Assembly (NCBI GenBank): GCA_045546275.1
Contig: JAZQCM010000001.1
Coordinates: forward strand, 183,079 to 247,078
Direction: 5' to 3'
Source of the DNA: Clostridia bacterium
GTDB lineage: Bacteria; Bacillota; Clostridia; UMGS1883
Length of the DNA: 64,000 nucleotides
Shown here: positions 1 to 64,000 of the stretch, piece by piece
Numbering within the stretch: position 1 is the first letter of the stretch
Layout: every line of letters starts with the position of its first letter
Notes under the pieces: generated by a model
The model's input: the letters and a program-made list of their open reading frames with translations, nothing else
What the model was told of the DNA's origin: nothing
The model's database searches: none
Program-made: the position numbers and the translations under genes

Positions 1-81
1 GAAACCTATAATGTTTTAAAAAGCGAAAAAATCGCAGATAAAAAAATTCAGCTTTTAAGGGATTATAAGATAATCTAAAAG

Positions 82-110
82 TTGACAATTAAGAAAAAAA
101 GTTGTATAAT
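82..110 (+). promoter_or_regulatory. sigma-A-type promoter TTGACA-17-TATAAT upstream of ilvA. An 8-bp inverted repeat GTTGTATA..TATACAAC overlaps the -10.
   Basis: TTGACA at 82-87, 17-nt spacer, TATAAT at 105-110; palindrome spans 101-120. Confidence 0.6.
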
Positions 111-143
111 TTTATACAACTTTTTTATATAGAAGGTGTTTTT

Positions 144-1337
144 ATGGTTACATTAGACAAGGTTTATCACGCATCACACGTTTTGAAGGATGTTATCAGA
201 GCTACAGATTTGATTAAGGCTCCAAATATTAATCCCGAAAGCGATATTTATCTTAAAACTGAAAACCTGCAAATTACAGGTTCTTTCAAGGTTCGTGGTG
301 CATATTATAAAATTTCTCAGCTTTCCCAGGAGGAAAAGGAGAGAGGTGTTATCGCTTGTTCTGCGGGCAACCATGCGCAGGGCGTTGCGTTAGCAGCTCA
401 GAAAGCAGGCATTAAGTCACTCATTTGCCTTCCCGATGGTGCGCCCATTTCCAAGGTTGAAGCCACAAAGGGCTATGGCGCTGAGGTTTGCATGGTAAAA
501 GGCGTTTACGACGATGCCTACAACAAAGCACTTGAATTGAAGGATGAAATGGGTTATACATTCATTCATCCCTTTGACGATGAGCAGGTTATTGCAGGTC
601 AGGGTACAATTGGTCTTGAAATTTTAGAGCAGCTTCGTGATGTTGATGCAGTTATTGTTCCTGTTGGCGGTGGCGGTCTCATTTCAGGTGTTGCATTTGC
701 AATTAAGAGTCTAAATCCCAACATTAAAGTTTACGGCGTTCAGGCAGAAGGCGCAAGCAGCATGGTGAACTCTGTTCATGACCACCAGATTGAAAAACTT
801 GAAAGCGTAAAAACAATTGCTGATGGTATTGCTGTTAAGGAACCCGGCAAGTTAACCTTTGAAATTTGCGAAAAGTATGTTGACGAGCTTGTAACAGTTA
901 CCGAAGACGAAATTTCAACTGCCATCCTCACACTTATTGAACAGCATAAGTTGATTGCTGAAGGTGCAGGTGCAGTAAGCGTTGCGGCGGCACTTTTCAA
1001 CAAGGTTCCCGTAAAGGGCAAAAAGGTTGTTTGCGTGGTTTCAGGTGGTAATATTGACGTTACAATTTTGTCAAGAGTAATCAAGCGAGGTCTCTTTAAG
1101 AGTGGCAGAAGCTGTCAGTTGGTTGTTGAGCTTGTTGATAAGCCCGGTCAGCTTGTTGGTGTTTCGCAGATTATTGCAGACCATGGCGGCAACGTAACAA
1201 GTGTACATCACGAAAGGGCAAACGAAAACAGCGACGTTAACGGATGCTTCTTAAGAATTATTATGGAAACAAGAAACTTTGACCATATTAATGAAATTAA
1301 AAAAGCACTTACCGACGGTGGTTACAAATTAGTATAA
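144..1337 (+). CDS. ilvA: Threonine ammonia-lyase (threonine dehydratase), PLP-dependent, with a C-terminal ACT-like regulatory domain
   Basis: PLP-lysine motif SFKVRGA and glycine loop GGGGL. RBS GAAGGTG lies 5 nt before the ATG at 144; the ORF-track start at 102 lacks an RBS. Confidence 0.9.
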   Translation: MVTLDKVYHASHVLKDVIRATDLIKAPNINPESDIYLKTENLQITGSFKVRGAYYKISQLSQEEKERGVIACSAGNHAQGVALAAQKAGIKSLICLPDGAPISKVEATKGYGAEVCMVKGVYDDAYNKALELKDEMGYTFIHPFDDEQVIAGQGTIGLEILEQLRDVDAVIVPVGGGGLISGVAFAIKSLNPNIKVYGVQAEGASSMVNSVHDHQIEKLESVKTIADGIAVKEPGKLTFEICEKYVDELVTVTEDEISTAILTLIEQHKLIAEGAGAVSVAAALFNKVPVKGKKVVCVVSGGNIDVTILSRVIKRGLFKSGRSCQLVVELVDKPGQLVGVSQIIADHGGNVTSVHHERANENSDVNGCFLRIIMETRNFDHINEIKKALTDGGYKLV

Positions 1338-1348
1338 GGAGTGTTATT

Positions 1349-1723
1349 ATGAGCGAAAAGATTTACACAAACAATGCGCCTGATGCAATAGGTCCTTATT
1401 CACAGGCGATAAAGGTTGGAAACTTTGTTTTTACATCGGGTCAGATTGCAATTAATCCCGAAAGCGGAAACGTTGAAGCTGTTACCATTGAAGAACAGAC
1501 CACCCAGGTAATGAAAAACCTTGGCGCTGTTTTAGAGGCAGCCGGTACAAGCTTTGAAAAAGCTGTTAAAACAACTTGCTTTTTAAAAAACATGAGCGAT
1601 TTTGCGGCATTCAATGCAATATACGGTGAGTACTTCACAAGTAAGCCTGCAAGAAGCTGTGTTGCAGCAGCGGAGCTTCCCAAGGGTGTTTTAGTTGAAG
1701 TTGAAGTTATAGCTGAAATATAA
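1349..1723 (+). CDS. ridA: RidA/YjgF family reactive-intermediate (enamine/imine) deaminase
   Basis: 124 aa, typical RidA length and sequence (PYSQA..GQI). Classic pairing with a threonine dehydratase. RBS AAGGAG. Confidence 0.85.
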   Translation: MSEKIYTNNAPDAIGPYSQAIKVGNFVFTSGQIAINPESGNVEAVTIEEQTTQVMKNLGAVLEAAGTSFEKAVKTTCFLKNMSDFAAFNAIYGEYFTSKPARSCVAAAELPKGVLVEVEVIAEI

Positions 1724-1730
1724 TTAATAT

Positions 1731-1770
1731 TAACAGGTATCTTTAAAGGTGCCTGTTATTTTTTTGCATA
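1731..1770 (+). terminator. Intrinsic terminator after ridA
   Basis: Hairpin AACAGG...CCTGTT followed by a T-run. Confidence 0.6.
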
Positions 1771-1816
1771 AAATACTCTTTGTCCAATATACATAGCTGT
1801 ATAAAGGTGATGTTTT

Positions 1817-2665
1817 ATGAAGTATGAAAAATATTTCCCAAATGAATTTGCCGCATGGCTCGACAAATACGCAAAAAAAGCTACCGACATAACCCTTATT
1901 CGTGATAAAAATATGTTTATTTCGGAAAACGGAAAGCTGATAATTTCTGAATTGTTAGTAAGTGCATATCTTTTGAACAATATAGTTGAAAAGATGTGTA
2001 ACGGCAGTGTTTATGCAAGTCAGCACATGCTAAAGAAAGGATATATTAAGCTTTCTGACGGGACAAGAATCGGGGTTACAGGGAAAATTGTTTCAGACGA
2101 AAACAGCGTTGCAACTCACATGCGGGACATCAGTGCCATAAATATAAGAGTGCCAAGGGAAATAATCGGCGCTGCAAAGGATATTATTCCCTATATTGCT
2201 GAAAATGATAATATTTTCAACACTCTCATTATCGGACCTCCGTCATCGGGCAAAACCACAATTTTACGTGATATTATTTCATTTTGCGGAAACAGATTCA
2301 GAACAGGGATTGCGGACGAGCGAGGCGAACTTTCAGAAAGGTTTAATCTTGGTAATTTTACCTTTTCTATGCAGGGTGGAAGCAAGGAGGAAATGATGAT
2401 AATGCTTTTAAGGAGTATGTCACCTGATGTGATTTTTACCGATGAAGTTGGAACAAAAGAGGATGAAAATGCCATTAAAAAGCTTATAAATGCCGGAGTG
2501 AAAATAATTTGCACTGCTCATGGATACAATGTGGAGGACTTATTAAGACGAACTGTATTGAAAGAGCTTATTTTGAACAAAGTTTTTGAAAGGCTTGTTA
2601 TAATTTCAAAAAGAAATGGCGTTGGAACCTTGGAAAAAATAATTAATACGGAGGATATAGCATGA
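1817..2665 (+). CDS. spoIIIAA: Stage III sporulation protein AA (AAA+ ATPase)
   Basis: Walker A GPPSSGKTT. First gene of an eight-gene co-directional spoIIIA-like operon. Confidence 0.85.
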   Translation: MKYEKYFPNEFAAWLDKYAKKATDITLIRDKNMFISENGKLIISELLVSAYLLNNIVEKMCNGSVYASQHMLKKGYIKLSDGTRIGVTGKIVSDENSVATHMRDISAINIRVPREIIGAAKDIIPYIAENDNIFNTLIIGPPSSGKTTILRDIISFCGNRFRTGIADERGELSERFNLGNFTFSMQGGSKEEMMIMLLRSMSPDVIFTDEVGTKEDENAIKKLINAGVKIICTAHGYNVEDLLRRTVLKELILNKVFERLVIISKRNGVGTLEKIINTEDIA

Positions 2666-3144
2666 TTAAAATGCTTGGACTTTTATCAGTTTTCTTTTCT
2701 GCGGCATTAACGGGTGTATTTATGTACAAAAGACTAAACGAACGAACAGAAATTTTAAAAGAGACAAAAACATGTGCAATACATATTAAAAATGAAATTG
2801 AATACCGTAAAGCACCCTTGGACGAATGCTTCAAGGGCAGAGGAAAGCTTTTTTCAAATGCGTACAAGTTAATTAATAACGGTGAACTTCCGCCAAAAGA
2901 AGCAATCAAAACCGCTCTAAAGCCTCTTGAAGCTTTTTCATTGGACGACCGTCTTGTTATAGAAGCGTTTGCAGAAAACCTCTCCTGCGAGGATTTGAAA
3001 GGGCAAATTGCAAACTTAGAAATGTTTATAGCGTCCTTAAATGAAAATATTAAGTTGGCAACTACGGAAAGCTCCAACAAGGGAAAGCTGTTTTGCTACG
3101 GCGGGGTGCTTACAGGCATAGGTTTAGTTATTGTTTTGCTTTGA
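2662..3144 (+). CDS. spoIIIAB: Stage III sporulation protein AB
   Basis: 160 aa with an N-terminal TM segment. Its position and 4-nt overlap with spoIIIAA match spoIIIA operon synteny. Confidence 0.7.
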   Translation: MIKMLGLLSVFFSAALTGVFMYKRLNERTEILKETKTCAIHIKNEIEYRKAPLDECFKGRGKLFSNAYKLINNGELPPKEAIKTALKPLEAFSLDDRLVIEAFAENLSCEDLKGQIANLEMFIASLNENIKLATTESSNKGKLFCYGGVLTGIGLVIVLL

Positions 3145-3159
3145 TGAAAGGATAAATGT

Positions 3160-3354
3160 ATGAATGTTGATTTAATTTTTCAGATAGCCGGTATTGGAAT
3201 TATTGTTGCTGTTTTAAACCAGCTGCTTGTGCGCTCAGGCAGGGAAGAGCAAGCGCTCATGACAACCCTTGCAGGCTTGCTGGTTGTTTTAATAATAATT
3301 GTGGAAAAAATAGGTGAGCTGTTTTCAACTGTAAAGTCAGTTTTCGGATTATGA
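3160..3354 (+). CDS. spoIIIAC: Stage III sporulation protein AC (small 2-TM protein)
   Basis: 64 aa, hydrophobic, in operon position. Confidence 0.75.
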   Translation: MNVDLIFQIAGIGIIVAVLNQLLVRSGREEQALMTTLAGLLVVLIIIVEKIGELFSTVKSVFGL

Positions 3355-3731
3355 ATATTTCTCTGTATTTTGCTTTGGCAATAGTAACCGCTTTCCTTTC
3401 GCTGTACTTAAAACAGGTAAAGCCGGAATATGCACTGTGCGTAAGCCTTTGCGGCGTTATTTTTATGCTTAGCGGAATAGTTCCGAGAGTTTTAGTTCTA
3501 ATGCAGGAAATAGAAAGCTTTGTTATGATAGACACAAACTATCTTGAACCTGTTTTGAAAATTATTGGGCTTTCTTATCTAACGCAATTTTCTTCTGATA
3601 TTTGCAAAGATGCGGGGGAAAACTCTTTGTCAAACCAGGTTATGACAATCGGAAAAATTACGGTATTGTTCATTGCAATGCCGATTATTAAAGATGTTTT
3701 AAGGCTGATTTCGAGCCTGTTGGAGAATTAG
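3351..3731 (+). CDS. spoIIIAD: Stage III sporulation protein AD
   Basis: 126 aa membrane protein, overlapping start, in operon position. Confidence 0.75.
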   Translation: MNISLYFALAIVTAFLSLYLKQVKPEYALCVSLCGVIFMLSGIVPRVLVLMQEIESFVMIDTNYLEPVLKIIGLSYLTQFSSDICKDAGENSLSNQVMTIGKITVLFIAMPIIKDVLRLISSLLEN

Positions 3732-3732
3732 A

Positions 3733-4779
3733 ATGGATAAGTATATTGAGGTTCCTGATTTAACGAAAATCAGTAGCGAAGGCTTGAAAAACATTGAACG
3801 GTTAATACCCTCATTCAGCTTTGAAACTATGATGGAAGAAATTACCGCTTCGAAGAATATTTTTAACCCCGGGCAAATTTTAAACACACTCTGCAAAATA
3901 TTTTTAGAAGAGATATATTCTTCTTTAAGGCTTTTGTCTGTGATTATGGCAATAATTCTTTTGGGTGCATTTTTAGAAAACTTAAGAGCATCGTACGAAT
4001 CAAATAATCTTAAAGCCGGGATTGTAAGTGTTTCGTTAGTAATAGGACTTGCAGTAAAGGTTTTTAAAACTATATCAGCATACGCATTAAATGTTAGTAC
4101 TGATATGTGCAATGTTATGTCGGCACTTTTGCCGATAATGCTGCCTCTTTTTGTTTCGTCGGGATTTGCACTTACAGGAAGTGCCATGCAGCCTGTGCTG
4201 TATTTTATGTGTAATTTATTTGCTGTTGCATTCACAAAGGTTTTAATACCTATATCTTCGGCATACCTTGCAATTTCACTTGCCGATGAAATGAGCGAGG
4301 GGGTGTCGCTTTCAAAATTACGTGAACTTATAAAGAAAATATACAATTTTATTCTGGGAATAATAATGACCGTTTTTACGGGCATTTTGGGCATAAGCAG
4401 CTTTGTAACCGTTGCACTGGATTCTGTTGGTGCAAAAGGTGCACGCTTTGCAATTTCCAGCATGGTGCCTATTGTGGGAGGGTCGGTTTCGGATGCATTG
4501 GGAGCGGTTGTTTCGGCGGCGGTTGTTTTAAAAAACACAATTGGGGTTGGTGGAATTATTTGCGTTCTGGCACTTTGCATTGTTCCTGTGCTTAAAATCG
4601 GAATAATTGTGCTTTTTATAAGGCTCACAAATGCAATAACAGAGCCTGTTGCCGAAAAGCACACCATTACGGCGCTTTCTGCAGTTGCAGACAGCTTAAG
4701 CATGGTAAACGCGGCGGTTATTTCGACCGCAATAATGATGATAATTTCAATAGGAATAATTATGGGGATAAAAGGATGA
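3733..4779 (+). CDS. spoIIIAE: Stage III sporulation protein AE (polytopic membrane protein)
   Basis: 348 aa, multi-TM, in operon position. Confidence 0.8.
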   Translation: MDKYIEVPDLTKISSEGLKNIERLIPSFSFETMMEEITASKNIFNPGQILNTLCKIFLEEIYSSLRLLSVIMAIILLGAFLENLRASYESNNLKAGIVSVSLVIGLAVKVFKTISAYALNVSTDMCNVMSALLPIMLPLFVSSGFALTGSAMQPVLYFMCNLFAVAFTKVLIPISSAYLAISLADEMSEGVSLSKLRELIKKIYNFILGIIMTVFTGILGISSFVTVALDSVGAKGARFAISSMVPIVGGSVSDALGAVVSAAVVLKNTIGVGGIICVLALCIVPVLKIGIIVLFIRLTNAITEPVAEKHTITALSAVADSLSMVNAAVISTAIMMIISIGIIMGIKG

Positions 4780-5198
4780 AAGATATTCTGTTTCAGGCTG
4801 TCGGCATTGCATTTTTAAGCGTTATATGTGATTTAATGATTAATGATGGAAATTTGAAAAAATATATAAGACTTGTTATTGGCTTTTTAATGATGAGTGT
4901 GCTTATAAAGCCAATAGATGTAGTTCTTCCAAAAGTTGATTTTGAAAAGTTTAATTATACGGAATTCTCCGAAGAACAATTAATGGCAGAAAGTGATGCA
5001 ATTGTCCTTGGTATGCATAAAGACAATATTGAAGAATATTTAAGGAGCACTTATAACCTTTCGGGCAAAATCTTTATTGAATTATTTTCAGACGGCAATG
5101 TTAAAGCTGTTTCATTTGAAGACAATTTATCAAACGAAAGCTTAATTGAAATCAAAAATAGTTTAAATTGTGAAAATGTTTACGTATTGGAGGGATAA
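4776..5198 (+). CDS. spoIIIAF: Stage III sporulation protein AF
   Basis: 140 aa, N-terminal TM, in operon position. Confidence 0.65.
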   Translation: MKDILFQAVGIAFLSVICDLMINDGNLKKYIRLVIGFLMMSVLIKPIDVVLPKVDFEKFNYTEFSEEQLMAESDAIVLGMHKDNIEEYLRSTYNLSGKIFIELFSDGNVKAVSFEDNLSNESLIEIKNSLNCENVYVLEG

Positions 5199-5199
5199 T

Positions 5200-5688
5200 A
5201 TGACATTTGACCTTAGAAAGCTCTTTGGTAATATTGCTGACAAGAAAGTCATATACATATCAGGAATAATAGGTGTTCTTTTGCTCTTTGTTTCAACCTT
5301 TGCTACGCATGATGAGCCTGAAATGGAGATGGTTGAAGAAACTAAGGATTACTGCACTGAAACGGAAGATAAAATGGAGTTCATACTTTCAAAAATAGAG
5401 GGTGTTGGAAAAGTTAATGTGATGATAACCCTAAAAAACAACGGTAACATCACATTGGCAAAGGATAAAGATGTTAATATTGAAAAAACAATTGTATTAA
5501 GCAAAAAAGGTGGTGGTGAGGAAACTCAGACTGTAAGTGAAGCATATCCTGAAATACAGGGGGTTGTTATTGTTGCAGATGGGGGCGGAAACATGAAAAC
5601 GAAAGAAAATCTGACCCTTGCTGCAAAAGCTCTTCTTAACACGGATGCTCATAAAATAATTGTATTTGAAAGGACTGTAGATAAATGA
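5200..5688 (+). CDS. spoIIIAG: Stage III sporulation protein AG
   Basis: RBS GGAGGG lies 5 nt before the ATG at 5200. N-terminal TM plus beta-rich periplasmic domain, in operon position. Confidence 0.7.
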   Translation: MTFDLRKLFGNIADKKVIYISGIIGVLLLFVSTFATHDEPEMEMVEETKDYCTETEDKMEFILSKIEGVGKVNVMITLKNNGNITLAKDKDVNIEKTIVLSKKGGGEETQTVSEAYPEIQGVVIVADGGGNMKTKENLTLAAKALLNTDAHKIIVFERTVDK

Positions 5689-6194
5689 TTTTTAAACGTA
5701 AACAACTTACACTCATTATGCTTGCGCTTTTAATCTGCATGGCAGGTTATTTGAATTTTGCATCAAAAAGTACAACCGTATCTGAGGATTACATGGGTCA
5801 GGCTAAGCTTGTGGGGAATATGGAGGACGGAAAAGTGAAAGAAAATGAAGATTTTTTTGCATCTGCAAGGCTCGAAAGAGAAGCCGGAAGAAGCAAATCC
5901 ATCGAAACATTCAACAGCGTAATCAATAATGCTAACAGTGCCCCTGAGGTTAAAACCGAGGCACAGAACGGCATTTTAAAGCTTGCCGATAACACAGAAA
6001 TGGAAACTGCAATAGAGAACCTGATAAAGGCGCGAGGCTTTGAAGATGCAGTTTGCTTTATTAATAATGACCAAGCAAATGTTGTGGTCAAATGTGATAA
6101 TCTTGAAGAACAAAAGGTTTCAATAATTACAGAAATTGTAACAGAACAAACCTCAATTTCTCCGGAAAAAATCAAAGTAGTTGAAATTAAATAA
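5685..6194 (+). CDS. spoIIIAH: Stage III sporulation protein AH (YscJ/FliF-like)
   Basis: 169 aa with an N-terminal TM. Last gene of the spoIIIA operon. Confidence 0.7.
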   Translation: MIFKRKQLTLIMLALLICMAGYLNFASKSTTVSEDYMGQAKLVGNMEDGKVKENEDFFASARLEREAGRSKSIETFNSVINNANSAPEVKTEAQNGILKLADNTEMETAIENLIKARGFEDAVCFINNDQANVVVKCDNLEEQKVSIITEIVTEQTSISPEKIKVVEIK

Positions 6195-6279
6195 AATACT
6201 TGATTATTTATCATAAAATTGTTATACTATAATAAGAAATATGCGGTTAAAACTGCAAATAAAGGACGGAGGAAAAAAC

Positions 6280-6663
6280 ATGGGTGAAAACTATATCTCC
6301 ACAGCAGGTGGTAATATCAGAATTTCCGAAGAGGTTATTTCTATAATTTCAGCAATTGCAGCAAAAGAAGTTGATGGCCTTGCATCAATGGGTGGTTCGC
6401 TTCTTTCCGGTCTTGGCGATCTTATAAGCAAGAAAAACCAGGGTAAGGGCGTAAAGGTTGAGTTTATTGATGATGGTATTGTAATTGAGCTCCACATCAC
6501 AGTGAAATTCGGTGCAAAAATTCGTGAAGTATCTGCCCTCATTCAGGAACAGGTTAAGAACGCTGTCGAAACAATGGTTAGTCTTAATGTTAAGGCTGTA
6601 AATGTTTTTGTTGATGGTATTGAACTTGAAAAAGCAAAAACAGTTGTTGAAGATGCAGAATAA
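6280..6663 (+). CDS. Asp23/Gls24 family alkaline shock protein (YqhY-like)
   Basis: Asp23-like sequence and ~128 aa length. It follows spoIIIAH as yqhY does in Bacillus. RBS GGAGG before the ATG at 6280. Confidence 0.8.
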   Translation: MGENYISTAGGNIRISEEVISIISAIAAKEVDGLASMGGSLLSGLGDLISKKNQGKGVKVEFIDDGIVIELHITVKFGAKIREVSALIQEQVKNAVETMVSLNVKAVNVFVDGIELEKAKTVVEDAE

Positions 6664-6697
6664 TTTATAAATTTTATATACAAAGGAGAGATTTAAA

Positions 6698-8185
6698 ATG
6701 AACAATATTCCCGTAGTAAAAGTTGGTGTTGTATCCGTAAGCCGTAACTGTTTCCCCATCAGTTTAAGCGCAAAAAGAAAAGAAGCCGTAAAGGCTGAAT
6801 GCGTAAAGGCTGGTCTTGATAACGTTTACGTTGCTGATACAATTATTGAAAACGAAATCGATGCAATGAAGGCGCTTGAAGAGCTTAAGGGCGTAGGAGC
6901 GAATGCACTTGTTCTTTTCCTTGGCAACTTCGGTCCCGAAATTCCCGAAACAATGCTTGCTCAGAAGTTCGATGGTCCCGTTATGGTTGTTGCTGCAGCT
7001 GAAGAAAGCCAGAACGACCTTTTTGACGGAAGAGGCGACGCTTACTGCGGTATGCTTAACGCTTCCTACAACCTTGACCTTCGTGGTGTAAAGGCATATA
7101 TCCCCGAATATCCCGTTGGTACAGCTGACGAAATTGCAAAGATGATTGCAGACTTTGAGCCTATCGCAAGAGTTATTATTGGTCTTCATGGCCTTAAGAT
7201 TTTCTCTTTCGGTCCTCGTCCTTACGACTTCATGGCTTGTAATGCACCTATTTCTCCTCTTTACAAGGACCTTGGTGTTGAAATCCAGGAAAACAGTGAG
7301 CTTGACCTTTACGCTGCATACCATGCACATAAGGATGACCCCAGAATTCCTGCAATTGTTGAAGAAATGGCAGCAGAAATCGGTTCAAATAATCCTTACG
7401 AAGGTATTCTTCCTCGTCTTGCACAGTATGAAATTACTCTTCTTGACTGGGCTGAAGAAAACAAGGGTGCTTCCAAGTACTTTATCTTTGCTAACAAGTG
7501 CTGGCCGGCATTCCAGACACAGTTTGGTTTTGTACCCTGCTATGTAAATGGCCGTTTGGCAGCTCGTGGTATTCCTGTAGCTTGCGAAACTGACATTTAT
7601 GGTGCAGTAAGTGAATACATAATCACATGTGCAACACAGAAAACAGCAACTTTGGTTGACATTAACAACTCCGTTCCTAAGGATATGTTCGAAGCTAACC
7701 CCGCTGAATTTGCAGGCTATAAGCTTACAGATACATTCATGGGCTTCCACTGCGGTAACACAGCTAAGGAATGCTTAACATGTGCATCCATGAGCTATCA
7801 GAGAATCATGAAGAGAGATCTTGAACCCGACACAGAACCCGATATTACACGTGGCACTTTGGAAGGTAACCTTATCCCCGGCGAAACAACAATCTTCCGT
7901 CTTCAGTCCACAAAGGATTCTGTTCTTCGTTCTTATGTTGCTGAAGGTGAAATTGCAAACCTTGACTGTAAGAGCTTTGGTGGTATTGGTATTTTCAAGA
8001 TTAAGGAAATGGGTCGTTTCTACCGTCATGTTCTTGTTGCTAAGTGCTATCCTCACCACGCAGGTATTGCATTCAAGCATGCAGGTAAGACTCTCTTTGC
8101 AGCAATGAAGCTTCTTGGTGTTGAAGACGTTGCTTACAACCAGCCTGCAGGTCTTCCTTACAAGGACGAAAATCCCTTCGGTTAA
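6698..8185 (+). CDS. L-fucose/L-arabinose isomerase family protein (FucI-like sugar isomerase, ~495 aa). It is not the canonical AraA.
   Basis: Length and sequence fit the FucI-like isomerase superfamily. It sits immediately upstream of araD. Confidence 0.55.
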   Translation: MNNIPVVKVGVVSVSRNCFPISLSAKRKEAVKAECVKAGLDNVYVADTIIENEIDAMKALEELKGVGANALVLFLGNFGPEIPETMLAQKFDGPVMVVAAAEESQNDLFDGRGDAYCGMLNASYNLDLRGVKAYIPEYPVGTADEIAKMIADFEPIARVIIGLHGLKIFSFGPRPYDFMACNAPISPLYKDLGVEIQENSELDLYAAYHAHKDDPRIPAIVEEMAAEIGSNNPYEGILPRLAQYEITLLDWAEENKGASKYFIFANKCWPAFQTQFGFVPCYVNGRLAARGIPVACETDIYGAVSEYIITCATQKTATLVDINNSVPKDMFEANPAEFAGYKLTDTFMGFHCGNTAKECLTCASMSYQRIMKRDLEPDTEPDITRGTLEGNLIPGETTIFRLQSTKDSVLRSYVAEGEIANLDCKSFGGIGIFKIKEMGRFYRHVLVAKCYPHHAGIAFKHAGKTLFAAMKLLGVEDVAYNQPAGLPYKDENPFG

Positions 8186-8205
8186 TTTCGGGAGGAGAGA
8201 GATAA

Positions 8206-8904
8206 ATGTTAGAAGCATTAAAAGAAGCCGTTTTACAGGCTAACTTAGAATTACCTAAGAAAAATCTTGTTACATACACTTGGGGTAACGTAAGTGGTAT
8301 TGACCGTGAAAAAGGTTTGATTGTTATTAAGCCCAGCGGTGTCAGCTATGAAGAAATGAAGGCAAGCGACATGGTTGTTCTTGACCTTCAGGGCAATAAG
8401 GTTGAAGGCGACATGCGTCCTTCCTCCGACACTCCCACTCATATTGCACTTTACAACCAGTACCCCGAATTAGGCGGCGTTGTTCACACTCATTCAAGAT
8501 GGGCAACAGTCTGGGCACAGGCAGGAAAGAGCATTCCTCCCTTAGGCACAACACACGCTGACTATTTCTATGGTGCAATTCCTTGTACAAGAAGACTTAC
8601 ACAGGAAGAAATCGAAGGCGAATATGAGCTTAATACAGGTAAGGTTATTATTGAAACCTTTACAAACCTTGGTATTAATCCTGTTCATGTTCCCGGTGTT
8701 GTTTGCTACAGCCATGGTCCTTTCTCCTGGGGTAAGGATCCCGACGAAGCTGTTCACAATGCTGTTGTAATGGAAGAAGTTGCTATGATGGCACTTAACA
8801 CAAAGCTTCTTAACCCTTCCATTGGCGATGTTGACAGCTACCTTCTTGATAAGCACTTCCTCCGTAAGCACGGCGCAAATGCTTATTATGGTCAGGGTAA
8901 ATAA
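8206..8904 (+). CDS. araD: L-ribulose-5-phosphate 4-epimerase (class II aldolase/adducin family)
   Basis: Conserved AraD blocks [15 protein letters not shown] and THADYFYG. 232 aa. Confidence 0.85.
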
Positions 8905-8914
8905 TTAAATTATT

Positions 8915-8945
8915 AAACGCCACAGCGTAGCTGTGGCGTTTTTAT
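8915..8945 (+). terminator. Intrinsic terminator after araD
   Basis: AAACGCCACAGCG-TAG-CTGTGGCGTTTTT. Confidence 0.8.
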
Positions 8946-9140
8946 GTTGGAAATTGATGTATAAGTAAAGAGGTGACCCTACGGGGACGCGGTCAACTGT
9001 AACTGCTCTGTCGGCGCTTCGCTTGCCAATCGCAGACAGTTTTCGCATAAGCTCTGCCAAGCCAATCACACTTCGCAAAGCTCGTGTTCTTGGGGCAGTA
9101 GCTTATCGAACCTCGGGGTTCGCCATGCAGTAGTTTCCAA

Positions 9141-9180
9141 AAGAAAAAGAGAACATCCAAAGGATGTTCTCTTTTTCTTT
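9141..9180 (-). terminator. Perfect hairpin immediately 3' of tRNA-Glu
   Basis: AAAAGAAAAAGAGAACATCC-aaa-GGATGTTCTCTTTTTCTTTT, a perfect 20-bp palindrome with flanking A/T runs. Confidence 0.65.
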
Positions 9181-9256
9181 TGGTGACCCTACGGGGACTC
9201 GAACCCCGGTCTTCGCCGTGAGAGGGCGACGTCCTAGACCGCTAGACTATAAGGCC
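9181..9256 (-). tRNA. tRNA-Glu (anticodon CUC), 76 nt, with an encoded CCA end
   Basis: Cloverleaf folded by hand: acceptor GGCCTTA/TAGGGTC, anticodon stem TCGCC/GGCGA with loop C-U-CUC-A-C, T-arm CGGGG-TTCGAGT-CCCCG. Confidence 0.8.
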
Positions 9257-9407
9257 AAATCAAATTACTTAATTATATTAACACAAAGAAAATAATTTGT
9301 CAACATAAAACTTTTTCTGAAAATAATTTGAAATTTTTACAAATAAATGCAACTTTTTTCCACCCTGAAAAGTATTATAAATGAAAACACTCAAAGGAGA
9401 GAGAAAT

Positions 9408-11468
9408 ATGAAAAAGTTACTTGTTAAAATTTTTGCAATGGTTCTTGCAATGGTTCTTACACTTACTCCCGTTATTCTTTCAAGCGGACAGCAAAACCCC
9501 ACAAAAACCTTTGAAATTGAAAAAAGTGCCAATACTATTACGAGAGGTGAGTTTTCAAAATACCTTTGTGAGTATTTTGAAAAAAACAGCTATGATGAAG
9601 CCTGCGAATTTTCTGATGTAGACGAAAATAGCGAATACTTTAAGTACATTTCAATTGCAGTTTCTGAGGGCTGGATAACAGGCTTTGAGGACAACACGTT
9701 CCGTCCTGATAACAGTATAACCTTTGAACAGGCAATCACTATTTTGTGCAGAGCATCAGGAATTTACGGCAGCTATTATGAATATCCTGCCGATTACATT
9801 TCATATGCTATTGAACATTCGTTTACTGACGGAATAAACGCTTTAATCGGTGAAAGCATCACCGGTGAACAATTGAGTTTAATGCTTGAAAACTTCAACG
9901 AAAACAGGGAAGATGAGCTTTTGGAGGAAGATGGATTTTCCTTTTCTACCGGTTTATTTGGCTTTAGCGGTGGTGGCTCATCCTATTCCAAATCAAAATC
10001 TGAGAGCGTAAATATGATGGCAGATTTTGAAGCCGGTGTATGGGAAGAAGCAGAAATTGACATGGATGATGCTTTTTATGGCAGTTTTAATACCGAAGAG
10101 TATGTAAAAGAGGCTGAGAACGTGTTTAAAAACGTGTTAACATCTCCGCTCTCAACATTTTCAATCGACACCGATACTGCCTCCTACAGCAATTTACGCC
10201 GCTTTATTTTAAACGGGCAAAAAATCCCCAATGGTTCGGTAAGAAGCGAAGAGCTTATTAATTATTTTACCTACACAAAGGCTGAAACTGAGAAAGGCAA
10301 GCCATTTGGTGTTAATTATTCTGTCGGAGAATGTCCTTGGAACAAAGAAAATTATCTTGCAATGATAACAGTTTCAGGCGAAGAGCTCACAGAATACAAG
10401 CCTTCTAATTTGGTATTTTTGATTGACACGTCTGGCTCTATGAGCGATTATAACAAGCTTCCTTTGGTAAAGAAAGCTCTCTCCATGCTTCTTGACAAGC
10501 TTACCGAAAAGGACACAATATCAATTGTTACTTATGCATCGGGAACAAAAGTTGCACTTGAAAGCACAAAAGCAACCGAAAAGGAAAAGATTTTAAGCGC
10601 AATTGATTCATTGATGGCATATGGTGCTACTTCCGGCGCAAGCGGTATAAATCTTGCTTATGATTTGGCCGAAAAAAACAAGCTTTCCGACGGAAACAAC
10701 AGAATTGTCCTTTGCACAGACGGTGACTTTAATGTTGGCATTTCTTCAACAGGAGATTTAGAAAAGCTTATTGAGGAAAAAAGAAAAAGTGGCATATTTT
10801 TAAGCGTTTTAGGCTTCGGTATGGGTAACTACAAAGACAACAGAATGGAAACCTTAGCCGACAAAGGAAACGGTAATTATGCATATATTGACAACCTTCG
10901 CGAAGCAAAGAAAGTTCTTGTTGACGAAATGAGTAAAACTATTTACACAATTGCAAAAGACGTTAAAATACAGGTTGAGTTTAACCCTGAAACCGTAAAG
11001 GAATACCGCCTTATAGGTTATGAAAACCGACAGCTCAACAACGAAGACTTTGAAAATGACAAGGTAGATGCAGGCGAGCTTGGAGCAGGTGCCACAGTCA
11101 CAGTTCTTTACGAATTAGTTCCGTCTAATGGAAACGTAGAGAATAAGTTAAAGTATCAGACTGTTGAAACCAACGGCAGCAATGAATTGATGTGTGTTAA
11201 AATCCGCTACAAAGAACCAAACGGCACAGAAAGTATTTTGTCAGAATATCCTGTTTTAAAAGAATATAATCAAAGTATTGAAAAGGATTTCTTCTTTGCA
11301 TCGGCTGTAGCAGAACTTGGTATGCTTTTGAGCGAATCTGAATATAAAGGCAATTCAACTTTTGAAAATGTTATAGGTTTAGCGAGACAGGGCATGGACG
11401 AAGATAAATTCGGACTCCGCTGTGAATTTATACAGCTGGTAGACTTATTGAGGTATAGCAGCAAATAA
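9408..11468 (+). CDS. Secreted cell-wall-associated von Willebrand factor A domain protein: signal peptide, SLH-like domain, VWA (MIDAS DTSGS) and a YfbK-like C-terminal domain
   Basis: Hydrophobic N-terminus. The segment FSDVDENSEYFKYISIAVSEGWITGF is SLH-like. LVFLIDTSGSM...TDGDFNVG is a VWA domain. RBS GGAGAG before the ATG at 9408. Confidence 0.7.
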   Translation: MKKLLVKIFAMVLAMVLTLTPVILSSGQQNPTKTFEIEKSANTITRGEFSKYLCEYFEKNSYDEACEFSDVDENSEYFKYISIAVSEGWITGFEDNTFRPDNSITFEQAITILCRASGIYGSYYEYPADYISYAIEHSFTDGINALIGESITGEQLSLMLENFNENREDELLEEDGFSFSTGLFGFSGGGSSYSKSKSESVNMMADFEAGVWEEAEIDMDDAFYGSFNTEEYVKEAENVFKNVLTSPLSTFSIDTDTASYSNLRRFILNGQKIPNGSVRSEELINYFTYTKAETEKGKPFGVNYSVGECPWNKENYLAMITVSGEELTEYKPSNLVFLIDTSGSMSDYNKLPLVKKALSMLLDKLTEKDTISIVTYASGTKVALESTKATEKEKILSAIDSLMAYGATSGASGINLAYDLAEKNKLSDGNNRIVLCTDGDFNVGISSTGDLEKLIEEKRKSGIFLSVLGFGMGNYKDNRMETLADKGNGNYAYIDNLREAKKVLVDEMSKTIYTIAKDVKIQVEFNPETVKEYRLIGYENRQLNNEDFENDKVDAGELGAGATVTVLYELVPSNGNVENKLKYQTVETNGSNELMCVKIRYKEPNGTESILSEYPVLKEYNQSIEKDFFFASAVAELGMLLSESEYKGNSTFENVIGLARQGMDEDKFGLRCEFIQLVDLLRYSSK

Positions 11469-11471
11469 CAT

Positions 11472-11498
11472 AAAAAGACCGCACAAGCGGTCTTTTTA
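11472..11498 (+). terminator. Intrinsic terminator
   Basis: AAAAAGACCGCACAAGCGGTCTTTTTA. Confidence 0.8.
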
Positions 11499-11500
11499 TG

Positions 11501-11529
11501 TTGAATTAAGAAAAAAGTTATGTTATAAT
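11501..11529 (+). promoter_or_regulatory. sigma-A-type promoter TTGAAT-17-TATAAT for the MATE gene
   Basis: Hexamers read at 11501-11506 and 11524-11529. Confidence 0.55.
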
Positions 11530-11559
11530 CATTTCGTTGTATGAAACGAGGTTGATTAT

Positions 11560-12930
11560 ATGTTGAAAAAATTATTTGCACCTACAGACATGACTGTGGG
11601 AAGTCCCTGGAAAAGCATTGTTTTATTTACTCTTCCAATGCTTATAGGCAATATTGCCCAGCAGCTTTACAACACTGTTGACAGCATTGTGGTTGGTAAA
11701 TATATTGGCGATAACGCGTTAGCGTCGGTAGGCAGTGCTGGTCCTATATTAAACATGCTTCTGGTGTTGTTCATTGGTATTTCCGCAGGTGCCAACATTA
11801 TGGTTTCTCAGTACTTTGGCGCCAAAGACCGCGAAAGCTTATCTTACACCATCGGTAACTGTATTACTGTAACGGCAATATCCTGTGTTATACTGATTGT
11901 GATTGCAACGCCGTTAATCAGACCTGTTCTGGCAATGCTTAATACACCGCCTACTATTATTGAAGGCTGTGGAGACTATCTTATGATTTCCCTTATCGGC
12001 ATTGCGGGCATGGGCTACTATAACATCCTCAGCGGTGTAATCCGAGGCATGGGCGACTCTTTCTCTGCACTTGTATATCTTTTGATTTCTACTGTTATAA
12101 ACATTGTACTGGACATTTACTTTGTTGCAGTTGTGAACATGGGTGTAGGCGGTGTTGCACTGGCTACTGTTATTGCCCAGATGATTTCTTCAATATTTTG
12201 TTTTATAAAGCTTTCAAAAATGCGTGAGCACTTTGATTTTGGGTTTAAATATCTTAAACCAAAGAGCAAATATGTAAATACAATTGTTCGTTTGGGCGTG
12301 CCTTCGGGTCTTACACAGGCTATTTTCTCTTCAGCAATGATTATTGTACAATCCCTTACAAATTGCTTTGGTGAACAGTTTATTGCAGCAAACGTTGTTA
12401 TCATGCGCGTGGATGGCTTTGCAATGATGCCCAATTTTTCATTTGGTACAGCGCTTACCACATATGCAGGTCAGAACGTGGGAGCAAAGCGATATGACAG
12501 AGTTGTGCAAGGTGCAAAGCAGGGAACACTTATTGCTGTTTTATGCTCCACAACAATTACTGTTGCAATTCTCTTTTTTGGCAAATTATTAATGGGTGTA
12601 TTTACCGACACCAAGGAACTTGTTGATTTAAGCTTTTATCTCATGAAAATTCTTGCTGCAGGTTACATTGCCGTTGCAGTAACACAAAGCCTTTCCGGAA
12701 TTATGCGTGGCGCAGGGGACACAATGACACCCATGTGGATATCACTCATTACAACTGTAGCACTCCGTGTACCTGTTGCATACGGAATATCGTTTTTAAC
12801 AAGAAGCGAGCTTCTTCCTTACGGTAGAAGCGAATGCATACAGATTTCACTGCTTGTGTCATGGGTAATGGGCGCAGTTCTTACAGCGCTCTTTTACAGC
12901 AGAGGAAAATGGAAAACAAAAGCAATATAA
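11560..12930 (+). CDS. MATE family multidrug/oligosaccharide efflux transporter (12 TM)
   Basis: 456 aa polytopic protein with MATE-like repeated halves. Terminator at 12934-12958. Confidence 0.85.
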   Translation: MLKKLFAPTDMTVGSPWKSIVLFTLPMLIGNIAQQLYNTVDSIVVGKYIGDNALASVGSAGPILNMLLVLFIGISAGANIMVSQYFGAKDRESLSYTIGNCITVTAISCVILIVIATPLIRPVLAMLNTPPTIIEGCGDYLMISLIGIAGMGYYNILSGVIRGMGDSFSALVYLLISTVINIVLDIYFVAVVNMGVGGVALATVIAQMISSIFCFIKLSKMREHFDFGFKYLKPKSKYVNTIVRLGVPSGLTQAIFSSAMIIVQSLTNCFGEQFIAANVVIMRVDGFAMMPNFSFGTALTTYAGQNVGAKRYDRVVQGAKQGTLIAVLCSTTITVAILFFGKLLMGVFTDTKELVDLSFYLMKILAAGYIAVAVTQSLSGIMRGAGDTMTPMWISLITTVALRVPVAYGISFLTRSELLPYGRSECIQISLLVSWVMGAVLTALFYSRGKWKTKAI

Positions 12931-13051
12931 ACTAAAAGACCTCTATGAGGTCTTTTTTGTATGCAAATTGAGACTTAATATCACTTGTACAAAAATCACG
13001 CTATTTTATTGTGCAATATTAACAAAATATAAAAAGTTTTCAAAAAATTAT

Positions 13052-13080
13052 TGACAATATTGCACAAATGTGTTATTTTA
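13052..13080 (+). promoter_or_regulatory. Candidate promoter TTGACA-17-TATTTT (with a downstream TATAAT alternative). A 12-bp inverted repeat TTGTGCAATATT/AATATTGCACAA flanks the -35.
   Basis: TTGACA at 13052. Inverted-repeat arms at ~13008-13019 and ~13058-13069. Confidence 0.4.
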
Positions 13081-13160
13081 TAATTGAACAAAGGGAAAAC
13101 ACAAAAAGCTGAACAAAGAATAAATCAGCTAAGGGAATTTGAACAGAAGGAGTGTTCGAT

Positions 13161-13351
13161 ATGAGGATGATTAGAGCAGTGTATTTGGCTTAAGTGAATT
13201 TCACTACAAGACAAATGAATAGGATGTGTTCTATATGAAAATGATCAGGGCAGTGTATTTAGCTTAGTGAATTAAATTCACTACAGAATGAATATATAAG
13301 GATGTGTTCTATATGAAAATGATCAGAGCAGTGTATTTTATCAGAAAATAA
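13161..13351 (+). other. Tandem array of three SD-preceded mini-ORFs: 13161-13193 MRMIRAVYLA, 13235-13267 MKMIRAVYLA, 13313-13351 MKMIRAVYFIRK. A palindrome AGTGAA(T)TTCACT follows the first two. Two more SD (GCGGAGGA)-preceded sORFs lie at 13370-13381 (MYD) and 13453-13512 (19 aa).
   Basis: Repeat period of 74-78 nt. The units differ mostly by synonymous or conservative changes (AGG>AAA R>K, ATT>ATC, AGA>AGG, TTG>TTA, TAA>TAG). Each mini-ORF has AAGGAG/AAGGATG 6-8 nt upstream of its ATG. Confidence 0.4.
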
Positions 13352-13672
13352 TACGCGGAGGACAGTCCAATGTATGATTAAAAATTAACCAATCAGTTTG
13401 GTTAACAACATAAACAACTTAATAGTTTCGTTTTGCGCGGAGGATAGGAAAAATGTTAAAGTTCATTTCAGCAAAACAAATCAAACGTATCTTAATCAAT
13501 CCGGGTGTGTAGGAGGACTTACCATTGAATAATTAATAATGGCAAAAACAACCCAACCTGAAGTTTAAAATTTAGTTTACATAAAGAATACGCATTGATA
13601 CTGTGAAACGAAGCTAACTTGAAAGTTGACAATTCAATAGTTTATAAGCAATTTAGTTAAATGTTTATATAG

Positions 13673-13708
13673 AAATCCCGATAACCAAAGTTATCGGGAT
13701 TTTATTTA
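13673..13708 (+). terminator. Intrinsic terminator/attenuator immediately upstream of the choloylglycine hydrolase gene
   Basis: AAATCCCGATAAC-caaa-GTTATCGGGATTTTATTT. Confidence 0.75.
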
Positions 13709-13741
13709 TGAATTTTACCAATACTAAGCTTGGTGATTAAT

Positions 13742-14599
13742 ATGTGTACTGCAATCAGATTTAACAATTCTCTTTTTGGCAGAAATTTGGATGTTGATTC
13801 CTCTTACGGCGAAAAGGTTATTATAACACCAAGAAAATACCCATTTATCTATAACAATAACCACTACGCTTTTATAGGCACAGGAATTGTTATAGATGAT
13901 TATCCGCTGTATTTCGACGGAACAAATGAAATGGGTTTAAGTATTGCGGCATTGAGGTTTAAAGGCTGTGCTTATTACTTCATGCCATTTGACAAAAAGA
14001 TTAACATCCCGTCATATGATTTTATAAATTATATTCTGTCGAACTGCAAAACAGTAAAAGAATGCAAAAACTTGTTGAAGAATGTTAATATTACGAACAA
14101 AAGCTTTTCTGAAAAACTACCTAATGAACCTTTACATTGGATGATTTCGGATAAAAAAGAATCAATTACCGTAGAAAGTGTAAAAAACGGCTTGAAAATT
14201 TACCATAATAAATATGACATTTTAACAAATGAACCCACTTTTGACATTCACATTGAAAATATTGAAAAAGAAAAGATAATATCATGGGATTATTCCGCTG
14301 AGTCAAGGTTTTTACGAGGAGAGCACATTAAGTGCATTTCGTCTGCAGGAAATAATAAAAACGAGAAAATCAGCTGCTTTTTTCACATTCTATCCTCAGT
14401 AGCACAACAAAAGAATACCCAAAAGAATGAATTTACTTTGTATTCCTCCTGTTGTGACATTGAAAAAATCATTTATTACTATAAAACCTATGATAATTTT
14501 TCAATTCGCTGTGTTGATATAAATAAAGAAAACTTAAATGGCAAATCTCTTATTTGTTATGAAATGAATAATGATTTTCAGATATTTGAGCAAAATTAA
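13742..14599 (+). CDS. Choloylglycine hydrolase family Ntn-hydrolase (bile-salt hydrolase / penicillin V acylase-like linear amide C-N hydrolase)
   Basis: Cys directly after the ATG start (MCTAIRF..NLD), which is the Ntn Cys nucleophile motif. ~285 aa, typical of the family. The ORF-track start at 13730 is TTG; the ATG at 13742 is preferred. Confidence 0.75.
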   Translation: MCTAIRFNNSLFGRNLDVDSSYGEKVIITPRKYPFIYNNNHYAFIGTGIVIDDYPLYFDGTNEMGLSIAALRFKGCAYYFMPFDKKINIPSYDFINYILSNCKTVKECKNLLKNVNITNKSFSEKLPNEPLHWMISDKKESITVESVKNGLKIYHNKYDILTNEPTFDIHIENIEKEKIISWDYSAESRFLRGEHIKCISSAGNNKNEKISCFFHILSSVAQQKNTQKNEFTLYSSCCDIEKIIYYYKTYDNFSIRCVDINKENLNGKSLICYEMNNDFQIFEQN

Positions 14600-14626
14600 A
14601 AGGCACTTATTAAGTGCCTTTTAATT
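14596..14626. terminator. Bidirectional terminator between the convergent genes
   Basis: AAAAGGCACTTATTAAGTGCCTTTT, flanked by A and T runs. Confidence 0.75.
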
Positions 14627-15160
14627 TTAGTTATTTCCAAACTTCTTTTCATATTCTTCCATACAACTGGCAATAATTTCTTCCGCTTCCTGACGGCCGA
14701 GAACTTCTTTAACTGCAGTTTCTTTGTCCTCCAAAAGCTTGTACACTTCAAAAAAGTGTGTTATTTCTTTAAAAATATGTTCAGGAAGATCACGAAGGTC
14801 TTTATAACCTGAATATGTAGGGTCTTTAAAGGGGAGGGCAATAATTTTTTCGTCAACTTCACCGTTGTCAATCATTTTAATAACGCCGATGGGATAAACA
14901 CGAACCAAAACAGCAGGATCAATTCTTTCCTGGCAAAGCACAAGAACATCCAACGGGTCGTTATCGCCTGCATATGTGCGGGGAATAAAGCCATAGTTTG
15001 CAGGATAGTGTGTAGACGTGTACAAAACTCGGTCAAGAACAATCATACCTGTTTCTTTGTCAAGCTCGTACTTGTTTTTACAACCCTTGGGAATTTCAAT
15101 AACTGCAACAAAGTCGTCCTTTTTAATTCGCTCCTTAGAAATGTCATGCCAAATGTTCAT
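14627..15160 (-). CDS. ppa: Inorganic pyrophosphatase (family I)
   Basis: Conserved family-I PPase blocks (EIPKG..KYE.D, DNDPLD). Confidence 0.9.
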   Translation of the reverse strand: MNIWHDISKERIKKDDFVAVIEIPKGCKNKYELDKETGMIVLDRVLYTSTHYPANYGFIPRTYAGDNDPLDVLVLCQERIDPAVLVRVYPIGVIKMIDNGEVDEKIIALPFKDPTYSGYKDLRDLPEHIFKEITHFFEVYKLLEDKETAVKEVLGRQEAEEIIASCMEEYEKKFGNN

Positions 15161-15184
15161 AATGTTACATCCTTTCTTAGATAA

Positions 15185-16456
15185 TTAAAATCTGTACTTT
15201 TTGGGATAGTGGTTTTTTAATTGTCCGTTTGCGGATTTAAACCAACCCATGGGAAATCCTGTATATAAAGCGGCACCCCAACCATTTGGAGCAGCCCCGT
15301 TTATAACGTCGCCGTGATAATAAAGGTCAATATTATTATCTTTCATTTCGTAGGAAATCTTAAAATTTTCCTTCTTTAAAGCCATACACAAGTGGTGTGC
15401 AGGTTCAAAACGATTCTTCTTCAATTCACCCAGATGAAGTCCGGGTAAAATGAGCTTTATGTTTTGAATGTCGCCGAATAAATCTGGCAACAAATATAAA
15501 TTTTCGCCAAAAAGAAGGAACTTTCCTTTAAGCTTTGTATTGAGAAAATCCTTTTCGAACTGTTTGAAGGGTGATGGGTCAGCCTCTTTTAAGAGTGGTT
15601 TGCGCTTGTTGAAATTCACATCGCCATTCTTTTTCAGCTTTGCGGCAAAATGTCCTTCGCCTTTCTTTTCGTGGGGGTATATATGCTCCATTGTTTCAAG
15701 AGTAAATTCGGGATGTGTTTCTAAAAATACATGTACAGTATCTTCGTTTTCGCAGGGGGCAAAGGTGCAAGTTGAATAAACCAGTGTTCCTCCTGAAGAA
15801 AGCATTTTTGCAGCAGAATTTAAAATGTGTTGTTGTCTTTGTGCGCAGGATAAGGTGTGCTCAACACTCCACGCATTAATCGCCTCGGCCTCTTTTTTAA
15901 ACATTCCTTCGCCTGAACAGGGAGCATCCACAAGGATTTTATTAAAAAATCCTTCAAATTCATCTTCCATATCTTCAGGACTCATATTTGTGACAACGGC
16001 ATTCATTACTCCCGTGCGTTCAATGTTTTCGCGAAGAATCAAAGCTCTTGAACGGACAATTTCGTTAGAAACCAAAAGTCCCTTACCATTAAGCTTTGCG
16101 GCAATCTGCGTGGATTTTCCGCCGGGGGCGGCACACAGGTCCAAAACTATGTCTCCTTCGTTAACATCTAAAAGTTCTGCCGAAATCATGGCTGAAGGCT
16201 CCTGGGAATAGAAAAGACCTGTTTGATGGCATGGATTTTTACCAAAACCACCCTCATAATAAAACCCTGTGGGACACCAATCAACCTTGCCGGTAGAATA
16301 GGGAAAAATTTTGAGCAATTCTTCGGGCGTAATTTTAAGAGTATTTACTCTGAAACCGTTATAAGGCGGAGCAGAGTAGGAGTTTAAAAAAGCCTCAAAT
16401 GATGTGTCTAAGGTTTTTTTCATCCTCTGTAAAAAATCTTTCGGAAGTTCTATCAC
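15185..16456 (-). CDS. NOL1/NOP2/Sun-family RNA m5C methyltransferase (RsmF/YebU-like)
   Basis: SAM-binding motif DLCAAPGGKS. Catalytic Cys motifs DAPCSG and TLVYSTCT. Confidence 0.75.
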   Translation of the reverse strand: MIELPKDFLQRMKKTLDTSFEAFLNSYSAPPYNGFRVNTLKITPEELLKIFPYSTGKVDWCPTGFYYEGGFGKNPCHQTGLFYSQEPSAMISAELLDVNEGDIVLDLCAAPGGKSTQIAAKLNGKGLLVSNEIVRSRALILRENIERTGVMNAVVTNMSPEDMEDEFEGFFNKILVDAPCSGEGMFKKEAEAINAWSVEHTLSCAQRQQHILNSAAKMLSSGGTLVYSTCTFAPCENEDTVHVFLETHPEFTLETMEHIYPHEKKGEGHFAAKLKKNGDVNFNKRKPLLKEADPSPFKQFEKDFLNTKLKGKFLLFGENLYLLPDLFGDIQNIKLILPGLHLGELKKNRFEPAHHLCMALKKENFKISYEMKDNNIDLYYHGDVINGAAPNGWGAALYTGFPMGWFKSANGQLKNHYPKKYRF

Positions 16457-17625
16457 TTTAATATACCGCTTTCGTCAATCTTTTCAATTGCTCTTTCAAT
16501 TTCGGGTACGGTTTTAGTAAGAGCAAATCGTACATAGCCTTCGCCAAGAGAGCCAAATGCAATGCCCGGAGTACAAAGAACGCCTGTTTCTTCCAAAAGC
16601 TTAAAGCAAAACTCTTCTGAGGACTTGAATTTTTCGGGCATAGGAAGCCATGCAAACATTGTGCCTTTGCCTTTGGGAACAGTCCATCCAATTGAAGAAA
16701 GACCGTCACAAAGTGCGTCACGTCTTTTCTGATATTCATTGCATTGAGCCTTTAAAAACTCGCTGTAGTCTTCTGTAAGTGCCGAAATAGCTGCCATCTG
16801 GATAGGACGAAATATACCGAAATCATACTGGCTTCTGAGTTTTTTAATTGCATTTATAACTGTTGTGTTGCCTATGGCAAAGGACACACGTGCACCTGTT
16901 AAATTAAACGACTTTGAAAGAGAGAAAAACTCAATTCCAACATCCTTTGCTCCTTCGTGCGAAAGGAAAGATCCGCCTTTTTTGCCATCATAAACAATGT
17001 CAGAATATGCATTGTCATGTACAACTATAATGTTGTGTTTTTTTGCCCATAAAATAAGCTCATCATAAAAATAATCAGGTGCTGTGGCACAAACAGGGTT
17101 GGAAGGATATGAAACAATTATGTATTTAGCTCTTTTAAGAACATCCTCGGGGATTTCATCGAGCTTAGGAAGATAATTATTTTCTTCAAGTACAGGGTAG
17201 TAGTATTCTTCAGCACCGCCAAGATACGCACCAGCCGAAAAAATGGGGTAACCGGGATTGGGAAGAAGGGCAATGTCACCCTTATCGCAAAGTGCCATTG
17301 CCAAATGGCCAATGCCTTCCTGACTGCCGTTGGTTGCAGTGATTTCTTCGGGTAAAATTTCGGTATTGAAGCGTTTTTTGTAATAATTGCAAAGAGCTTT
17401 TTTCAGTTCAGGAAGTTCGGTAAGGGTATAACCATAGGTTGTAGGGTCATTAACGCCTTTAGCCATTTCTTCCACAACCTCTTTTGGTGCAACAAAATCA
17501 GGAGTGCCAATCGAGAAGTTAATAACCTCTTTACCCAGCTTTTCCATGTCAATACGCTTTTGGTCAAGAAAAGCAAAAATACCTGTTTTAAAATGGTCTA
17601 ATCTCTTTGATGTGTTAATTTTCAA
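16453..17625 (-). CDS. Class I/II PLP-dependent aminotransferase (aspartate / LL-DAP aminotransferase-like)
   Basis: 390 aa; SxSKxF PLP-lysine region (FSLSKSFNLTGARV). Confidence 0.75.
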   Translation of the reverse strand: MKINTSKRLDHFKTGIFAFLDQKRIDMEKLGKEVINFSIGTPDFVAPKEVVEEMAKGVNDPTTYGYTLTELPELKKALCNYYKKRFNTEILPEEITATNGSQEGIGHLAMALCDKGDIALLPNPGYPIFSAGAYLGGAEEYYYPVLEENNYLPKLDEIPEDVLKRAKYIIVSYPSNPVCATAPDYFYDELILWAKKHNIIVVHDNAYSDIVYDGKKGGSFLSHEGAKDVGIEFFSLSKSFNLTGARVSFAIGNTTVINAIKKLRSQYDFGIFRPIQMAAISALTEDYSEFLKAQCNEYQKRRDALCDGLSSIGWTVPKGKGTMFAWLPMPEKFKSSEEFCFKLLEETGVLCTPGIAFGSLGEGYVRFALTKTVPEIERAIEKIDESGILK

Positions 17626-17742
17626 TGTCTATCACCTTTGCATATAACTTTTATTTATTTATTATCTCACATATCTTTACATATTTCAAGTGCTGATACG
17701 AAAAAACGTATATTTTTTTTGGATAGTTTTCACAATATACTG

Positions 17743-17771
17743 TTGCAAAAATGTAGATTTTTTGATATAAT
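17743..17771 (+). promoter_or_regulatory. sigma-A-type promoter TTGCAA-17-TATAAT upstream of the large lyase gene
   Basis: Hexamers at 17743-17748 and 17766-17771. Confidence 0.5.
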
Positions 17772-17803
17772 TACAATATATTTTTATATTAAGGAGTGAA
17801 AAT

Positions 17804-20800
17804 ATGAGAAAAGTATTAAGCTTCATGCTTACGTTGGCACTTGTATTGTCAGTATTTGCTGCAATACCCTTTACTTCAAGTGCTGCAAGCATGTCGGATG
17901 CAGATTTTTTTGCAAAATTTGATTTAACATTTTCCGGAATGGAAGACGTTAAAGCCGCAGTAGACAGAGGCGACTTTGCTACTGCAAAGAAAGAATTTGT
18001 TGAATATTTGTCTGAAAGAAAGGCGAACGGTGACGCTGCAGCGTTCCCCATTACTGCTGATGACGAAAACTATGGTCAGGCGGTGTTGCCTCTTGACAAT
18101 ATTTTAACAGGTCCTTACGAATTTGACGTTTGGCTCAACCGTTTCACGGTTACAAGCAAGGATTACGAGCTTTACGAAATTGACCTTACTGAAAAAACAA
18201 GCCAGGAATTAAACAACCAGGCAATTTCAATAATGCTTTTCGAAAGACAAAAGCAGGCTTTCCCAGTGCTTGTTGCAAGTAAGGAATATGCAGATTATGA
18301 GCCTGTCCTTGTTATTGAAACAGCAGAGGGTAACACATATGAAATTATGGCAAACCATGATACATATGTGAACAGCGGTGCTAAAACAACAACTTATGGA
18401 GATGCTACCGAGCTTTATGTCAAGGAGCAGAGCGATTCTCTTTCTGATGCCTTCGGCAGCCAGACAAGAAGAGCTTATATTAATTTCCCCTTAACAGAAG
18501 CTGCTAATCAGACCATTGAAAAAGCAACAATGAAGCTTTATGCAAAGTTGGCTTCAGATGCAACTGTTGATTCTTTGGATGTTCATGTAATAAGTGTTGG
18601 CGATACTATGTGGGACGAAACAAAGCTTACATGGGCAACAATCGGCGGCAATATTTATTCATATCAGAATGCCGATGTTCCAACATGGTATAAACCTGAC
18701 GGTGCAGACAACGAATATGAAAACGTTACAACTCGTTTCTGGTTTGCAAGAAGCATGGCGTATGAATATATTACATATCTCGAAAACCCCGAACAGTATG
18801 CAATCGACCATCCGCTTTATCCCGACGGCTCCGTTTTTGGTGAAAAGCTCATTGATTTAATGGATGCTTTTGCAACTCAGCGTTCTTACGGCTATAACCG
18901 TACGCTTGAAACAGGTGAAAGACTCAACCGTTGGGTTGACGTTTTAGATGCTCTTATTGACACACCTGCAGTTAAGAACAACCCCGATAAAGTTTGCAAT
19001 ATTATTTCTTTCATGTGGGGTGATTGCAATAGCCTTGCTACAAAGGATATTACAAACGGCTCCTACTGGTGGAGTAACTGGAGAATTGTTGCAAATGCAG
19101 GCTTCTTCAAGGGTAATGAGTATTTTCCTGAATGGAAAAACTATTCCACTTGGAGAAACAGAGTAGTTGGCAATATTGAATACACACTTGACCTTCTCTT
19201 TGTTGACGACATGAGCTTTGCAGAAGCAGGCCCTGCGTATGCAGTATGGTGTGTTGAACTCTTTGGTGACTGTGTGAGAATGGCTGACATTAACAACCGT
19301 CCTCTTGACAAAACCTTCACCGAAAAGCTCCGCTACGCAACACGTTTTGCTCTTGAAAGCCTTTATCCTGATGGTTATGATACAAACATAGGCGACTCTA
19401 ACTATAAGGACAGAATGAGCGTATTTGCAGATTTGGCTGACTACTATAAAAACGACTCAATCCTTAATGCCTTTGTAAACGGAACCGATGAAAACGACCC
19501 CGAATATTACTCCAGCATTTATCACGATTCCAACACAATGCTTATGCGTAACAGCTGGAATCCCGAGGATGCAGTTTATTTACAGCTTAACAACAATCCC
19601 TTTGACGGTCACGCACACCCCGACAGCAATGGAATTGTTATGTATGCATACGGCAAGCCCTTATTAGTTGACTCCGGTCGTTACAGCTATTCAAGCTTTA
19701 ACTCAATTTATAACGACCTTCGTTACGCTTCAGCACATAACACAATCGAAGCTGTTGGTCAGTCTATGGCAAGCCATGCAAACGCCGCTAAGCCCTTGGA
19801 ATACGCTGTTACAAACGATGTGTTTGACTTTGCAACAACAAGCCAGACAGGTTACAGTGGCACAACACATACAAGAAATGTTTTGTTTGTCAAGAACGGA
19901 TATTCTATCGTTACAGACTTCGTAACAGGCAGTACAAGCCGTGAATACCGCCAGAACTGGCACTTTATGCCATCTTCCAATGCTCAAATGAACGGCAATA
20001 CAGCTACAACCAACTTCTATAACGAAGCGAATATTGTTATAGCAAATGCAAACAGCACAACAGCTCTTATCCGTGATGGTTATCACAGTGCAGATTACGG
20101 CTTGGTTGCAGGAAGCAAGTACGCATCCTACGGAAAAACAGGCAGTGAAGTTAAGTTTGACACACTTCTTTGCCCTGTAAGAAAGGATGTATCTTCTGAA
20201 TATGCCGCAAGCGAAATTGCAGTTACAGACCTTGCAGAAAATGACAACTCCAAGGCTGCACTTGAAATTACAATTGATGGCGATACAAGCTACTACTATG
20301 TAAAGAATAAAGACACCGCAGATGGCAAATTCGGCGATTATACGACCGATGCAAAAATGGCATACGTTGCAGATGATGCTTCTTATGTATCTGTTGTTAA
20401 TGGTTCTTATGTTGAAAATGTTTTTGAAAGCAATAATAATGTTGCATCCATGGCAATCAGCTTTGAAAGCAGTTTTGGTGAAAACACAATTAACATTGTA
20501 GGTGACAAGCTTGTTCCTTCAACAGACAGCGATGCTGTTAAGATTTTTGTTCCAGAAGATGTTGATACAGTAACTCTCAACGGCAAAATGATTAGATTTG
20601 CCACAGAAACAACTGATGAAGGCACAGTAATTCTTGCAGTAAGAAGCACCGATATAACAGGTAGCGGAGAAATCAGCTTGAATGGCAAGGAATACAACAT
20701 CATTGGCGAAAACCTTATTACAAATGGTGATTTCTCTAACGGTACAGTCGATTGGACAAATGCAGCTACAGGTGCACAGTACTCCGGTACAGTTTCTTCA

Positions 20801-23326
20801 ACAAATGCCCATGGCGATTCTAAATCTCTTACAAACACAGGTAACGCCGGTGGTAGTGCAGTATCCACTTTAAGAAGATTTGTTCCTGTTGAAGGCGGAA
20901 AGAGTTACTATCTTTCTTATTACGCATATGCAACGCAAGCAACAACAGGCAATGCGCAGATGTCTGCGGCGGTTCTTACAAAGGGCGGTCCTGTTTATGG
21001 AAACTTTAACGGACTTACATACTACAACTACAATACTTATGGTGGTATGAACTCATGGTCTTCCGAATCATCTAACACACATATAGGCGGTAGTGTTTCG
21101 AGAGCCGATGACTTGTATGCTCAGGGTATGAATCATAAAGAATTTGTATTCAATGCTCCCGAAGATGCAGAGCATATTATGCTTAGTTTCTTTGCGTGGA
21201 CAGATACCGGCAGACTTTATCTTAGCGATTTCCAATTGCTTGAGCTTGAAGAAATCGTAAATGAAGACGAAGTTCAGACAACTGTTACTGTTGAGTTTAC
21301 AGATACAGAAGGTAACGCAGTTGCAGATAGTATTACAGAAGAAATAACAGAGGGCGAAATTTATATTTATGAAGCCCCGGAAACAATCACTTATAATGAT
21401 GCATATTATGTGCTTAACGAAGAGGAATCTCTTCTCAGCTGCAAGGTTGCAAAGGGTGATAATGTTATAAGCGCTGTATATGATAAGGTAGGTCTTGTAA
21501 CGATTAAGCACACAGATGCTTCGGGCAATGAAATTGCAAACAAAGAAACTTATGAATGTGTGATTGGCGAAAGCTTTAACGGAAGTAGCTATGCAAAAAC
21601 AAACCTTATTTTCGAATCAAAGGTTTACAATTATGTAGCAGACAGCAACGATGCAATTACTGTATCTGACAAAATTTCTCAGAATATAATTGAACTTCAA
21701 TACGAAGAAAGCGATGTTTCTTTTGATGGCAAACTTGCTTACTTCACATTTGATGATGAAGAGACTGGTTTTGCAAGCGAATTTGCAAAGGCGGATAGCA
21801 ATGGAGCTAATGTTCTTTCTAACGATGCAATGAAGGGCAAGAGCTTGTATCTTAACGGCACAGGCGCCAACTTCCTTAACCTTACAAATGCTGAAGGTGA
21901 AGCTCTTCTTACAGGTCTTGACGAAATCACAATCGTGTTCTTCGCAAAGGTTGTAGGCAGTGGTGCTAACTGGTCGGTATATATGGCTCCTGATGTGTCC
22001 TCGCAGGTATACGCACAGGAAAAATACGTTGGTATGCTTCACAACGGAAACCTTATTGTTGAAAGATATCTTAACTCGGGTTCACGTGCTCCTTCAATCA
22101 GTGCTTCTGATCCAATAGGCACATGGAAGAAGTATGCTTTGGTAATTGAAGAAGATGCCACAACACTTTACATCGATGGTACTAAGACAACTCTTGAATC
22201 TTCTTACAAGCTTTCTGATATTCTCGGAAGTAATTCTGTAGTTCAGATTGGTAAAGCAAACTGGGATAGCGGCGAGTATTTCAATGGTTATATTGATGAA
22301 TTTATGATTTATAACTACGCTCTTTCTGAAAGAGAAATTGCTGACATTGGTGGCAGTAGTAAGGTGACCGTAAACTTTGTTGACAAAAACGGCGCAACAC
22401 TTAAGGATAGTAAAACAATCGATGTTCTTTCGGGTGTTGAGCTTACGGAAAATGTAATTGGTTATGAAAAGCTTATTACAGTTGGCTCTGTTAGTTACAT
22501 GGTTAAGAATGTTGAAGGTCTCGGACAAGTTGCTAATGGTGCAGATATGACAGTTAAGGTTATTTACGCTGAGGCTGTTTCCTCTGAAGCTACATTTAAG
22601 GCAACAAAGGGCGACTCACTTCGTTCCGCTACAGATTCTTCTCTTTCCGATTTTGCAAGTGAAGAAGGCGGAGATTATCCTGCAAGACTTATGGCAGATA
22701 ATCGCTGGTATAAGAGAGCAGGTGTTGCAGGCTTTGCTGTTAGTGTTCCTGAAGACGAAATCATTACAAAGGCAACTGTTAAGCTTCACGTGAATGCTTC
22801 AAACGGAACAAACGGTGCAGCAATTTATGACGCGTCAAGCCTTCCCGAGGATTGGTCAAGAGGTAATGTAACAGGCTTTGCTCTTCCTGCCGAGCCCATA
22901 ACAACAGGTGTTGTAAGTGGTAGCTACATTACATTTGATGTTACTGATTATGTAACAGAAAACGGCAATGTAAGCTTTGCAGTATTTACAACAGTTGACC
23001 AACAGTACATTATCTACGATTCCGAGCTTACAAGCTATGTTCCTGAGCTTATTGTTGAAACAGCTAAGGAAAAGGTTACAAGCTTTGAAATTGTTGATGG
23101 CAAGGCCGTTTACACCTCTTACGACGGTGAAGATGCAACAGTTATGGTTGTTTACTACAGCTCGGACAATGAAGTGATTAAGGCGGTTTCTGATAGCGGA
23201 AATGGTGAAACTGTTTCTGTTGCTATTGAGACTGTTTCGGGTGCTGTAAGATACAAGGCTGTTGTGTGGAATTCCAAGAGTGCAATGAAACCCATTATGA
23301 AGCCAATTGAAGTTAATCTTAACTAA
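17804..23326 (+). CDS. Secreted 1840-aa multidomain polysaccharide lyase with a heparinase II/III-like catalytic region, flanked by carbohydrate-binding and Ig-like modules and a LamG/concanavalin-like domain
   Basis: Signal peptide present. The heparinase II/III-type motif FDGHAHPDSNG..GRYSY is readable. Two DNRLRE-like domains are present (N-terminal ..RRAYINFPL..ATMKLYAKL and C-terminal ..MADNRWYKRAG..ATVKLHV). There is a CBM-like module NGDFSNGTVDWT and a LamG-like module (GKSLYLNG...GYIDEFMIYNYALS). Confidence 0.65.
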   Translation: MRKVLSFMLTLALVLSVFAAIPFTSSAASMSDADFFAKFDLTFSGMEDVKAAVDRGDFATAKKEFVEYLSERKANGDAAAFPITADDENYGQAVLPLDNILTGPYEFDVWLNRFTVTSKDYELYEIDLTEKTSQELNNQAISIMLFERQKQAFPVLVASKEYADYEPVLVIETAEGNTYEIMANHDTYVNSGAKTTTYGDATELYVKEQSDSLSDAFGSQTRRAYINFPLTEAANQTIEKATMKLYAKLASDATVDSLDVHVISVGDTMWDETKLTWATIGGNIYSYQNADVPTWYKPDGADNEYENVTTRFWFARSMAYEYITYLENPEQYAIDHPLYPDGSVFGEKLIDLMDAFATQRSYGYNRTLETGERLNRWVDVLDALIDTPAVKNNPDKVCNIISFMWGDCNSLATKDITNGSYWWSNWRIVANAGFFKGNEYFPEWKNYSTWRNRVVGNIEYTLDLLFVDDMSFAEAGPAYAVWCVELFGDCVRMADINNRPLDKTFTEKLRYATRFALESLYPDGYDTNIGDSNYKDRMSVFADLADYYKNDSILNAFVNGTDENDPEYYSSIYHDSNTMLMRNSWNPEDAVYLQLNNNPFDGHAHPDSNGIVMYAYGKPLLVDSGRYSYSSFNSIYNDLRYASAHNTIEAVGQSMASHANAAKPLEYAVTNDVFDFATTSQTGYSGTTHTRNVLFVKNGYSIVTDFVTGSTSREYRQNWHFMPSSNAQMNGNTATTNFYNEANIVIANANSTTALIRDGYHSADYGLVAGSKYASYGKTGSEVKFDTLLCPVRKDVSSEYAASEIAVTDLAENDNSKAALEITIDGDTSYYYVKNKDTADGKFGDYTTDAKMAYVADDASYVSVVNGSYVENVFESNNNVASMAISFESSFGENTINIVGDKLVPSTDSDAVKIFVPEDVDTVTLNGKMIRFATETTDEGTVILAVRSTDITGSGEISLNGKEYNIIGENLITNGDFSNGTVDWTNAATGAQYSGTVSSTNAHGDSKSLTNTGNAGGSAVSTLRRFVPVEGGKSYYLSYYAYATQATTGNAQMSAAVLTKGGPVYGNFNGLTYYNYNTYGGMNSWSSESSNTHIGGSVSRADDLYAQGMNHKEFVFNAPEDAEHIMLSFFAWTDTGRLYLSDFQLLELEEIVNEDEVQTTVTVEFTDTEGNAVADSITEEITEGEIYIYEAPETITYNDAYYVLNEEESLLSCKVAKGDNVISAVYDKVGLVTIKHTDASGNEIANKETYECVIGESFNGSSYAKTNLIFESKVYNYVADSNDAITVSDKISQNIIELQYEESDVSFDGKLAYFTFDDEETGFASEFAKADSNGANVLSNDAMKGKSLYLNGTGANFLNLTNAEGEALLTGLDEITIVFFAKVVGSGANWSVYMAPDVSSQVYAQEKYVGMLHNGNLIVERYLNSGSRAPSISASDPIGTWKKYALVIEEDATTLYIDGTKTTLESSYKLSDILGSNSVVQIGKANWDSGEYFNGYIDEFMIYNYALSEREIADIGGSSKVTVNFVDKNGATLKDSKTIDVLSGVELTENVIGYEKLITVGSVSYMVKNVEGLGQVANGADMTVKVIYAEAVSSEATFKATKGDSLRSATDSSLSDFASEEGGDYPARLMADNRWYKRAGVAGFAVSVPEDEIITKATVKLHVNASNGTNGAAIYDASSLPEDWSRGNVTGFALPAEPITTGVVSGSYITFDVTDYVTENGNVSFAVFTTVDQQYIIYDSELTSYVPELIVETAKEKVTSFEIVDGKAVYTSYDGEDATVMVVYYSSDNEVIKAVSDSGNGETVSVAIETVSGAVRYKAVVWNSKSAMKPIMKPIEVNLN

Positions 23327-23330
23327 ACTT

Positions 23331-23392
23331 AAAAGGAGAGCCAATGGCTCTCCTTTTTCATAATAAAAGCTCAGCTTAGCTGAGCTTTTATT
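23331..23392. terminator. Two back-to-back intrinsic terminators between the convergent lyase and GH genes
   Basis: AAAAGGAGAGCCAATGGCTCTCCTTTTT and AAAAGCTCAGCTTAGCTGAGCTTTTA. Confidence 0.8.
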
Positions 23393-25356
23393 TAGTAGCA
23401 TATTGAATTAATTTCAGTACCTTTTTCTTCTGTAGGGGGCAAATCGCCATTTGCAACAAGATAAACTTCTTTGTGAGTAAGCTTTGCGCTTTCAACAATT
23501 TCGGTATATTCCTTGTTGCACACATCAACAAAACCAATCTGATAGTTTTCGCCATCAAAACGACCTAAATAACCTTGGTCATTAAGGGTAAAATAGTGCG
23601 CACCTAAACAGTAAGGGTGAGACGCACAACGATGCAGGTAATAGCGGTAAGTTTTTGCTCTGTCTTCCTGTGTGGCAACACCTTGTATACCGGTAGCATC
23701 CAATCCACGGTCCAATGCACCAAAGTGGAATTCACCAATCATAACCGGCATATCAACCAAATCAACAATATGCTGAATGCTTCCATATGGGTCGTGGCGG
23801 TAACAGTTGAATGAGAATACATCGAAATATTCACAGCCACTTGTTACGGTTTTGTTTGCAACCCATGCATAGCGCATACCAAGATTAAGGTGGTTTTTGT
23901 CAACTTTCTTTAACGCAAGAGCAGGAACTTTGATAAATTCTCTGACCATTTCTGCCGAAATTGACATTAAATCATCAAGGGCTGTTTTATTCAACAAATC
24001 TTTATCGATAGGTGAGTACAAAGCGTCAAACTCTGAAAAATCCTTTTCCCATGCAGCATTGAGGTTTGTAATGCAGGAATACTTATGCTTAAGGCTATCA
24101 ATAATATAATCCTTTGAATAGAACTTAACGTCACGCTCTAAGGTAACTGCCGCAATATTAAGCCCGTCAGAAAACGCCCAGTTAGGTTCGTTGCTCATGA
24201 AATAGCCGATCATGTTCTTATCATTTTTCAGCACTTCAAGCTGTTGTGCCCATTTTTCACTTTCAACGTTGTATTCAGGTGAAAAAACATCGGGAAAATC
24301 ACGGAAAATATTTTCTGTTGTACGTGGAAAACCATGAAGAATATGTACATAGGGAAGATTGGAGTTTTTAATGAAATTCATATCGCTCCAACAAGCAACT
24401 GTGTTTACACCCCAGTCAACAAGCCTTCTTTTTGTAATCTTTGTCCAGGCTTCATACCAGTTTTCGCCAAAAGTGCGATATAAATTGTATTTATGCCACG
24501 AGAAGAAAACTTCATCGCCAAATCTTCTTTTTGACCAACCGGGAGTGTCTTTGTCGGGAAGATAGTCGCAGAACGCTTCGATACCTGTAAGGTTACAGTC
24601 TCCATCAACACCCACGCAGTCAAGACCTGCGCTGAAAAATGCATATCCGTCAGGGTCCTTTAACCAGTATCGACCGTTCGCTTTTTCCAAAGCAAAAAAG
24701 CCTGTAGGTTCAAATTTTTTGCCAAGCCAACCACCATAGGCGGAAAGTCCTGTTATTGGATTGGCTGTTTTTTCATATTCATTAAATAAATAAGCTTTAA
24801 GCTCTTCCTCGTTATTAGTTTTTCCAATCCAGTTAGTTATTTTCTTTTGTCCCAGCGTGTCAACAAGCTTAACTTCAGGAACTTCATAAAAGGGCTCCTC
24901 ATTTGCAATATATGCATCATGAATTTCAAGAGAAACATCATTGGGAGAGGGAGAAACGCCAAACGCAAAGCCTGTCAAGTTTTTTAACTTTACAGGTGTT
25001 CCCAACACAACAGTCTTTAATCTGCCAGGCTTTCTCTTCAAAAAAAGCACACCGCCTTCAGCAGATTCTTCCTTCAAAGAAACAACAGTTTTTACATGTG
25101 GTAATAAACCTATTTTTACCGTTATATCGCTGTTTTTTCTATCGCTATCCCAAAAGTTAAGCGTAACACTTGTTGAATATTCAGAAAGGTTTGTAACAAC
25201 AAACACCACATATTCTTCGCTGTTACAGGCATAGGAACAAATTGTGCCTTTTTCGCCACGAAAATACAGCATACCGCCGTTTTTCGAAAAGGTGTATACT
25301 CCATTATCAAAAGTAACATTTTTCATTTCTGCGCTGTTAAGATCAATTTTTTTCAT
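23392..25356 (-). CDS. Putative clan GH-A (TIM-barrel) glycoside hydrolase, 654 aa, no signal peptide evident
   Basis: Candidate acid/base motif NEP (FMSNEPNW) and candidate nucleophile GEFH. No family could be assigned by eye. Confidence 0.4.
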   Translation of the reverse strand: MKKIDLNSAEMKNVTFDNGVYTFSKNGGMLYFRGEKGTICSYACNSEEYVVFVVTNLSEYSTSVTLNFWDSDRKNSDITVKIGLLPHVKTVVSLKEESAEGGVLFLKRKPGRLKTVVLGTPVKLKNLTGFAFGVSPSPNDVSLEIHDAYIANEEPFYEVPEVKLVDTLGQKKITNWIGKTNNEEELKAYLFNEYEKTANPITGLSAYGGWLGKKFEPTGFFALEKANGRYWLKDPDGYAFFSAGLDCVGVDGDCNLTGIEAFCDYLPDKDTPGWSKRRFGDEVFFSWHKYNLYRTFGENWYEAWTKITKRRLVDWGVNTVACWSDMNFIKNSNLPYVHILHGFPRTTENIFRDFPDVFSPEYNVESEKWAQQLEVLKNDKNMIGYFMSNEPNWAFSDGLNIAAVTLERDVKFYSKDYIIDSLKHKYSCITNLNAAWEKDFSEFDALYSPIDKDLLNKTALDDLMSISAEMVREFIKVPALALKKVDKNHLNLGMRYAWVANKTVTSGCEYFDVFSFNCYRHDPYGSIQHIVDLVDMPVMIGEFHFGALDRGLDATGIQGVATQEDRAKTYRYYLHRCASHPYCLGAHYFTLNDQGYLGRFDGENYQIGFVDVCNKEYTEIVESAKLTHKEVYLVANGDLPPTEEKGTEINSICY

Positions 25357-25376
25357 TTTCCATTCCTCTTTTCTGT

Positions 25377-26741
25377 TTACTTAAGCATATTTTCTCCTAT
25401 GCGATAAACATCGCCTGCGCCCATTGTAATAACAATTTCATTATCTTTGACACTTTCTTTTAAATATGCTTCTACTTCATCAAAAGTTTTTATATAAATG
25501 GCATTAGGAATGCAGTCTGCAAGCTCTTTTGCGCTTACAATGCCTGTATCCTTTTCACGTGCCGCATAAATATCAGTTATTATTACTTGTGCATCACTTT
25601 CGGAAAATACGTTTACAAAATCCTCAAACAAGGTTTTGGTACGGGTGTAGGTATGAGGTTGGAACACACACCATACCTTTGAAAAATCCATTCGTTCAGC
25701 TGCCGAAAGAGTTGCCTTGATTTCCGAAGGGTGATGAGCGTAATCATCAACAATTAAAGTGTTTTTATGAAAACCTTTCTTTTCAAAGCGACGATGTGCA
25801 CCATGGAAATTGAATAGTGCGTTAGCAATATCTGTTTTATCAACTTCGCACAAGTCGGCAACTGCAAAAGCCGCCAATGCGTTATACACACTGTGAGTTC
25901 CGGGCACGGTCAGTGCTACATTTGCATACAGAATGCCGTTTTTCAGCACATCAAAGGTGGGGCAGTCAAACCTGTCAAACACAATATTTTCTGCCTTATA
26001 AGTACAATTTGAATTTATACCAAAAGTTATAGCCTTTTTCTTCGTGTAGGAAAGCGCTTTTGAGACGTTGGCATCGTCACCATTTGCAATTATTGCACCA
26101 TTTAAAGCGGTTTTGTCGGCAAAATGTCCAAAAGCATCAATTATATCATCAAGGTCTTTGAAATAATCAAGATGGTCCGCTTCGATGTTTAAAATCAGAC
26201 TATAACGAGGTGAAAACTGCAAAAAGCTACGATGATATTCGCAAGCTTCGGCAATAAAATAGTCCTTTGCGCCAACCTTAAGGTTTCCGCCAATAACGTC
26301 AAGCTCACCGCCGATTGTAACTGTAGGGTCTTTTTCAGCTTCAAGAAAAATCTGCGAAATCATGCCTGTAGTACTGGTTTTTCCGTGAGTGCCTGAAATT
26401 GCAATAGGGGAGTTGTATCTTGTCATAATTGCGCCAAGAAGCGTTGCACGGTCAATCACGGTTATATTTTTCTCTTTTGCAGCAATAATTTCAGGGTTAT
26501 CCATTTTTACTGCGGCGGTATGAACAACAATATCCTGGTTTGTTATGTTTTTACTGTCGTGACCAATATAAATTTTAGCACCTGATTTTTCCAGATGATG
26601 TGTAAGATTACTTTCCTTAAAATCGGAGCCGGAAACAATGCAACCATCATCCATCAAAATTTTGGCAAGAGCACTCATGCTTATGCCGCCAATTCCGATA
26701 AAATGTATTTTTGTACCTTTTGTAAGCATATCAGAAATCAT
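25377..26741 (-). CDS. murC: UDP-N-acetylmuramate--L-alanine ligase
   Basis: N-terminal HFIGIGGISMSALA and Mur ligase ATP site GTHGKTSTT. Confidence 0.9.
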   Translation of the reverse strand: MISDMLTKGTKIHFIGIGGISMSALAKILMDDGCIVSGSDFKESNLTHHLEKSGAKIYIGHDSKNITNQDIVVHTAAVKMDNPEIIAAKEKNITVIDRATLLGAIMTRYNSPIAISGTHGKTSTTGMISQIFLEAEKDPTVTIGGELDVIGGNLKVGAKDYFIAEACEYHRSFLQFSPRYSLILNIEADHLDYFKDLDDIIDAFGHFADKTALNGAIIANGDDANVSKALSYTKKKAITFGINSNCTYKAENIVFDRFDCPTFDVLKNGILYANVALTVPGTHSVYNALAAFAVADLCEVDKTDIANALFNFHGAHRRFEKKGFHKNTLIVDDYAHHPSEIKATLSAAERMDFSKVWCVFQPHTYTRTKTLFEDFVNVFSESDAQVIITDIYAAREKDTGIVSAKELADCIPNAIYIKTFDEVEAYLKESVKDNEIVITMGAGDVYRIGENMLK

Positions 26742-26802
26742 ATTTTCTCCTCCAAAAAACGATTACTTTATTATTATATCAAAAAAAATTAAGAAATACT
26801 AT

Positions 26803-26831
26803 TGAAAATTTCCATTTACTTTGATATTATA
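26803..26831 (+). promoter_or_regulatory. Candidate promoter TTGAAA-17-TATTAT upstream of spoVG
   Basis: Hexamers at 26803-26808 and 26826-26831. Confidence 0.4.
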
Positions 26832-26896
26832 CAATTATAGATAAAAAATCAAGTGTCTTTTGGCAACTTGTTTAAGAAATTAGGAGGGAATTTAAT

Positions 26897-27166
26897 ATGG
26901 AAATCACAGACATCAGAGTTAGGAACATGACTAACGACGGAAAAATGAAGGCAATTGTATCGGTAACGCTGGATAATATGCTCGTTATTCACGACATTAA
27001 AGTTATCGAAGGCGTTGAAAAAATGTTTATTGCTATGCCAAGCAGAAAGAATGCGGAGGGCGAGTATAAAGATATTGTTCATCCCATTACAAGCCAGCTT
27101 CGTGAAGCACTTCAAAGTGCTATTCTCGCAAAATATGAAGAAGTTCTGAAGGAGCAGGATGCTTAA
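26897..27166 (+). CDS. spoVG: Septation protein SpoVG
   Basis: MEITDIRVR...highly conserved SpoVG sequence, 89 aa. Confidence 0.9.
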   Translation: MEITDIRVRNMTNDGKMKAIVSVTLDNMLVIHDIKVIEGVEKMFIAMPSRKNAEGEYKDIVHPITSQLREALQSAILAKYEEVLKEQDA

Positions 27167-27240
27167 TAGCTGAATCAGGCAGGCCTTTTTTCGCTTGCCT
27201 TTTTTCTTGTGTATATCAACAAAGTTTAGGAGATGAGTGT

Positions 27241-28602
27241 ATGAATTTTTCGCTTGTCGTTCTCGCAGCAGGTGAAGGAAAAAGGATGAAGTCCTCAAAA
27301 TCAAAGGTTGTTTTTGAGGTTTGCGGAAAAGAAATGGTTAATCATGTTATCGATGAAGCCGTAAAGGGCGGAGCCGATGAATGCTGTGTGGTTGTAGGCC
27401 ACAAGGCCGATATGGTTATGGCAGCAATCGGCGATAAAGCTGAGTTTGTTATGCAAACCGAGCAAAAAGGTACGGGCCATGCAGTTATGCAGGCTGCGGA
27501 TTTTCTTAGAAAATCTGAAAACGTTATGATTTTAGCAGGTGACACACCACTTATCTGTGCCGAAACTCTAAAAAGAGCAATGGATGAGCACATTGCAAGC
27601 GGAAATTCCTGTACCGTTCTTACAGCAGTTATTGACAATCCCTTTGGCTATGGAAGAATTATCCGTGATGAAAACGGCGATGTGTCAAAAATTGTAGAGC
27701 AGAAAGACGCAACAGCAGACGAAGCAGCAGTTTGCGAAATCAACTCAGGAATGTACTGCTTTAAAGCGGCAGAGCTATTGAAGGCTCTTGATAAAATAAC
27801 AAATAATAACGCTCAGAATGAGTATTATCTTACAGATACACTTTCAATCATGAAAACTGAAGGACTTAAGGTTGGCGCATTTATCGTAGATGACGCTACT
27901 GAAATTTCGGGTGTAAATGACCGCTTGCAGTTGTCTCAAGCTGAAAAGGTAATGCGTAAGAGAATTAACACATACCATGCATTAAACGGTGTAACCTTTA
28001 TTGACATTGACAATACTTATATCGAGCCCGATGTTACAATCGGTGCAGATTCTGTTATTTATCCCGGTGCGTTGCTTCAGAAAGCATCACATATCGGTAA
28101 AAATGTGGTTATAGGACCAAATTGCCGTATTGTGAACAGCACCATTGAAGACGGCTGTGACGTTTATTTTTCCACAGTTGTTGACAGTAAGGTTGGTGAA
28201 AATACACATGTTGGACCTTACGCTTATTTGCGTCCCAACAGCAATGTTGGCTCAAACTGCAAGGTCGGCGACTTTGTAGAACTTAAGAATGCATCCTTAG
28301 GTGACGGTACAAAGGTTAGCCATCTTACATATATTGGCGATGCCGAGGTTGGCAAAAATGTTAATTTCGGTTGTGGAACAGTTATTGTAAACTACGACGG
28401 CAAAAACAAGTACAAAACAGTAATTGGTGACAATGCGTTTATCGGTTGCAATTCTAACCTTGTTTCGCCTGTTAAAGTAAATAACAACGCTTATATCGCC
28501 GCAGGCTCTACCATAACGGAAGAGGTTCCGGAAGACTCACTTGCAATTGCAAGGAGCCGTCAGGTAATAAAAGACAACTGGAAAGACAGACGACAGAAGT
28601 AA
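27241..28602 (+). CDS. glmU: Bifunctional GlcNAc-1-P uridyltransferase / GlcN-1-P acetyltransferase
   Basis: [11 protein letters not shown] nucleotidyltransferase motif and C-terminal left-handed beta-helix hexapeptide repeats. Confidence 0.9.
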
Positions 28603-28628
28603 ACGCAAAAGAACGGAGGAGAAGCATC

Positions 28629-29597
28629 ATGTTACACGATTCTAAGAACATCAAAATTTTCTCAGCAAATTCAAACCCAAATCTTGCCGCAAGCATAGCA
28701 AATCATCTTAATTTGCCTCTTGCGTCAAACAAGGTAGGCAAATTCTCAGACGGTGAGATTTTTGTTAACCTTGACGAAACAGTCCGTGGTAGCGACGTTT
28801 TCATTATTCAGTCTACATGCGACCCTGTTAACGATCATCTTATGGAGCTCCTTATTATGATCGATGCTTGTAAGAGAGCATCTGCAGGAAGAATTGTTGC
28901 TGTTATGCCTTATTTCGGCTATGCAAGACAGGACAGAAAAGCAAAGGCAAGAGACCCGATCACAGCAAAGCTCGTTGCAAACCTTATTACTGCTGCAGGC
29001 GCTACAAGAGTCCTCACAATGGACCTTCACGCTTCACAGATTCAAGGTTTCTTTGACATTCCCGTTGACCACCTTTTAGGTGTTCCGCTTCTTGCGCCTT
29101 ATTATCTTGATAAGTTTGATTCAATGGATGACGTTGTTGTTGTTTCGCCCGATTTTGGTAGTGTAACAAGAGCAAGAAATTTTGCGAGAATTATCAATAC
29201 TCCCATTGCAATTATTGACAAGCGCAGACCCAAGCCCAATGTGAGCGAGGTTATGAATATTATTGGTGACATTAAGGATAAAAAGGTTATCCTTGTTGAC
29301 GATATGATCGATACTGCAGGCACAATTACTCATGGTGCAAAAGCACTTATGGAGCGTGGCGCAAAGGAAATTTATGCTTGTTGTACACATCCCGTGCTTT
29401 CAGGACCTGCTCTCGAAAGAATCGCAGATTCACCCATTAAGGAATTGCTCGTTCTTGATACAATTGAGCTTCCCGAAGAAAAGAAGACTCCTAATATCAA
29501 GGTTCTTTCTGTTTCTAAGTTATTTGCAGAAGCGATTGAGAGAATTTATGAAGATGCATCTATCAGTCCGCTTTTTGCTCCTCCTTCAACTAAATAA
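28629..29597 (+). CDS. prs: Ribose-phosphate pyrophosphokinase
   Basis: Conserved Prs sequence ([32 protein letters not shown]). Confidence 0.9.
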
Positions 29598-29605
29598 AAC
29601 AACTC

Positions 29606-29636
29606 AAATCGGAAAATGGTTTCATTTTCCGATTTT
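29606..29636 (+). terminator. Hairpin terminator/attenuator between prs and pth
   Basis: AAATCGGAAAATGgtttcCATTTTCCGATTTT. Confidence 0.6.
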
Positions 29637-29658
29637 GTGCGGAAAGGTATAATTGATT

Positions 29659-30228
29659 ATGTATTTGATTGTAGGCCTCGGAAATCCGGGGCGCGAATAT
29701 GAAAAAACACGCCACAATGTTGGCTTTACAGCTCTTGATTACCTTGCATACGATGCTAATATCAACGTGTCCAAGATTAAATTCAAGGGAATATACGGAG
29801 ATGGCATTATCGGTGGCGAAAAATGTATACTTTTAAAGCCTCAGACATATATGAATCTCAGCGGCGAAAGTGTGCGTGAAGCCAGTGAATATTTCAAAAT
29901 CGAACCGAATAAAATTATAGTATTGTATGACGATGTTGACATTGACCCGGGACGTGTAAAAATCAGACCCAAGGGAAGTGCCGGCGGTCATAATGGTATT
30001 AAATCTATCATATATCAGCTTTCCAGCGAGGATTTTACCAGGGTTCGTTTTGGTGTAGGTAAGGCTGAGCACAATATGGTAAACCATGTCCTTGGTAAAT
30101 TCAGTGAAGAAGATGGTGTTAAGGTATCCGATGCAATTCGTAAATTGCCTGAAATCATTAATATCATTGTAAAACAAGGCGTTAATGAAGCGATGAACAA
30201 ATTTAACGGAAATAAGGATTTAACATGA
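29659..30228 (+). CDS. pth: Peptidyl-tRNA hydrolase
   Basis: YLIVGLGNPG..TRHNVGF. The start may instead be the TTG at 29653. Confidence 0.85.
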   Translation: MYLIVGLGNPGREYEKTRHNVGFTALDYLAYDANINVSKIKFKGIYGDGIIGGEKCILLKPQTYMNLSGESVREASEYFKIEPNKIIVLYDDVDIDPGRVKIRPKGSAGGHNGIKSIIYQLSSEDFTRVRFGVGKAEHNMVNHVLGKFSEEDGVKVSDAIRKLPEIINIIVKQGVNEAMNKFNGNKDLT

Positions 30229-33200
30229 GGATTGAAGAATTAATTTCCTCCGCTGCCGAATATGAAAATATTCTGAAAGCGGCACAAAATGGGCATTATC
30301 CTATTCACATCACAGGGCCTTCCGAATCGGTAAAGGCTCATTTTGTGGTGTCATTTTTAAATTCTTTAAACAAAAAGGCTTTCATAATCACCTACAGTGA
30401 ACTGCAGGCAAAAAAGCTTTTTGACGATATTTCTTATTTTGCAAAAAATTCTGCAGTTCTTGTTCCCGAAACCGATATTAACATTTATAAAACCGAAGCG
30501 GCGGACAATGAAGCAGATAACAAACGTATTGAGGCTCTTTTGCAAATACCAAACAAAGACATTGTAATAATGAGCACCCTTTCTTTGCTTCAGTACACTG
30601 TTTCAAAGGAGGATATTGAGCTCTTATCCTTTAATGCTAAATTAGGCGATGTTTTTTCCCTTGAAGAGCTTTCTGAAAGATTTATTAAAATGGGGTACAA
30701 ACGCCTTGATATGGTAGAAAACCCCGGACAATTCGCTTTAAGGGGCGGCATTATTGACATTTATCCTCCCGGTGGCGAAGCTTATCGAATTGAATTTTTT
30801 GACGACGAGGTAGACCTTATAAAGGTTTTTGACCCTTTCACTCAGCTTTCAACCGAAAAGAGGGAAGAAGTACGTATTTCTCCCGCATCCTCCAAGACCT
30901 TTGCAGGTAGTATTTTGTCCTATATTCCCAATGACGCCATTGTACTATTCGACGAACCCAATCGTGTGAGTGAAACGGCTGAAACCATCCGTTTTGAGCT
31001 TGAGGATAACATTAAAGCTCTTATTGAAAAGGAAATTGAGTTTGACAAAGATAAAGAATATATACAGTCATATCACACTCTTATAAATAAGCTTATAAAA
31101 AATCCCGTTGTTTCCATTTCTGCATTAAGCAGGATTTGTCCTGATTACCATGTAAAAACAAACCTTTCTTTAACTGCTAAAACTCTGCAGAATTATAACG
31201 GCAACATACAGTTTCTGTACGACGATATTTCTACATGGCTTAAACAAAAATACAACGTTTACATTCTCGGCGGCAGCAGTATGCGTTCAAGGTCTCTTTG
31301 CGAGGCTCTTGAAGACAAAGGCTTTAAGGTTGCATTTTACGATAGCTTTGACCAGGTTAAGCCTGATGACACTCTTGTATCGGTAATACGAGGCTCGGTA
31401 AATAAAGGCTTTGAATATCCATTAATAAATACAGTTATAGTAAGTGACCGTGAAATTTTCAACACGGAAAAGAAGAAAAGAAAAGTTAAAAAAGATCCTA
31501 ACACCACAAAAATTACAAATCCTGTTGATATTACCCCGGGAGATTTTGTTGTTCACAATGTACACGGTATAGGTAAATACATGGGCATGAAAAGACTTGA
31601 AGTGGACCATGTAACAAGAGATTACTTCAAAATAGAATATCGAGGCTCAGATGTGTTATATATCCCGGTTGACCAGCTTGACCTTATAAATAAATATATA
31701 GGTGCCGGAGAAGGGAAGGGTGTACGCATAAATAAGCTCGGTGGGGCTGAATGGGCTGCCACAAAGGCAAAGGTAAAGAAAAGTACTGCCGAAATGGCAA
31801 AGAAGCTTACAGAGCTTTATGCAGAGCGCTCAAGGGCGGTTGGTGTTGCATTTTCCGAGGACTCATCCTGGCAGAGAGAGTTTGAAGATGATTTTGTTTA
31901 TGAGGAAACAGAAGACCAGCTGAAGGCTGTTGAAGAAATTAAAAACGATATGGAGTCTTCAAGACCAATGGACCGCCTGCTTTGCGGTGATGTTGGCTAC
32001 GGCAAAACCGAGGTTGCCATGAGAGCGGCGTTTAAAGCCGTTGATTCAGGCTATCAGGTTGCATATCTTGTGCCAACCACCATACTTGCTCAACAACACT
32101 TCAACAATTTTGTTCAAAGAATGAAAAAATTCCCCATAACGGTCAGAATGCTGTCACGTTTTTCTTCGCCAAAAGAAACTGCCGAAACATTACGAATGCT
32201 AAAAAGCGGCGAATGTGACATTGTAATTGGCACACATAAGCTGTTGTCACCAAAAATTGAGTACAGACGACTTGGACTTCTTGTTATTGACGAAGAACAG
32301 CGCTTTGGCGTTGCACACAAAGAAAAAATTAAAGAATTCAAAAAGAATGTTGATGTACTAACTCTCAGTGCAACACCTATTCCCAGAACTTTACACATGG
32401 CAATGGTGGGCATACGTGATATGAGCGTGCTTTTGAACCCTCCGGATGACCGTTATCCTGTGCAGACATATGTGCTGGAACACAACAAAGTAATACTTCA
32501 GAGTGCTATTGAACGTGAACTTTCACGAAACGGGCAGGTGTATTACGTTTCAAACCGTGTTACAGGCATGGAAAAAACAGTTGCCGAAATTTCAGCTTTG
32601 GTGCCTGATGCAAGAGTTGAAATGGCACATGGACAAATGAGCGAGGCACAACTTGAAAAGACCCTCATGCGCTTTTTAAATCATGAAATTGATGTTTTAG
32701 TTTGTACAACAATCATTGAAACAGGCATGGATGTACAAAATGTAAACACAATTATTATAGAAGATGCAAATCATTTTGGTTTATCCCAGCTTTATCAGCT
32801 ACGAGGAAGAGTAGGGCGAACTAACCGCCTTGCATATGCATACCTTACCTTTGACCCTAAAAAATCTCTGGACGAAATTGCCGAAAAAAGGCTTCGTGCA
32901 ATAAAAGAGTTTACCGAGTTTGGGTCGGGCTTTAAAATTGCTATGCGCGATTTGGAAATCCGTGGCGCAGGCAACGTTTTAGGTCCCGAGCAACATGGAT
33001 TTATGGCAACTGTAGGCTACGATATGTATTGTCAGATGCTTTCTGATTCTGTTAATGAGCTAATGGGCTTACCTGTTGAAGAAAAGAAGATTTCAACGCA
33101 GATTGATCTTAGTGTTAATGCTTACATTCCCAATGAATTTATCGACTCGGAAAGACTGAGAATAGAAGCATATAAGTCCATTGTGGCAATCGAAGATATT

Positions 33201-33542
33201 AACGACTTCAACCGTGTTCAGGAGGAACTTGAGGACCGTTATGGTGTTATTCCGTCATCTGTGGATATGCTTATGAAGATTGCGCTTATAAAAGCTTACG
33301 CAAATGCATTAGGTATCACCGACATTTCTCAATCAAAGGATGGTATTGTTCTTAAGTTGTTAAAATCACACACTCCTGATATTAAGGTGTTGTCAAAAAT
33401 TTCTTCAAGCAAAATTGTAAGAATACTGTTCAGTGCAGGGGAAAAGCCATATATTCTCATCAGAATGCAAAGTCCTACCGAAAAAGAAATTATAGAAAAA
33501 CTAAACTTTGTAATAAATTGCTTGCAAAACCCCGAAATTTAG
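30225..33542 (+). CDS. mfd: Transcription-repair coupling factor
   Basis: 1105 aa. DEAD/DEAH helicase motifs (GDVGYGKTEVA, DEEQRFG) and a TRCF C-terminal domain. Conserved spoVG-glmU-prs-pth-mfd order. Confidence 0.9.
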   Translation: MRIEELISSAAEYENILKAAQNGHYPIHITGPSESVKAHFVVSFLNSLNKKAFIITYSELQAKKLFDDISYFAKNSAVLVPETDINIYKTEAADNEADNKRIEALLQIPNKDIVIMSTLSLLQYTVSKEDIELLSFNAKLGDVFSLEELSERFIKMGYKRLDMVENPGQFALRGGIIDIYPPGGEAYRIEFFDDEVDLIKVFDPFTQLSTEKREEVRISPASSKTFAGSILSYIPNDAIVLFDEPNRVSETAETIRFELEDNIKALIEKEIEFDKDKEYIQSYHTLINKLIKNPVVSISALSRICPDYHVKTNLSLTAKTLQNYNGNIQFLYDDISTWLKQKYNVYILGGSSMRSRSLCEALEDKGFKVAFYDSFDQVKPDDTLVSVIRGSVNKGFEYPLINTVIVSDREIFNTEKKKRKVKKDPNTTKITNPVDITPGDFVVHNVHGIGKYMGMKRLEVDHVTRDYFKIEYRGSDVLYIPVDQLDLINKYIGAGEGKGVRINKLGGAEWAATKAKVKKSTAEMAKKLTELYAERSRAVGVAFSEDSSWQREFEDDFVYEETEDQLKAVEEIKNDMESSRPMDRLLCGDVGYGKTEVAMRAAFKAVDSGYQVAYLVPTTILAQQHFNNFVQRMKKFPITVRMLSRFSSPKETAETLRMLKSGECDIVIGTHKLLSPKIEYRRLGLLVIDEEQRFGVAHKEKIKEFKKNVDVLTLSATPIPRTLHMAMVGIRDMSVLLNPPDDRYPVQTYVLEHNKVILQSAIERELSRNGQVYYVSNRVTGMEKTVAEISALVPDARVEMAHGQMSEAQLEKTLMRFLNHEIDVLVCTTIIETGMDVQNVNTIIIEDANHFGLSQLYQLRGRVGRTNRLAYAYLTFDPKKSLDEIAEKRLRAIKEFTEFGSGFKIAMRDLEIRGAGNVLGPEQHGFMATVGYDMYCQMLSDSVNELMGLPVEEKKISTQIDLSVNAYIPNEFIDSERLRIEAYKSIVAIEDINDFNRVQEELEDRYGVIPSSVDMLMKIALIKAYANALGITDISQSKDGIVLKLLKSHTPDIKVLSKISSSKIVRILFSAGEKPYILIRMQSPTEKEIIEKLNFVINCLQNPEI

Positions 33543-33582
33543 TGTAAAATAGTTTTAATTTATTTACGAAAGGGAAAATATT

Positions 33583-34629
33583 ATGAAAAGATTATTTAGT
33601 ATTTTATTGGCAATCGTAATGATTTCCGCAGTGTTTATGACAGGTTGTTCAAATAATGCCCCTGCAGTTGACGAGCACGACCATGAGCAAGACCACACTG
33701 AAGTTGTGTTCCCCGACAACGTTGTGGCATATGTAGGCGATTATGAAATTACAAAGGATGAATTTGCAATTTATGTTGATATGGCGGTTATGAACGTTCA
33801 GCAGTACATTGGCAATGCTCCCGGTTGGGAGGAAACCCTCGGCTCCGATGGAATAACTGCACGTGATTCTGTTCTTTCCTTAGCGCTCAATGAAGCATGG
33901 AAACTCAACTCCTTCCTTGGCAGCTGCACAAACAACGGTCTTTACACAGCCGAAAAAGATGAAGAATTCTTCAAAACAACTGTAGAAGACTTTGGCGGTG
34001 AAGAGTTGTTTGCAGAAACAATCGAAAACGCAGGTTTTTCCGAAGATGCATATAAGAAATACATCTCCTGTATTGGTGCTTACACTGCTTTAGTTGAATC
34101 TATCTGTTCAAAAGAAGATGCAAACGCAATTTACAATGACAAGTACATCACAGCAAAGCACATTCTTCTTAATTTTGAAGGAAGAGAAAGCGAAGAAAAA
34201 ACACTTGAAGAAATCAATGCTGTTTATGACAGAGTTAAAAATGGTGAAAACTTTGAAGAGCTTATCAAAGAACTCGGTGAAGATCCGGGTCAGAACCCTG
34301 AAACAGGCTATACTTTCCCCGAAGGTGTAATGGTTGATGAATTCTATCAGGGTGCATTAAAGCTTGAAATTGGTGCGGTTTCCGAGCCTGTTAAAACTTC
34401 TTACGGATATCACATTATTAAGCGTTATGAAAATCCTGCCGAAGGTAGCGACGAGTACGAATATAACCTTATGAACATTCAGACAACTGAACTTAACAAC
34501 TATCTCACAGAAGAAACAGTTGAAACCTTTAAAAACGATTATCCTCTTTCTGTAAACGAAGATATGTTGCGCAAGTTAGACCTTTCAAAATACACAGCGG
34601 AAATTTCCACAGACACTGTAGCAGAATAA
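33583..34629 (+). CDS. prsA: Foldase PrsA-like lipoprotein (PpiC-type peptidyl-prolyl isomerase)
   Basis: Lipobox MTGCS and parvulin-like block HILLNF...GYHIIK. Confidence 0.7.
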   Translation: MKRLFSILLAIVMISAVFMTGCSNNAPAVDEHDHEQDHTEVVFPDNVVAYVGDYEITKDEFAIYVDMAVMNVQQYIGNAPGWEETLGSDGITARDSVLSLALNEAWKLNSFLGSCTNNGLYTAEKDEEFFKTTVEDFGGEELFAETIENAGFSEDAYKKYISCIGAYTALVESICSKEDANAIYNDKYITAKHILLNFEGRESEEKTLEEINAVYDRVKNGENFEELIKELGEDPGQNPETGYTFPEGVMVDEFYQGALKLEIGAVSEPVKTSYGYHIIKRYENPAEGSDEYEYNLMNIQTTELNNYLTEETVETFKNDYPLSVNEDMLRKLDLSKYTAEISTDTVAE

Positions 34630-34634
34630 CTTTT

Positions 34635-34669
34635 AAAAGCAAGCAAAATGTGAATTTTGCTTGCTTTTT
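34635..34669 (+). terminator. Intrinsic terminator after prsA
   Basis: AAAAGCAAGCAAAATGTGAATTTTGCTTGCTTTTT. Confidence 0.8.
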
Positions 34670-34684
34670 CAATTGTTGTATTTC

Positions 34685-34713
34685 TTGACTTTAACACTTA
34701 GAAATGTTATAAT
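34685..34713 (+). promoter_or_regulatory. sigma-A promoter TTGACT-17-TATAAT for lysA
   Basis: Hexamers at 34685-34690 and 34708-34713. Confidence 0.6.
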
Positions 34714-34746
34714 TATTCAAATAGGTTATACCATGAGGTGATACAC

Positions 34747-36042
34747 ATGATTTTAGAAGGACAGGGCGTTAATGAGCTCAATCATTTTACTATAGGCGGT
34801 TGCGATAGTGTTGAGCTTTGCAAAAAATACGGCACGCCTTTATACGTTATTGATGAAACAGTTGTGAGAAATCACTGTAAACTATACAAAAACTCCATTG
34901 ACGAATTTTATGACGGCAACGGTCTTGTTTTCTTTGCTTCAAAGGCTCTTTGCAACAAAGAAATGATAAGAATTGTAAAAAGCGAAAGCTTAGGCTGTGA
35001 CGCAGTTTCCGCAGGCGAATTGTACACTGCACTTTCTGCAGGCATGGATCCTGAAAAAATTTGTATTCATGGCAACAATAAAACCGAAGAAGAGTTAAGG
35101 TTTGCCATTAGTAACTCCGTTGGCAGAATTGTGGTTGATAACATATCGGAGCTTGAAAAAATTGACAGCATTTCAAAAGAGTTTGATACAAAGCAAAAAA
35201 TTCTCTTCAGAATAAAGCCCGGTATTGATGCCCATACGCATAATTTTATTATGACAGGGCAGATTGACTGCAAGTTTGGCTTTGCTTTGGAAACAGGCGA
35301 GGCAAAAAAAGCAGTTTTAAAGGCGATGGAATATGAAAATCTTGTAATAGGCGGTGTTCATTGTCATATCGGCTCGCAGATTTTTGAAGCAGAGCCTTTC
35401 AAGGAAGCTGCAAAGCTGCTTGTTAATTTCATAGGTGAGATTCGCGACGAAACCGGCTATGAAATGACCGAATTAAATCTTGGCGGCGGATTTGGCGTTA
35501 CTTACACCAATAACGATGACCCTATACAGTTTAATAAATACATTGAGGAAATCAGCGTTATTGTTAAAAACGAGTGCGATAAAAGATCGCTTTCACATCC
35601 CTTTATTATGATGGAGCCCGGAAGAAGCATTGTGGCGACTGCAGGTGTTACACTTTACACTGCCGGAGCAATAAAAGACATTCCTAATATCCGTCGCTAC
35701 GTGTCTGTTGATGGTGGAATGTGTGATAATCCCAGATATATTCTTTATCAGGCTGAATATACTGCTCTTGTGGCGAACAAAGCAGGGGATGAAAAGAGTG
35801 ATGTAATTACTCTTGCAGGCAAATGCTGTGAGTCAGGCGACCTTTTAGGAGAAAATATGCCCATACAACCAATTTCAGAGGGGGATATAATTGCGGTTCT
35901 TACAACAGGTGCTTACAATTATTCTATGAGCTCAAATTATAACAGAATCTGCCGTCCACCCATTGTAATGGTTAAAAATGGGGACGACAGATTGGTAGTA
36001 AAAAGAGAAACTTTTGAGGATTTGATAAGAAATGATATCTAA
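34747..36042 (+). CDS. lysA: Diaminopimelate decarboxylase
   Basis: Fold-III PLP decarboxylase; HCHIGSQ motif, GGG loop and EPGR block. RBS GAGGTGA lies 5 nt before the ATG at 34747. Confidence 0.9.
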   Translation: MILEGQGVNELNHFTIGGCDSVELCKKYGTPLYVIDETVVRNHCKLYKNSIDEFYDGNGLVFFASKALCNKEMIRIVKSESLGCDAVSAGELYTALSAGMDPEKICIHGNNKTEEELRFAISNSVGRIVVDNISELEKIDSISKEFDTKQKILFRIKPGIDAHTHNFIMTGQIDCKFGFALETGEAKKAVLKAMEYENLVIGGVHCHIGSQIFEAEPFKEAAKLLVNFIGEIRDETGYEMTELNLGGGFGVTYTNNDDPIQFNKYIEEISVIVKNECDKRSLSHPFIMMEPGRSIVATAGVTLYTAGAIKDIPNIRRYVSVDGGMCDNPRYILYQAEYTALVANKAGDEKSDVITLAGKCCESGDLLGENMPIQPISEGDIIAVLTTGAYNYSMSSNYNRICRPPIVMVKNGDDRLVVKRETFEDLIRNDI

Positions 36043-36682
36043 TTTAATACCAGGTTTAGACATTCAGGGATTAGCGTTTAACTTTATAATTTTATTTTTT
36101 GCAATAACCGTTCACGAATTTTCTCATGGCTATGTTGCTTACAAATTAGGTGACCCCACCGCAAAAGCTATGGGAAGGCTTACTTTAAATCCATTAGCAC
36201 ATCTTGACCCGTTGGGTGCACTTATGATGATTTTTTGCGGTTTTGGTTGGGCGAAGGCTGTTCCCGTAAACCCATATTACTTTAAAGACCCCAAAAAGGA
36301 CATGGTTTTAGTTGCCTTTGCAGGACCTGCATCAAATCTTATTATGGCATTTATTGCAGCAACACTCATTCCTTTTGCAACAAAGTATCTGATTATGTCA
36401 ATGCCCATGGTACCGTTGTTCCTTTACTTTTTCATGTTAAGAAACTTACAATTTGCGGCATTTAATCTTATTCCGTTTCCACCTTTAGATGGCAGCAAAA
36501 TTTTGTTTTCACTTTTACCAAACCATTTGTACAATAAGTTTTTAACATATGAAAATATTGGTACAATTGTGCTTTTGTTGCTTTCTTTCACAGGTATTCT
36601 GGGAAATATTATAGGTTTGGTTATAACACCAATTCTCAGCGTATATGGTATGTGGATAAGCTTTTTAAGTAATTTGTTGTAA
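36032..36682 (+). CDS. Site-2 protease (M50) family zinc metalloprotease, membrane-embedded
   Basis: HEFSHG (HExxH) within a TM helix; 216 aa polytopic protein. Confidence 0.65.
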   Translation: MISNLIPGLDIQGLAFNFIILFFAITVHEFSHGYVAYKLGDPTAKAMGRLTLNPLAHLDPLGALMMIFCGFGWAKAVPVNPYYFKDPKKDMVLVAFAGPASNLIMAFIAATLIPFATKYLIMSMPMVPLFLYFFMLRNLQFAAFNLIPFPPLDGSKILFSLLPNHLYNKFLTYENIGTIVLLLLSFTGILGNIIGLVITPILSVYGMWISFLSNLL

Positions 36683-37444
36683 TTGAGGCTTTTTATGAGT
36701 GATGTTTCATTTAAAACTGCGGTTTTTGAAGGACCTTTAGATTTACTTTTGCATCTTATTGCAAAAAACAAGGTCAATATCTACGATATTCCTATTTCAG
36801 AAATTGCAGATCAGTATTTTGAATATCTTGCAGAATGTGAAGCCATGGACATGGAGCTATCCAGTGAATTTGCGGTAATGGCGGCACAGCTTTTGTATAT
36901 AAAATCAAAAATGCTTCTTCCTGTATATGACGAGGAAGAGGAAGACCCAAGAGCAGAGCTTGTAGACCGATTAGAAGAATACAAGCGTTACAAAGAAGTT
37001 TCAAAAACCCTTGATGTAATGCAGCATGCAATGGATGAAACTGTTTTCAAGGCACCCGAGAATTTAGATATACCAAAGGTTGTAATTGAAAATAAGTCAA
37101 TGAAGCCCGATTTGTTATACGCATCATTTATGATGATTATGGAACGAAATCTGGCAAAGAAACCTCTTTCGCCTAAAAATTTCAGTGGCGTTATTGGCAA
37201 AAAGCGAGTTTCTATTCCGCATCAATCAAGGTATGTCATGACAAAGCTCAAATCAAAGAAAAATGTTGATTTTGAAGAGCTTTTTGAAAACATGACTACA
37301 CGCGGTGAAATGGTTGCGACTTTCATGGCTGTTTTAGAGCTGATACGAGACAGTCATATGATGGTTTTTGAAAGAATGGGCAAGATTATTTGTCGGAGGT
37401 GTGATGATTTCGATGGATATGAATCAAGTGGCTCAGACGATTGA
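36683..37444 (+). CDS. scpA: Segregation and condensation protein A
   Basis: ScpA N-terminus FEGPLDLLLHLI..NIYDIPI. Confidence 0.85.
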   Translation: MRLFMSDVSFKTAVFEGPLDLLLHLIAKNKVNIYDIPISEIADQYFEYLAECEAMDMELSSEFAVMAAQLLYIKSKMLLPVYDEEEEDPRAELVDRLEEYKRYKEVSKTLDVMQHAMDETVFKAPENLDIPKVVIENKSMKPDLLYASFMMIMERNLAKKPLSPKNFSGVIGKKRVSIPHQSRYVMTKLKSKKNVDFEELFENMTTRGEMVATFMAVLELIRDSHMMVFERMGKIICRRCDDFDGYESSGSDD

Positions 37445-37970
37445 GGCAATACTTTTCGCAATAGGTGATGCAGTTGAAATTAATGATATTGCATCCAGTC
37501 TTGAAATTAGTGCAGATGAAGTAAAAAAGGGAGCTAAGATGTTGCAAGAACGATATTCAAACACAGCTTCCGGAATAAGACTTATTGAAATTGCTGATTG
37601 CTATCAGCTTTCGTCAAATCCTGCCTGCTATGACTACATTAAAAAAGTAAGTCAGATAAAAAAGCAGTCGGGCTTATCAAGTGCAGCAATTGAAACACTT
37701 TCAATTATTGCCTACAATCAACCTGTCACAAAGGGCACGGTTGAATTTATCCGTGGTGTAGACTCGTCATATTCGGTAAACAAGCTTATAGAGCGAGGTC
37801 TCATTGACGAATTGGGAAGAGCTGAGACTCCCGGAAGACCCATACTTTACGGAACAACCATGGAGTTTTTAAGAACTTTCGGTTTGAAAAACCTCGAAGA
37901 ATTACCTCCGCTTCCGGAAAAAAGCATGAGCTCTGATGAAACCACAGAATCTAAGGAGGATGCAAATTGA
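37404..37970 (+). CDS. scpB: Segregation and condensation protein B
   Basis: ScpB winged-helix sequence (QTIEAILFA..., AYNQPVT..IRGV). GGAGG before the ATG at 37404; the ATG at 37413 is an alternative start. Confidence 0.8.
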   Translation: MISMDMNQVAQTIEAILFAIGDAVEINDIASSLEISADEVKKGAKMLQERYSNTASGIRLIEIADCYQLSSNPACYDYIKKVSQIKKQSGLSSAAIETLSIIAYNQPVTKGTVEFIRGVDSSYSVNKLIERGLIDELGRAETPGRPILYGTTMEFLRTFGLKNLEELPPLPEKSMSSDETTESKEDAN

Positions 37971-38536
37971 ACACCTTTGTTATTATAGGCATAATATTTG
38001 CAGTTCTTGTTATTCTGGCGTATATTCCGATTGGCATCGGCGCAAAATATGATAACGGCGTATTTGTTATTGTAAAAATATCTGTATTTAAATTTAATAT
38101 TAAACTGAACAAAAAGGTTAAAAAGCTCTCAAAGAAGGACGATAAATCAAGTAGCGCAGAGGAAGAAATTAATAAAAGCATTATTGGACTTGATTTCATC
38201 CTGTCGCTTTTAGGTGATTTCAGAAGGTTTGTGCGAAAGAGGTTTTCTCTTGAGGATTTTAATATAAATATAGTTTTCGGAACTTCCGAGGCATCCTCAA
38301 CTGCTGTTGCTTCCGGAGCGTTCTGGGCACTTATTTATAATTTGATTGGTTTAATTGATATGCTTGTTCAGGTCAAAAAACCTTATATTGACATTAAACC
38401 AATTTTTAACGATGCAGTGTGGAATTTAACTGCAGAAGGGGTCATTGTTTCGAGACCTGTGCATGTAGTTGCAACTGCGTTTGTTTTTGTATGTAAATTT
38501 TTAAAATATAAAAAATCAAGGAGGACAAACAAATGA
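37967..38536 (+). CDS. DUF2953-like sporulation-associated membrane protein
   Basis: N-terminal TM and a Lys-rich linker. Conserved position between scpB and ytfJ in Clostridia. Confidence 0.45.
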   Translation: MNTFVIIGIIFAVLVILAYIPIGIGAKYDNGVFVIVKISVFKFNIKLNKKVKKLSKKDDKSSSAEEEINKSIIGLDFILSLLGDFRRFVRKRFSLEDFNINIVFGTSEASSTAVASGAFWALIYNLIGLIDMLVQVKKPYIDIKPIFNDAVWNLTAEGVIVSRPVHVVATAFVFVCKFLKYKKSRRTNK

Positions 38537-38928
38537 GTACACATCCCATCAATGAGCTTATGACAGATGTTATGAGCAACTTAAAATCAATGGTAGACGT
38601 TAATACAATTGTAGGTAACCCCGTTGAAACACCCGATGGAACAACAATTATTCCCGTTTCTAAGGTTGGCTTTGGTTTTGCAGCAGGCGGTAGCGATTTT
38701 GGAAAGTCAAATGGTATCAGCGGTGAACCTGCAAACTTTGGCGGTGGCAGCGGTGCAGGTGTGTCAATTGCACCTATCGGCTTTTTGGTTGTAACAAAGG
38801 ATCAGATCAGAATGATTCCCGTAAATTCAACCAATTCTGCTGTTGACAAGCTTGTTGACTACATTCCTACAGCTATTAACAAGGTAAATAATCTTATCGA
38901 GAAGCACAAAGAATCCAAAGAAGACTAA
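38533..38928 (+). CDS. ytfJ: Sporulation protein YtfJ / GerW family
   Basis: Gly-rich GFGFAAGGSDFG...GGGSGAGVSIAPIGFLVV segment, typical of YtfJ. Confidence 0.75.
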   Translation: MSTHPINELMTDVMSNLKSMVDVNTIVGNPVETPDGTTIIPVSKVGFGFAAGGSDFGKSNGISGEPANFGGGSGAGVSIAPIGFLVVTKDQIRMIPVNSTNSAVDKLVDYIPTAINKVNNLIEKHKESKED

Positions 38929-38940
38929 AATTTAGCATGA

Positions 38941-38978
38941 AAAACAGGAGTAAATGGATATTTTACTCCTGTTTTTGT
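38941..38978 (+). terminator. Intrinsic terminator after ytfJ
   Basis: AAAACAGGAGTAAATGGATATTTTACTCCTGTTTTT. Confidence 0.8.
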
Positions 38979-38997
38979 ATTTATACGCAAATTGTTG

Positions 38998-39026
38998 TTG
39001 AAATGGGAAAAATCTTGTGGTATACT
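38998..39026 (+). promoter_or_regulatory. Promoter TTGAAA-17-TATACT with an extended -10 TG
   Basis: Hexamers at 38998-39003 and 39021-39026, with a TG at -15/-14. Confidence 0.45.
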
Positions 39027-39099
39027 GTATCTTGGTGAATATCTTTGATTTCTTCATAAAGTGGCACATTTTTCATAAATTATTATGAGGTGGTATTTT

Positions 39100-40212
39100 A
39101 TGAAGCGTATTGTTATTTTACTTACAGTTTTTTTGTTTGCTGTTTGTAGCAAAGTGACTGCTTATGCTGTTGAAATTTCAGCCAAAAGCGCAATTGTTAT
39201 CGATGCAGCAAGCGGAAAAATTTTATATGAGAAAGATGCTCACACTAAAAGGGGCATGGCAAGCACAACTAAAATTATGACTTGTCTTCTTGCCATTGAA
39301 ACCCTGAATTTAGAAGATATTGTTACGGTAAGTCCTTTTGCGGCAGGTACCGAAGGCTCCTCAATATGGCTTGAAGCCGGGGAGAAAATCAGCGTTGAAG
39401 ATTTGTTGTATGGCTTAATGCTTTCAAGTGGCAACGATGCTGCAACCAGCCTGGCAGAATTCGCGAGTGGAAGCGTTGATGCGTTCACAGTGCTTATGAA
39501 TAAGCGGGCAAAAGAGCTAAAAGCAGTTAACACAAACTTTACCAATCCTCACGGTTTGCCTGATTCACAACACTACACAACAGCATACGAGCTTAGTTTG
39601 ATAAGTCGTGAAGCTATGAAAAATGATTTGTTCAGAAAAATTGTTTCCACTAAAAACAAAACAATTTCCTGGGAAAGTTCCAAGTGGGACAGAAGCCTTT
39701 CAAATCACAACAAGCTTTTAAAAATGTATGAGCATGCTGTTGGCATTAAAACAGGCTATACAAAAAAGGACGGTCGGTGTCTTGTTTCAGCAGCTGAAAA
39801 CGGTAACATGAGGCTTATTACAGTAACCTTATCCGCACCTGATGACTGGAATGACCACATTAAGCTTTACGAATACTGTTTTAATACATATTCACCAATC
39901 ACTGTCTGTAAACAAGGAACATCTTTAGGCCTCTATAATCCTTTAAATAATAATGCTGAACCAATTGAGCTTATATTGAACAACACTGTTTCTGCCATAT
40001 TGACACAATCGGATTTGAATTCAGTGAAGAAAATTGTTAAATTGAATATTACATTCCCCGTGGATAAATCTCAAAAAATAGGGGAGTGTGATTTATATTA
40101 TTCAGATTTTAAAATAGGCAGTGCAGATATTATTTCAGGCAACGCATCAGACATAAAGCCTGCATTGACTGATATTATAAAACAACTAATGAAGGGAATA
40201 GCTTTACAGTGA
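39100..40212 (+). CDS. Serine-type D-Ala-D-Ala carboxypeptidase (PBP5/DacF-like, S11 family)
   Basis: Signal peptide, active-site SxxK (ASTTK), SGN motif and KTG motif. RBS GAGGTGG before the ATG at 39100. Confidence 0.8.
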   Translation: MKRIVILLTVFLFAVCSKVTAYAVEISAKSAIVIDAASGKILYEKDAHTKRGMASTTKIMTCLLAIETLNLEDIVTVSPFAAGTEGSSIWLEAGEKISVEDLLYGLMLSSGNDAATSLAEFASGSVDAFTVLMNKRAKELKAVNTNFTNPHGLPDSQHYTTAYELSLISREAMKNDLFRKIVSTKNKTISWESSKWDRSLSNHNKLLKMYEHAVGIKTGYTKKDGRCLVSAAENGNMRLITVTLSAPDDWNDHIKLYEYCFNTYSPITVCKQGTSLGLYNPLNNNAEPIELILNNTVSAILTQSDLNSVKKIVKLNITFPVDKSQKIGECDLYYSDFKIGSADIISGNASDIKPALTDIIKQLMKGIALQ

Positions 40213-40949
40213 GATTACAAAAATATATGGCTCTCTGCGGTGTTGCTTCCCGCAGAGCCAGCGAAGATATAATCAAACAGGGTAGGGTAACTGTCAACGG
40301 CGATGTGATTGACTACATGGGTTTTGAAGTTGATGAAAACTACGACATTGTAGAAGTAGATGGAGCTCCTATCCGTCCTGAAGCTAAAAAGTTTTATATT
40401 CTTTTAAATAAACCTAAGGGTTACGTTACAACTGTCAGCGATGAATTCGACAGGCCCACTGTAATGGAACTGGTTCGTGATGTTCACGCCAGAATTTACC
40501 CTGTAGGAAGGCTTGACTATGACACGGCAGGGCTTTTAATTATGACTAATGACGGGGAATTTGCAAATATACTTACACATCCCAGTCACAATGTTAATAA
40601 AGGTTATATTGCACAGCTTAACAAAATGCCCGATGCCGAAGCATTAAACACATTAAGAAAGGGTGTTTTACTTGACGACAAATTAACCGCTCCTGCAAAG
40701 GTTGAGGTTTTAAAGGCTACAAAATTCAACTGTGAAATTAAAGTTACAATTCACGAGGGAAGAAACCGCCAGGTAAGAAGAATGTTTGAAGCTATTGGAG
40801 CAGAGGTTACAATGCTTAAACGTATTTCTGTCGGGAATGTAACCTTAGGTAATCTCCCCGAAGGTAAATGGCGTCACTTAAACGATGCCGAGCGCCAGCG
40901 TCTTGCAGGCAAGGATACCAAGAAGAGTAAACCTACTCGCAAAAGATAA
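40209..40949 (+). CDS. rluB: rRNA pseudouridine synthase (RluB/RsuA family) with an S4 domain
   Basis: S4 motif RLQKYMALCGVASRR and catalytic GRLD. Confidence 0.85.
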   Translation: MRLQKYMALCGVASRRASEDIIKQGRVTVNGDVIDYMGFEVDENYDIVEVDGAPIRPEAKKFYILLNKPKGYVTTVSDEFDRPTVMELVRDVHARIYPVGRLDYDTAGLLIMTNDGEFANILTHPSHNVNKGYIAQLNKMPDAEALNTLRKGVLLDDKLTAPAKVEVLKATKFNCEIKVTIHEGRNRQVRRMFEAIGAEVTMLKRISVGNVTLGNLPEGKWRHLNDAERQRLAGKDTKKSKPTRKR

Positions 40950-40998
40950 ATTTGTGTATAATTGAAATTTTAAATATAAAATCCAGGAGGTAGAAAAA

Positions 40999-42492
40999 AT
41001 GAGCATGGATGAAAAGCTTGCTATGCGTAATCAGGCTAAAGCAAATATAGCTTTAGGCGGTGGCGCAGATAAGCAAAACAAAGTAAAGAGCTCAGGCAAA
41101 ATGCTTGCCGGCGAAAGAGTAAATGCACTCTTTGACGAAGGCAGCTTTATTGAACTTGACGCTTTTGTTTCCGCACGCAACTGTGATACTGCCGCAGATG
41201 GCGTTGTTACAGGCTATGGTACTGTAGACGGAAGGCTTGTGTTCGCTTATGCACAGGATCCTACAGTTATCGGCGGTTGCATTGGCGAAATGCATGCAAA
41301 GAAAATTTGCAAGGTATATGATATGGCAGCAAAAATGGGGGCTCCCGTAATTGCTGTTCTTGATTCTAATGGTGCAAGATTGGAAGAAGGGGTTTTAGCA
41401 CAGGCCGCTGTGGGCGAAATCATGGCTGCAGCTTCCCGTATTTCAGGTGTCGTTCCTCATATCAGCCTTGTTTTAGGCGTATGTGCAGGTTCCTCTGCAA
41501 TTATTTCACAGATGAGTGACTTTGTAATCATGAGCGAAAAAGATGGAGCGGAATTATTTATTAACTCTCCTTCCGTTGTTACTGCTTCTACAAACAAAAA
41601 ATATGAAGCAAATGCTCTTGCAAACGCTTCAGTTTCAGGTAATGTTCACTTTACCGGCAAGGATGACGCAATGTGTATCGAAGCGTGCAAGCTCCTTTTG
41701 AGCTATCTTCCTTCTAATAACCTTTGCGATGCACCTGAATTCGAATGCGGAGACGATTTAAACAGAGTTTCCGAATCCTTCATGGCTGTTGATGGAGAAT
41801 ATGACGTAAGAAGTCTTATTGCTGCTGTAGCTGACGATGGTGCATTCATGGAAACCCAGGCAAACTACGCAAAGGGTGCTGTTACAGGTTTTGTTCGCCT
41901 TAACGGCTCCACTGTTGGTGTTGTTGCTAACCAGGGCAACGAAGAAGGTAGCCTTCTTTCCGGACAAGCTATTGAAAAAATGGCTCGTTTTGTACGTTTC
42001 TGCGATGCATTCAATATTGCAATACTCACATTTACTGACGTTGAAGGCTTTAAGGTAAGTGCTGATGAAGAAAACTGGGGCCTTGCAAGAAAGAGCGCAA
42101 GACTTCTTTATGCATTCACAGAAGCAACCACTCCCAAGGTAAATGTTGTTGTTAAAAAGGCTTATGGCGGCGCATATGCGGCTATGAACTCCAAGCAGAC
42201 AGGTGCTGATGTTGTTTTAGCATACCCCACAGCTTGTATTGCAGCAATTGCTCCCGAAGCAGGCGTTGGCGTTCTTTATGCTGACCGTCTTAAGGCAGGG
42301 GAGAGTCGTGACAGCCTTGTTTGTGAATATGTAGAAGAAATTGCATCTCCTTACAATGCAGCTAAATCAGGCATGGTTGATGACATTATTATTCCCGGCG
42401 AAACTCGTCCAAGAGTTATTGCGGCGTTTGAAATGCTCAGAAGTAAGCGTGTAAACGCTCCTTCCAGAAAGCATGACAATATGCCTCTTTAA
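40999..42492 (+). CDS. Acyl-CoA carboxyltransferase (12S-type; methylmalonyl-CoA decarboxylase alpha / propionyl-CoA carboxylase beta family)
   Basis: 497 aa; duplicated crotonase-like CT fold. Resembles MmdA/PccB. No biotinyl domain. Confidence 0.8.
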   Translation: MSMDEKLAMRNQAKANIALGGGADKQNKVKSSGKMLAGERVNALFDEGSFIELDAFVSARNCDTAADGVVTGYGTVDGRLVFAYAQDPTVIGGCIGEMHAKKICKVYDMAAKMGAPVIAVLDSNGARLEEGVLAQAAVGEIMAAASRISGVVPHISLVLGVCAGSSAIISQMSDFVIMSEKDGAELFINSPSVVTASTNKKYEANALANASVSGNVHFTGKDDAMCIEACKLLLSYLPSNNLCDAPEFECGDDLNRVSESFMAVDGEYDVRSLIAAVADDGAFMETQANYAKGAVTGFVRLNGSTVGVVANQGNEEGSLLSGQAIEKMARFVRFCDAFNIAILTFTDVEGFKVSADEENWGLARKSARLLYAFTEATTPKVNVVVKKAYGGAYAAMNSKQTGADVVLAYPTACIAAIAPEAGVGVLYADRLKAGESRDSLVCEYVEEIASPYNAAKSGMVDDIIIPGETRPRVIAAFEMLRSKRVNAPSRKHDNMPL

Positions 42493-42505
42493 TAGGAGGT
42501 TATGT

Positions 42506-42859
42506 ATGAATATATATGATCTTAATACAACCGGCGAAATAATTTCTTATGGCGTTGTTGTAACAATTCAGGGCATTATGGTTGTTTTCTTAATTCTCAT
42601 ACTAATAATGCTGACAATTTATGCTATGGGTCTTTTCTCCGGTGACAAGAAAGTGAAGAAAGAAGTTGTTACAGAAGCACCTGTTGCACCTTCTATGGTT
42701 GAAGATGCAGTTGACGAAGGCGAATTAATCGCTGTTCTCACAGCTGCTGTAGCTGCATGTTTGGGCACAAGCCAGTCAAGTGTTAATATTCGTAGCTACA
42801 AGAAGGTTTCTTCCGCTTGGGGCAATGCCGCAAAGCGTGAAGTTCTTGAAAAATTTTAA
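42506..42859 (+). CDS. Na+-transporting decarboxylase small membrane subunit (OadG/MmdD-like)
   Basis: N-terminal TM helix followed by an Ala/Pro-rich linker. RBS GGAGG before the ATG at 42506. Confidence 0.55.
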
Positions 42860-42873
42860 GGAGGTATATTGTA

Positions 42874-43227
42874 ATGAGAAAATTTATTATAAACGTTAAT
42901 GGTAATTCTTACGAAGTAGAAGTTGAAGAAGTAGGCGGTGCTTCCGCTCCTTCCGTTGCTCCCGTAGCACAGGTTGCTGCAGCAGCTCCCAAAAAAGCAG
43001 CTGCTCCCACAGGCAGCGGTGAACCCGTAAAGGCTCCCATGCCCGGTACAGTTCTTGACGTTAAGGTTAGTAATGGTGCAAAGGTTAATGAAGGCGACGT
43101 ACTTGTTGTTTTAGAAGCTATGAAGATGGAAAACGACATCAAGGCTCCCAAGGCAGGTACAGTTACTGTTATAACTTCAAAGGGCTCCAGCGTTAATACA
43201 GGTGATGTTTTAGTTACAATTGCGTAA
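42874..43227 (+). CDS. Biotin carboxyl carrier protein (biotinyl-lysine in EAMKMEN)
   Basis: C-terminal biotinyl domain with an AMKM motif; Ala/Pro-rich linker. Confidence 0.85.
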
Positions 43228-43269
43228 TTAAAGCTTAAAAAATTAACGCAGATTGGAGTGTGAATACAA

Positions 43270-44532
43270 ATGTTTGAAATGTTAGTTGACGGTTTGAGTA
43301 GCTTTGCTATAAAAACCGGCGTTGCTCAGATAGCAATGGACTTTACTGCAGGCGGTTGGAAAACACTCGTTATGATTGTTATTGCATGTGTGCTTTTGTA
43401 TCTTGCAATAGTTAAAAAGTTTGAACCGCTTTTACTTTTACCAATTGCATTTGGTATGCTACTTGCAAACCTGCCTTTAGGCGGGGTTATGCATCCCGAA
43501 TATTTCATAAACCCCGAGTATCTGATTGATGGCGAAAAGCTTAATTTCAGTCTGATACTTAATAAGGGTGGTCTTTTGGACCTTTTGTACTTAGGTGTTA
43601 AGCTTGGTATTTATCCTCCGCTTATTTTCTTAGGTATCGGTTGTATGACCGACTTTGGTCCTCTTATTTCTAACCCAAAGAGCATTCTTTTGGGTGCAGC
43701 AGCACAGCTTGGTGTATTTATCACATTCTTCTGTGCAGTGCTTCTTGGCGCATTCGGCCTTTTCGGTTTTGGTGCCGACGGAAATGTTGCAACAATCTTT
43801 AAGGAAGCAGCTTCCATTGGTATTATCGGTGGTGCCGACGGTCCTACAGCAATTTTCGTTACAAAAACGCTTGCTCCCGGACTTCTTAGTGCCATCGCCA
43901 TTGCGGCATACAGCTACATGGCACTTATTCCTCTTATTCAGCCTCCTATTATGAGGCTTTTCACAACAAAGAAGGAACGACAGATTGTTATGGAACAGCT
44001 TCGTCCCGTAACTCAGAAGGAAAAAATTATTTTCCCCATTGCCGTTGCTCTTATTGTAATTTTGCTTGTTCCCGATTCTGCAAGTTTGGTTGGTACACTT
44101 ATGCTTGGTAACCTTATTAAGGAATCAGGCGTCGCTGAACGACTTTGCAAAACAGCGCAGAACGAACTTATGAACATTATTACGATTTTCCTTGGTATCA
44201 CAGTTGGCGCTACTGCAACAGCAGACACATTCCTCACACCAAAGACAGTTCTTATCATTGTTCTTGGTCTTGCTGCTTTCTCCGTTTCTACAATGGGTGG
44301 TTTACTACTTGCAAAGCTTATGTGTAAGCTTACAGGAGGCAAGATCAATCCTCTTATCGGTTCTGCAGGTGTTAGTGCTGTGCCTATGGCAGCAAGAATG
44401 AGCCAGCAGGTTGGACAGGAAGAAAATCCTGCAAACTTCCTTCTCATGCACGCTATGGGTCCCAACGTTGCAGGTGTTATCGGTAGTGCGGTTGCAGCCG
44501 GTGTATTCCTTGCAAACTTTACAGGTATTTAA
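43270..44532 (+). CDS. Na+-transporting decarboxylase beta subunit (OadB/MmdB/GcdB family)
   Basis: 420 aa polytopic membrane protein with conserved beta-subunit blocks. Confidence 0.85.
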   Translation: MFEMLVDGLSSFAIKTGVAQIAMDFTAGGWKTLVMIVIACVLLYLAIVKKFEPLLLLPIAFGMLLANLPLGGVMHPEYFINPEYLIDGEKLNFSLILNKGGLLDLLYLGVKLGIYPPLIFLGIGCMTDFGPLISNPKSILLGAAAQLGVFITFFCAVLLGAFGLFGFGADGNVATIFKEAASIGIIGGADGPTAIFVTKTLAPGLLSAIAIAAYSYMALIPLIQPPIMRLFTTKKERQIVMEQLRPVTQKEKIIFPIAVALIVILLVPDSASLVGTLMLGNLIKESGVAERLCKTAQNELMNIITIFLGITVGATATADTFLTPKTVLIIVLGLAAFSVSTMGGLLLAKLMCKLTGGKINPLIGSAGVSAVPMAARMSQQVGQEENPANFLLMHAMGPNVAGVIGSAVAAGVFLANFTGI

Positions 44533-44550
44533 TTAGGAGGTAAATGAAAC

Positions 44551-45942
44551 ATGGTAAAAATTACAGAAACAGTCCTCCGTGATGCTCATCAGTCACTTAT
44601 TGCTACAAGAATGACAACAGAGCAGATCTTGGGCATTGTTGAAAAGCTTGATAAAGTTGGTTATCATTCTCTTGAGGCGTGGGGTGGAGCAACATTCGAT
44701 TCCTGCCTTCGTTTCCTCAACGAAGACCCCTGGGAAAGACTTCGTAAAATAAAGGATAAGGCAAAGAATACTCCTTTACAGATGCTTTTCCGTGGTCAGA
44801 ACATTTTAGGCTACCGTCATTATGCAGACGACGTTGTTGAATATTTTGTTCAGAAGTCTATTGCTAACGGTATTGATATTTTAAGAATTTTCGATGCGTT
44901 GAACGACGTAAGAAACTTTGAAACAGCTATTAAGGCAACTATTAAAGAAAAGGGTCACGTACAGGCAGCTATCAGCTACACTTTAAGTGACTTCCATACA
45001 AACGAATCCTTTATTAAGCTTGCAAAGCAGCTTGAAGATATGGGTGCAAACAGTATCTGTATCAAGGATATGGCAGGTCTTTTAACTCCTTACGTTGCAT
45101 ACGACCTTGTGTCCGGCATGAAAAAGGCTGTTAAAATTCCGATTCAACTTCACACTCACTACACAAGTGGTGTTGCAAGCATGACATATCTTAAAGCAAT
45201 TGAAGCAGGAATTGACGTTGTTGACTGTGCTATGAGCCCCATGGCACTTGGTACAAGCCAGCCTCCTACAGAATCTTTGGTTGCTACATTAAAGGGAACA
45301 GAGTACGATACAGGTTATGACTTGAACCTTCTTTCCGAAATTGCGGATTATTTCCGTCCTCTTCGTGAAGAATACCTTAAGAGTGGTCTTTTGGACCCCA
45401 AAGCATTAAGTGTTGATGCAAATACTCTTAAGTACCAGGTCCCCGGTGGTATGCTTTCAAACCTCATTTCTCAGCTTAAGCAGCAGGGCAAAGAGGACAA
45501 GTACGAAGAGGTTTTGAACGAAGTTCCAAGAGTTCGTGCCGATGCAGGTTATCCTCCTCTTGTAACTCCCACAAGCCAGATTGTTGGTACACAGGCAGTT
45601 CTTAATGTTATTACAGGTGAACGTTACAAGATGACAACAAAGGAATTCCGTGCAATGGTTCGTGGCGAATATGGTCAGACCCCTGCTCCCATTTCTGATG
45701 AATTCAGAAAAATGATTATTGGCGATGAAGAAGTTATTCACTGCAGACCTGCAGATCAGATTCCCAATGAATTGGACAAATTCAGAAGCGAAATTGCCGA
45801 ATATATTGAACAGGACGAAGACGTGCTTTCATACGCACTCTTTGACCAGGTAGCAACAAAGTTCTTTAAGTACCGTCAGGGTGCTAAGTACAAGATTGAC
45901 CCCAATCTTGCAAATACTGAAGAAAAAACTCATCCCATATAA
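44551..45942 (+). CDS. Oxaloacetate decarboxylase alpha / pyruvate carboxyltransferase (5S-type, HMGL-like TIM barrel) without a biotinyl domain
   Basis: N-terminal ITETVLRDAHQSL, HTHYTSG metal site, 463 aa. The C-terminal BCCP domain is absent (it is supplied in trans by 42874-43227). Confidence 0.8.
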   Translation: MVKITETVLRDAHQSLIATRMTTEQILGIVEKLDKVGYHSLEAWGGATFDSCLRFLNEDPWERLRKIKDKAKNTPLQMLFRGQNILGYRHYADDVVEYFVQKSIANGIDILRIFDALNDVRNFETAIKATIKEKGHVQAAISYTLSDFHTNESFIKLAKQLEDMGANSICIKDMAGLLTPYVAYDLVSGMKKAVKIPIQLHTHYTSGVASMTYLKAIEAGIDVVDCAMSPMALGTSQPPTESLVATLKGTEYDTGYDLNLLSEIADYFRPLREEYLKSGLLDPKALSVDANTLKYQVPGGMLSNLISQLKQQGKEDKYEEVLNEVPRVRADAGYPPLVTPTSQIVGTQAVLNVITGERYKMTTKEFRAMVRGEYGQTPAPISDEFRKMIIGDEEVIHCRPADQIPNELDKFRSEIAEYIEQDEDVLSYALFDQVATKFFKYRQGAKYKIDPNLANTEEKTHPI

Positions 45943-45953
45943 TAACAAAATTA

Positions 45954-45999
45954 AACAAAGTGCCCGATAAAATCATTATCGGGCAACTTTGTTTGTAAA
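45954..45999 (+). terminator. Intrinsic terminator after the decarboxylase cluster
   Basis: CAAAGTGCCCGATAAaatcaTTATCGGGCAACTTTGTTTG. Confidence 0.8.
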
Positions 46000-46011
46000 G
46001 AAGGAAAGACA

Positions 46012-47256
46012 ATGCTTAATATTAATCCTAAAATTATTGAATTAGCTAAAGAAATTGAAATAGAAACAGCCGATAAATTTAAAGAAATCGATGAAATTGC
46101 TGCATTTAATCAGGAAAAAGTGTTGAATGCCTTTATAAATAACAGAGTCAGCGACTCACACTTTAACCACTCCACAGGTTACGGCTACAACGATATCGGC
46201 AGAGAAGTTATTGACAAAATTTATGCTGATACCTTTGGCACAGAGGATGCTCTTGTGCGACATAATATTGTAAACGGCACTCATGCTTTGGCAATAGCGT
46301 TATTTGCTGTTCTGCGCCCAAATGATACACTTCTGGCAGTAACCGGCAAGCCTTATGACACGCTTGAAGAAGCTATAGGAATTTCCGGCGACGGAAAAGG
46401 CGGAAGTTTAAAGGAATTTGGAGTAAATTATCGTCAGGTTGATTTAAAGGATAATAAACCCGACTTTGAAAGAATAAAAGAAGAATTAACACAAGATGTA
46501 AAATGCTGTATTATCCAAAGAAGTAAAGGCTACGACTGGAGAGACACTCTTTCAAGCGAGGAAATAGGGGAGATAGTGCAGTTTATTAAGAAAATTAAGC
46601 CTGATACAATTTGTATGGTGGACAATTGCTACGGTGAATTTGTAGAAAAGTTTGAACCCAGCAATTTTGGTGCCGATATGATTGTAGGCTCACTCATAAA
46701 AAATGTAGGTGGCGGTTTAGCGCAAAGCGGTGGTTATATCGCAGGCACCAAAGAATGTGTTGAATTGGCGGCATACCGTCAGACAAGCCCGGGAATAGGC
46801 AAAGAATGTGGTGCAACGCTTGGTCAGAACAGGCACATTCTCCAAGGCTTTTTCATGGCTCCGCACATCGTGGCACAGGCTGTCAAAACTGCAGTATTCT
46901 GTGGTGCTATGATGGAAAAGCTCGGTTTTGAGGTTAATCCTACATCAAAAGGGAAGCGTAGCGACATAATCCAATCAATTAAATTCAATAACCCTGATAA
47001 ATTGATTAAATTCTGCCAGGGTATACAAATGGCTTCACCTGTAGACAGCTTTGCAGTACCTATGCCATGGGATATGCCCGGTTACAACCACCAAGTTATT
47101 ATGGCAGCAGGAACTTTTGTTTCGGGTGCAAGTATTGAAATAAGTGCCGATGCACCAATTAAAGAACCTTATGTTGGTTATCTTCAGGGCGGACTTACAT
47201 ATGAAAGCGGAAAAATTGCAGTTATGTATGCCGCAAGCCGATTGATAGAAGAGTAA
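46012..47256 (+). CDS. YnbB / 'aluminium resistance' family PLP-dependent enzyme (Cys/Met-metabolism, methionine gamma-lyase-like)
   Basis: ~414 aa; sequence character fits the PF06838 family. This is a recognition-level call. Confidence 0.5.
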   Translation: MLNINPKIIELAKEIEIETADKFKEIDEIAAFNQEKVLNAFINNRVSDSHFNHSTGYGYNDIGREVIDKIYADTFGTEDALVRHNIVNGTHALAIALFAVLRPNDTLLAVTGKPYDTLEEAIGISGDGKGGSLKEFGVNYRQVDLKDNKPDFERIKEELTQDVKCCIIQRSKGYDWRDTLSSEEIGEIVQFIKKIKPDTICMVDNCYGEFVEKFEPSNFGADMIVGSLIKNVGGGLAQSGGYIAGTKECVELAAYRQTSPGIGKECGATLGQNRHILQGFFMAPHIVAQAVKTAVFCGAMMEKLGFEVNPTSKGKRSDIIQSIKFNNPDKLIKFCQGIQMASPVDSFAVPMPWDMPGYNHQVIMAAGTFVSGASIEISADAPIKEPYVGYLQGGLTYESGKIAVMYAASRLIEE

Positions 47257-47351
47257 GGGAGTAAAGGGTTTTACTTAAAAGAATTGTTTTAAACACACAA
47301 TTAATTCAACAAAATAAAAATTTTGTTGAATTGGGAATAGGAGGATGTAAT

Positions 47352-48335
47352 ATGAACGTTAATAACGAATACCGCGATATTCCGGCGTTTGCACGGCGTT
47401 TTCTTGTGCATATGTCAACTATTCTCGGCAAATCTGATAAAACTGTACACGAATACTATTATGACCTTCGAACATTTTTCAGATTTTTAATGTGTTATTT
47501 TAACAAAGCTTCCTTTGATGATTTTGATACACTTAATGCTTCTGATTTTTCTATTAAAGACCTGGATAAATTAGTTACAGATGATTTGTATGAATACCTT
47601 ATGTTTATCAGAAATACACGTGATAATAATCCAAATGCTTTAGCACGTAAAATTTCTTGTCTTAAATCGTTTTATAATTATATGACTACAAAATCACATC
47701 AGCTTGATAATAATATTGCTAAAGATCTCGAATCTCCCAAAATTCCCAAAAAACTTCCCAGGTATCTTACATTAGACCAATCACGAAAACTTTTGGAATC
47801 TGTTGATGGCGAATTTGCAGTTCGTGACTATGCAATTATAACATTGTTTTTAAACTGTGGTATGCGTCTTAGTGAGCTTGTTGGTATAAATATGCATGAC
47901 ATGCAAGAAAATAGTATATTTATACGTGGCAAGGGCAACAAAGAACGAAAAGTTTATCTTAATGAGGCTTGTATTGCCGCAATTAATGATTATCTTGCAA
48001 TAAGGCCTCACGACGGGGTTATTGACCGTGACGCTCTGTTCTTAAGCAAAAGAAAAACTCGTATTTCTAACAATATGGTCTATAGAATGGTAAAAAAGAA
48101 CATGGAACGAGCAGGTTTAGACCCGGATAAATATTCACCGCATAAGCTCCGTCATACTGCCGCAACATTAATGTATGTGCATGGCGATGTTGATGTAAGA
48201 GCTCTGCAAGAAATACTCGGTCACGAACAGCTCTCTACCACTCAGATTTATACACACGTTGATGAAAAACAATTGCACGAAGCAGTAAGTCGCAATCCTT
48301 TGGCAAACACAAAAAAGCAAAAAAAAGACAGCTGA
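47352..48335 (+). CDS. Tyrosine site-specific recombinase, XerC/XerD family
   Basis: Catalytic R..HxxR..Y region LRHTAATLMYVHG...LGHEQLSTTQIYTHV. RBS GGAGG before the ATG at 47352. Confidence 0.8.
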   Translation: MNVNNEYRDIPAFARRFLVHMSTILGKSDKTVHEYYYDLRTFFRFLMCYFNKASFDDFDTLNASDFSIKDLDKLVTDDLYEYLMFIRNTRDNNPNALARKISCLKSFYNYMTTKSHQLDNNIAKDLESPKIPKKLPRYLTLDQSRKLLESVDGEFAVRDYAIITLFLNCGMRLSELVGINMHDMQENSIFIRGKGNKERKVYLNEACIAAINDYLAIRPHDGVIDRDALFLSKRKTRISNNMVYRMVKKNMERAGLDPDKYSPHKLRHTAATLMYVHGDVDVRALQEILGHEQLSTTQIYTHVDEKQLHEAVSRNPLANTKKQKKDS

Positions 48336-48349
48336 TGCTGTCTTTTTTT
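48323..48349. terminator. Bidirectional terminator between xerC-like and the ECF operon
   Basis: AAAAAAGACAGCTGATGCTGTCTTTTTTT. Confidence 0.8.
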
Positions 48350-49068
48350 CATTTGAAAACTCCGTATTTTTGCTTAATTCTCTTTAGTTTCTTTCCTATA
48401 GGTTTATTCATAATAATCATAAAAATTACGTTTGATATTACATAACTGAGCATAACGGGAACACTTGCCACAACAAGAGAAATATACCTTTGAAATGTAA
48501 ATAAAGAATCAAGATTAATTGTTGTGTAAATATCCATTACTAAAGAAAAAACCACACCTGCAATTGCTGAAAATGAATATAACAAAACCTTGTTCTTTTC
48601 AAGTAAACTCCTTTTGTTCAGAACACCTGCAATAAAACCAATCAGCCCCCACACAGCCATCTGGAAAATTGTCCATGGACCTTGACCGTATTGCATGTTT
48701 GAAAAAAGTGCGGTAAACGAGCCTGTAATAAATCCTGCATCACAGCCTAAATACATGCCTGTTATTATAACAAGTGCCGTTACAGGTTTAAAATGCGGAA
48801 CAAAAATGAAAATTATCCGAGAAGCTGTGCATAATGCAGTCATTACTGCTATTATGACAATTTCTCTTGAGCTTTGTTTACTTCGCTCAAATTTGCTGAA
48901 AAAAGGTATTAAAACTATTATTGCCGAAATCATTGCAACCAGCATGTATTTTTCATTGCCTAAAAATAAGCTCGAAGTAATTGAAAGAATTATTAAACAA
49001 AATATAGCAAAAATGCTTTTATACTTACTGATATGTACCATTCCTTTTACATAGAGTTGAAATATCAT
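48349..49068 (-). CDS. ECF transporter substrate-specific (S) component, predicted corrinoid-specific (CbrT-like) from operon context
   Basis: Small multi-TM protein that terminates the ECF T-A-S operon. The start is uncertain: candidates are 49068, 49041 and 48945, which give 239, 230 or 198 aa. Confidence 0.55.
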   Translation of the reverse strand: MIFQLYVKGMVHISKYKSIFAIFCLIILSITSSLFLGNEKYMLVAMISAIIVLIPFFSKFERSKQSSREIVIIAVMTALCTASRIIFIFVPHFKPVTALVIITGMYLGCDAGFITGSFTALFSNMQYGQGPWTIFQMAVWGLIGFIAGVLNKRSLLEKNKVLLYSFSAIAGVVFSLVMDIYTTINLDSLFTFQRYISLVVASVPVMLSYVISNVIFMIIMNKPIGKKLKRIKQKYGVFK

Positions 49069-50575
49069 CAATGGTTACTGTGTTTTCAAAAAATCCTTTT
49101 GAAACAATCGATGCAGTTGTTGTGTAAAACTTGTTTTTAGAGAAAACCTGGCGTGGTGTGCCTTCCGAAACGATTTGACCATCATACAAAAAAACACACC
49201 TGTCAGAAAATTCTGCGGAAAACTCCGCATCATGAGTAACTGCAATTATACACATTCCTTTTTCCTTCAACCGCTTTAACAGCTCCCCTACTTCCCTTTT
49301 CCCCTTTGCATCTATCCCCTTTGTTGGTTCATCAAGGCAAAGAATTTCAGGGTTTGTAAGCAGGATTTTTGCAAGAGCTGCCTTTTGTGCCTCTCCTCCG
49401 CTTAAATCAAAGGGATTTCTGTTTAATAGATGAGTAATTTTAAGCTCATCTGCAATTTCCATATAATCATTTGAAACAAGGCTTAAATCATCTTTCAATA
49501 CATCTTTTGTGAAAACTGTTTTGACATTCTGCGGCAAAAGCACTATTTTTGATGTATAATTATGCACTTTCCCCGAATATGGCTTCAAAATATTGTTTAT
49601 AACCCCCATAAAGGAAGTTTTTCCTGCACCATTTCCACCAAGAACAACAGCAATTTCGCCTTTATATGCAGTAAAATTCAATTTTTTCAACACATCGGAA
49701 TCGTTTTTGCCATAACGGAAATAAATATCCTTGGCTCGCAAGGCTTTTTCACCAAATTGAACGCTTTCTTCAATGGAGTTTATATCATTCTTGTAGTTTT
49801 TTCTCAAAAAGCTTCTGCAATCACTAACTGATGCAGGCACATCATTTAAGGATATACCCAGCGCCTTCAGCAACCTTACGGCAAAGGGATATTCAACAGC
49901 ATCGGTATCGAGATTATTAAATACTTCTAAACCTTTTCCTTGGGCAATCAACTTTCCATTTTCCATAACACAAATTTTTGTGGCAAAATTAATTAATTCT
50001 TCAGATTTATGCTCGGAAATGATAATTGTAATCCCCATTTCACTATTAAGCCTTTTTATCATATCAATAAAATTTCTTGCAGCAATTGGGTCAAGCTGAC
50101 TTACCGGTTCATCCAAAAGTAAAATATCCACATCGGATGCCATCACAGACGCAAGAGTTACAAGCTGCTTTTCACCACCTGAAAGTTGGGTGGTTTTTTT
50201 GTGAAAAAGGTGTGTAATGTCAAAAAACTCAGCAGTTTCGGCAACCTTTTGTCTTATTTCATACTTAGGTAACCCCTCGTTTTCAAGAGCGAAGGCAATA
50301 TTGTGCCAAACAGTATCGGAAACAATCTGTGTTTCCACATCCTGTGTTACAATACCGGTTTTTATGCCTCTTTTAATAACTATTTCTCCATTTTTTTCAC
50401 CAAAAGGAGAAATAGCTTCGTTCAAAAGTTTTATTAAAGTTGTTTTTCCGCTGCCGGAAGAGCCTGTTAACAAGATAAAATCTCCTTGATTAACGCTTAA
50501 AGAAAAGTTGTCTAACGCATAGCTTTCCTGCCCGGGATATTTAAAACTTAAATTTTCGATATTAAGTATTTCCAC
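49025..50575 (-). CDS. ECF transporter fused duplicated ATPase (EcfA1-EcfA2)
   Basis: Two ABC cassettes (GSSGSGKTT / GGNGAGKTS; LSGGEKQ / LSGGEAQ). GTG start with a strong AAGGAGGGG RBS. Confidence 0.85.
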   Translation of the reverse strand: MEILNIENLSFKYPGQESYALDNFSLSVNQGDFILLTGSSGSGKTTLIKLLNEAISPFGEKNGEIVIKRGIKTGIVTQDVETQIVSDTVWHNIAFALENEGLPKYEIRQKVAETAEFFDITHLFHKKTTQLSGGEKQLVTLASVMASDVDILLLDEPVSQLDPIAARNFIDMIKRLNSEMGITIIISEHKSEELINFATKICVMENGKLIAQGKGLEVFNNLDTDAVEYPFAVRLLKALGISLNDVPASVSDCRSFLRKNYKNDINSIEESVQFGEKALRAKDIYFRYGKNDSDVLKKLNFTAYKGEIAVVLGGNGAGKTSFMGVINNILKPYSGKVHNYTSKIVLLPQNVKTVFTKDVLKDDLSLVSNDYMEIADELKITHLLNRNPFDLSGGEAQKAALAKILLTNPEILCLDEPTKGIDAKGKREVGELLKRLKEKGMCIIAVTHDAEFSAEFSDRCVFLYDGQIVSEGTPRQVFSKNKFYTTTASIVSKGFFENTVTIDDISTLCKRNGTYQ

Positions 50576-51405
50576 TTTATCCCCTCCTTAAGCTCGTTCA
50601 GACAAGGCAAAAACGATAGAATTGCAACAGACAAATATAACAAATATCCATTATTCTCAAATTTAATTGACGGATAATAGAAAAATTTACCCTGAGAATT
50701 TAAAAGACAAACTATAATAATTGCATCTAAAGCACATACCAAATGAGAAAACAACACATCGTGCTTTGAGTATAAAACATCACTATAGTCGGAGTGCTTT
50801 GCGTTTTCAAAGCCACGGGACCGCATAACATCTGCGGTGTCTATGGCGTTTTCTATTGATAATGAAATCAGCGACGAAAAAGAATTTGTCGCAAGGTTAA
50901 GCTTTCCTTTAATAGTTTTTGTATCAAATACTCCTAAAGCTTTTTGTGTGTTCATTATAGTTTTAGCATTTTCGGTTACAAGTGGAATGAACCTTAATAT
51001 CATAATAAAAACAACGCTTAATTTAGGTGATAGTTTTCCAAGTATGTATGTGAGCTTGTCCTCGGTGAAAACATAGGAAAAAAGCTTAAACCAGAACACA
51101 ACGCCAACAATTAAAAGTGCTGTAGCAAAGCCATAAAAGAGCGCTTCAAAGGTTATACGTTGGTCAAACAAATAGAAAAGCACAGTTTCTCCGTTGTGAG
51201 AAAATATGGGATTAGACAAAGTTATAATGAAAAACAAGGGTAAATACAACTTAATTCCAAGCTTTTTTGTAAAAACCCCCACCGTTATAATACCTCCCAA
51301 AAACAAAACCAGAAGTACTACCGGATTCATTGTAATCAGCGATAAAATAACAATTGATGCAAAGAATATTAATAATGTGATCGGATGAAAATCCTTAAAT
51401 TGCAT
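50548..51405 (-). CDS. ECF transporter transmembrane (T) component EcfT
   Basis: 285 aa polytopic protein with an EcfT-like Arg-rich coupling region. Overlaps ecfA by 28 nt. Confidence 0.8.
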   Translation of the reverse strand: MQFKDFHPITLLIFFASIVILSLITMNPVVLLVLFLGGIITVGVFTKKLGIKLYLPLFFIITLSNPIFSHNGETVLFYLFDQRITFEALFYGFATALLIVGVVFWFKLFSYVFTEDKLTYILGKLSPKLSVVFIMILRFIPLVTENAKTIMNTQKALGVFDTKTIKGKLNLATNSFSSLISLSIENAIDTADVMRSRGFENAKHSDYSDVLYSKHDVLFSHLVCALDAIIIVCLLNSQGKFFYYPSIKFENNGYLLYLSVAILSFLPCLNELKEGIKWKYLISKI

Positions 51406-51407
51406 TA

Positions 51408-51893
51408 TTATCCCCCATTTTTGTAACTTTCACCAATATCTTTTCCCAAATTACAGGTGTACACCCATTCTATTACATCTCCATCATGAAGAACATATTC
51501 ACTGCAGCCTTTGGCAGCAAATTGCCCATTTACAGTGTACATCCAACCCGACAATTCTCCGCAGGAAAATTCATAAACATAATTAATTCCTTCAACATAG
51601 CAGTCATGAAGAGATTGTGTGTATTCAAGTTGTATATTATTCTCTTTTGCCACAGCTTTAAGAGCATCCAACACACTTGAGCCTTTAGATACATTAATTA
51701 TAGTTTTTTGCAAAATTGAACCATTTTCAGGTATGTATTCAGTGTTTTTAAGTGCTTCATCAAGCTTTAAATAGTTTTCAAAAACTGTAGCACAATTAAT
51801 AGATACCGATACACTGATAAGCTCCGCGTCCTTTTGATTACAACCAGAAATAATAACAATTAATACTAAAAATAATACTAATACTTTCCTCAT
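51408..51893 (-). CDS. DUF4430-domain lipoprotein (transcobalamin/intrinsic-factor beta-domain-like)
   Basis: Lipobox LIVIISGCN. C-terminal motif SGWMYTVNG...GDVIEWVY is shared with two other ORFs in the operon. Its ATG overlaps the upstream stop (ATGA). Confidence 0.6.
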   Translation of the reverse strand: MRKVLVLFLVLIVIISGCNQKDAELISVSVSINCATVFENYLKLDEALKNTEYIPENGSILQKTIINVSKGSSVLDALKAVAKENNIQLEYTQSLHDCYVEGINYVYEFSCGELSGWMYTVNGQFAAKGCSEYVLHDGDVIEWVYTCNLGKDIGESYKNGG

Positions 51894-53143
51894 ATTCGTC
51901 TCCTGATTATTATAACAGAAAATATTACAATTGCAACAAAAATCCCCGGAATTGTCCACATATTGAATAATGGTTTGTTGTTTGTTCCAACTTCGTTAAT
52001 CTCGGTCGTTGGTGCTTCTGTTGGTATGTTTTCTTCAATAGTTTCAACAATATTATCGGTAGTTGCTGAAACTTCAACTGTGGGCTCAACAGACAATTTG
52101 ACTTCTGTATATTCATTTATGGGCTCATTAAATAATTCAACTTCTGTCTGGGACACAGCAAAAAACTCGGTAGGTATTTCAATTTCCATCTGAACCGTTT
52201 CAAGCTTTAAAAAAGTCTCTTCCTCTGTTGCAGGCTCGGTTTCGCTTTCAACGTTTTTCGCCATAGCATTTGCTGAATACACAGGCCCGTTCTTATCAAT
52301 GGCCGACAACGCACAAACAGCTTGATATGTTGCCATTACGTCAGTTTCTCCACCTGCAACATGTGAAAACCCATCAGCTGTTTTAAATTGCAATAAGGCG
52401 TTGTGTAAATCTATAAATTCACCATAAAACCTATTTTGAAAAGCTTTCAAGGCAATTATAACCTGTGCTGTACTTTCGGCGTTAGGCACCCCTTTTTCCG
52501 AAAAAGTACCATCTTTGTTCTGAGTGCTTTGCAAGTAATTCATGGCACGCACAACTGTATTGTTGACATTAACATCATCCATATAAAAGGATAAAGCGTA
52601 AAGAACCATGGCTGTGATGTCACAGCTCGACTCATCATCAGAAAGAGAAAAGCCGCCATCTTCATTCTGTTTTGAAAGTATTTCCCTAAGAATTGCGTCC
52701 TCTGTATTAATACCATTTCTGACTTTTTCAAAATTGCCTGAATTTAATGCAATTAACGCCCATATGTAACCATTTAGACCTTGTTTTCCAAGGTTTTCTC
52801 TGAAATACACACCGTCATTTAAAAGATTAATCCCAAAGAAGTTTGTTGCATCGTAACCAAGAAGGTTTAGTGCAATTATTAAGCGGTGCCATTCGGTGGA
52901 TTTGTTTGCACTGAGCTTGCTTTTAGTTAAATACTTGCTTTGTACATATTCATTCAATCCTGTTATATATACGTCCTCATCAAAATCAACTCCCGAAACA
53001 GTCAGTGCAATTGCAGACCAATCTGAATGTGTACTTCCGGGCGAAGACATAAGAACATTTTCTAAAACAGATTCATTTCCCAAAACCACCGTAGAATTTG
53101 AAAGGATACTAAAAACCAATAAAACTATAGCAATCTTTTTCAT
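51890..53143 (-). CDS. Secreted, C-terminally TM-anchored prenyltransferase / squalene-cyclase-like alpha/alpha-toroid repeat protein
   Basis: Signal peptide; repeated motifs QNEDGGFS and QNKDGTF with aromatic spacing, typical of terpenoid-cyclase/prenyltransferase repeats. Glu/Thr-rich linker and a C-terminal TM with RRRI. Confidence 0.55.
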   Translation of the reverse strand: MKKIAIVLLVFSILSNSTVVLGNESVLENVLMSSPGSTHSDWSAIALTVSGVDFDEDVYITGLNEYVQSKYLTKSKLSANKSTEWHRLIIALNLLGYDATNFFGINLLNDGVYFRENLGKQGLNGYIWALIALNSGNFEKVRNGINTEDAILREILSKQNEDGGFSLSDDESSCDITAMVLYALSFYMDDVNVNNTVVRAMNYLQSTQNKDGTFSEKGVPNAESTAQVIIALKAFQNRFYGEFIDLHNALLQFKTADGFSHVAGGETDVMATYQAVCALSAIDKNGPVYSANAMAKNVESETEPATEEETFLKLETVQMEIEIPTEFFAVSQTEVELFNEPINEYTEVKLSVEPTVEVSATTDNIVETIEENIPTEAPTTEINEVGTNNKPLFNMWTIPGIFVAIVIFSVIIIRRRI

Positions 53144-53697
53144 AATAACAAATCTTCCCCATAATTAAGCGTAAATATAAGTTCAATTTTGTCCCCGGGT
53201 TTAGGAATATAATCACACATACCAACAGATGGCAATTCATCATTCACTGTGAATACCCATCCTGATGTATCCGTAAAGTCAAATTCCCCAAGGGTTCCTT
53301 CAATACTTACGCTGTCAGTATATTCAATATTGTTTTCAGATAAATATGCTTTTGCTTCATCGGAAATAAAGGCGTTGGAAGTGTCGATTTCTTCAACTGC
53401 TGAAAGATAAAACCATTCTTCTGTTGTCCCTGAATAAATGGGAACAAAACCGCTTTCTTCGAGAATACTTATAAAAATTTCAGCACAGTTTTGTCCAACA
53501 AAGACAACCTCTGTTAAAGGGACTATTTCTTCTATTGAAACATTCGGTGCTTCTACAGCACAGTAAATATAGTCTTCAATTGGTTCATCATAGTCGTTGA
53601 TATACTCACTGTCTGTAATTTCATACTGCTGAACAATACCTTCAGTAACGCTTGTTAAAGCAATTATGGCAGCGGTTAAAACAGTAAAAATCTTCAT
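53140..53697 (-). CDS. Secreted DUF4430-like protein
   Basis: Signal peptide. C-terminal SGWVFTVNDE...GDKIELIF matches the shared DUF4430-like motif. Confidence 0.5.
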   Translation of the reverse strand: MKIFTVLTAAIIALTSVTEGIVQQYEITDSEYINDYDEPIEDYIYCAVEAPNVSIEEIVPLTEVVFVGQNCAEIFISILEESGFVPIYSGTTEEWFYLSAVEEIDTSNAFISDEAKAYLSENNIEYTDSVSIEGTLGEFDFTDTSGWVFTVNDELPSVGMCDYIPKPGDKIELIFTLNYGEDLLL

Positions 53698-55854
53698 TTA
53701 CTTCACCTCCGTAATCGGAACAAGGCCCTCGTTCCAGACAAACACTTTAATGTTGCCATCCATACCTGAAATGTCCACATTTTCAACATAACAGCCATTA
53801 TCCTTTTCTATTTTCCTTACAATCGTATCTGTTACCATGGAATCATTATAATTAGCAATTATTACATATGCATCACATTTAAGATTTGCATTGATTTTCA
53901 CAAAAACTTCAGATTGTTCAACAGAAATACCTGCTACATTAATTTCCAGCCATGGTGCAATTAAGGGGGAGCCACCCTCCCTTTCCGATGCTGAAATTAC
54001 ATATTTTCCCGGCATATCAAAAGATAATGTAACAACTCCCTGATCATCAGTAGTCTCGATTGTTTCCATTTCACCCGTTTTGGGGTCAACAACAGTAATA
54101 TCCGCATTTGAAATATTCATCATCATATTCTCAAGCTTCGAATCTTCGTAACAGCTGTACCAACCAAAAGGATAACCCTTAAGAGTAAGTGTAAATTCTT
54201 CGCTTTTATTAACATCTATATTTTCACAAGCTTTACCCTGATTTTCAAAATGAACATAGTTGTCTAATGCCCAGTCGTCACGGTAAAAGAAAAACTCAAC
54301 CTTGTCCCCTTCTTTAACAGGAGATTGATTTAAAGAATAACCCGTATAGCCGTAATCAGTCAAAACATCGTCGTGAGGAGCCTTGCCGTTTACAGCAAAG
54401 CCAAAGTTATATGTATCAATACAAAGAACTCTTGATAAATAGCCCTCTTGAGAAACAGAAAGATAATCATTACAGGTTTCTTGCGTAAAATCTTCACCGA
54501 ATGTATCTTCATGAATTTTTACAAGCACGTCAAGAGCAGATGCAGAATCTGTTACAGTGTCTGTATAACCATAGCTTTCAGCCTTATCGGCAAACACTTT
54601 CACATCAGTTAAAGGAACAATAAATCCATCCTCAATTAAAGCAGTACGGACTTTTGTTCTGCTGTCTTTTAACGCAAAAAGATACCCTGAGTCATTTTTG
54701 TAATATAAAGTACCATTTTCATCAGCAATTATGTCTGAAATACAATATTGTGAGTATCCGTCAGCATTATAAATTTCATCGACTATACAATCGTCAACAC
54801 TATCAGCATCAGGTTTGATTTTAATAAGTATAATGCCACCCGGTGTTGAGTTGTATGTGGTGTAAAGATAAATATATCCTTCATCAGCAATGTGAGTTGT
54901 CGATAACAGCACAGTGCATTGGGGATATGCTTTTACAGGAACTGAAAAAAGTTTTGTAAGGCTGTTTGCATCAAACACAGAAATTGTTTTGTTTGCCGTT
55001 CCTATATAAATTCTTCCATTGTAAATTACAGGCGTAGATGTGGATGCTGCGCCAATTTCACCGTATTTAACATCGGACAGTATATTTTTGTCTAATTTAG
55101 CTGAAACAAGGTAACCACCTTTTGTTGTAGCGTAAATTCTGCCTTCGTAATATGTAACAGTTGAACGGATGTCACCTTTGTTTTCAACATCAATGCTGCT
55201 TATAATTTCACCGCTTGTTTTATCGCAGGAATAAATATGAGCAATTTTATCTGTGCCATCATCCGTTGCAAAAATAACAGAATCGTCGGTAGTGTATGCA
55301 CCAACCCAGTACAAGCCGCCATCTATATTTTTACGCCATTTAACCTCTCCTGTTTCACTGTCTAATGCAACAAATGCCGCTTCTTTCTTTTCCCCGTTCC
55401 AGAATCCGGTAAACACCAAGTTTTCGGAGTATGTAACAGGCGACATTCCTTTTCCTCCCGAAATATCTTCAAACACCCATTCTGATTCAAATGTTTCAGC
55501 ATTAAAAGCCTGAACTGTTCCATTTGACAAATTCATGAAAATTTTACCATTAGCAAAAGTCGGTGCAACATAGCCATAGCTTTGCTGCTCTGCCATTGAA
55601 ATTTTTGTAATTATACTTCCGTCTTCAACATTAACTGCAAAAAGCTCGTCACCTGACATGATAACAATTTTATCTTCAACAATCACAGGTACTCCGGCAG
55701 GTTTTTGCCAGCCTTCGCCAATTTTTGTTGCCCATTTAAGGGTTAAGGTGTCGCCGGTGTCAGTATCTGTAACCGTACCAAAAACTGTTATACTGCTTGT
55801 AATAACCAGTATAAAAACCAAAATTACTGTAAAAAAATTTGAGTATGCCTTCAT
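53698..55854 (-). CDS. Secreted PQQ-like beta-propeller repeat protein with an embedded DUF4430-like module and a C-terminal beta-rich region
   Basis: Signal peptide. Recurrent propeller-blade patterns (LFAVNVEDGS, FVALDSETGEVKW, IYATTKGGYL, IYIGTANKTISVFDANS). A mid-region module ..GYSLNQSPVKEGDKVEFFFY.. is DUF4430-like. RBS GGAGG. Confidence 0.55.
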   Translation of the reverse strand: MKAYSNFFTVILVFILVITSSITVFGTVTDTDTGDTLTLKWATKIGEGWQKPAGVPVIVEDKIVIMSGDELFAVNVEDGSIITKISMAEQQSYGYVAPTFANGKIFMNLSNGTVQAFNAETFESEWVFEDISGGKGMSPVTYSENLVFTGFWNGEKKEAAFVALDSETGEVKWRKNIDGGLYWVGAYTTDDSVIFATDDGTDKIAHIYSCDKTSGEIISSIDVENKGDIRSTVTYYEGRIYATTKGGYLVSAKLDKNILSDVKYGEIGAASTSTPVIYNGRIYIGTANKTISVFDANSLTKLFSVPVKAYPQCTVLLSTTHIADEGYIYLYTTYNSTPGGIILIKIKPDADSVDDCIVDEIYNADGYSQYCISDIIADENGTLYYKNDSGYLFALKDSRTKVRTALIEDGFIVPLTDVKVFADKAESYGYTDTVTDSASALDVLVKIHEDTFGEDFTQETCNDYLSVSQEGYLSRVLCIDTYNFGFAVNGKAPHDDVLTDYGYTGYSLNQSPVKEGDKVEFFFYRDDWALDNYVHFENQGKACENIDVNKSEEFTLTLKGYPFGWYSCYEDSKLENMMMNISNADITVVDPKTGEMETIETTDDQGVVTLSFDMPGKYVISASEREGGSPLIAPWLEINVAGISVEQSEVFVKINANLKCDAYVIIANYNDSMVTDTIVRKIEKDNGCYVENVDISGMDGNIKVFVWNEGLVPITEVK

Positions 55855-55964
55855 TCTAATAACCTCCGTTTGTTTTTTTACAGAATAATGGCATACTCAA
55901 ACAAGGCTTCTTACGAAACCTTAAAAGCGTACAATCCAGTATCCTGTGGATTTATAGTACAAAG

Positions 55965-56122
55965 AAGTGGCAGGTCTTCCGACTCAGTTTCAACGCTTTC
56001 CTCGTCTTCCCGGTTACCCAGTGACATTTTAAGAAAAGCTCCGCATCACGGCAGCAAGGTCTGTCTGGGATTTTCACCCAGTTCCCTATTATGCGTATCT
56101 GCAAAATGCAATACGCCACCTA
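55965..56122 (-). ncRNA. Cobalamin (AdoCbl/B12) riboswitch
   Basis: The minus-strand RNA reads ..AGGUGGC..AAUAGGGAACUGGGUGAAAAUCCCAG..GCUGCCGUGAUG..GUCACUGGG..GGGAAGACG..AGUCGGAAGACCUGCC (B12 box). A ~110-nt expression platform precedes the first ORF, and the segment GCCUUGUUUG can pair with the SD region CAAACGGAGG. Confidence 0.85.
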
Positions 56123-56146
56123 CATCTTTATATTATTCAATTTTAA

Positions 56147-56593
56147 TTATTCAAAACTCATCTGCGAAAAATCACATATGTAAATCCAGCTTATTAAATC
56201 TCCTTCGGAAACAGTATAATCTGTCATAATAGCTTCGTTATTGACTTCATATACCCATCCGCTCATTTCACCGCAGGATTTTTCATAAATGTAATTAATT
56301 CCCTTAGCGTAGCCCGAATCTGCATCAATCTGAATGTCATATTCTTTAGCTACTTTCTTTAAAACATCAAGGGCGCTGTCGCCTTCATTAGCCTCAACTT
56401 CAACAGTTTTAAGTATAAGACCATCTTTGGGCACATACTTTTCATCACGAAGGCTTTCGTCAAGCATTTCGTAATTTGAAAGAATGTCGCTACAGTCAAT
56501 CTCAACTTTAACGTTTACCACATCTTTCTTTGCACAGCCTGCAGTTACAAGCAATACTAAAATGAGTAAAAGTGTTTTGATTAAACTTTTCAT
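56147..56593 (-). CDS. DUF4430-domain lipoprotein (fourth paralogue)
   Basis: Lipobox LVTAGCAK. Motif CGEMSGWVYEVNNE...GDLISWIY. Confidence 0.6.
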   Translation of the reverse strand: MKSLIKTLLLILVLLVTAGCAKKDVVNVKVEIDCSDILSNYEMLDESLRDEKYVPKDGLILKTVEVEANEGDSALDVLKKVAKEYDIQIDADSGYAKGINYIYEKSCGEMSGWVYEVNNEAIMTDYTVSEGDLISWIYICDFSQMSFE

Positions 56594-57423
56594 TAATCAA
56601 TTTCACCTCGTCTACGTAACAAATAATAATTCAGCTCACCACCTACCAGCAAGAATACAATGCAAAAATAAATCCAAAGCATCATGATGATAAGCGCTGT
56701 AAGACTACCATAAAGATATGACTTGTTTGAAAAATTGTCAATATAAATTGAAAATAAATATGAAAAAATTATCCAACCTGATGAAGACAACACCGCTCCG
56801 GGGATTTGTTTTACAAAGCGAAGCTTACGTCCTGTTGCAAATGTATAGATACAGGTAAACACAAAGGACAATACAAGCATTGAAATCAAAAGCTTTGCCG
56901 AAAGTACTTTGCTTACAATGATAATTGCTATCGGAAAAAATTTATTTATAATTTCTCCTGCAACATTTCCGAAAACCATTAAAATCAATGATACCAGTAT
57001 TGCAATCACAACCATTATTGTGAAAAACACACCTTGCAAATTAAGCTTGATAAAATTCCTCTTTTCCTTAACTTTGTAAACACAGTCAAGCCCCTTTTCC
57101 AACGCAACTACGCTTCGGGAGGCTGTCCACAACAGCATGAGTGCAGGTACAGAAATTACCGACACCGAATCTGCGGCAAGAACTTCCGAAATTATATAAT
57201 GCACAAAGCTAAGTACACTTTTGGGGACGTTTCTTCCGAATAAATTAATTATTTCATCGGCAGTAAAGGTTATAAACCTACCTGTCAACATCAGAATTAA
57301 AATCAGAAACGGAACCGCAGAAATCACAATATAGAAGGAAGCATACGCGCTATACACGGTTATATTATCATCACCTGCTGTTTTAAATATTGATTTAGAA
57401 ACATTATACAGCTTCTTTATCAT
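56593..57423 (-). CDS. YihY/BrkB family inner-membrane protein
   Basis: 276 aa polytopic protein with a YihY-like N-terminal block. Confidence 0.7.
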   Translation of the reverse strand: MIKKLYNVSKSIFKTAGDDNITVYSAYASFYIVISAVPFLILILMLTGRFITFTADEIINLFGRNVPKSVLSFVHYIISEVLAADSVSVISVPALMLLWTASRSVVALEKGLDCVYKVKEKRNFIKLNLQGVFFTIMVVIAILVSLILMVFGNVAGEIINKFFPIAIIIVSKVLSAKLLISMLVLSFVFTCIYTFATGRKLRFVKQIPGAVLSSSGWIIFSYLFSIYIDNFSNKSYLYGSLTALIIMMLWIYFCIVFLLVGGELNYYLLRRRGEID

Positions 57424-57434
57424 ATTATCATTCC

Positions 57435-59846
57435 TTATTTTTGAATGAAATAATACCAGTTGCCTCTAATTGCAGTAAGCTCTTTGTTCTTTGCGATTTT
57501 TTCAGGCGCATAAACAATTCCAAATTCTTTTCCTTCATCGGTTTTTCCAAACACAAATGAAACTGTATCCTCCGCATTTGGATTGTATTTTACAGAAAAT
57601 GCAACAAACTGTTCGGACAACTCGCCTATAAGTTCTATAGCATTGTCGGAAAGCTTAATGAAGCTACCCAACTTATAATCGCGGATTTCAAGACCATTAC
57701 CAACTTTGTTGATATAAGCACCATTATTGCAGTTTTTGTTGAGATATGTTACCACCGCCGAAAGTATGCTTTCGTGAGACAGTAAGAAATCCCCTGCTGT
57801 TTTTTCAGAAAAATCACCGGTGAAGCCATTTTCAGGGCGAGAAATCGAGTCAAAGTCAATATCATCGCTTTCCACAATATCATTGTGCTTAATTTCAGCG
57901 TCAGGACTGTACATCCATTTAATTGTTTTAATAACAAGCGCTGCAGCTTCTGCAACAGTTATGCTGTCGGTAGGATTAAGATACCCGTTAAAGCCCGCAA
58001 TAATACCTGTTGAGCACATTGTGTCAACATAGTCTTTTGCCCAGAAAGAAACATTATCACTATCCTTAAAGCTGATAGAAACATCGCCCTTTTCAGCATT
58101 TGAAATTCTTGCAAGAATGATTATAGCCTCTTCTCTGCTTATAAGGTCCTCGGCATGAACCTGACCTTTTTCATCGCCTGTCATGTAGCCTATTTGCTGG
58201 GCAGTAATACAGTCTTCATAAAAATCACTATTTTCATCCAAATCAGAAAATTTAGACTTCCCCGAAACGGAAAAACCTAACAATCTGTTAATTAATGCTG
58301 CAAAATCGCCTCGCGAAATGTGGCTGTCAGCTTCAATTGGCTTTCCTGAAGGAGATTGTCCAAAGGAATTGACCGTGTCACAGAACATTTTACCCCAGTA
58401 AGAATCGTCATAGCCTGCAATAAATTCGCCGTAATTTACAAGCTTAAGCTCAGTTTTTTCACTTTTAAGTAAAACTTCGCCATCTGTATCAATTGCAAAA
58501 AACTCAATTGAAGGCTTTTCACATGATAAAAGTTCTTCTGTAATATCAATAGTTGCTGAAAACTCAAACTGAGCAGTACCCGCTTTATTCTCACGAACAA
58601 GATTAGCCGTTGTATTATCTTCAAAAACAACTTCGCCATCTTTATCTGACACAACCATTCTGATTTCTGTAACCATATTATTAAATTCGTATGTAGCACC
58701 AGAAAGGGATGCTTTGTAATTTACAGGAGAATACACGCCATAAAATGTTCCACTATCCCCCACGGTAAGATTTACGCCATCAGAAAGATTAAAATCAATA
58801 AAGCGAACCTCGCCATCTTTATTTGTGTTTTCAACACGAGAAAGAGCAATAAATTGATTATATTTGCTTTCAACAACTTTCCCTTTCTTTTCAAGGTTAG
58901 CATCCGCAAATCTAAAAGGAACAGCTTCTTCACCTATGTCATAATACAAATAATTAACCTTGTTAGGGACACTCTTACTGAAAATGCTTCCAAGCTTTAC
59001 ATTATCAGAAGCTCTTGAAGTATCAAGATAGTTAAGGAGTATGTAAACATCCTTATCCCCCGAAAGTTCAACCTTTATGTTATCTGCAAACCTCTGATTA
59101 ACAGAGTATGAAAAGTCCTTTGTAACATTATTTAAAAAGCTCGAAGGATTCCAGTAGCCTACAATAGAATTGGGTAAAACAAGGTCGTTTTCTTTGGTAT
59201 ATTCAGCCAAATTAACGTTGTCTGTTGCAATCAGACGTTTATTGTTGTTTCCAATGTTAATAGTTTTAACAGTTTTAAAAACCTCTTCACCATACAAATC
59301 AAGGGCAGTTACTATAAGCTCATATTCACCACTTATTAAATCTGGAAGAGATTTTTCGTATTTATCAACCAAATTAAGGTCAAAATCCTTTGTGGCACCG
59401 CCAAAAATAATTGCCGCAAAATAGTCTTCTTTAACAACAATTTTGTTATAAGCTAAACGAATTGAATCACGGTCATTGCCGTCATACAAAATATCGGGGG
59501 GCGTTAATGTGTTTAACAAAACATTCTTTGCATCGTTTACTGCAGTGCCATTTTCATAGTCCAAAAGAAAATATGAGCCCGGTGTTACACCATCAGGTCC
59601 TACATTACTTTCAAGAAGCCTCACAGCCTCTCCCATTGAGTTGTTGAGTCTTATTCTTAGGTTTAAAGGCTGCTCCTTTGCGGTTGCTCCATTTCGATCA
59701 ATTTTTCCGATTACGTAAAAATCTCTCAACGGCATAATTTCAGTTTCTGTTGGTGCAACAACTGTAACTTCCGCAGCACTCGCACTGATGAAAAGCAACG
59801 AAAGAACTATAATTGACACCGTAAACAATAAAAGAACTTTTTTCAT
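57435..59846 (-). CDS. Large secreted S-layer-homology (3x SLH) domain protein with a ~470-aa N-terminal region of unknown function
   Basis: Signal peptide. Three ~55-aa SLH repeats in the C-terminal half (..ISRGDFAALINRLLGF.., ..ISREEAIIILARI.., ..ITVAEAAALVIKT..). Confidence 0.7.
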   Translation of the reverse strand: MKKVLLLFTVSIIVLSLLFISASAAEVTVVAPTETEIMPLRDFYVIGKIDRNGATAKEQPLNLRIRLNNSMGEAVRLLESNVGPDGVTPGSYFLLDYENGTAVNDAKNVLLNTLTPPDILYDGNDRDSIRLAYNKIVVKEDYFAAIIFGGATKDFDLNLVDKYEKSLPDLISGEYELIVTALDLYGEEVFKTVKTINIGNNNKRLIATDNVNLAEYTKENDLVLPNSIVGYWNPSSFLNNVTKDFSYSVNQRFADNIKVELSGDKDVYILLNYLDTSRASDNVKLGSIFSKSVPNKVNYLYYDIGEEAVPFRFADANLEKKGKVVESKYNQFIALSRVENTNKDGEVRFIDFNLSDGVNLTVGDSGTFYGVYSPVNYKASLSGATYEFNNMVTEIRMVVSDKDGEVVFEDNTTANLVRENKAGTAQFEFSATIDITEELLSCEKPSIEFFAIDTDGEVLLKSEKTELKLVNYGEFIAGYDDSYWGKMFCDTVNSFGQSPSGKPIEADSHISRGDFAALINRLLGFSVSGKSKFSDLDENSDFYEDCITAQQIGYMTGDEKGQVHAEDLISREEAIIILARISNAEKGDVSISFKDSDNVSFWAKDYVDTMCSTGIIAGFNGYLNPTDSITVAEAAALVIKTIKWMYSPDAEIKHNDIVESDDIDFDSISRPENGFTGDFSEKTAGDFLLSHESILSAVVTYLNKNCNNGAYINKVGNGLEIRDYKLGSFIKLSDNAIELIGELSEQFVAFSVKYNPNAEDTVSFVFGKTDEGKEFGIVYAPEKIAKNKELTAIRGNWYYFIQK

Positions 59847-59869
59847 AGTGGTATTTTCCTTTCAATCTT

Positions 59870-59901
59870 TAGTGCAGAAGCGCCTTTGCACTTCTGCACT
59901 A
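59870..59901. promoter_or_regulatory. Perfect 11-bp inverted repeat TAGTGCAGAAG-n9-CTTCTGCACTA between the araA stop and the SLH-protein start. No U-tract on either strand.
   Basis: Read directly from the sequence. It lacks the poly-U of an intrinsic terminator, so it may be an operator or RNA structure. Confidence 0.4.
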
Positions 59902-59913
59902 TGACAAGATGAA

Positions 59914-61386
59914 TTATTTAAGTTTATAAGCAATATCGTTATAGAAGAGCTCCTTCTGCAAGGAGTTAACATCAGTATTTTTGTCAATAACAACAAATTC
60001 AATATCGCACATTTTTGCAAAGTCTCGAAGTTCGTCAACAGTAAGAGCTGTGGAAAGACAGGTGTGATGTGCACCGCCTGCATAAATCCAGCATTCAGCA
60101 CTTGTAGCAAGGTCAGGATGGGGTCTCCAAAGAACACTTGCAACAGGAAGCTTGGGCATTTTGTGAGTATTCTCAACAACATCCATTGTGCAAACGATCA
60201 TTCTGAAACGATTGCCCATGTCAATAATAGTTGCTGCAATACCGTCACCGGGCTTTGAGTCAAACACCAATCTTGCAGGAGGATTCTTACCGCCTATACC
60301 CAAAGGATGAACTTCAATCTTGGGTTTGTTTGCAGCAATGGAAGGACAAACCTCAAGCATGTGAGCACCAAGCGCCATTTCGTTATTCTCCTCAAGGTGA
60401 TATGTATAATCTTCCATGAAGAGAGTTGCGCCTTCTTTGCCCTGAGCCATGTACTTCATAATAGCAGTAAGGGCAGAAGTTTTCCAGTCGCCTTCGCCAC
60501 CAAAGCCGTAACCATCATAATGAAGATCCTGTACTGCAAGACCGGGAAGCTGTTCAAGGTTATGTAAGTCTTCGAAGGTTGTTGTAAACGCCTTGTAACC
60601 ACCTCTATCAAGGAACTTCTTTATACCAACCTCGTAAAGAGCCTGTTCACGAACAGATTTAACATCATCTGTATTCATTTCATAGCGCTCGTTATAAATT
60701 GCCATCTGAGCGTCAACTTCTTCATCAGTTACATCTTTAATAACGTCTGTAAGGTCGCCTACGCCGTAGCCGTTAACCTGCCAGCCAAATTTGATTTCAG
60801 CTTCGACCTTGTCACCTTCAGTAACTGCAACGTAGCGCATGTTGTCACCAAAACGTGCAACCTTAAGGCTTTTTGAGAAAGCATAGCCTGCTGCAGCTCT
60901 CGCCCATGCTTCAATGTCGCTTACAACCTTGGCATTTGTCCAATGACCTGCTACAACCTTTCTTTGAATTCCCATTCTTGTTGCGATAAAGCCGTGTTCA
61001 CGGTCGCCGTGAGCAGACTGGTTAAGGTTCATGAAATCCATGTCAATGGAATCCCAGGGAATTTCACGATTGTACTGAGTGTGAAGGTGTAAAAGAGGTT
61101 TTTGAAGCATGTTGAAGCCTGTTATCCACATTTTTGAAGGAGAGAAAACATGCATCCATGTAATTACACCAATACAATCATTGTCAGCATTTGCCGCCTT
61201 GAAAACAGCAGAAATTTCATCAGGAAGAGTTACAAGTCCTTTGGAAACAACGCTTACGGGAAGTTTTTCATCAAGATGCTTTGCAATTTCCTCCGCATGA
61301 GAATTCATTTCGGCAAAAGCATCTGTACCGTAAAGATGCTGACCGCCTGTTATAAACCAAACTTTTTTGTTTTTCATAGCAAACAT
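59914..61386 (-). CDS. araA: L-arabinose isomerase (canonical AraA)
   Basis: N-terminus KVWFITGGQHLYG and 490 aa length; characteristic AraA family sequence. Confidence 0.9.
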   Translation of the reverse strand: MFAMKNKKVWFITGGQHLYGTDAFAEMNSHAEEIAKHLDEKLPVSVVSKGLVTLPDEISAVFKAANADNDCIGVITWMHVFSPSKMWITGFNMLQKPLLHLHTQYNREIPWDSIDMDFMNLNQSAHGDREHGFIATRMGIQRKVVAGHWTNAKVVSDIEAWARAAAGYAFSKSLKVARFGDNMRYVAVTEGDKVEAEIKFGWQVNGYGVGDLTDVIKDVTDEEVDAQMAIYNERYEMNTDDVKSVREQALYEVGIKKFLDRGGYKAFTTTFEDLHNLEQLPGLAVQDLHYDGYGFGGEGDWKTSALTAIMKYMAQGKEGATLFMEDYTYHLEENNEMALGAHMLEVCPSIAANKPKIEVHPLGIGGKNPPARLVFDSKPGDGIAATIIDMGNRFRMIVCTMDVVENTHKMPKLPVASVLWRPHPDLATSAECWIYAGGAHHTCLSTALTVDELRDFAKMCDIEFVVIDKNTDVNSLQKELFYNDIAYKLK

Positions 61387-61441
61387 TCCTTTCGTAATTT
61401 ATTGAAATAATTATATCACAGCATTTCATTTTTAGCAATAA

Positions 61442-61597
61442 TTATGTTGAATATTGAAAAAATAAAAATATGGAAAGTGCGACGGAAAACATAACAGCAA
61501 CAAACCCTACCCTGTTCCCGGATTTTAGTTCGTATAAAGCATAGGAAAAAACGTGTATCGAAACAAAAACCGTAGCCAAACACAAAAGAAAAGTCAT
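61442..61597 (-). CDS. Small 51-aa two-TM protein translationally coupled to the gerXC stop (candidate germinant-receptor D-type subunit)
   Basis: Its ATG directly abuts the TAA of gerXC (TAAATG). Sequence MTFLLCLATVFVSIHVF...VGFVAVMFSVALSIFLFF gives two hydrophobic helices. It is below the ORF-track length cutoff. Confidence 0.35.
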   Translation of the reverse strand: MTFLLCLATVFVSIHVFSYALYELKSGNRVGFVAVMFSVALSIFLFFQYST

Positions 61598-62869
61598 TTA
61601 GTTCACCACCTGTGATAATTCCCCATAGGTTCTCATAGTTACCTCTACATCTACATTAAACAAAGCTTTTGAAAATCTTTCAGCCCAGTTATAATCTTTC
61701 CATTTTTCTACTGTTAAAAAATTACTTTTTGCTACTTCAGAAAACCCGCATATATCGCAGTTTATATCCCTTGATATTTTTAGTAAAAAGGCATTAATCA
61801 CATTTTCAATTTTCACCTCAAGGTATTCCTCAAAATCTGAAGTGTTTTTGATACAATCTGCATATTGACCAACCTGCACAAAATCGCCTTCAAGATTAAT
61901 TTTCACGTCAATGACAGGTGTATTTGCGCAAGAAATGTCAATTTTCGTGTTTTTTTTGCGAGATAAATAACAAGTAACCATAGAGCTTGGGCTTTCAGGA
62001 TTGGAAACCGTTACATAAGATGACGGAAACCCATTGGTGATCATTTGCAAAGCAATTGTTTCAACCCTTCCTAAAACACAATTAAACTGCCCGTTTTTTA
62101 ATACTGCAACCGATTGAATTTCCGCAGGATTGTCGCTTTTTGAAATGGTTTCTCCTGCAATTGTGTTAATAGCGAAATCATCAGTGTATGACGCAAAATG
62201 TCCTGTAATTTTCTTATCCTTCTCGCTTTCTTCTCTCGGTTCGTCCGAAGGATTTTCCGTAGGTTCTTCGTTTTCCGACAAATATTGAATGTTGTTTAAT
62301 GAGCAATAAGGCAAAACCGATGCTTTCCCTTCTCCGAGAAGTCTGAAATAAGAATCGTATAAATATAAGTCCCCTTTATTTCCTGCTGATAATTTACTGA
62401 AAATCATTTGAAAATACTTTTCTAAATGATAAGTCTGTACAGGGTTTATTTTTTCAAGGAATTCCATGGACGACTTGTCTGTTATACAAACATAGGTATT
62501 AGGACGAAAATGGTTTGAGCGCACAAGCATATAAATATAGTCACTTATACCTTCACGGGCAAGCTCTTCCGAAAAAATAAGAGTTTGAGTGTGCGTAAGC
62601 TCAATTGTCTTACTTTTAAAATTGTTAATCTGTTCAATTGCTGAATATATTGATGGCGCTTCAATCACTATTGTTTCGTCCTCTTCAGCACCGCCTTTCT
62701 TTGAATTATCCTTTGCAGGAGATGTAAACACGAATGTGAAACGGTAGTTATAAATCTCGCCTTTATCGAATCCTATTGCCGTAACAAAGGATTTTTCATC
62801 AACCTCGGTAACGTTAGTGCAACCTGAAAAAAGTACAACCGCAATTAACAGCATTGAAATCAATTTCAA
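61598..62869 (-). CDS. Spore germinant receptor C subunit (Ger(x)C lipoprotein)
   Basis: Lipobox LFSGCTN. 423 aa, GerAC family character. Overlaps the B-subunit gene. Confidence 0.8.
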   Translation of the reverse strand: MKLISMLLIAVVLFSGCTNVTEVDEKSFVTAIGFDKGEIYNYRFTFVFTSPAKDNSKKGGAEEDETIVIEAPSIYSAIEQINNFKSKTIELTHTQTLIFSEELAREGISDYIYMLVRSNHFRPNTYVCITDKSSMEFLEKINPVQTYHLEKYFQMIFSKLSAGNKGDLYLYDSYFRLLGEGKASVLPYCSLNNIQYLSENEEPTENPSDEPREESEKDKKITGHFASYTDDFAINTIAGETISKSDNPAEIQSVAVLKNGQFNCVLGRVETIALQMITNGFPSSYVTVSNPESPSSMVTCYLSRKKNTKIDISCANTPVIDVKINLEGDFVQVGQYADCIKNTSDFEEYLEVKIENVINAFLLKISRDINCDICGFSEVAKSNFLTVEKWKDYNWAERFSKALFNVDVEVTMRTYGELSQVVN

Positions 62870-63978
62870 CTGTCTTTAACCACCTTTCCTCTGATAGATG
62901 CAATAACAAGAACAATTAAAGGTATTATGGGATACGAAATATAGTTGTACGTCATAAGAAAGTCGTAAATCCGTTCAACGTTTGTTTCTGACCCAGGGAT
63001 TAACGCGAAAAAATACACTATAACAGTAAAAAGAAAAACAATTGGCTTGTTATCACTCAAATTAAAGCTTTTTTTGAAAGTATATGAAGAGAGCCATAAC
63101 CCCACTCCAACGTATAAGAACATGCTTCCGCACCATATAAATATGTTTAAAGGTTCTATTCGCTGGAAAAACGCCCCTGCTTTCAACATTCTCGTCATTT
63201 GATACAAAGGTACAGAAAATGTACCCGCAGCTTCATAAGGCACAGCCAATTGATATAGTAAAGTTATTCCGCTTAACAAAACAATAGAAATCGCAATAGC
63301 TGTAAAGCCAATCTGCTTTACAGCTGATTTTTTCCTTAAAAGAGGGGTTAAAAGAAAAATAGTACCAATTTCAAAATATGAAGAGTTTTTGAGTAGTGCA
63401 TTCTTTACAATTTTATCGAATCCTACTCCCAGAACGGGTTTGATATTTAAAACCGATAGTCTTGAAAAATTAACAAAAAGTATAACCATTACCGACACTA
63501 TAATCAAAGGAAGTATTAGTCCTGCAATACTTATTTGATTTTTTATTCCGTAACAAGCCGCAACGACACCGCCAGCAGCAATAAAGATGCCTACTGCCTC
63601 GTAGGAAATGCCCCTTAAAACAGTATTTCTGACCAGTTCTTCAAAGCATCTGAATACAGCGGTTGTATTTAAAAGCAGTACTAATGTGTAAAAAACACCA
63701 AATACTCTACCGCCCGCTTTACCAAAGGCAATTTCAGAAATTTGAAAAATGTCAGCGTTTTTAAAATTCAAAAATAGTTTGATTACAAGAGCGGTTATAA
63801 AAATTTCAAAAACACCGCTTAACAAAACCTCAATCCAACCTCCACTTTTGGAGTGCTGAACGTAAAGCACAGGTGCAGAAATCAGAATTTTTGTTAATAC
63901 TAACGACACAATTAATGTAATAATTGAATAATTACCAACAGTATTTTTTTGCATAATACTCTCCGTCACTTTTTCCAT
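62866..63978 (-). CDS. Spore germinant receptor B subunit (GerAB/APC-superfamily permease-like)
   Basis: 370 aa polytopic membrane protein upstream of and overlapping gerXC. An A subunit presumably lies beyond the window end. Confidence 0.8.
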   Translation of the reverse strand: MEKVTESIMQKNTVGNYSIITLIVSLVLTKILISAPVLYVQHSKSGGWIEVLLSGVFEIFITALVIKLFLNFKNADIFQISEIAFGKAGGRVFGVFYTLVLLLNTTAVFRCFEELVRNTVLRGISYEAVGIFIAAGGVVAACYGIKNQISIAGLILPLIIVSVMVILFVNFSRLSVLNIKPVLGVGFDKIVKNALLKNSSYFEIGTIFLLTPLLRKKSAVKQIGFTAIAISIVLLSGITLLYQLAVPYEAAGTFSVPLYQMTRMLKAGAFFQRIEPLNIFIWCGSMFLYVGVGLWLSSYTFKKSFNLSDNKPIVFLFTVIVYFFALIPGSETNVERIYDFLMTYNYISYPIIPLIVLVIASIRGKVVKDS

Positions 63979-64000
63979 TTGCGAGAAATTTCAGATTCTT

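Follow-up and report, generated by a model that had tools for sequence, protein, structure and literature searches.

The interval between the MATE gene and the choloylglycine hydrolase family (CBAH) gene of the window, a 64-kb stretch of clostridial DNA, is occupied by a promoter-to-terminator unit (13051-13709) in which SD-led mini-ORFs are set among conserved RNA helices; the same arrangement of MATE gene, unit, and CBAH gene is found in nine other lineages of uncultured gut Clostridia (10 with the window). We interpret the unit, tentatively and at somewhat less than even confidence, as a translated, structured, translation-sensing 5′ leader of the hydrolase gene that carries multiple uORFs. 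In the window it contains three tandem ~75-nt repeats, each with an SD site and a 10-12-codon ORF (MxMIRAVY...), and after these three more SD-led mini-ORFs; its anatomy predicts a transcript of 470-620 nt. The sequence-only reading that drew attention to this ~650-nt unit had placed all of its listed features correctly, including five SD-preceded mini-ORFs, though a sixth (TTG AAT AAT TAA) had been missed.

Between lineages the unit is 73-89% identical, against 33-49% at the four-fold degenerate sites of the adjacent MATE gene, which are saturated. That the RNA stays almost constant where synonymous sites are saturated implies that it matters to the cell. Each of the five ORF types keeps its SD, start, frame, and stop across all 10 lineages, with 7-8 nt between SD and start; the arrangement GGAGG-n7-10-DTG occurs three times inside 171 nt of the unit, as compared with 21 times in the remaining 63.8 kb of the window. 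Purifying selection, at first inferred from three paralogues, is now backed by 19 units from nine lineages, and where nucleotide conservation without conservation of the reading frame had been named beforehand as the adverse outcome, conservation of the frame was found instead. The SD spacing, the retained starts, frames, and stops, and the synonymous or conservative character of the changes described below suggest that the mini-ORFs are translated.

The downstream gene (13742..14599, + strand, as are all features below except the boxes at the promoter) encodes a 285-aa protein beginning MCTAIRF and assigned to CBAH (PF02275; Pfam E=1e-70), the bile-salt-hydrolase / penicillin-V-acylase family; bile-salt-hydrolase-family enzymes shape the gut bile-acid pool. 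CBAH is the next gene after the unit in every lineage. To judge from these sequences, the hydrolase diverges very fast whereas the RNA stays almost constant: the window protein is 42-45% identical to those of its relatives, which are 56-69% identical among themselves. Used as a query, the window hydrolase had a next-best match of 49% identity and was of no use for finding orthologues. The element is always found next to a CBAH gene, in a synteny common to all 10 lineages. A scan of the genome collection with the MATE protein recovered 80 loci at 69-83% identity, none with the element or the MATE-CBAH synteny; at one locus from that scan (L014), another gene lies between the MATE gene and CBAH.

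The tandem repeat (starts 13147, 13221, and 13299; periods 74 and 78 nt; TRF score 243) is confined to one locus within the 64-kb window, its 26-nt core occurring three times against 0.00 expected from shuffles. The triplication described earlier is real in the window but not limited to this genome, as locus L116 also has three copies; two copies are present in most lineages, and a single fused copy in L094, whose sole mini-ORF of this type joins copy 1 with the last copy. Mini-ORF 1 (SD1 AAGGAG, 13147..13193, ATG 13161) encodes MRMIRAVYLA-stop; all 10 lineages have it, the peptide being MRMIRAV with a variable tail of 0-3 residues, 7-10 residues in all. The middle mini-ORF, MKMIRAVYLA-stop (SD AGGATG, 13221..13267, ATG 13235), has a homologue with the same AGG codon in L116 and is missing from the two-copy and one-copy lineages. 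The last mini-ORF, MKMIRAVYFIRK-stop (SD2 AAGGATG, 13298..13351, ATG 13313), is conserved across lineages: it reads M/V-K-M-I-R-A-V-Y-F-I-R-K in 8/9 lineages with a separate ORF and MKVIRAVCFIRK in L003, and its changes between lineages are synonymous (TAT/TAC, ATC/ATA, AAA/AAG).

All three peptides in the window start 8 nt past AAGGAG or AGGATG, and the differences reported among the copies (AGG/AAA, ATT/ATC, AGA/AGG, TTG/TTA, TAA/TAG) are indeed all synonymous or conservative. Codons 1-7 (MxMIRAV) are 93% identical, as compared with 52-73% for the flanks, over 19 mini-ORF units from nine lineages. The conserved portion of the peptides is N-terminal, both here and in the longer peptide described next (MLKFIS...RILLNP), and the tails are variable, a pattern that resembles regulatory nascent peptides.

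Downstream of the repeats, SD3 (GGAGGA) leads the three-codon MYD-stop (13357..13381, ATG 13370), called sORF3; it is present in all lineages with 3-4 codons (MYD, MYE, MYEI, MYSH, MYNH, MGCM). SD4 (GGAGGA) leads the 19-aa sORF4, MLKFISAKQIKRILINPGV-stop (13439..13512, ATG 13453), which shows coding-type substitutions: indels are absent in every lineage, variable columns fall mostly at third positions (4/3/9 at codon positions 1/2/3), and synonymous to non-synonymous variant codons number 6:9 in frame versus 2:12 and 1:13 in the shifted frames. Across lineages the peptide is MLKFISSKQIKRILLNPxx, with the final two residues free to vary or, in L002, missing. Its TAG stop falls within SD5 (GGAGGA), which is followed, after n7, by TTG AAT AAT TAA (13512..13536). 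Every lineage likewise has this MNN-stop ORF (as MNNY in L003), its codon 2 varying synonymously between AAT and AAC.

Transcription would begin at a sigma-70-type promoter (13051..13079) with a -35 TTGACA (13051-13056), a 17-nt spacer, and TGT plus -10 TATTTT (13071-13079). It is the best match in the window region (10/12 with TG) as well as in L001, L118, and L003, and is nearly invariant across lineages. Three boxes accompany it. The 17-bp palindromic box O1 (TTGAGAC-TTA-ATATCAC, 12968..12984), a conserved block in the 10-lineage upstream alignment, is perfect in L094 as TTGATAC-n3-GTATCAA; box O2 (TTGTGCA-ATA-TTAACAA, 13009..13025), recognised as an inverted repeat conserved in the same alignment, is perfect in L001, L002, and L084 as TTGTGCA-n3-TGCACAA; and box O3 (TTGACAATATTGCACAA, 13051-13067) overlaps the promoter. 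O1 and O2 have no assigned strand. O1 lies 41 bp upstream of O2, and O2 lies 42 bp upstream of O3. These operator-like boxes are putative transcription-factor sites; with such boxes at the promoter, regulation may be exerted at initiation and the RNA may serve a separate function, which counts against the leader reading.

Within the transcript, the 5′ hairpin P1 (AGCUGA/UCAGCU, 13107..13130, with the conserved loop CAAAGAAU) is recovered by RNAalifold and by the MFE fold; it is paired in all 13 sequences given to RNAalifold, with invariant pairs and so no covariation. The palindromes noted after copies 1 and 2 are present as stop-codon hairpins of mini-ORF 1 (AGUGAA-U-UUCACU, 13193..13205) and of the middle mini-ORF (AGUGAAUU-A-AAUUCACU, 13266..13282). 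In every lineage the hairpin of a non-terminal mini-ORF starts -2 to +4 nt from the stop codon, and its sequence is lineage-specific (GUGAA/UUCAC, GCGAA/UUCGC, UAAGCAC/GUGCUUA); in L001, L084, and L118 the hairpin that follows mini-ORF 1 also sequesters the SD of the mini-ORF after it. The sORF3 stop always falls right before hairpin P3 (UUAACCAA-n5-UUGGUUAA, 13385..13405), which starts +3 to +8 nt from it in all lineages. P3, reported earlier as an 8-bp palindrome downstream of the repeats (TTAACCAA-n5-TTGGTTAA), takes the form UCCGAAUCG...CGAUUCGGA in most relatives and is supported by covariation: 9/9 pairs are 100% paired, and five are changed on both sides. A hairpin or the following SD marks the end of each mini-ORF.

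The 3′ half of the unit is organised by long-range pairing. Helix A (13-14 bp; 98.8% of cells paired) joins AGUUUCGUUUUGC (13424..13436) to GUGAAACGAAGCU (13603-13615), closing a ~185-nt domain; five of its pairs change from U-A to U-G, one is compensatory (L094), and the window carries a matched 1-nt deletion in both arms. Single-sequence MFE folding predicts this helix in every lineage. Helix B pairs CGUAUCUU (13486..13493), which lies within sORF4, with AAGAAUACG (13584-13592); its eight pairs (99% of cells paired) hardly vary, the one change being from U-A to U-G, so that this putative helix is backed by complementarity and not by covariation. The 3′ arms of both helices lie within the invariant block UUUACAUAAAGAAUACGC...GUGAAACGA. 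Several other candidate pairings did no better than shuffles, namely an internal hairpin of sORF2, GGAC/GUCC around sORF3, an AUG3 hairpin, an X pairing inside sORF4, and pairing of SD4 with UAUCU; helix C (UAAAUCC/GGAUUUA) is disrupted in some lineages.

The strong intrinsic terminator claimed before the hydrolase ATG is borne out and covaries across lineages. It comprises AAAUCCCGAUAAC-CAAA-GUUAUCGGGAUUU and the tail UAUUUAU (13673..13709; stem 13673-13702), with a stem of 12-13 bp in which five pairs are changed on both sides. The window's hairpin escaped a simple scan for terminators, since its T-run is partly paired with the A-run upstream of it. For P3, helix A, and the terminator together, 97.6% of cells are paired and 12 pairs are changed on both sides; 0/500 shuffles were as good. 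Attempts to identify an antiterminator conserved across lineages, using duplex scans, truncated folds, and a rank test, found none. The terminator 5′ arm is unpaired in folds ending before its 3′ arm; among its possible upstream partners, the P3 3′ arm ranks first in 5/10 lineages (-8 to -14 kcal/mol) but not in the other five. From the terminator to the CBAH SD (GGTGAT) or start the distance across lineages is 32-70 nt, and in this gap the window and the homologous loci gave weak promoter matches or none. A hairpin hiding the CBAH SD was not found.

Searches against known classes were negative. Rfam at gathering threshold returned no match within the element for the whole window and five homologous loci; at E<=10 over 12800-13900, the best matches reached 28 bits against gathering thresholds of 38-100 and were all terminator-driven. 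ARAGORN found no tRNA or tmRNA in 12800-13900. Plasmid and phage sequences searched by blastn in distant mode gave no match, nor did viral contigs searched with two conserved-block patterns; a metagenome scan for ATGARRATGATNAGAGCAGTG returned 20 matches, all chance occurrences inside unrelated coding DNA. In the literature we found no relevant description of a CBAH/BSH leader, riboswitch, or cis-regulatory RNA, and the mini-ORF peptide strings were not found there. The repeats are three imperfect ORF-bearing units at one locus in the window, without plasmid or phage match, and are not a CRISPR array, iterons, or REP; the sequence-only reading had set aside CRISPR arrays, REP elements, and known riboswitches, and the Rfam and repeat tests agree with it. 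Resemblances to boxA, TRAP, HutP, ANTAR, and CodY-box sites, seen by eye, are not conserved across lineages.

Several of these features are those of an attenuator: SD-led short ORFs, and a terminator directly before a gene with only weak promoter-like matches between. As a leader, the unit would be a single transcription unit in which the strong promoter with its three phased palindromic boxes drives a translated, folded RNA of 470-620 nt. Ribosomes would load at the 5-6 strong SD sites and translate the mini-ORFs as a relay; at each stop codon, a ribosome would have to melt the hairpin located there, whether one of those following MxMIRAV or P3 after the 3-4-codon ORF. A ribosome on the 19-codon ORF would traverse the helix B 5′ arm, and the SD of that ORF adjoins helix A. 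Pausing on the nascent peptides MxMIRAV and MLKFIS..RILLNP could then shift which helices form, and such a shift may alter how much transcription, or stable mRNA, runs past the terminator into the hydrolase gene. What the sequences themselves show is the anatomy and its conservation, the coding-type substitutions, the helices, and a gap before CBAH that lacks a convincing promoter; translation, ribosome pausing, and terminator read-through as the read-out are predictions made from them.

In favour of a leader stand the conservation of the unit at one and the same position in 10 lineages, the mini-ORF architecture, the coding-type substitutions, the stop-codon hairpins, the conserved P3, helix A, and terminator, and the location of that terminator just before a CBAH gene whose upstream gap has weak promoter-like matches or none. 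The earlier proposal of serial stalling leaders that attenuate the hydrolase gene, made beside two others (a multi-sORF small RNA, and a small-peptide signal or toxin locus), holds in part: the ORFs look translated, their N-termini are conserved, and they lie before a CBAH gene that appears promoterless. Its attenuation mechanism fares less well, with no lineage-wide antiterminator, no known stalling motif, and a last mini-ORF (MNN-stop) that ends ~135 nt upstream of the terminator, too far for direct ribosome action. By inspection, the peptides contain none of IFVI, IAVV, R/K-x-R/K, or xA/T-D-K, the arrest motifs of drug-inducible stalling leaders, and a tandem run of one codon is absent from MRMIRAV.., from MKMIRAVYFIRK, and from MLKFISSKQIKRILLNPxx. 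A leader function is further weakened by CBAH homologues in other clades (L122-L126; 65-69% identical), which have short ordinary upstream regions without a long leader, and by the RNA being far better conserved than the gene it supposedly regulates.

Comparison with known leaders is similarly mixed. Those of Firmicutes (ermC/ermA/ermK, cat86/cmlA, ABC-F) share with the unit short SD-led leader ORFs (sometimes two in tandem, in ermA), a conserved N-terminal peptide part with a free tail, hairpins placed where a ribosome at the end of the ORF would melt them, and, as in L001, L084, and L118, a hairpin burying the next SD; the transcriptional ones also have a terminator just before the regulated gene. 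However, they hold 1-2 ORFs in ~100-250 nt, as compared with 5-6 ORFs in 470-620 nt here, and the unit has no known stalling motif (IFVI, +x+, or Ala/Thr then Asp-Lys), no SD-hiding hairpin at the hydrolase, no conserved antiterminator, and no known resistance gene downstream. In the trp, his, leu, and ilv attenuators and in Salmonella mgtA/mgtCBR, translation of a leader ORF is read through alternative helices, as we propose here; mgtA and mgtCBR have one or two sensing ORFs, and mgtCBR has two in one long structured leader. Unlike the amino-acid attenuators, the unit has no regulatory codon runs, and overlapping 1:2/2:3/3:4 helices could not be established.

Because no antiterminator is conserved, an independent dual-function RNA comparable to RNAIII, SR1, or Pel, in line with the multi-sORF RNA proposed earlier, remains a serious rival, although on balance we consider it unlikely. 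The unit would then give a discrete, abundant, transcription-factor-regulated transcript that encodes small peptides and acts on other targets through its folded 3′ domain, with CBAH expressed by leak-through. Judged from sequence, the characteristic set of such RNAs is present (own promoter, own terminator, and a conserved peptide): the promoter is strong, conserved, and equipped with three phased boxes, the terminator covaries, and a long-range helix closes a ~185-nt domain. The lack of a conserved antiterminator, the much better conservation of the RNA than of CBAH, and CBAH homologues elsewhere that do without it point the same way. Like S. aureus RNAIII/hld, B. subtilis SR1/SR1P, and S. 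pyogenes Pel/sagA, the unit is ~0.5 kb long, with a regulated-looking promoter, a terminator, long-range domain-closing helices, and one or more small amphipathic or cationic peptides. However, no target or seed was identified, the 15-nt mini-ORF core having no complementary site within the 64-kb window, and the sequence is rich in SD rather than anti-SD, without the C-rich or anti-SD loops of those RNAs; it has many ORFs rather than one, and directly precedes a gene without a convincing promoter. That the element never occurs apart from CBAH also speaks against an independent RNA, but weakly, given the synteny shared by all 10 lineages.

It is improbable, in our estimate, that the peptides themselves are the functional products (as a signal, membrane-active agent, or toxin) and that RNA structure only tunes their translation. 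The candidates would be the 12-mer MKMIRAVYFIRK, which is cationic and hydrophobic, and the 19-mer MLKFISSKQIKRILLNPxx, and constraint at the peptide level, a mini-ORF dosage of 1-3 copies, and a strong SD on every ORF fit such a role. Yet conservation is limited to the N-terminal parts, copy 1 stopping after 7-10 residues with a tail that varies, and the final two positions of the 19-mer being free to vary or, in L002, missing; two of the ORFs have 3-4 codons only, the peptides were not found in the literature, and the flanking genes scanned include no dedicated exporter or processing gene save the widely conserved MATE gene. Titration of a CsrA-like RNA-binding protein or of 30S subunits by the GGA/GGAGG repeats seems very improbable indeed. 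There are 5-6 GGA-containing motifs, the number of repeat units varies, and AAGGAUGU resembles the CsrA SELEX consensus; but a start codon and a frame-keeping ORF come 7-8 nt after each motif, two of these ORFs have coding-type substitutions, and the motifs lie mostly outside hairpin loops, at a density far below that of CsrB or RsmZ. A CsrA/RsmA-sequestering RNA would present many GGA motifs in hairpin loops, but here each serves as an SD and none is in a loop of the supported structures. The 64-kb window contains no CsrA or FliW gene, though it is too small for this to carry weight.

We know of no described counterpart to a design of 5-6 SD-led mini-ORFs, a long-range helix, and a terminator, and, whether sensor or trans-acting RNA, the unit makes a clean candidate new RNA family. 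Were it a sensor, it would couple a switch to translation in an unusually elaborate way and offer a route to finding the inducer of the hydrolase; were it trans-acting, a group of gut anaerobes that has received little study would possess a large dual-function RNA. The shortest ORFs, MYD-stop and MNN-stop, are like the phage lambda bar minigenes (AUG AUA UAA) in being SD-led and 2-4 codons long; unlike those, they are chromosomal and embedded in a conserved structured RNA, and the sequences give no sign of peptidyl-tRNA drop-off or toxicity.

A bolder version, to which we assign a low probability, would have MxMIRAV and MLKFIS..RILLNP as ligand-dependent arrest peptides that switch on the hydrolase, or the transcript as an RNAIII-like dual-function master RNA. 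As arrest peptides, they might sense a gut small molecule, for example a conjugated bile acid or a translation inhibitor that contains an amide, such as a phenicol, with the signal relayed through the stop-codon hairpins and helix A to a rapidly diversifying amide hydrolase. Such peptides would make the unit a new class of nascent-peptide riboregulator, and a dual-function master RNA would be equally novel. The R-A-V of MxMIRAV places Ala at the penultimate position; in MRMIRAV this residue, while only a lead toward a drug-type arrest peptide, is what suggests a ligand of the phenicol type.

The element occupies positions 13051–13709, between a MATE efflux gene (11560–12930, PF01554) and a choloylglycine-hydrolase-family gene (CBAH; 13742–14599, ATG at 13742, PF02275), both on the + strand. 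Its promoter (TTGACA, 17 nt, TGT-TATTTT; 13051–13079) is the top-scoring promoter match of the region and is followed by hairpin P1 (13107–13130). Three mini-ORFs, each led by a Shine–Dalgarno (SD) site, come next: AAGGAG precedes MRMIRAVYLA-stop (13161–13193), AGGATG precedes MKMIRAVYLA-stop (13235–13267), and AAGGATG precedes MKMIRAVYFIRK-stop (13313–13351), with hairpins at the stops of the first two (13193–13205 and 13266–13282). Further downstream, GGAGGA sites lead MYD-stop (13370–13381), which is followed by hairpin P3 (13385–13405); a 19-aa ORF, sORF4 (MLKFISAKQIKRILINPGV; 13453–13512); and TTG AAT AAT TAA, whose SD contains the TAG stop of sORF4 (13512–13536). A 13-bp terminator hairpin with a U-rich tail (13673–13709) closes the unit. 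The three copies of the tandem repeat have periods of 74 and 78 nt (TRF score 243), and its 26-nt core is found three times, whereas 0.00 occurrences would be expected by chance. These features and statistics therefore confirm the sequence-only reading of a promoter-to-terminator unit carrying a triplicated mini-ORF; the ORFs it listed are all present, though it missed the last, three-codon ORF. In its 5′ part, the RNA also carries three copies of the motif GAACAAAG(G/A): one where the 5′ end is predicted (13084–13096), one in the P1 loop (13110–13121), and one immediately before the first SD (13139–13151); copies 1 and 3 came from a repeat search (D6), and copy 2 was spotted by eye.

The CBAH gene could not be used to search for orthologues because its closest relative beyond itself is only 49% identical; relatives of the MATE protein at 80–88% identity are numerous. 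Around the closest of these, the gene order is aldolase, MATE, a gap of ~700 nt, CBAH, pyrophosphatase, and RsmF, and the element fills the MATE–CBAH gap in all contigs encoding them. In total, the element was recovered from 10 distinct lineages, all MAG or metagenome contigs labelled "Clostridia bacterium". Both element and synteny were absent from 80 further loci in a species-representative genome collection, where MATE identity is 69–83%. When metagenomes were scanned with the mini-ORF core, all hits proved to be chance matches within unrelated coding DNA, and neither plasmids nor phages nor viral contigs yielded any match. The MATE protein is itself unusually conserved: in many Clostridia MAGs whose gene neighborhoods differ entirely, its amino-acid identity is 69–88% (loci L004–L083).

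Between lineages, the MATE protein is 83–93% identical and its four-fold degenerate sites 33–49%, close to saturation, while aligned bases of the element are 73–89% identical; the element is thus conserved as well as the whole MATE coding sequence. CBAH proteins share 56–69% identity among relatives and 42–45% with that of the window, as against 99% for the aldolase and 95–96% for the pyrophosphatase. As judged by these identities, the RNA is kept constant while the downstream CBAH gene diverges rapidly. Genes flanking CBAH (6118–7077 in the homologous locus L001) are 85–99% identical in the window, L001, and other relatives. The window CBAH is also shorter (285 aa vs. 307–324 aa), and CBAHs of unrelated genera (e.g., P0062 of Eubacterium callanderi) resemble the relatives' CBAHs as closely as the latter resemble one another. 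Together with the fast evolution of CBAH, these data suggest that the gene either was replaced through gene transfer or is under diversifying selection.

For all five ORF types, the SD 7–8 nt ahead of the start, the start, the frame, and the stop are kept in every lineage. The arrangement GGAGG-n7–10-DTG occurs three times in 171 nt of the element, compared with 21 times in the remainder of the 64-kb window, mostly at true gene starts. Across lineages, the 19 codons of sORF4 show zero indels, and variable columns number 4/3/9 at codon positions 1/2/3; synonymous to nonsynonymous variant codons stand at 6:9 in frame versus 2:12 and 1:13 in shifted frames, and codons 1–6 (MLKFIS) change only synonymously. 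Among 19 units of the repeated MxMIRAV mini-ORF from nine lineages, codons 1–7 are 93% identical and flanks 52–73%. Nearly all of this variation is AGG/AAA (R/K), ATT/ATC, AGA/AGG, or start ATG/GTG; the exceptions are M3V, seen once, and V7E, in a single strain. Past codon 7, copy 1 varies freely (stop, Y-stop, H-stop, YLA-stop, YLV-stop). Copy number is one in locus L094 (a fusion), two in most lineages, and three in the window and locus L116, whose middle copies are homologous. A conserved N-terminus with a variable tail would fit regulatory nascent peptides, not folded small proteins.

Long-range helices were proposed by RNAalifold from 13 sequences, and the structure was tested on a cleaner alignment of 12 sequences covering the 3′ two-thirds of the element. 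In the named structure, 97.6% of cells were paired and 12 pairs had changed on both sides; none of 500 shuffles was as good, and all slid controls fell to 34–52% paired. All nine pairs of P3 are paired, with double changes in five, and double changes occur in five terminator pairs. Helix A (13–14 bp) joins AGUUU(U)CGUUUUGC, directly before the SD of sORF4, with GUGAAACGAA(A)ACU ~180 nt downstream; U-A becomes U-G in five of its pairs, one change is compensatory, and the window carries a matching 1-nt deletion in both arms. It is predicted in the single-sequence MFE fold of every lineage. Helix B pairs CGUAUCUU, within sORF4, with AAGAAUACG; these arms are complementary and invariant, so helix B is without covariation support. 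Several smaller alternative helices were tried and found no support. In every lineage, a hairpin starts at −2 to +4 nt relative to the stop codon of nonterminal MxMIRAV ORFs, and the 3–4-codon ORF has P3 starting +3 to +8 nt from its stop; these spacings are kept although hairpin sequences differ between lineages. The first stop-codon hairpin additionally pairs with the next SD in three lineages (L001, L084, and L118).

Upstream lie three phased 17-bp palindrome-like boxes, TTGnnnA-n3-TnnnCAA (12968–12984, 13009–13025, 13051–13067), 41 and 42 bp apart, the last overlapping the −35 element. Some relatives have perfect palindromes (TTGTGCA-n3-TGCACAA; TTGATAC-n3-GTATCAA). The boxes look like phased operator sites for a putative dimeric regulator; they resemble the Rex box, though with a spacer 1 nt shorter. 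Elsewhere, the invariant block UUUACAUAAAGAAUACGC (window 13577–13605; L001 5962–5990; L118 4948–4976) reads as DNA like a promoter (TTTACA, 17 nt, TAYNGT) in L001 and L118, probably by coincidence, because the −10-like part is not conserved in locus L003.

The element shares the geometry of Firmicute attenuators: a promoter, a translated leader, and a terminator followed after 32–70 nt by the SD of the next gene, here CBAH, with only weak promoter-like matches in the gap. We therefore prefer, tentatively, to read it as a translation-sensing leader of CBAH. Ribosomes would be relayed along the mini-ORFs, melting the stop-codon hairpins and P3 and, around sORF4, disturbing helices A and B; if they paused on the conserved nascent peptides, the helix balance would shift, altering read-through or how stable the hydrolase mRNA is. 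The read-out is the weak point of this model. No conserved competitor for the 5′ arm of the terminator was found across lineages; the best candidate, the 3′ arm of P3, which helix A would place near the terminator, is the top-ranked partner in only five of 10. The last ORF ends ~135 nt upstream of the terminator, and the mini-ORF peptides contain no known stalling motif.

That the element is a dual-function RNA in its own right, like RNAIII or SR1, is possible but less probable; consistent with this reading are the phased boxes at the promoter, the unit's own terminator and closed 3′ domain, the better conservation of RNA than gene, and the lack of any such leader at CBAH homologues in other clades. 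Constraint at the peptide level would also accord with functional free peptides, but the variable C-termini and the three-codon ORFs do not fit, and we consider this unlikely. That the RNA serves as a CsrA-type or 30S sponge seems very improbable, since the GGA motifs all look like functional SDs, each leading an ORF.

Translated leaders and dual-function RNAs are already known as general kinds. The element, in window and homologues alike, matches no Rfam family, and a literature search found no paper describing such an architecture: five or six mini-ORFs, all SD-led and each terminating at a hairpin or the next SD, joined to a long-range helix and terminator ahead of a hypervariable bile-salt-hydrolase-family gene. 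We consider the element a promising candidate for a new RNA family.

At the contig end of locus L095 (5078–5101), the last 24 nt past the terminator, GAGGGGATAGGAAAAATTGTTCAG, resemble the SD and start of sORF4, GGAGGATAGGAAAAATGTTAAAG, which might reflect partial duplication of the 3′ domain or faulty assembly. Between aldolase and MATE, L001 carries a Gut-1 RNA adjoining a tRNA (2655–2730; RF01706, 52.8 bits, barely exceeding the gathering score of 50); the window gives no such match, and its aldolase–MATE interval holds a VWA/SLH-domain gene and tRNA-Glu (9181–9256, − strand). The window also contains a cobalamin riboswitch at 55952–56139 on the − strand (Rfam RF00174, 100.7 bits).

Follow-up and report, generated by a model that had tools for sequence, protein, structure and literature searches.

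Knowledge of corrinoid acquisition by Gram-positive gut anaerobes lags far behind that of Btu and BtuG in Gram-negative bacteria (PMC6977713, PMC6593275). Gram-positive operons specifying transcobalamin-like SLBB proteins were predicted in a purely computational study by Burroughs, Balaji, Iyer and Aravind in 2007 (Biol Direct 2:4, PMC1796856). The passages of that paper on these operons describe secreted or anchored SLBB proteins fused to, or encoded beside, alpha/alpha toroids or, in a protein of Clostridium, a beta-propeller; the operons also contain a second, paralogous SLBB gene and genes for a CbiO-like ATPase and a CbiQ-like membrane protein, and a role in cell-surface B12 scavenging is proposed. 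Experiments by Santos et al. (2018, eLife, PMC5997447; PDB 6FNP) showed that ECF-CbrT imports cobalamin and cobinamide. ECF transporters are thought to have no need of an extracytoplasmic binding protein, the S component being the high-affinity binder (PMC5997447). Lastly, as described in the relevant parts of a preprint by Verplaetse et al. (2019, bioRxiv 10.1101/864751), deletion of lsa1836-1840 in L. sakei impaired heme accumulation, which complementation restored.

The stretch of DNA analysed here (64 kb, hereafter the window) contains seven co-directional minus-strand ORFs, the first starting at 55854 and the last ending at 48349, behind a cobalamin riboswitch. All the accessory elements fit the operon class as set out in those passages of PMC1796856, and the operon is a further member of that class, not a new kind of system. 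Its presentation as a candidate new system in the preliminary description thus has to be withdrawn, since such operons had been predicted there and ECF-CbrT import had been shown in PMC5997447. The host is an uncultured, Oscillospiraceae-like member of the Clostridia. The features, in 5' to 3' order along the minus strand, are:

56147–56593, minus strand: upstream gene for a 148-aa DUF4430/SLBB lipoprotein, lipobox VTAGC (Pfam DUF4430, 37.3 bits)
56140–56168, minus strand: promoter-like site TTCGCA-17-TAAAAT (weak, 9/12 consensus match)
55952–56139, minus strand: cobalamin riboswitch aptamer (RF00174), full length, B12 box present (100.7 bits, E 5.4e-24)
55855–55951, minus strand: leader / expression platform, between the aptamer and gene 1
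53698–55854, minus strand: gene 1, 718-aa propeller protein (Pfam PQQ_2, 64 bits)
53140–53697, minus strand: gene 2, 185-aa secreted DUF4430/SLBB protein (Pfam DUF4430, 40.9 bits)
51890–53143, minus strand: gene 3, 417-aa toroid protein (Prenyltrans 39.4 bits, SQHop_cyclase_C 28.3 bits)
51408–51893, minus strand: gene 4, 161-aa DUF4430/SLBB lipoprotein (Pfam DUF4430, 70.4 bits)
50548–51405, minus strand: gene 5, 285-aa EcfT (CbiQ family) transmembrane coupling subunit (Pfam CbiQ, 44.5 bits)
49025–50575, minus strand: gene 6, 516-aa fused EcfA-EcfA' ATPase (Pfam ABC_tran, two domains, 161 bits)
48349–49071, minus strand: gene 7, CbrT-like S component (Pfam ECF-ribofla_trS, 41.9 bits)
48318–48351, minus strand: intrinsic-terminator-like hairpin (15 bp) with T-run at the operon end (sequence scan)

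The operon probably specifies a B12-repressed system for the capture and import of corrinoids by this uncultured Clostridia bacterium. Corrinoid capture and uptake is the best reading because a CbrT-type transporter, a riboswitch, transcobalamin-like accessory proteins and conservation of the arrangement all point to it.

The tight packing and 4-nt overlaps noted at the outset are borne out by the ORF coordinates and junctions. Genes 1 and 2 abut, and genes 2/3 and 3/4 share 4 nt (ATGA), the latter presupposing that gene 4 starts at the lipoprotein ATG at 51893, which overlaps the stop codon of gene 3; genes 4 and 5 are separated by 2 nt, while genes 5/6 and 6/7 overlap. The hairpin at the operon end is common to a convergent integrase gene. 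All four accessory proteins possess a signal peptide or a lipobox, the toroid having a C-terminal TM helix as well. Screening of the operon proteins against Pfam, as had been proposed, returned PQQ_2, DUF4430 (twice), Prenyltrans, CbiQ, ABC_tran and ECF-ribofla_trS. Peripla_BP_2 was absent from all ten proteins scanned, in agreement with the earlier statement that none of the four extracytoplasmic proteins is a BtuF-type binding protein. BtuFCD is likewise a B12-riboswitch-controlled, ATP-driven corrinoid importer with an extracytoplasmic binder, but it is a type II ABC importer, whereas the window specifies an ECF transporter and no BtuF-type (Peripla_BP_2) protein.

The riboswitch had been recognized by its B12 box, GAGTCGGAAGACCTGCC, and its GGGAAC..GGTGAAAATCC core, both of which were found in the window sequence. 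The RF00174 match spans model positions 1–189 and lies far above the gathering score of 31.5, and the identification stands. The aptamer model ends 97 nt before the gene 1 ATG, which corrects the distance of 113 nt given previously. Comparable aptamers precede the orthologous operons at related loci, scoring 103–108 bits in L001, L003 and L004 (RF00174) and 150–179 bits in L011–L016 (model R1). The leader carries a conserved TCCACAGGA..TGGA element, a hairpin at 55922–55903 (AAGGTTTC-GTAA-GAAGCCTT) followed by GTTTGAGTATG, and an RBS (GGAGG) at 55867–55863. Among orthologues the hairpin sequence varies with its pairing kept (covarying), and the GTTTGAGTATG after it is conserved. A clear hairpin with a T-run lies ahead of the RBS in the leaders of L001 and L004; a scan of the window leader found no intrinsic terminator, and in its MFE fold just 3 nt of the RBS are paired. 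Since the leader does not have the clear terminator of L001 and L004, the aptamer score conveys more certainty about regulation in the window than is warranted. The promoter-like site lies within the 3' end of the upstream gene and stops 1 nt short of the aptamer match; L001 has an 11/12 promoter-like site at the equivalent position.

The claim of an ECF-CbrT-type module was upheld by the CbiQ and ABC_tran matches and by the S component. The latter gave a single significant match in the PDB, 6fnp_A, the S component of ECF-CbrT (E 3.6e-10, residues 68–237); the next S component, 4hzu_S, had an E-value of 0.52. Gene 7 is therefore a homolog of the CbrT family, distinct from other S-component families. 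That it binds and transports cobalamin or cobinamide with high affinity is suggested by its context, namely the riboswitch. It codes for 240 residues when read from a TTG, though translation may in fact begin at the ATG at 49041, for a protein of about 230 residues. The product of gene 6 scores 309.8 bits with ECF_ATPase_1 and 289.5 bits with ECF_ATPase_2 (NCBIfam), slightly under the single-domain equivalog cut-offs. With EcfT, two ATPase domains and the S component in adjacent overlapping genes, this is a dedicated, or group I, ECF transporter, and the evidence supports one of the ECF-CbrT type behind a genuine cobalamin riboswitch. The ECF-CbrT of L. delbrueckii has a homologous S component (over about 170 residues) and, like that of the window, EcfT and two ATPase domains. 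The L. delbrueckii CbrT, however, is a group II protein specified in an nrdJ-cbrS-cbrT-pduO cluster and shares a general ECF module encoded elsewhere (PMC5997447), whereas the module in the window is dedicated, has fused ATPases and follows four genes for extracytoplasmic accessory proteins.

Two of the accessory proteins, gp2 and gp4, exceed the Pfam threshold for DUF4430 (PF14478; 23.8 bits), as does the upstream 148-aa lipoprotein. Gp2 possesses a signal peptide, a lipobox being absent, and matched the lipoprotein-type DUF4430 alignment at 98.5% using hhalign; the lipobox of gp4 is MRKVLVLFLVLIVIISGC. A third DUF4430 domain within the operon had been placed in gp1. Its middle domain has no Pfam DUF4430 match even at E<=10, but it aligned with the operon's DUF4430 alignments by hhalign at 92–93% (E 2.5e-7 to 6e-7); a control domain reached 0.1%. 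The claim that three operon proteins share this domain accordingly holds through Pfam for genes 2 and 4, and for gene 1 it has the support of profile alignment. PF14478 is seen by Pfam in more distant propeller homologs (P0025, P0064 and P0067). With a profile of the DUF4430 domains, the transcobalamin beta-domain 5no0_A was the second PDB match, at an E-value (0.47) that is not significant alone; its alignment runs across the SGW and GD.IE motifs.

Gp3 consists of a signal peptide, an alpha/alpha toroid (residues ~30–300), a disordered linker (~300–392) and a C-terminal TM helix (397–416). Its Pfam scores (thresholds 26.5 bits for Prenyltrans and 26.1 bits for SQHop_cyclase_C) place it among the class II terpene cyclases and prenyltransferase beta subunits. 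The alpha/alpha toroid is also the fold of the transcobalamin alpha-domain; structurally gp3 matches class II terpene cyclases and transcobalamin about equally, and in sequence it is closer to the former. A 51-sequence toroid profile matched drimenyl diphosphate synthase (E 2e-17) and gave no match to transcobalamin, intrinsic factor or haptocorrin at E<=10, nor did Pfam return Cobalamin_bind at E<=0.01. In three close homologs (P0136, P0123 and P0128), which are 45–51% identical to the toroid and 59% identical to the lipoprotein domain, toroid, TM, TM and DUF4430 follow one another in one chain; this fusion (Rosetta-stone) evidence would bring the two ectodomains next to each other at the membrane. 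The signal peptide and C-terminal TM anchor suggest that the toroid lies outside the cell, which argues against an enzymatic role. Together these data support an extracytoplasmic location of the accessory proteins and their membership of the transcobalamin-like DUF4430/SLBB family, with an alpha/alpha toroid accompanying them.

Neither half is significantly matched in sequence by mammalian transcobalamin, intrinsic factor or haptocorrin. In transcobalamin a single soluble chain comprises the toroid and the beta domain, which sandwich cobalamin, whereas the window specifies two separate membrane-anchored chains; where homologs of these are joined, a TM hairpin takes the place of the soluble linker of transcobalamin. 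The window likewise differs from the operons of PMC1796856 in that its toroid and SLBB proteins are separate, individually anchored chains and the SLBB-like domain of its propeller protein is divergent and invisible to Pfam. The passages of that paper that were searched contain no mention of riboswitches or of a CbrT S component, both of which are present in the window.

Gp1 begins with a signal or anchor helix, followed by an eight-bladed BamB-like beta-propeller (residues ~37–397), the divergent SLBB/DUF4430-like domain (~400–525) and two beta-sandwich domains (~532–718), with a weak CarboxypepD_reg match in its C-terminal part. The AF2 model (pLDDT 87.3) shows an alpha/beta domain at ~400–525. 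Using Foldseek, the propeller matched BamB with an E-value of 3.5e-20 and a target-normalised TM-score of 0.77. The top 50 matches included BamB, YxaL, tetrathionate hydrolase, Fbw7 and similar proteins; BtuG was not found among them. Bacteroides BtuG, a beta-propeller at the cell surface whose gene accompanies that of a B12 transporter, is a possible analogue of the window propeller, in function only, as a device for extracellular capture (PMC6977713). BtuG is a lipoprotein of the outer membrane, where its partner is a TonB-dependent transporter, while the window propeller, from a Gram-positive bacterium, is BamB/YxaL-like, has eight blades and an SLBB-like domain fused to it, and shares its operon with an ECF importer. 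The preliminary contrast of this system with BtuG/BtuH as built from different folds can be kept insofar as the two propellers resemble different proteins; it fails insofar as BtuG is a surface beta-propeller too.

BamB-like propellers, the top Foldseek matches, are typically protein-interaction scaffolds, and BtuG takes B12 off intrinsic factor (PMC6977713). Both facts would suit a rather unlikely division of labour in which the ECF transporter imports corrinoids and the accessory proteins, instead of relaying corrinoid passively, strip B12 from the carrier proteins of host or competitors, discriminate among or remodel cobamides, or hold a corrinoid store at the surface, with the propeller as a partner-binding or piracy module. 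A single capture step would not need as many as four SLBB-type domains, which fall into two or three divergent subtypes, and a further paralogue upstream; the related loci derive mostly from gut and rumen MAGs. The sequences do not tell piracy or remodelling from simple capture, however, and enzymatic domains were not detected in the accessory proteins by the Pfam and NCBIfam scans. Propeller paralogues also occur behind riboswitches when alone (L007) or with a MacB-type ABC system (L009). We tentatively suggest, while regarding it as somewhat doubtful, that the propeller family, riboswitch-regulated even alone, binds or pirates corrinoids as a Gram-positive analogue of BtuG while a split, membrane-tethered transcobalamin (toroid and SLBB) feeds the ECF S component. 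If true, many gut and rumen Clostridia would possess an uncharacterised B12-capture apparatus at their surface, which would provide the first demonstration of an ECF transporter relying on extracytoplasmic binding proteins and would be a present-day relative of the bacterial ancestor proposed for animal transcobalamin.

The riboswitch and the seven-gene order recur in L001–L005, L011–L013 and L016, with protein identities of 45–64%, so the arrangement in the window is not due to chance. A search of gene neighbourhoods in other Clostridia, recommended in the preliminary description, found DUF4430 and ECF genes behind B12 riboswitches to be widely recurrent. Among 80 species-level Clostridia loci carrying the propeller family, DUF4430 neighbours were present at 69, the full EcfT/EcfAA/CbrT-like set at 44 and the toroid at 24; a same-strand upstream cobalamin riboswitch was found at at least 44, in 13 of these within 700 nt of the propeller gene. 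Dozens of Clostridia species share the gene set and its riboswitch, and the window operon shows both in clean and complete form.

This recurrence bears on the proposal that the accessory genes are unrelated surface proteins (a BamB-like scaffold, a terpene-cyclase-like enzyme and beta-grasp wall proteins) or that the system is a cobalt transporter like CbiMNQO. It draws on the labels given by Pfam and NCBIfam to gene 3 (prenyltransferase / squalene cyclase-like) and gene 5 (CbiQ, 'cobalt transport protein') and on the good scores of several cobalt ATPase models with gene 6. We consider it most improbable: across Clostridia families, propeller, toroid and DUF4430 genes are found together with ECF-CbrT and the riboswitch in numerous gene orders, toroid and DUF4430 are fused in homologs, and the toroid is extracytoplasmic, where isoprenoid diphosphate substrates would not be expected. 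In addition, CbiM and CbiN are absent and the S component is CbrT-like.

The homologous L. sakei cluster Lsa1836-1840, compared here through its published description, specifies an ECF transporter and, as separate proteins like those of the window, a toroid resembling the alpha half and an SLBB protein resembling the beta half of transcobalamin. On the strength of its mutant phenotypes it was assigned to heme, and the shared accessory-protein architecture would allow heme or another tetrapyrrole, not corrinoids, to be the cargo in the window as well. This is very unlikely, given the high-scoring cobalamin riboswitch ahead of the window operon and of at least 44 of the 80 related loci, and CbrT, a cobalamin transporter, as the sole significant solved relative of the S component; heme-related genes or regulators were not found adjoining the operon. 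The passages on the L. sakei cluster mention no propeller, extra SLBB proteins or B12 riboswitch, whereas the window has all three. The clash between the two assignments is worth settling.

From these comparisons we infer a scheme for corrinoid capture and import. At high intracellular cobalamin the aptamer would bind it and the leader would shut the operon off, in the orthologues putatively through transcription termination. When B12 is scarce the four extracytoplasmic proteins would be made. The TM-tethered toroid and the DUF4430/SLBB lipoprotein may form a split, membrane-tethered counterpart of transcobalamin, with the corrinoid sandwiched between the toroid face and the beta-grasp domain, and the secreted SLBB protein and the protein with propeller, SLBB-like and two Ig-like domains could extend capture outward through the wall. 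Bound corrinoid would then be handed to the CbrT-like S component, and the dedicated ECF module of group I (EcfT and the fused EcfA-A' ATPase) would import it at the expense of ATP. Such a relay would be unusual, because high-affinity binding in ECF transporters falls to the S component (PMC5997447). The literature yielded no report on corrinoid binding by accessory proteins of such operons. If they do bind corrinoids, a large share of the unexplained B12 uptake capacity of Firmicutes would be accounted for, the idea that ECF transporters can do without binders outside the cytoplasm would be challenged, and the bacterial origin that PMC1796856 proposes for transcobalamin and intrinsic factor would become accessible to experiment.

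The upstream 148-aa lipoprotein gene lies just 5' of the riboswitch, with a 1-nt overlap with a yihY/BrkB gene, and fell outside the operon as originally delimited; in the window genome it is not under the riboswitch. It is absent at the L004 locus, while its position is kept in L011, L012 and L014, and in L011 it has a cobalamin riboswitch of its own (6880–7068).

In the window, cmscan located a single cobalamin riboswitch (RF00174), which lies on the minus strand ahead of seven ORFs running from 55854 down to 48349. Its score is to be compared with a gathering score of 31.5 for the family, and the sequence contains a B12 box as well as the GGGAAC..GGTGAAAATCC core, in agreement with the preliminary description. 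The distance of 113 nt to the ATG given there needs correction, since 97 nt separate the end of the aptamer model from the start codon. The signals of the operon, together with the terminators of L001 and L004, two related loci from other genomes, are:

55952-56139, minus strand: cobalamin riboswitch RF00174, 100.7 bits, E 5.4e-24, complete model covered
Ending 1 nt before the aptamer, inside the gene upstream at its 3' end, minus strand: weak promoter-like site (9/12 consensus)
55922-55903, minus strand: covarying leader hairpin, its tail one T below the terminator rule of the scan
48351-48318, minus strand: 15-bp hairpin and T-run ending the operon
L001 3480-3503: terminator hairpin and T-run before the RBS
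L004 9951-9982: terminator hairpin and T-run before the RBS

The window has an intact aptamer and a less clearly defined expression platform. In L001 and L004 an obvious hairpin and T-run directly precede the RBS; a terminator of this type is absent from the leaders of the window (55855-55951, minus strand) and of its closest relatives, L011-L014. A TCCACAGG..TGGA element is common to all leaders compared, as is a hairpin that varies in sequence with its pairing kept and is followed by TTTGAGTATG. In the window and its closest relatives just the covarying hairpin followed by GTTTGAGTATG remains, and the leader's minimum free energy fold makes hardly any contact with the RBS. Within a single orthologous group the expression platform thus seems to have been altered. 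Judging from other uptake operons, B12 likely represses the operon. L001 also contains a second, weak RF00174 match (35-174; 33.3 bits, just over threshold), upstream of a Macro-domain gene and 3 kb before the main riboswitch.

The seven genes are tightly packed and co-directional, as had been claimed. Genes 1 and 2 abut, ATGA overlaps join genes 2/3 and 3/4 (gene 4 being started from its lipoprotein ATG at 51893), a gap of 2 nt separates genes 4 and 5, and there are further overlaps at 5/6 and 6/7. The products, assigned using Pfam and NCBIfam and all encoded on the minus strand, are:

Gene 1, 718 aa: PQQ_2 / BamB-like propeller
Gene 2, 185 aa: DUF4430, 40.9 bits
Gene 3, 417 aa: Prenyltrans / SQHop_cyclase alpha/alpha toroid
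Gene 4, 161 aa: DUF4430, 70.4 bits; lipobox ISGC
Gene 5, 285 aa: CbiQ / EcfT
Gene 6, 516 aa: two ABC_tran domains, best models ECF_ATPase_1 and ECF_ATPase_2
Gene 7, 240 aa: ECF S component

The Pfam scores confirm the DUF4430 domains (PF14478, transcobalamin-like SLBB clade) proposed for genes 2 and 4, and a BtuF-type domain was absent from every protein in the Pfam search, again as proposed. The sole significant solved relative of gene 7 is 6FNP chain A (E 3.6e-10 over approximately 170 residues), the CbrT subunit of the ECF-CbrT cobalamin transporter of L. delbrueckii (PMC5997447); the next-best S component in the PDB search reached an E-value of only 0.52. CbrT was predicted in 2009 (as cited in PMC5997447), and its import of cobalamin and cobinamide was shown in 2018 (PMC5997447). 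This relationship, together with the cobalamin riboswitch, speaks against heme transport by the operon, the role assigned to the homologous L. sakei cluster, where the transcobalamin alpha- and beta-like proteins encoded alongside an ECF transporter are described as a capture device (bioRxiv 10.1101/864751). Two further readings, cobalt transport or unrelated passenger genes, are opposed by the lack of CbiM and CbiN, for which a CbiMNQO cobalt transporter was set aside, and by the conservation and gene fusions described below.

A DUF4430 domain had also been claimed for the 718 aa protein. Pfam did not detect it in the excised middle domain of gene 1, even at E<=10, and hhalign was therefore used with a profile built on residues 398-535 of 23 orthologues. 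Against the operon's own DUF4430 alignments this profile gave a probability of 92–93% (E 2.5e-7 to 6e-7), versus 0.1% for the C-terminal domain of gene 1 as a control. The AF2 model of gene 1 (pLDDT 87.3) consists of an N-terminal helix, an eight-bladed propeller (~37-397), an alpha/beta domain (~400-525) and a pair of beta-sandwich domains. Structurally it is closest to BamB (Foldseek E 3.5e-20, target-normalised TM-score 0.77) and to YxaL; BtuG was absent from the top 50 Foldseek matches.

When the PDB was searched with a profile made from 19 diverse DUF4430 domains of these loci, the second match was the isolated transcobalamin beta-domain (5no0_A), with an E-value of only 0.47 and an alignment crossing the conserved SGW and GD.IE motifs; it agrees with the published homology and is not independent proof of it. 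A single-sequence search of the PDB with the DUF4430 lipoprotein gave only Argonaute PAZ matches (E ~0.05), which were judged spurious.

The AF2 model of gene 3 (pLDDT >90 at residues 30-300) comprises a signal peptide and the alpha/alpha toroid, then ~90 residues of disordered linker and, at the C-terminus, a TM helix. The structural ranking of the toroid placed it beside terpene cyclases and all three mammalian B12 carriers:

Rank 1: drimenyl diphosphate synthase, 20.3
Rank 2: a squalene-hopene cyclase, 20.1
Rank 3: bovine transcobalamin, 19.1
Rank 8: intrinsic factor, 18.6
Rank 10: haptocorrin, 18.5

Bovine transcobalamin aligned over 256 residues, the most among the top matches, and Foldseek gave the same picture. 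The modelled fold is therefore compatible with the role of a transcobalamin alpha-domain, and is not proof of it. At the sequence level a single-sequence PDB search with the toroid returned weak terpene cyclase matches only, and its profile did not reach transcobalamin. A role as an enzymatic terpene cyclase was set aside on the basis of the extracytoplasmic topology. In the toroid (51890-53143, minus strand) the polar residues W42, R87, Q121, N124, D175, E223, H261 and Q274 are invariant across the 51 homologues of the alignment, and are candidates for a ligand-binding face.

Stronger evidence than fold similarity comes from gene fusion. Among the closest toroid homologues (45–51% identity) are proteins of 540–560 aa, including P0136, P0123 and P0128, in which the toroid is followed by a linker, a TM helix, a second TM helix and a DUF4430 domain 59% identical to that of gene 4. 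In those species a single TM hairpin carries both ectodomains, as one would expect of halves cooperating on the outer face of the membrane.

We propose that at low B12 the operon is transcribed and translated, and that the anchored toroid and the SLBB lipoprotein would pair as a split transcobalamin, sandwiching the corrinoid between them. Ligand may also be bound by the secreted SLBB protein and by the propeller-SLBB-Ig protein, both of which would carry capture outward from the membrane, and the corrinoid would then be handed to CbrT and imported by the dedicated ECF module. The analysis demonstrates the RNA element, the domain identities, the topology signals, the homology to CbrT, the similarity of folds, the fusions and the conserved association with riboswitches; ligand binding by each accessory protein, the toroid-SLBB pairing, the transfer to CbrT and the sign of regulation are inferred from these. 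The accessory proteins might have a more active part, either in piracy from carrier proteins or in cobamide selectivity.

The preliminary observation is confirmed; its interpretation is right as to function, corrinoid uptake, and wrong as to novelty. In the account of Burroughs et al. 2007 (PMC1796856), who defined the SLBB superfamily, Gram-positive transcobalamin-like SLBB proteins have signal peptides and are fused on either side to an alpha/alpha toroid or, in a Clostridium protein, to a beta-propeller. Such genes are there described as often sharing an operon with CbiO/CbiQ genes and a second SLBB paralogue, in bacteria without B12 synthesis, and it was proposed that the surface complexes scavenge B12 and that animals acquired transcobalamin from such bacteria. 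The operon is of this known, computationally predicted kind, and its architecture would not surprise a B12 specialist. What is added is a complete, riboswitch-headed example, a count of the propeller family's presence in the cobalamin regulon, the TM-hairpin fusion of toroid and SLBB, and the structural placement of the toroid. No paper in the literature searched describes an experiment on whether these bacterial proteins bind corrinoids. The system is widespread and easy to test; an ECF transporter needing extracytoplasmic binders, or corrinoid binding by a BamB-like propeller, would if true be a real advance.

The full architecture (riboswitch, propeller-SLBB, DUF4430, toroid, DUF4430, EcfT, EcfAA, CbrT-like) recurs in the same order at 45–64% identity in L001-L005, L011-L013 and L016, and also in the incomplete loci L014 and L015. 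L004 is syntenic with the window both upstream (spore germination genes, araA, SLH protein, yihY) and downstream (integrase, Met_gamma_lyase-family gene, oxaloacetate-decarboxylase genes). One genome per GTDB species was then scanned with the propeller alignment, the best identity to the 718 aa protein being 63%, so that the source species is missing from the GTDB representatives. The 80 loci kept span Oscillospiraceae, Lachnospiraceae, Acutalibacteraceae and Christensenellales, and include Eubacterium barkeri, E. aggregans, Acetitomaculum ruminis, Syntrophaceticus schinkii and Flavonifractor porci. Only features encoded on the propeller gene's strand were counted, using HMMs from the window operon and a covariance model from five aptamers; the counts are lower bounds because contig ends truncate many loci and the home-made models do not match curated ones in sensitivity:

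DUF4430 gene beside the propeller gene: at least 69 of 80 loci
At least a partial ECF module: at least 57 of 80
EcfT, EcfAA and CbrT-like S component: at least 44 of 80
Toroid gene: at least 24 of 80
Cobalamin riboswitch upstream of the propeller gene, within 6 kb: at least 44 of 80
Cobalamin riboswitch no more than 700 nt from the propeller gene: at least 13 of 80

Gene order differs widely among the loci, which argues that the linkage is functional rather than accidental; a chance operon was set aside on these conservation statistics.

Several variants were found. L007 has a lone propeller paralogue behind RF00174 (94 bits), and in L006 (RF00174, 41.8 bits) a propeller paralogue fused to choline-binding repeats precedes DUF4430 and ECF genes. 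L009 (2200-13723) is a non-ECF variant in which RF00174 (104 bits) precedes a DUF4430 gene, an ABC ATPase, a 587 aa protein, a MacB/FtsX-type permease, a 956 aa DUF4430 and dockerin protein and a 1240 aa propeller protein. The window operon has one EcfT only, whereas a second EcfT-like gene directly follows the S component (EcfT-EcfAA-CbrT-EcfT) in L018, L020, L023, L025, L028, L029, L031, L032, L035, L037, L047, L054, L056 and L057. Two or three cobalamin riboswitch matches lie within 0.5–1.7 kb upstream of propeller genes in L086 (1942-3614), L047 (6284-6820), L078 (2018-2633) and L018 (2717-3869); they may be tandem riboswitches, or else mark several short genes under regulation.

Other surface protein genes in the window are:

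56147-56593, minus strand: fifth DUF4430 lipoprotein gene, directly upstream of the riboswitch, with a 1-nt overlap with yihY/BrkB
57435-59846, minus strand: 803 aa SLH-domain surface protein, upstream of yihY
9381-11468, plus strand: SLH, VWA and YfbK_C protein

Lying upstream of the riboswitch, the fifth DUF4430 gene is outside its control in this genome. L011, L012 and L014 also have this gene, and L004 lacks it; the copy in L011 (6880-7611) has a cobalamin riboswitch of its own, giving two riboswitches ~560 nt apart. The 803 aa SLH protein, also upstream of the riboswitch, keeps its position in L004, L011 and L012. With two SLH-domain surface proteins, the organism probably has an S-layer.

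A 654 aa ORF (23392-25356, minus strand) adjoining a Mur ligase gene had no Pfam match at E<=1e-5. The 1840 aa product of 17804-23326 (plus strand), with CBM96, heparinase II/III N- and C-terminal and Laminin_G_3 domains, resembles a large secreted protein of the polysaccharide lyase type. One tRNA gene (63.4 bits) lies at 9184-9256 on the minus strand.

Follow-up and report, generated by a model that had tools for sequence, protein, structure and literature searches.

The animal cobalamin carriers transcobalamin (TC), intrinsic factor (IF), and haptocorrin (PDB ID codes 2BB5/2BB6, 2PMV, and 4KKI/4KKJ) combine an α6/α6 toroid with a DUF4430 β-domain, as does the pair of bacterial proteins described here. 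[quoted passage not shown] In 2019, Verplaetse et al. (bioRxiv 10.1101/864751) modeled a heterodimer of the Lactobacillus sakei proteins Lsa1840 (α) and Lsa1839 (β); as far as the available text of the two papers goes, both are computational predictions. The only Gram-positive B12 importer characterized in the literature that we searched is ECF-CbrT, which was studied without extracellular accessory proteins, none being mentioned in the available text of Santos et al. 2018 (eLife 7:e35828). A 2026 review (PMC13616437) describes, in its available part, the extracellular capture roles of BtuH/BtuJ homologues in Gram-positive Firmicutes as entirely uncharacterised.

We analyzed a 64,000-nt stretch of a Clostridia bacterium genome (the window; GenBank assembly GCA_045546275.1, contig JAZQCM010000001.1, positions 183,079 to 247,078), in which an initial annotation had proposed a two-polypeptide TC analogue of a sort not described for Gram-positive B12 uptake. 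This claim to novelty fails, as both papers precede it: the split toroid/DUF4430 pair belongs to a kind already predicted in 2007 and 2019. Since the idea had already been described, the value of the locus is that of a clean, well-contextualized test case and not of a discovery.

Results

A Cobalamin Riboswitch Heads the Operon

The two genes lie within a seven-gene operon on the minus strand, with a cobalamin riboswitch at its head and genes for a CbrT-like ECF transporter at its tail. The order is riboswitch, β-propeller–SLBB protein, secreted SLBB protein, toroid protein, SLBB lipoprotein, EcfT, EcfA-A', and CbrT-like S component; the genes overlap or sit close together, and all coordinates given for the operon are window positions on the minus strand. 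The riboswitch aptamer forms the operon leader (RF00174; 55952..56139) and matched the whole model at 100.7 bits (E 5.4e-24) against a gathering score of 31.5, bearing out the placement of the pair within a B12-riboswitch operon by the initial annotation. Directly 5' of it is a promoter-like site (56140..56168; TTCGCA-17-TAAAAT, 9/12 matches), which is a consensus match only. At the other end, 3' of the S gene, we found a terminator-like hairpin (48318..48351) with a stem of 15 pairs and then a T-run; no strong terminator-like site was found upstream of it in the operon.

The first gene (53698..55854) encodes a 718-aa exported protein (PQQ_2, 64.2 bits in Pfam) that combines a BamB/PQQ_2-type β-propeller (approximately aa 28–300) with a DUF4430-like segment (approximately aa 400–530). 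The protein aligns with DUF4430 proteins across the VNG...GD core, and its PDB matches are to BamB only (E ∼1e-6). The second gene (53140..53697) encodes a 185-aa secreted DUF4430 protein (40.9 bits in Pfam), a paralogue of the 161-aa lipoprotein discussed below, and its stop codon overlaps the ATG of the toroid gene in an ATGA at 53143–53140. Both proteins have hydrophobic N termini. A further DUF4430 lipoprotein of 148 aa is encoded at 56593..56147, just upstream of the riboswitch. Thus, three further DUF4430 genes or segments, absent from the initial annotation, are present at the locus; Pfam matched three DUF4430 proteins in all (two in the operon and one just upstream of the riboswitch), in addition to the DUF4430-like segment of the 718-aa protein.

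Downstream of the pair are genes for a 285-aa ECF T component of the CbiQ family (50548..51405; CbiQ, 44.5 bits in Pfam), a 516-aa fused double ABC ATPase, EcfA-A' (49025..50575; two ABC_tran domains, 161 bits in Pfam), and an ECF S component (48349..49071; ECF-ribofla_trS, 41.9 bits in Pfam). NCBIfam scored EcfA-A' at 309.8 bits for ECF_ATPase_1 and 289.5 bits for ECF_ATPase_2, just under the equivalog cut-offs; for the toroid, DUF4430, T-component, and S-component proteins it had no model. The best solved relative of the S component was its counterpart in L. delbrueckii ECF-CbrT (6fnp_A; E 3.6e-10 over 170 residues, aa 68–237). A CbrT-homologous S component, a dedicated T component, and ATPases therefore stand together under a B12 riboswitch, and their sequences indicate that this ECF module is likely to be a CbrT-like, vitamin B12-specific transporter.

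These features bear on whether the ligand might instead be heme or another tetrapyrrole, as was proposed for the L. sakei lsa1836–1840 locus. In the available text, Verplaetse et al. (bioRxiv 10.1101/864751) docked heme into their homology-modeled heterodimer and connect the locus with the uptake of heme. However, the window operon is preceded by a cobalamin riboswitch, as are 11 of 16 sampled related loci (upstream and on the same strand), including those of Paenibacillus, Pseudogracilibacillus, and Ligaoa, and the closest solved relative of its S component belongs to a B12 transporter. We consider a ligand other than a corrinoid to be quite improbable.

The 417-aa Protein Is an Anchored Single Toroid

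The proposed α-domain equivalent (51890..53143) is a 417-aa type I membrane protein. Behind a signal peptide (signal-like segment at aa 4–22), it contains an α6/α6 toroid (aa 26–300; 52244..53068), an acidic linker whose translation is rich in Thr, Glu, and Pro (aa 301–392; 51968..52243), and a C-terminal transmembrane helix (aa 395–413; 51905..51961; Kyte–Doolittle 2.58), which is followed by RRRI, cytoplasmic in the predicted topology. In the AlphaFold model, the toroid has at least 12 helices with pLDDT mostly 94–98, giving it the barrel fold of the TC α-domain, and a helix at aa 397–416 coincides with the C-terminal hydrophobic segment. The linker is predicted to be disordered (pLDDT <50 at aa 314–391), and the model suggests that it is probably a wall-spanning stalk. 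Pfam matched Prenyltrans (39.4 bits), SQHop_cyclase_C (28.3 bits), and SQHop_cyclase_N (24.7 bits), and the repeats QNEDGGFS and QNKDGTF fall at aa 159–166 and aa 208–214; the Pfam matches, hydrophobic segments, and AlphaFold model all agree with the earlier description of a secreted, membrane-anchored α/α-toroid protein carrying these motifs. A phmmer search of the PDB with the single 417-aa sequence gave weak terpene cyclase matches only and was set aside.

Such matches raise the question of whether the protein is an enzyme that works on an isoprenoid at the cell surface, as a member of the terpenoid cyclase/prenyltransferase superfamily, and has the DUF4430 gene beside it merely by chance. 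Twelve residues are invariant in the toroid family (W42, T83, R87, Q121, G122, L130, G163, D175, G212, E223, H261, and Q274), and where cyclases have DxDD, the family has D-x-D-[IMVL]-T-A-M. The D-x-D retained there (D173 in 55/71 sequences and D175 in 71/71) is what an enzyme would share, but in place of a third Asp all 71 sequences have a hydrophobic residue (I, M, V, or L), and the 417-aa protein itself reads S173-C174-D175-I176. Class II cyclases need two toroid domains with the active site in between. The window protein, with its single toroid of ∼275 residues, has neither the catalytic DxDD nor the two-domain (βγ) active site of class II cyclases and prenyltransferase β subunits. Moreover, it is exported and membrane-anchored, its association with DUF4430, with ECF genes, and with a B12 riboswitch is conserved, and TC itself retains the D-T-A-A-M segment. 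We give the enzymatic reading almost no credence.

The DUF4430 Lipoprotein Shares a Family with the TC β-Domain

The proposed β-domain equivalent, a 161-aa DUF4430 (TC-like SLBB) lipoprotein, is encoded at 51408..51893. The initial annotation had the toroid gene directly upstream of it with a stop/start overlap, and this is what the sequence reads: the TGA of the 417-aa ORF (51892–51890) overlaps the ATG (51893–51891) as ATGA at 51890..51893, with AGGAG 6 nt 5' of the ATG. An alternative start, GTG 51959 in the program-made ORF list, was rejected in favor of ATG 51893 because of the ribosome-binding site, the lipoprotein signal, and the agreement with homologues and with the 161-aa protein deposited at NCBI. 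From this ATG, the protein opens with the lipoprotein signal MRKVLVLFLVLIVIISG ahead of C18 (lipobox I-S-G-C18), and Pfam matched DUF4430 at aa 71–146.

The PF14478 threshold (23.8 bits) was passed both by this protein (70.8 bits) and by residues 352–424 of human TC (24.9 bits; TC sequence validated against PDB 7qbf); judged by sequence, the 161-aa protein shares its Pfam family with the human TC β-domain. An hhalign comparison of the 161-aa protein family with the TC β-domain spanned the hairpin region at 93.5% probability (P 2.3e-7, against 0.33 for a reversed-sequence control). Members of this DUF4430/SLBB family carry a β-hairpin insert after the β-grasp helix, and the insert is present here; in the model of a 430-aa single-chain relative, P0143, helix 348–358 is followed by strands 363–368 and 373–379. 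Two PDB searches were uninformative: phmmer with a single DUF4430 sequence returned spurious Argonaute PAZ matches, and the DUF4430 profile, swollen to 249 positions, gave no match, likely because the long row of the 718-aa C terminus inflated it.

For the toroid, a Foldseek search with the model retrieved chains of TC (E 5e-4 to 2e-3). An hhalign comparison with the TC α-domain (17 mammalian TC sequences) was colinear over 244 columns, although its P of 0.0055 (control 0.23) is suggestive only. This comparison is weak because the TC profile is shallow (Neff ∼1.8), the human TC homologue search having returned mammalian TCN2 only, at ≥70% identity. The alignment pairs D175-I-T-A-M with TC D176-T-A-A-M and QxxDGxF with QTPEGHF, and after a manual gap shift, N221-A-E-S-T with TC N224-V-Y-S-T. 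In TC, D176, N224, and Q86 may contact cobalamin; no weight is placed on this here. Cobalamin_bind (PF01122) had no match in the 417-aa protein and matched 4 of 71 family members, at best with E 0.067, and a PDB search with the toroid family profile (E ≤10) brought up no chain of TC, IF, or haptocorrin.

The initial proposal of a two-polypeptide TC analogue was therefore partly supported. Homology, fold, gene fusion, and genomic context speak for it, and the analogy holds in most respects; one reservation is that AlphaFold, applied to a single-chain relative, did not place the two domains as they are in TC.

Toroid and DUF4430 Genes Are Syntenic and Repeatedly Fused

In one scan of species-representative genomes, the operon type was found at 578 loci or more, many of them in gut Oscillospiraceae and Ruminococcaceae. 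Carriers also include Paenibacillus and Kurthia zopfii (loci L021 and L034). Of 66 related loci with enough downstream sequence, 44 have a same-type DUF4430 gene immediately 3' of the toroid, an adjacency beyond chance, and the T component is conserved downstream in 48 of 66. At 43 of 67 related loci, the start of the toroid adjoins the end of an ORF with a DUF4430-type domain, and where loci were seeded by the toroid alone, a DUF4430 ORF lay at most 3 kb away in 74 of 80. Related loci with at least 5 kb of downstream sequence carry T and A-A' genes in 38 cases and an S gene in 33 (out of 54).

At the fully syntenic locus L081/L082 of a related species, toroid and DUF4430 form a single 557-aa ORF, which is present on six contigs from independent assemblies. 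Across the family, 44 of 203 members are fusions in the order toroid, then DUF4430, and at least 13 changes between fused and split forms map onto a rough neighbor-joining tree of the toroid family. The usual joint is a two-helix membrane hairpin (P0016 and about 40 others); these chains run signal peptide, toroid, TM1, TM2, and DUF4430, an order that leaves both domains extracellular. P0143 joins the domains directly through a short linker without TM segments and belongs to the same operon type behind a riboswitch. An assembly artefact was rejected as the source of the fused orthologues because the same fused protein occurs on six independent contigs and ∼44 distinct fused proteins exist.

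These fusions weigh on another account of the locus, in which the SLBB/DUF4430 proteins bind corrinoid alone and the toroid has another accessory role in uptake (as scaffold, cell-wall glycan binder, CbrT docking partner, or binder of a different corrinoid form), with no TC-like sandwich. That the operon has several SLBB modules and one toroid fits this account, as does the modeled single-chain relative with its non-TC-like arrangement. So, too, do some related loci where the toroid accompanies SLBB and propeller proteins with no ECF genes within 8 kb. The recurrence of toroid–DUF4430 fusion in TC order, including the fused syntenic orthologue, argues against it, and so do the existence of a direct short-linker fusion of TC-like size and the family-wide invariance of motifs shared with TC, such as D175 and QxxDGxF. 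On balance, we judge this account rather unlikely.

Discussion

Our preferred reading is that the two genes form the middle of a B12-riboswitch corrinoid-scavenging operon whose SLBB and toroid proteins probably act as a ligand-bridged two-chain clamp feeding CbrT. In this mechanism, low intracellular cobalamin would allow the operon to be expressed. Both proteins would then reside on the outer face of the membrane, the toroid protein held by its C-terminal helix behind a flexible stalk of ∼95 residues and the DUF4430/SLBB protein by a lipid anchor with a short tether. The SLBB domain would bind corrinoid first and the toroid would cap it, as in TC, IF, and haptocorrin, so that a heterodimer would be held together by its ligand. 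The covalent linker of the animal proteins would here be replaced by translational coupling and co-anchoring, and in the orthologues, by the two-helix membrane hairpin that joins both domains in one chain. Corrinoid concentrated at the membrane in this way could be handed to CbrT and imported by the ECF module. The long stalk of the toroid protein, set against the short tether of the lipoprotein, gives no obvious advantage to a fixed pair. DUF4430 genes also lie on both sides of the toroid gene, and its product could instead partner the 185-aa protein encoded upstream.

We put forward more tentatively, at slightly less than even confidence, the broader idea that a corrinoid-induced two-chain clamp serves an ECF transporter as a device like a substrate-binding protein and represents the bacterial progenitor of animal TC, caught in repeated fission and fusion that includes the previously unremarked toroid-TM-TM-SLBB hairpin. 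ECF transporters, by definition, operate independently of substrate-binding proteins. Should the pair bind corrinoid as a ligand-bridged clamp, ECF transporters could be said to use extracytoplasmic binding proteins, and there would be experimental grounds for the proposal that the animal B12 carriers arose in bacteria. This operon type also offers concrete candidates for a missing step, the extracellular capture of scarce cobamides by Gram-positive bacteria.

Comparison with Known Systems

The Bacteroides proteins BtuG, BtuH, and BtuJ follow the same logic as the window operon, being high-affinity surface corrinoid binders encoded with a transporter under B12 control. BtuG is a β-propeller, as is the product of operon gene 1, but the 718-aa protein matches BamB-type propellers only. 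As far as tested, the BtuG/BtuH/BtuJ families are unrelated to the window proteins, and unlike these, they sit on the outer membrane and feed a TonB-dependent transporter.

L. sakei lsa1836–1840 resembles the window operon in its component set. According to the available text, HHpred matched one exported protein to the TC α-domain and a second to the β-domain; their genes share a transcriptional unit with those for the ECF T, A-A', and S components, and the authors propose the heterodimer as a ligand scavenger for the S component. In contrast to the window operon, the ligand was assigned as heme, not B12, and that text mentions no riboswitch. ECF-CbrT of L. delbrueckii (Santos et al. 2018, PDB ID code 6FNP) has a homologous S component and shares the T component and two ATPase domains, whereas the window operon encodes a dedicated ECF module of its own, with its two ATPases fused.

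Unlike the animal carriers, the toroid has no Cobalamin_bind match, and its sequence lies nearer to those of terpene cyclases. In TC, a cobalt-coordinating His precedes D-T-A-A-M; the window protein has no His there (S-S-C-D175). TC is one soluble polypeptide with a short linker, whereas the window pair is encoded by two genes with each product membrane-tethered, and its proposed delivery is to a transporter rather than by receptor-mediated endocytosis. A two-piece binder nevertheless has a likeness in cleaved IF, whose fragments IF30 and IF20 retain tight cobalamin binding in a complex recognized by cubilin (PMC6257451, available text). The N-to-C order of TC, α and then β, is also that of the fused bacterial orthologues.

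The systems outlined by Burroughs et al. [quoted passage not shown] We found each of these in the window, where the SLBB and toroid proteins carry a signal peptide or are anchored at the surface and the ATPase and CbiQ-like genes stand beside the paralogous SLBB genes. The available text of the 2007 account covers "interacting paralogues" and fusions that join the domains, in either order, on a single chain; to what is spelled out there, the window and its relatives add a translationally coupled split pair, toroid-TM-TM-SLBB hairpins, a CbrT-type S component, and riboswitch control.

A coupled gene pair in the middle of a cobalamin-riboswitch operon

The gene for the alpha/alpha-toroid protein (417 aa; ORF 53143..51890, minus strand) runs into that for a DUF4430 lipoprotein (161 aa; ORF 51893..51408, minus strand; preferred start ATG 51893) through an ATGA at 51893-51890, in which the TGA of the former overlaps the ATG of the latter. 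AGGAG lies 6 nt upstream of this ATG, and the NCBI-deposited protein is the 161-aa form. Its N terminus is a lipoprotein signal with a lipobox ending at C18, and Pfam DUF4430, a transcobalamin (TC)-like SLBB domain, matches with 70.8 bits. The toroid protein begins with a signal-like segment. The domain after it hits Pfam Prenyltrans (39.4 bits), SQHop_cyclase_C, and SQHop_cyclase_N and includes both QNEDGGFS and QNKDGTF; next come an acidic stretch of ∼95 residues rich in Thr, Glu, and Pro and, at the C terminus, a hydrophobic helix and then RRRI. The two-gene observation of the initial annotation (ORFs, ATGA, motifs, and DUF4430) was thus correct in every detail on re-examination.

The pair sits midway in a compact operon, which opens with a promoter-like site (56168-56140, minus strand) and then a full-length cobalamin riboswitch (56139-55952, minus strand; RF00174, 100.7 bits). 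The first gene (53698-55854, minus strand) encodes a 718-aa exported protein with a BamB/PQQ_2-type beta-propeller and then a DUF4430-like segment at ∼aa 400-530. The second gene encodes a secreted DUF4430 protein of 185 aa, and its stop codon and the toroid start share another ATGA (53143-53140). The toroid gene therefore has a DUF4430 gene on either side. Downstream of the lipoprotein gene are those for a CbiQ-type T component of an ECF transporter, a fused double ABC ATPase, and, last in the operon, an S component, with a terminator-like hairpin of 15 pairs at its 3′ side (48351-48318, minus strand). Among solved structures, the S component is closest (E 3.6e-10) to 6FNP chain A, the equivalent subunit of ECF-CbrT, a vitamin B12 transporter from Lactobacillus delbrueckii.

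Upstream, two minus-strand genes occupy 56147-57423 and overlap by 1 nt, stop to start, at 56593. One product is a membrane protein of the YihY/BrkB family (276 aa; Pfam 183.6 bits); the other, a DUF4430 lipoprotein of 148 aa, is 44% identical to its 161-aa counterpart. Both genes lie just before the riboswitch and are therefore outside its control; the pair is kept in the syntenic locus L081/L082. Directly past the terminator is a tyrosine recombinase-like gene (334 aa; 47331-48335, plus strand) and also a Met-gamma-lyase-like gene (414 aa; 46012-47256, plus strand). Both occupy the same positions in L081, so the recombinase-like gene is probably resident and not a sign of recent mobility.

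Relation of the two proteins to transcobalamin

We used a human TCN2 sequence confirmed to be identical to PDB 7qbf_A. Residues 352-424 scored 24.9 bits against DUF4430 (gathering threshold 23.8), and residues 4-323 matched Cobalamin_bind. Running hhalign with the bacterial DUF4430 profile against the last 112 residues of TC (17 mammalian sequences) gave a probability of 93.5% and a P of 2.3e-7 over 97 columns (reversed-sequence control, P 0.33). These profile comparisons make the 161-aa protein a relative of the TC beta-domain, in agreement with its initial description as beta-domain-like. Lipoprotein-type DUF4430 domains also share a cysteine pattern, INC, DCY, FSCG, KGC, and YTC (aa 18-161 of the 161-aa protein), and at least 90% of the aligned domains have C111. 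The TC beta-domain lacks this pattern, and the 185-aa paralogue retains little of it; these cysteines could form disulfides or, by analogy with BtuM, provide a cobalt ligand.

An AlphaFold model of the toroid protein, built with 71 sequences, reached pLDDT >90 for the greater part of residues 30-300 and placed a disordered stalk before a terminal helix, and Foldseek agreed on a TC alpha-domain-like fold. The proposed alpha-domain likeness thus held for the modeled fold, but a specific relation to the TC alpha-domain is only weakly indicated. The toroid family profile matched squalene-hopene cyclase (E 7e-18) and found no TC chain, and only 4 of 71 family members touched Cobalamin_bind (best E 0.067). 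In hhalign, family and TC were colinear over 244 columns with P 0.0055 (control, P 0.23). The alignment pairs toroid D175-I-T-A-M with TC D176-T-A-A-M and Q-x-x-D-G-x-F with Q-T-P-E-G-H-F, both motifs being invariant or near-invariant in the toroid family; N221-A-E-S-T pairs with TC N224-V-Y-S-T only after a gap is shifted by hand.

At aa 173-179 (52606-52626, minus strand), the family keeps D-x-D-[IMVL]-T-A-M, with D175 in 71/71. This motif is what remains, in degenerate form, of the DxDD region of class II terpene cyclases, and its third Asp position holds I, M, V, or L in all 71 sequences. An enzymatic toroid, which we rank third among the rival explanations, is opposed by this replacement, by export of the protein, and by its single-domain size. 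With D176-T-A-A-M at the aligned position of human TC, the motif suggests descent from a cyclase-like toroid through a bacterial binder to TC.

Fused orthologues and conserved context

In close toroid homologues (45-51% identity), the C terminus is a DUF4430 domain 57-64% identical to the 161-aa protein. Locus L081/L082 is gene-for-gene syntenic with the window, in the order SLH protein, BrkB, DUF4430, riboswitch, propeller, DUF4430, 557-aa fusion, CbiQ, ABC, S component, integrase, and Met-gamma-lyase; its fused protein occurs on 6 contigs from independent sources. Nearly all fused forms consist of signal peptide, toroid, stalk, TM1, short basic loop, TM2, and DUF4430. The membrane hairpin thus stands in for the toroid anchor and the lipoprotein signal peptide, with both domains outside, and the topology is equivalent whether the proteins are fused or split. 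Hairpin fusions include P0003, P0016, and ∼40 other relatives, and at L081 the fusion lies at 8001-9674; P0003 and P0016, both inspected, have lost the lipobox cysteine. We found no description of this architecture in the literature surveyed. In P0143, a 430-aa lipoprotein of TC size and order, the toroid joins DUF4430 directly, in an operon reading riboswitch-DUF4430-fusion-CbiQ-ABC-S. Among 203 toroid family proteins, DUF4430 is C-terminal in 44 and N-terminal in 3, with at least 13 fused/split changes on a rough NJ tree.

A scan of species-representative genomes yielded at least 578 toroid loci, of which 80, all from Bacillota, were kept. A same-strand DUF4430 ORF lay within 3 kb in 74 of the 80, a lipoprotein-type DUF4430 directly downstream of the toroid gene in 44/66, ECF T and A-A′ genes downstream in 38/54, and a same-strand upstream cobalamin riboswitch in 11 of 16 sampled loci. 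Functional linkage through fusions and context is the strongest evidence for the pair. The fusions point to the downstream 161-aa protein as the toroid's partner, with the upstream 185-aa protein as the alternative.

Tandem cobalamin riboswitches (4791-4974, 115.3 bits; 5112-5261, 45.3 bits) precede the related operon of Ligaoa zhengdingensis (L026). One stop-to-stop ORF spans the double ATPase and S component in L041, L050, L051, L053, L055, L057, L061, L071, L073, L074, L078, and L080, and L084 has a called ABC-ABC-S gene of 802 aa (5760-8168). Such ORFs may be A-A′-S fusions of the ECF transporter; in near-identical L083, the ATPase and S component are two proteins (620 + 171 aa), and frameshifts may thus account for some cases.

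Proposed mechanism and comparison with known systems

Under B12 limitation, the riboswitch would permit operon expression, and surface modules (propeller-SLBB, secreted SLBB, stalked toroid, and SLBB lipoprotein) would capture corrinoids. SLBB lipoprotein and toroid would clamp the ligand in the manner of the two TC domains, and the ligand would pass to the CbrT-like S component for import by the dedicated ECF module. The rival we rank first has the corrinoid bound by SLBB only, the toroid having another role. For closure by both domains, the split two-chain design is biochemically plausible by analogy, since intrinsic factor cleaved into IF30 and IF20 still binds cobalamin tightly, in a ternary complex recognized by cubilin (PMC6257451). 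Overall, the initial interpretation appears essentially right, with a pair that is real and conserved.

BtuG of Bacteroides is a beta-propeller B12 binder. The 718-aa propeller protein recalls it, although the search turned up no sequence relation: its PDB matches were to BamB only.

The pair had been held to be new for Gram-positive B12 uptake, which is wrong because two studies already describe such proteins. Burroughs et al. 2007 (PMC1796856) defined the TC-like SLBB clade. In bacteria they reported fusions of this domain to a beta-propeller and, before or after it, to alpha/alpha toroids, as well as paralogous SLBB partners and CbiO/CbiQ operons; they predicted that such proteins scavenge B12 and that animal TC originated in low-GC Gram-positives. 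In Verplaetse et al. 2019 (bioRxiv 10.1101/864751), separate exported Lsa1839 (beta-like) and Lsa1840 (alpha-like) accompany ECF T, A-A′, and S genes, and their modeled heterodimer is assigned heme. The rival explanation that we rank second takes heme to be the ligand, following the L. sakei proposal. A term search of the ECF-CbrT paper (PMC5997447) returned no mention of accessory proteins, and a 2026 review (PMC13616437) calls extracellular capture by cobamide-binder homologues in Gram-positive Firmicutes entirely uncharacterized. We found no experimental test of a split toroid/DUF4430 pair in the literature searched. The pair is a new member of a kind known from computational prediction, to which the hairpin-fused variants and the strict split/fused synteny add detail.
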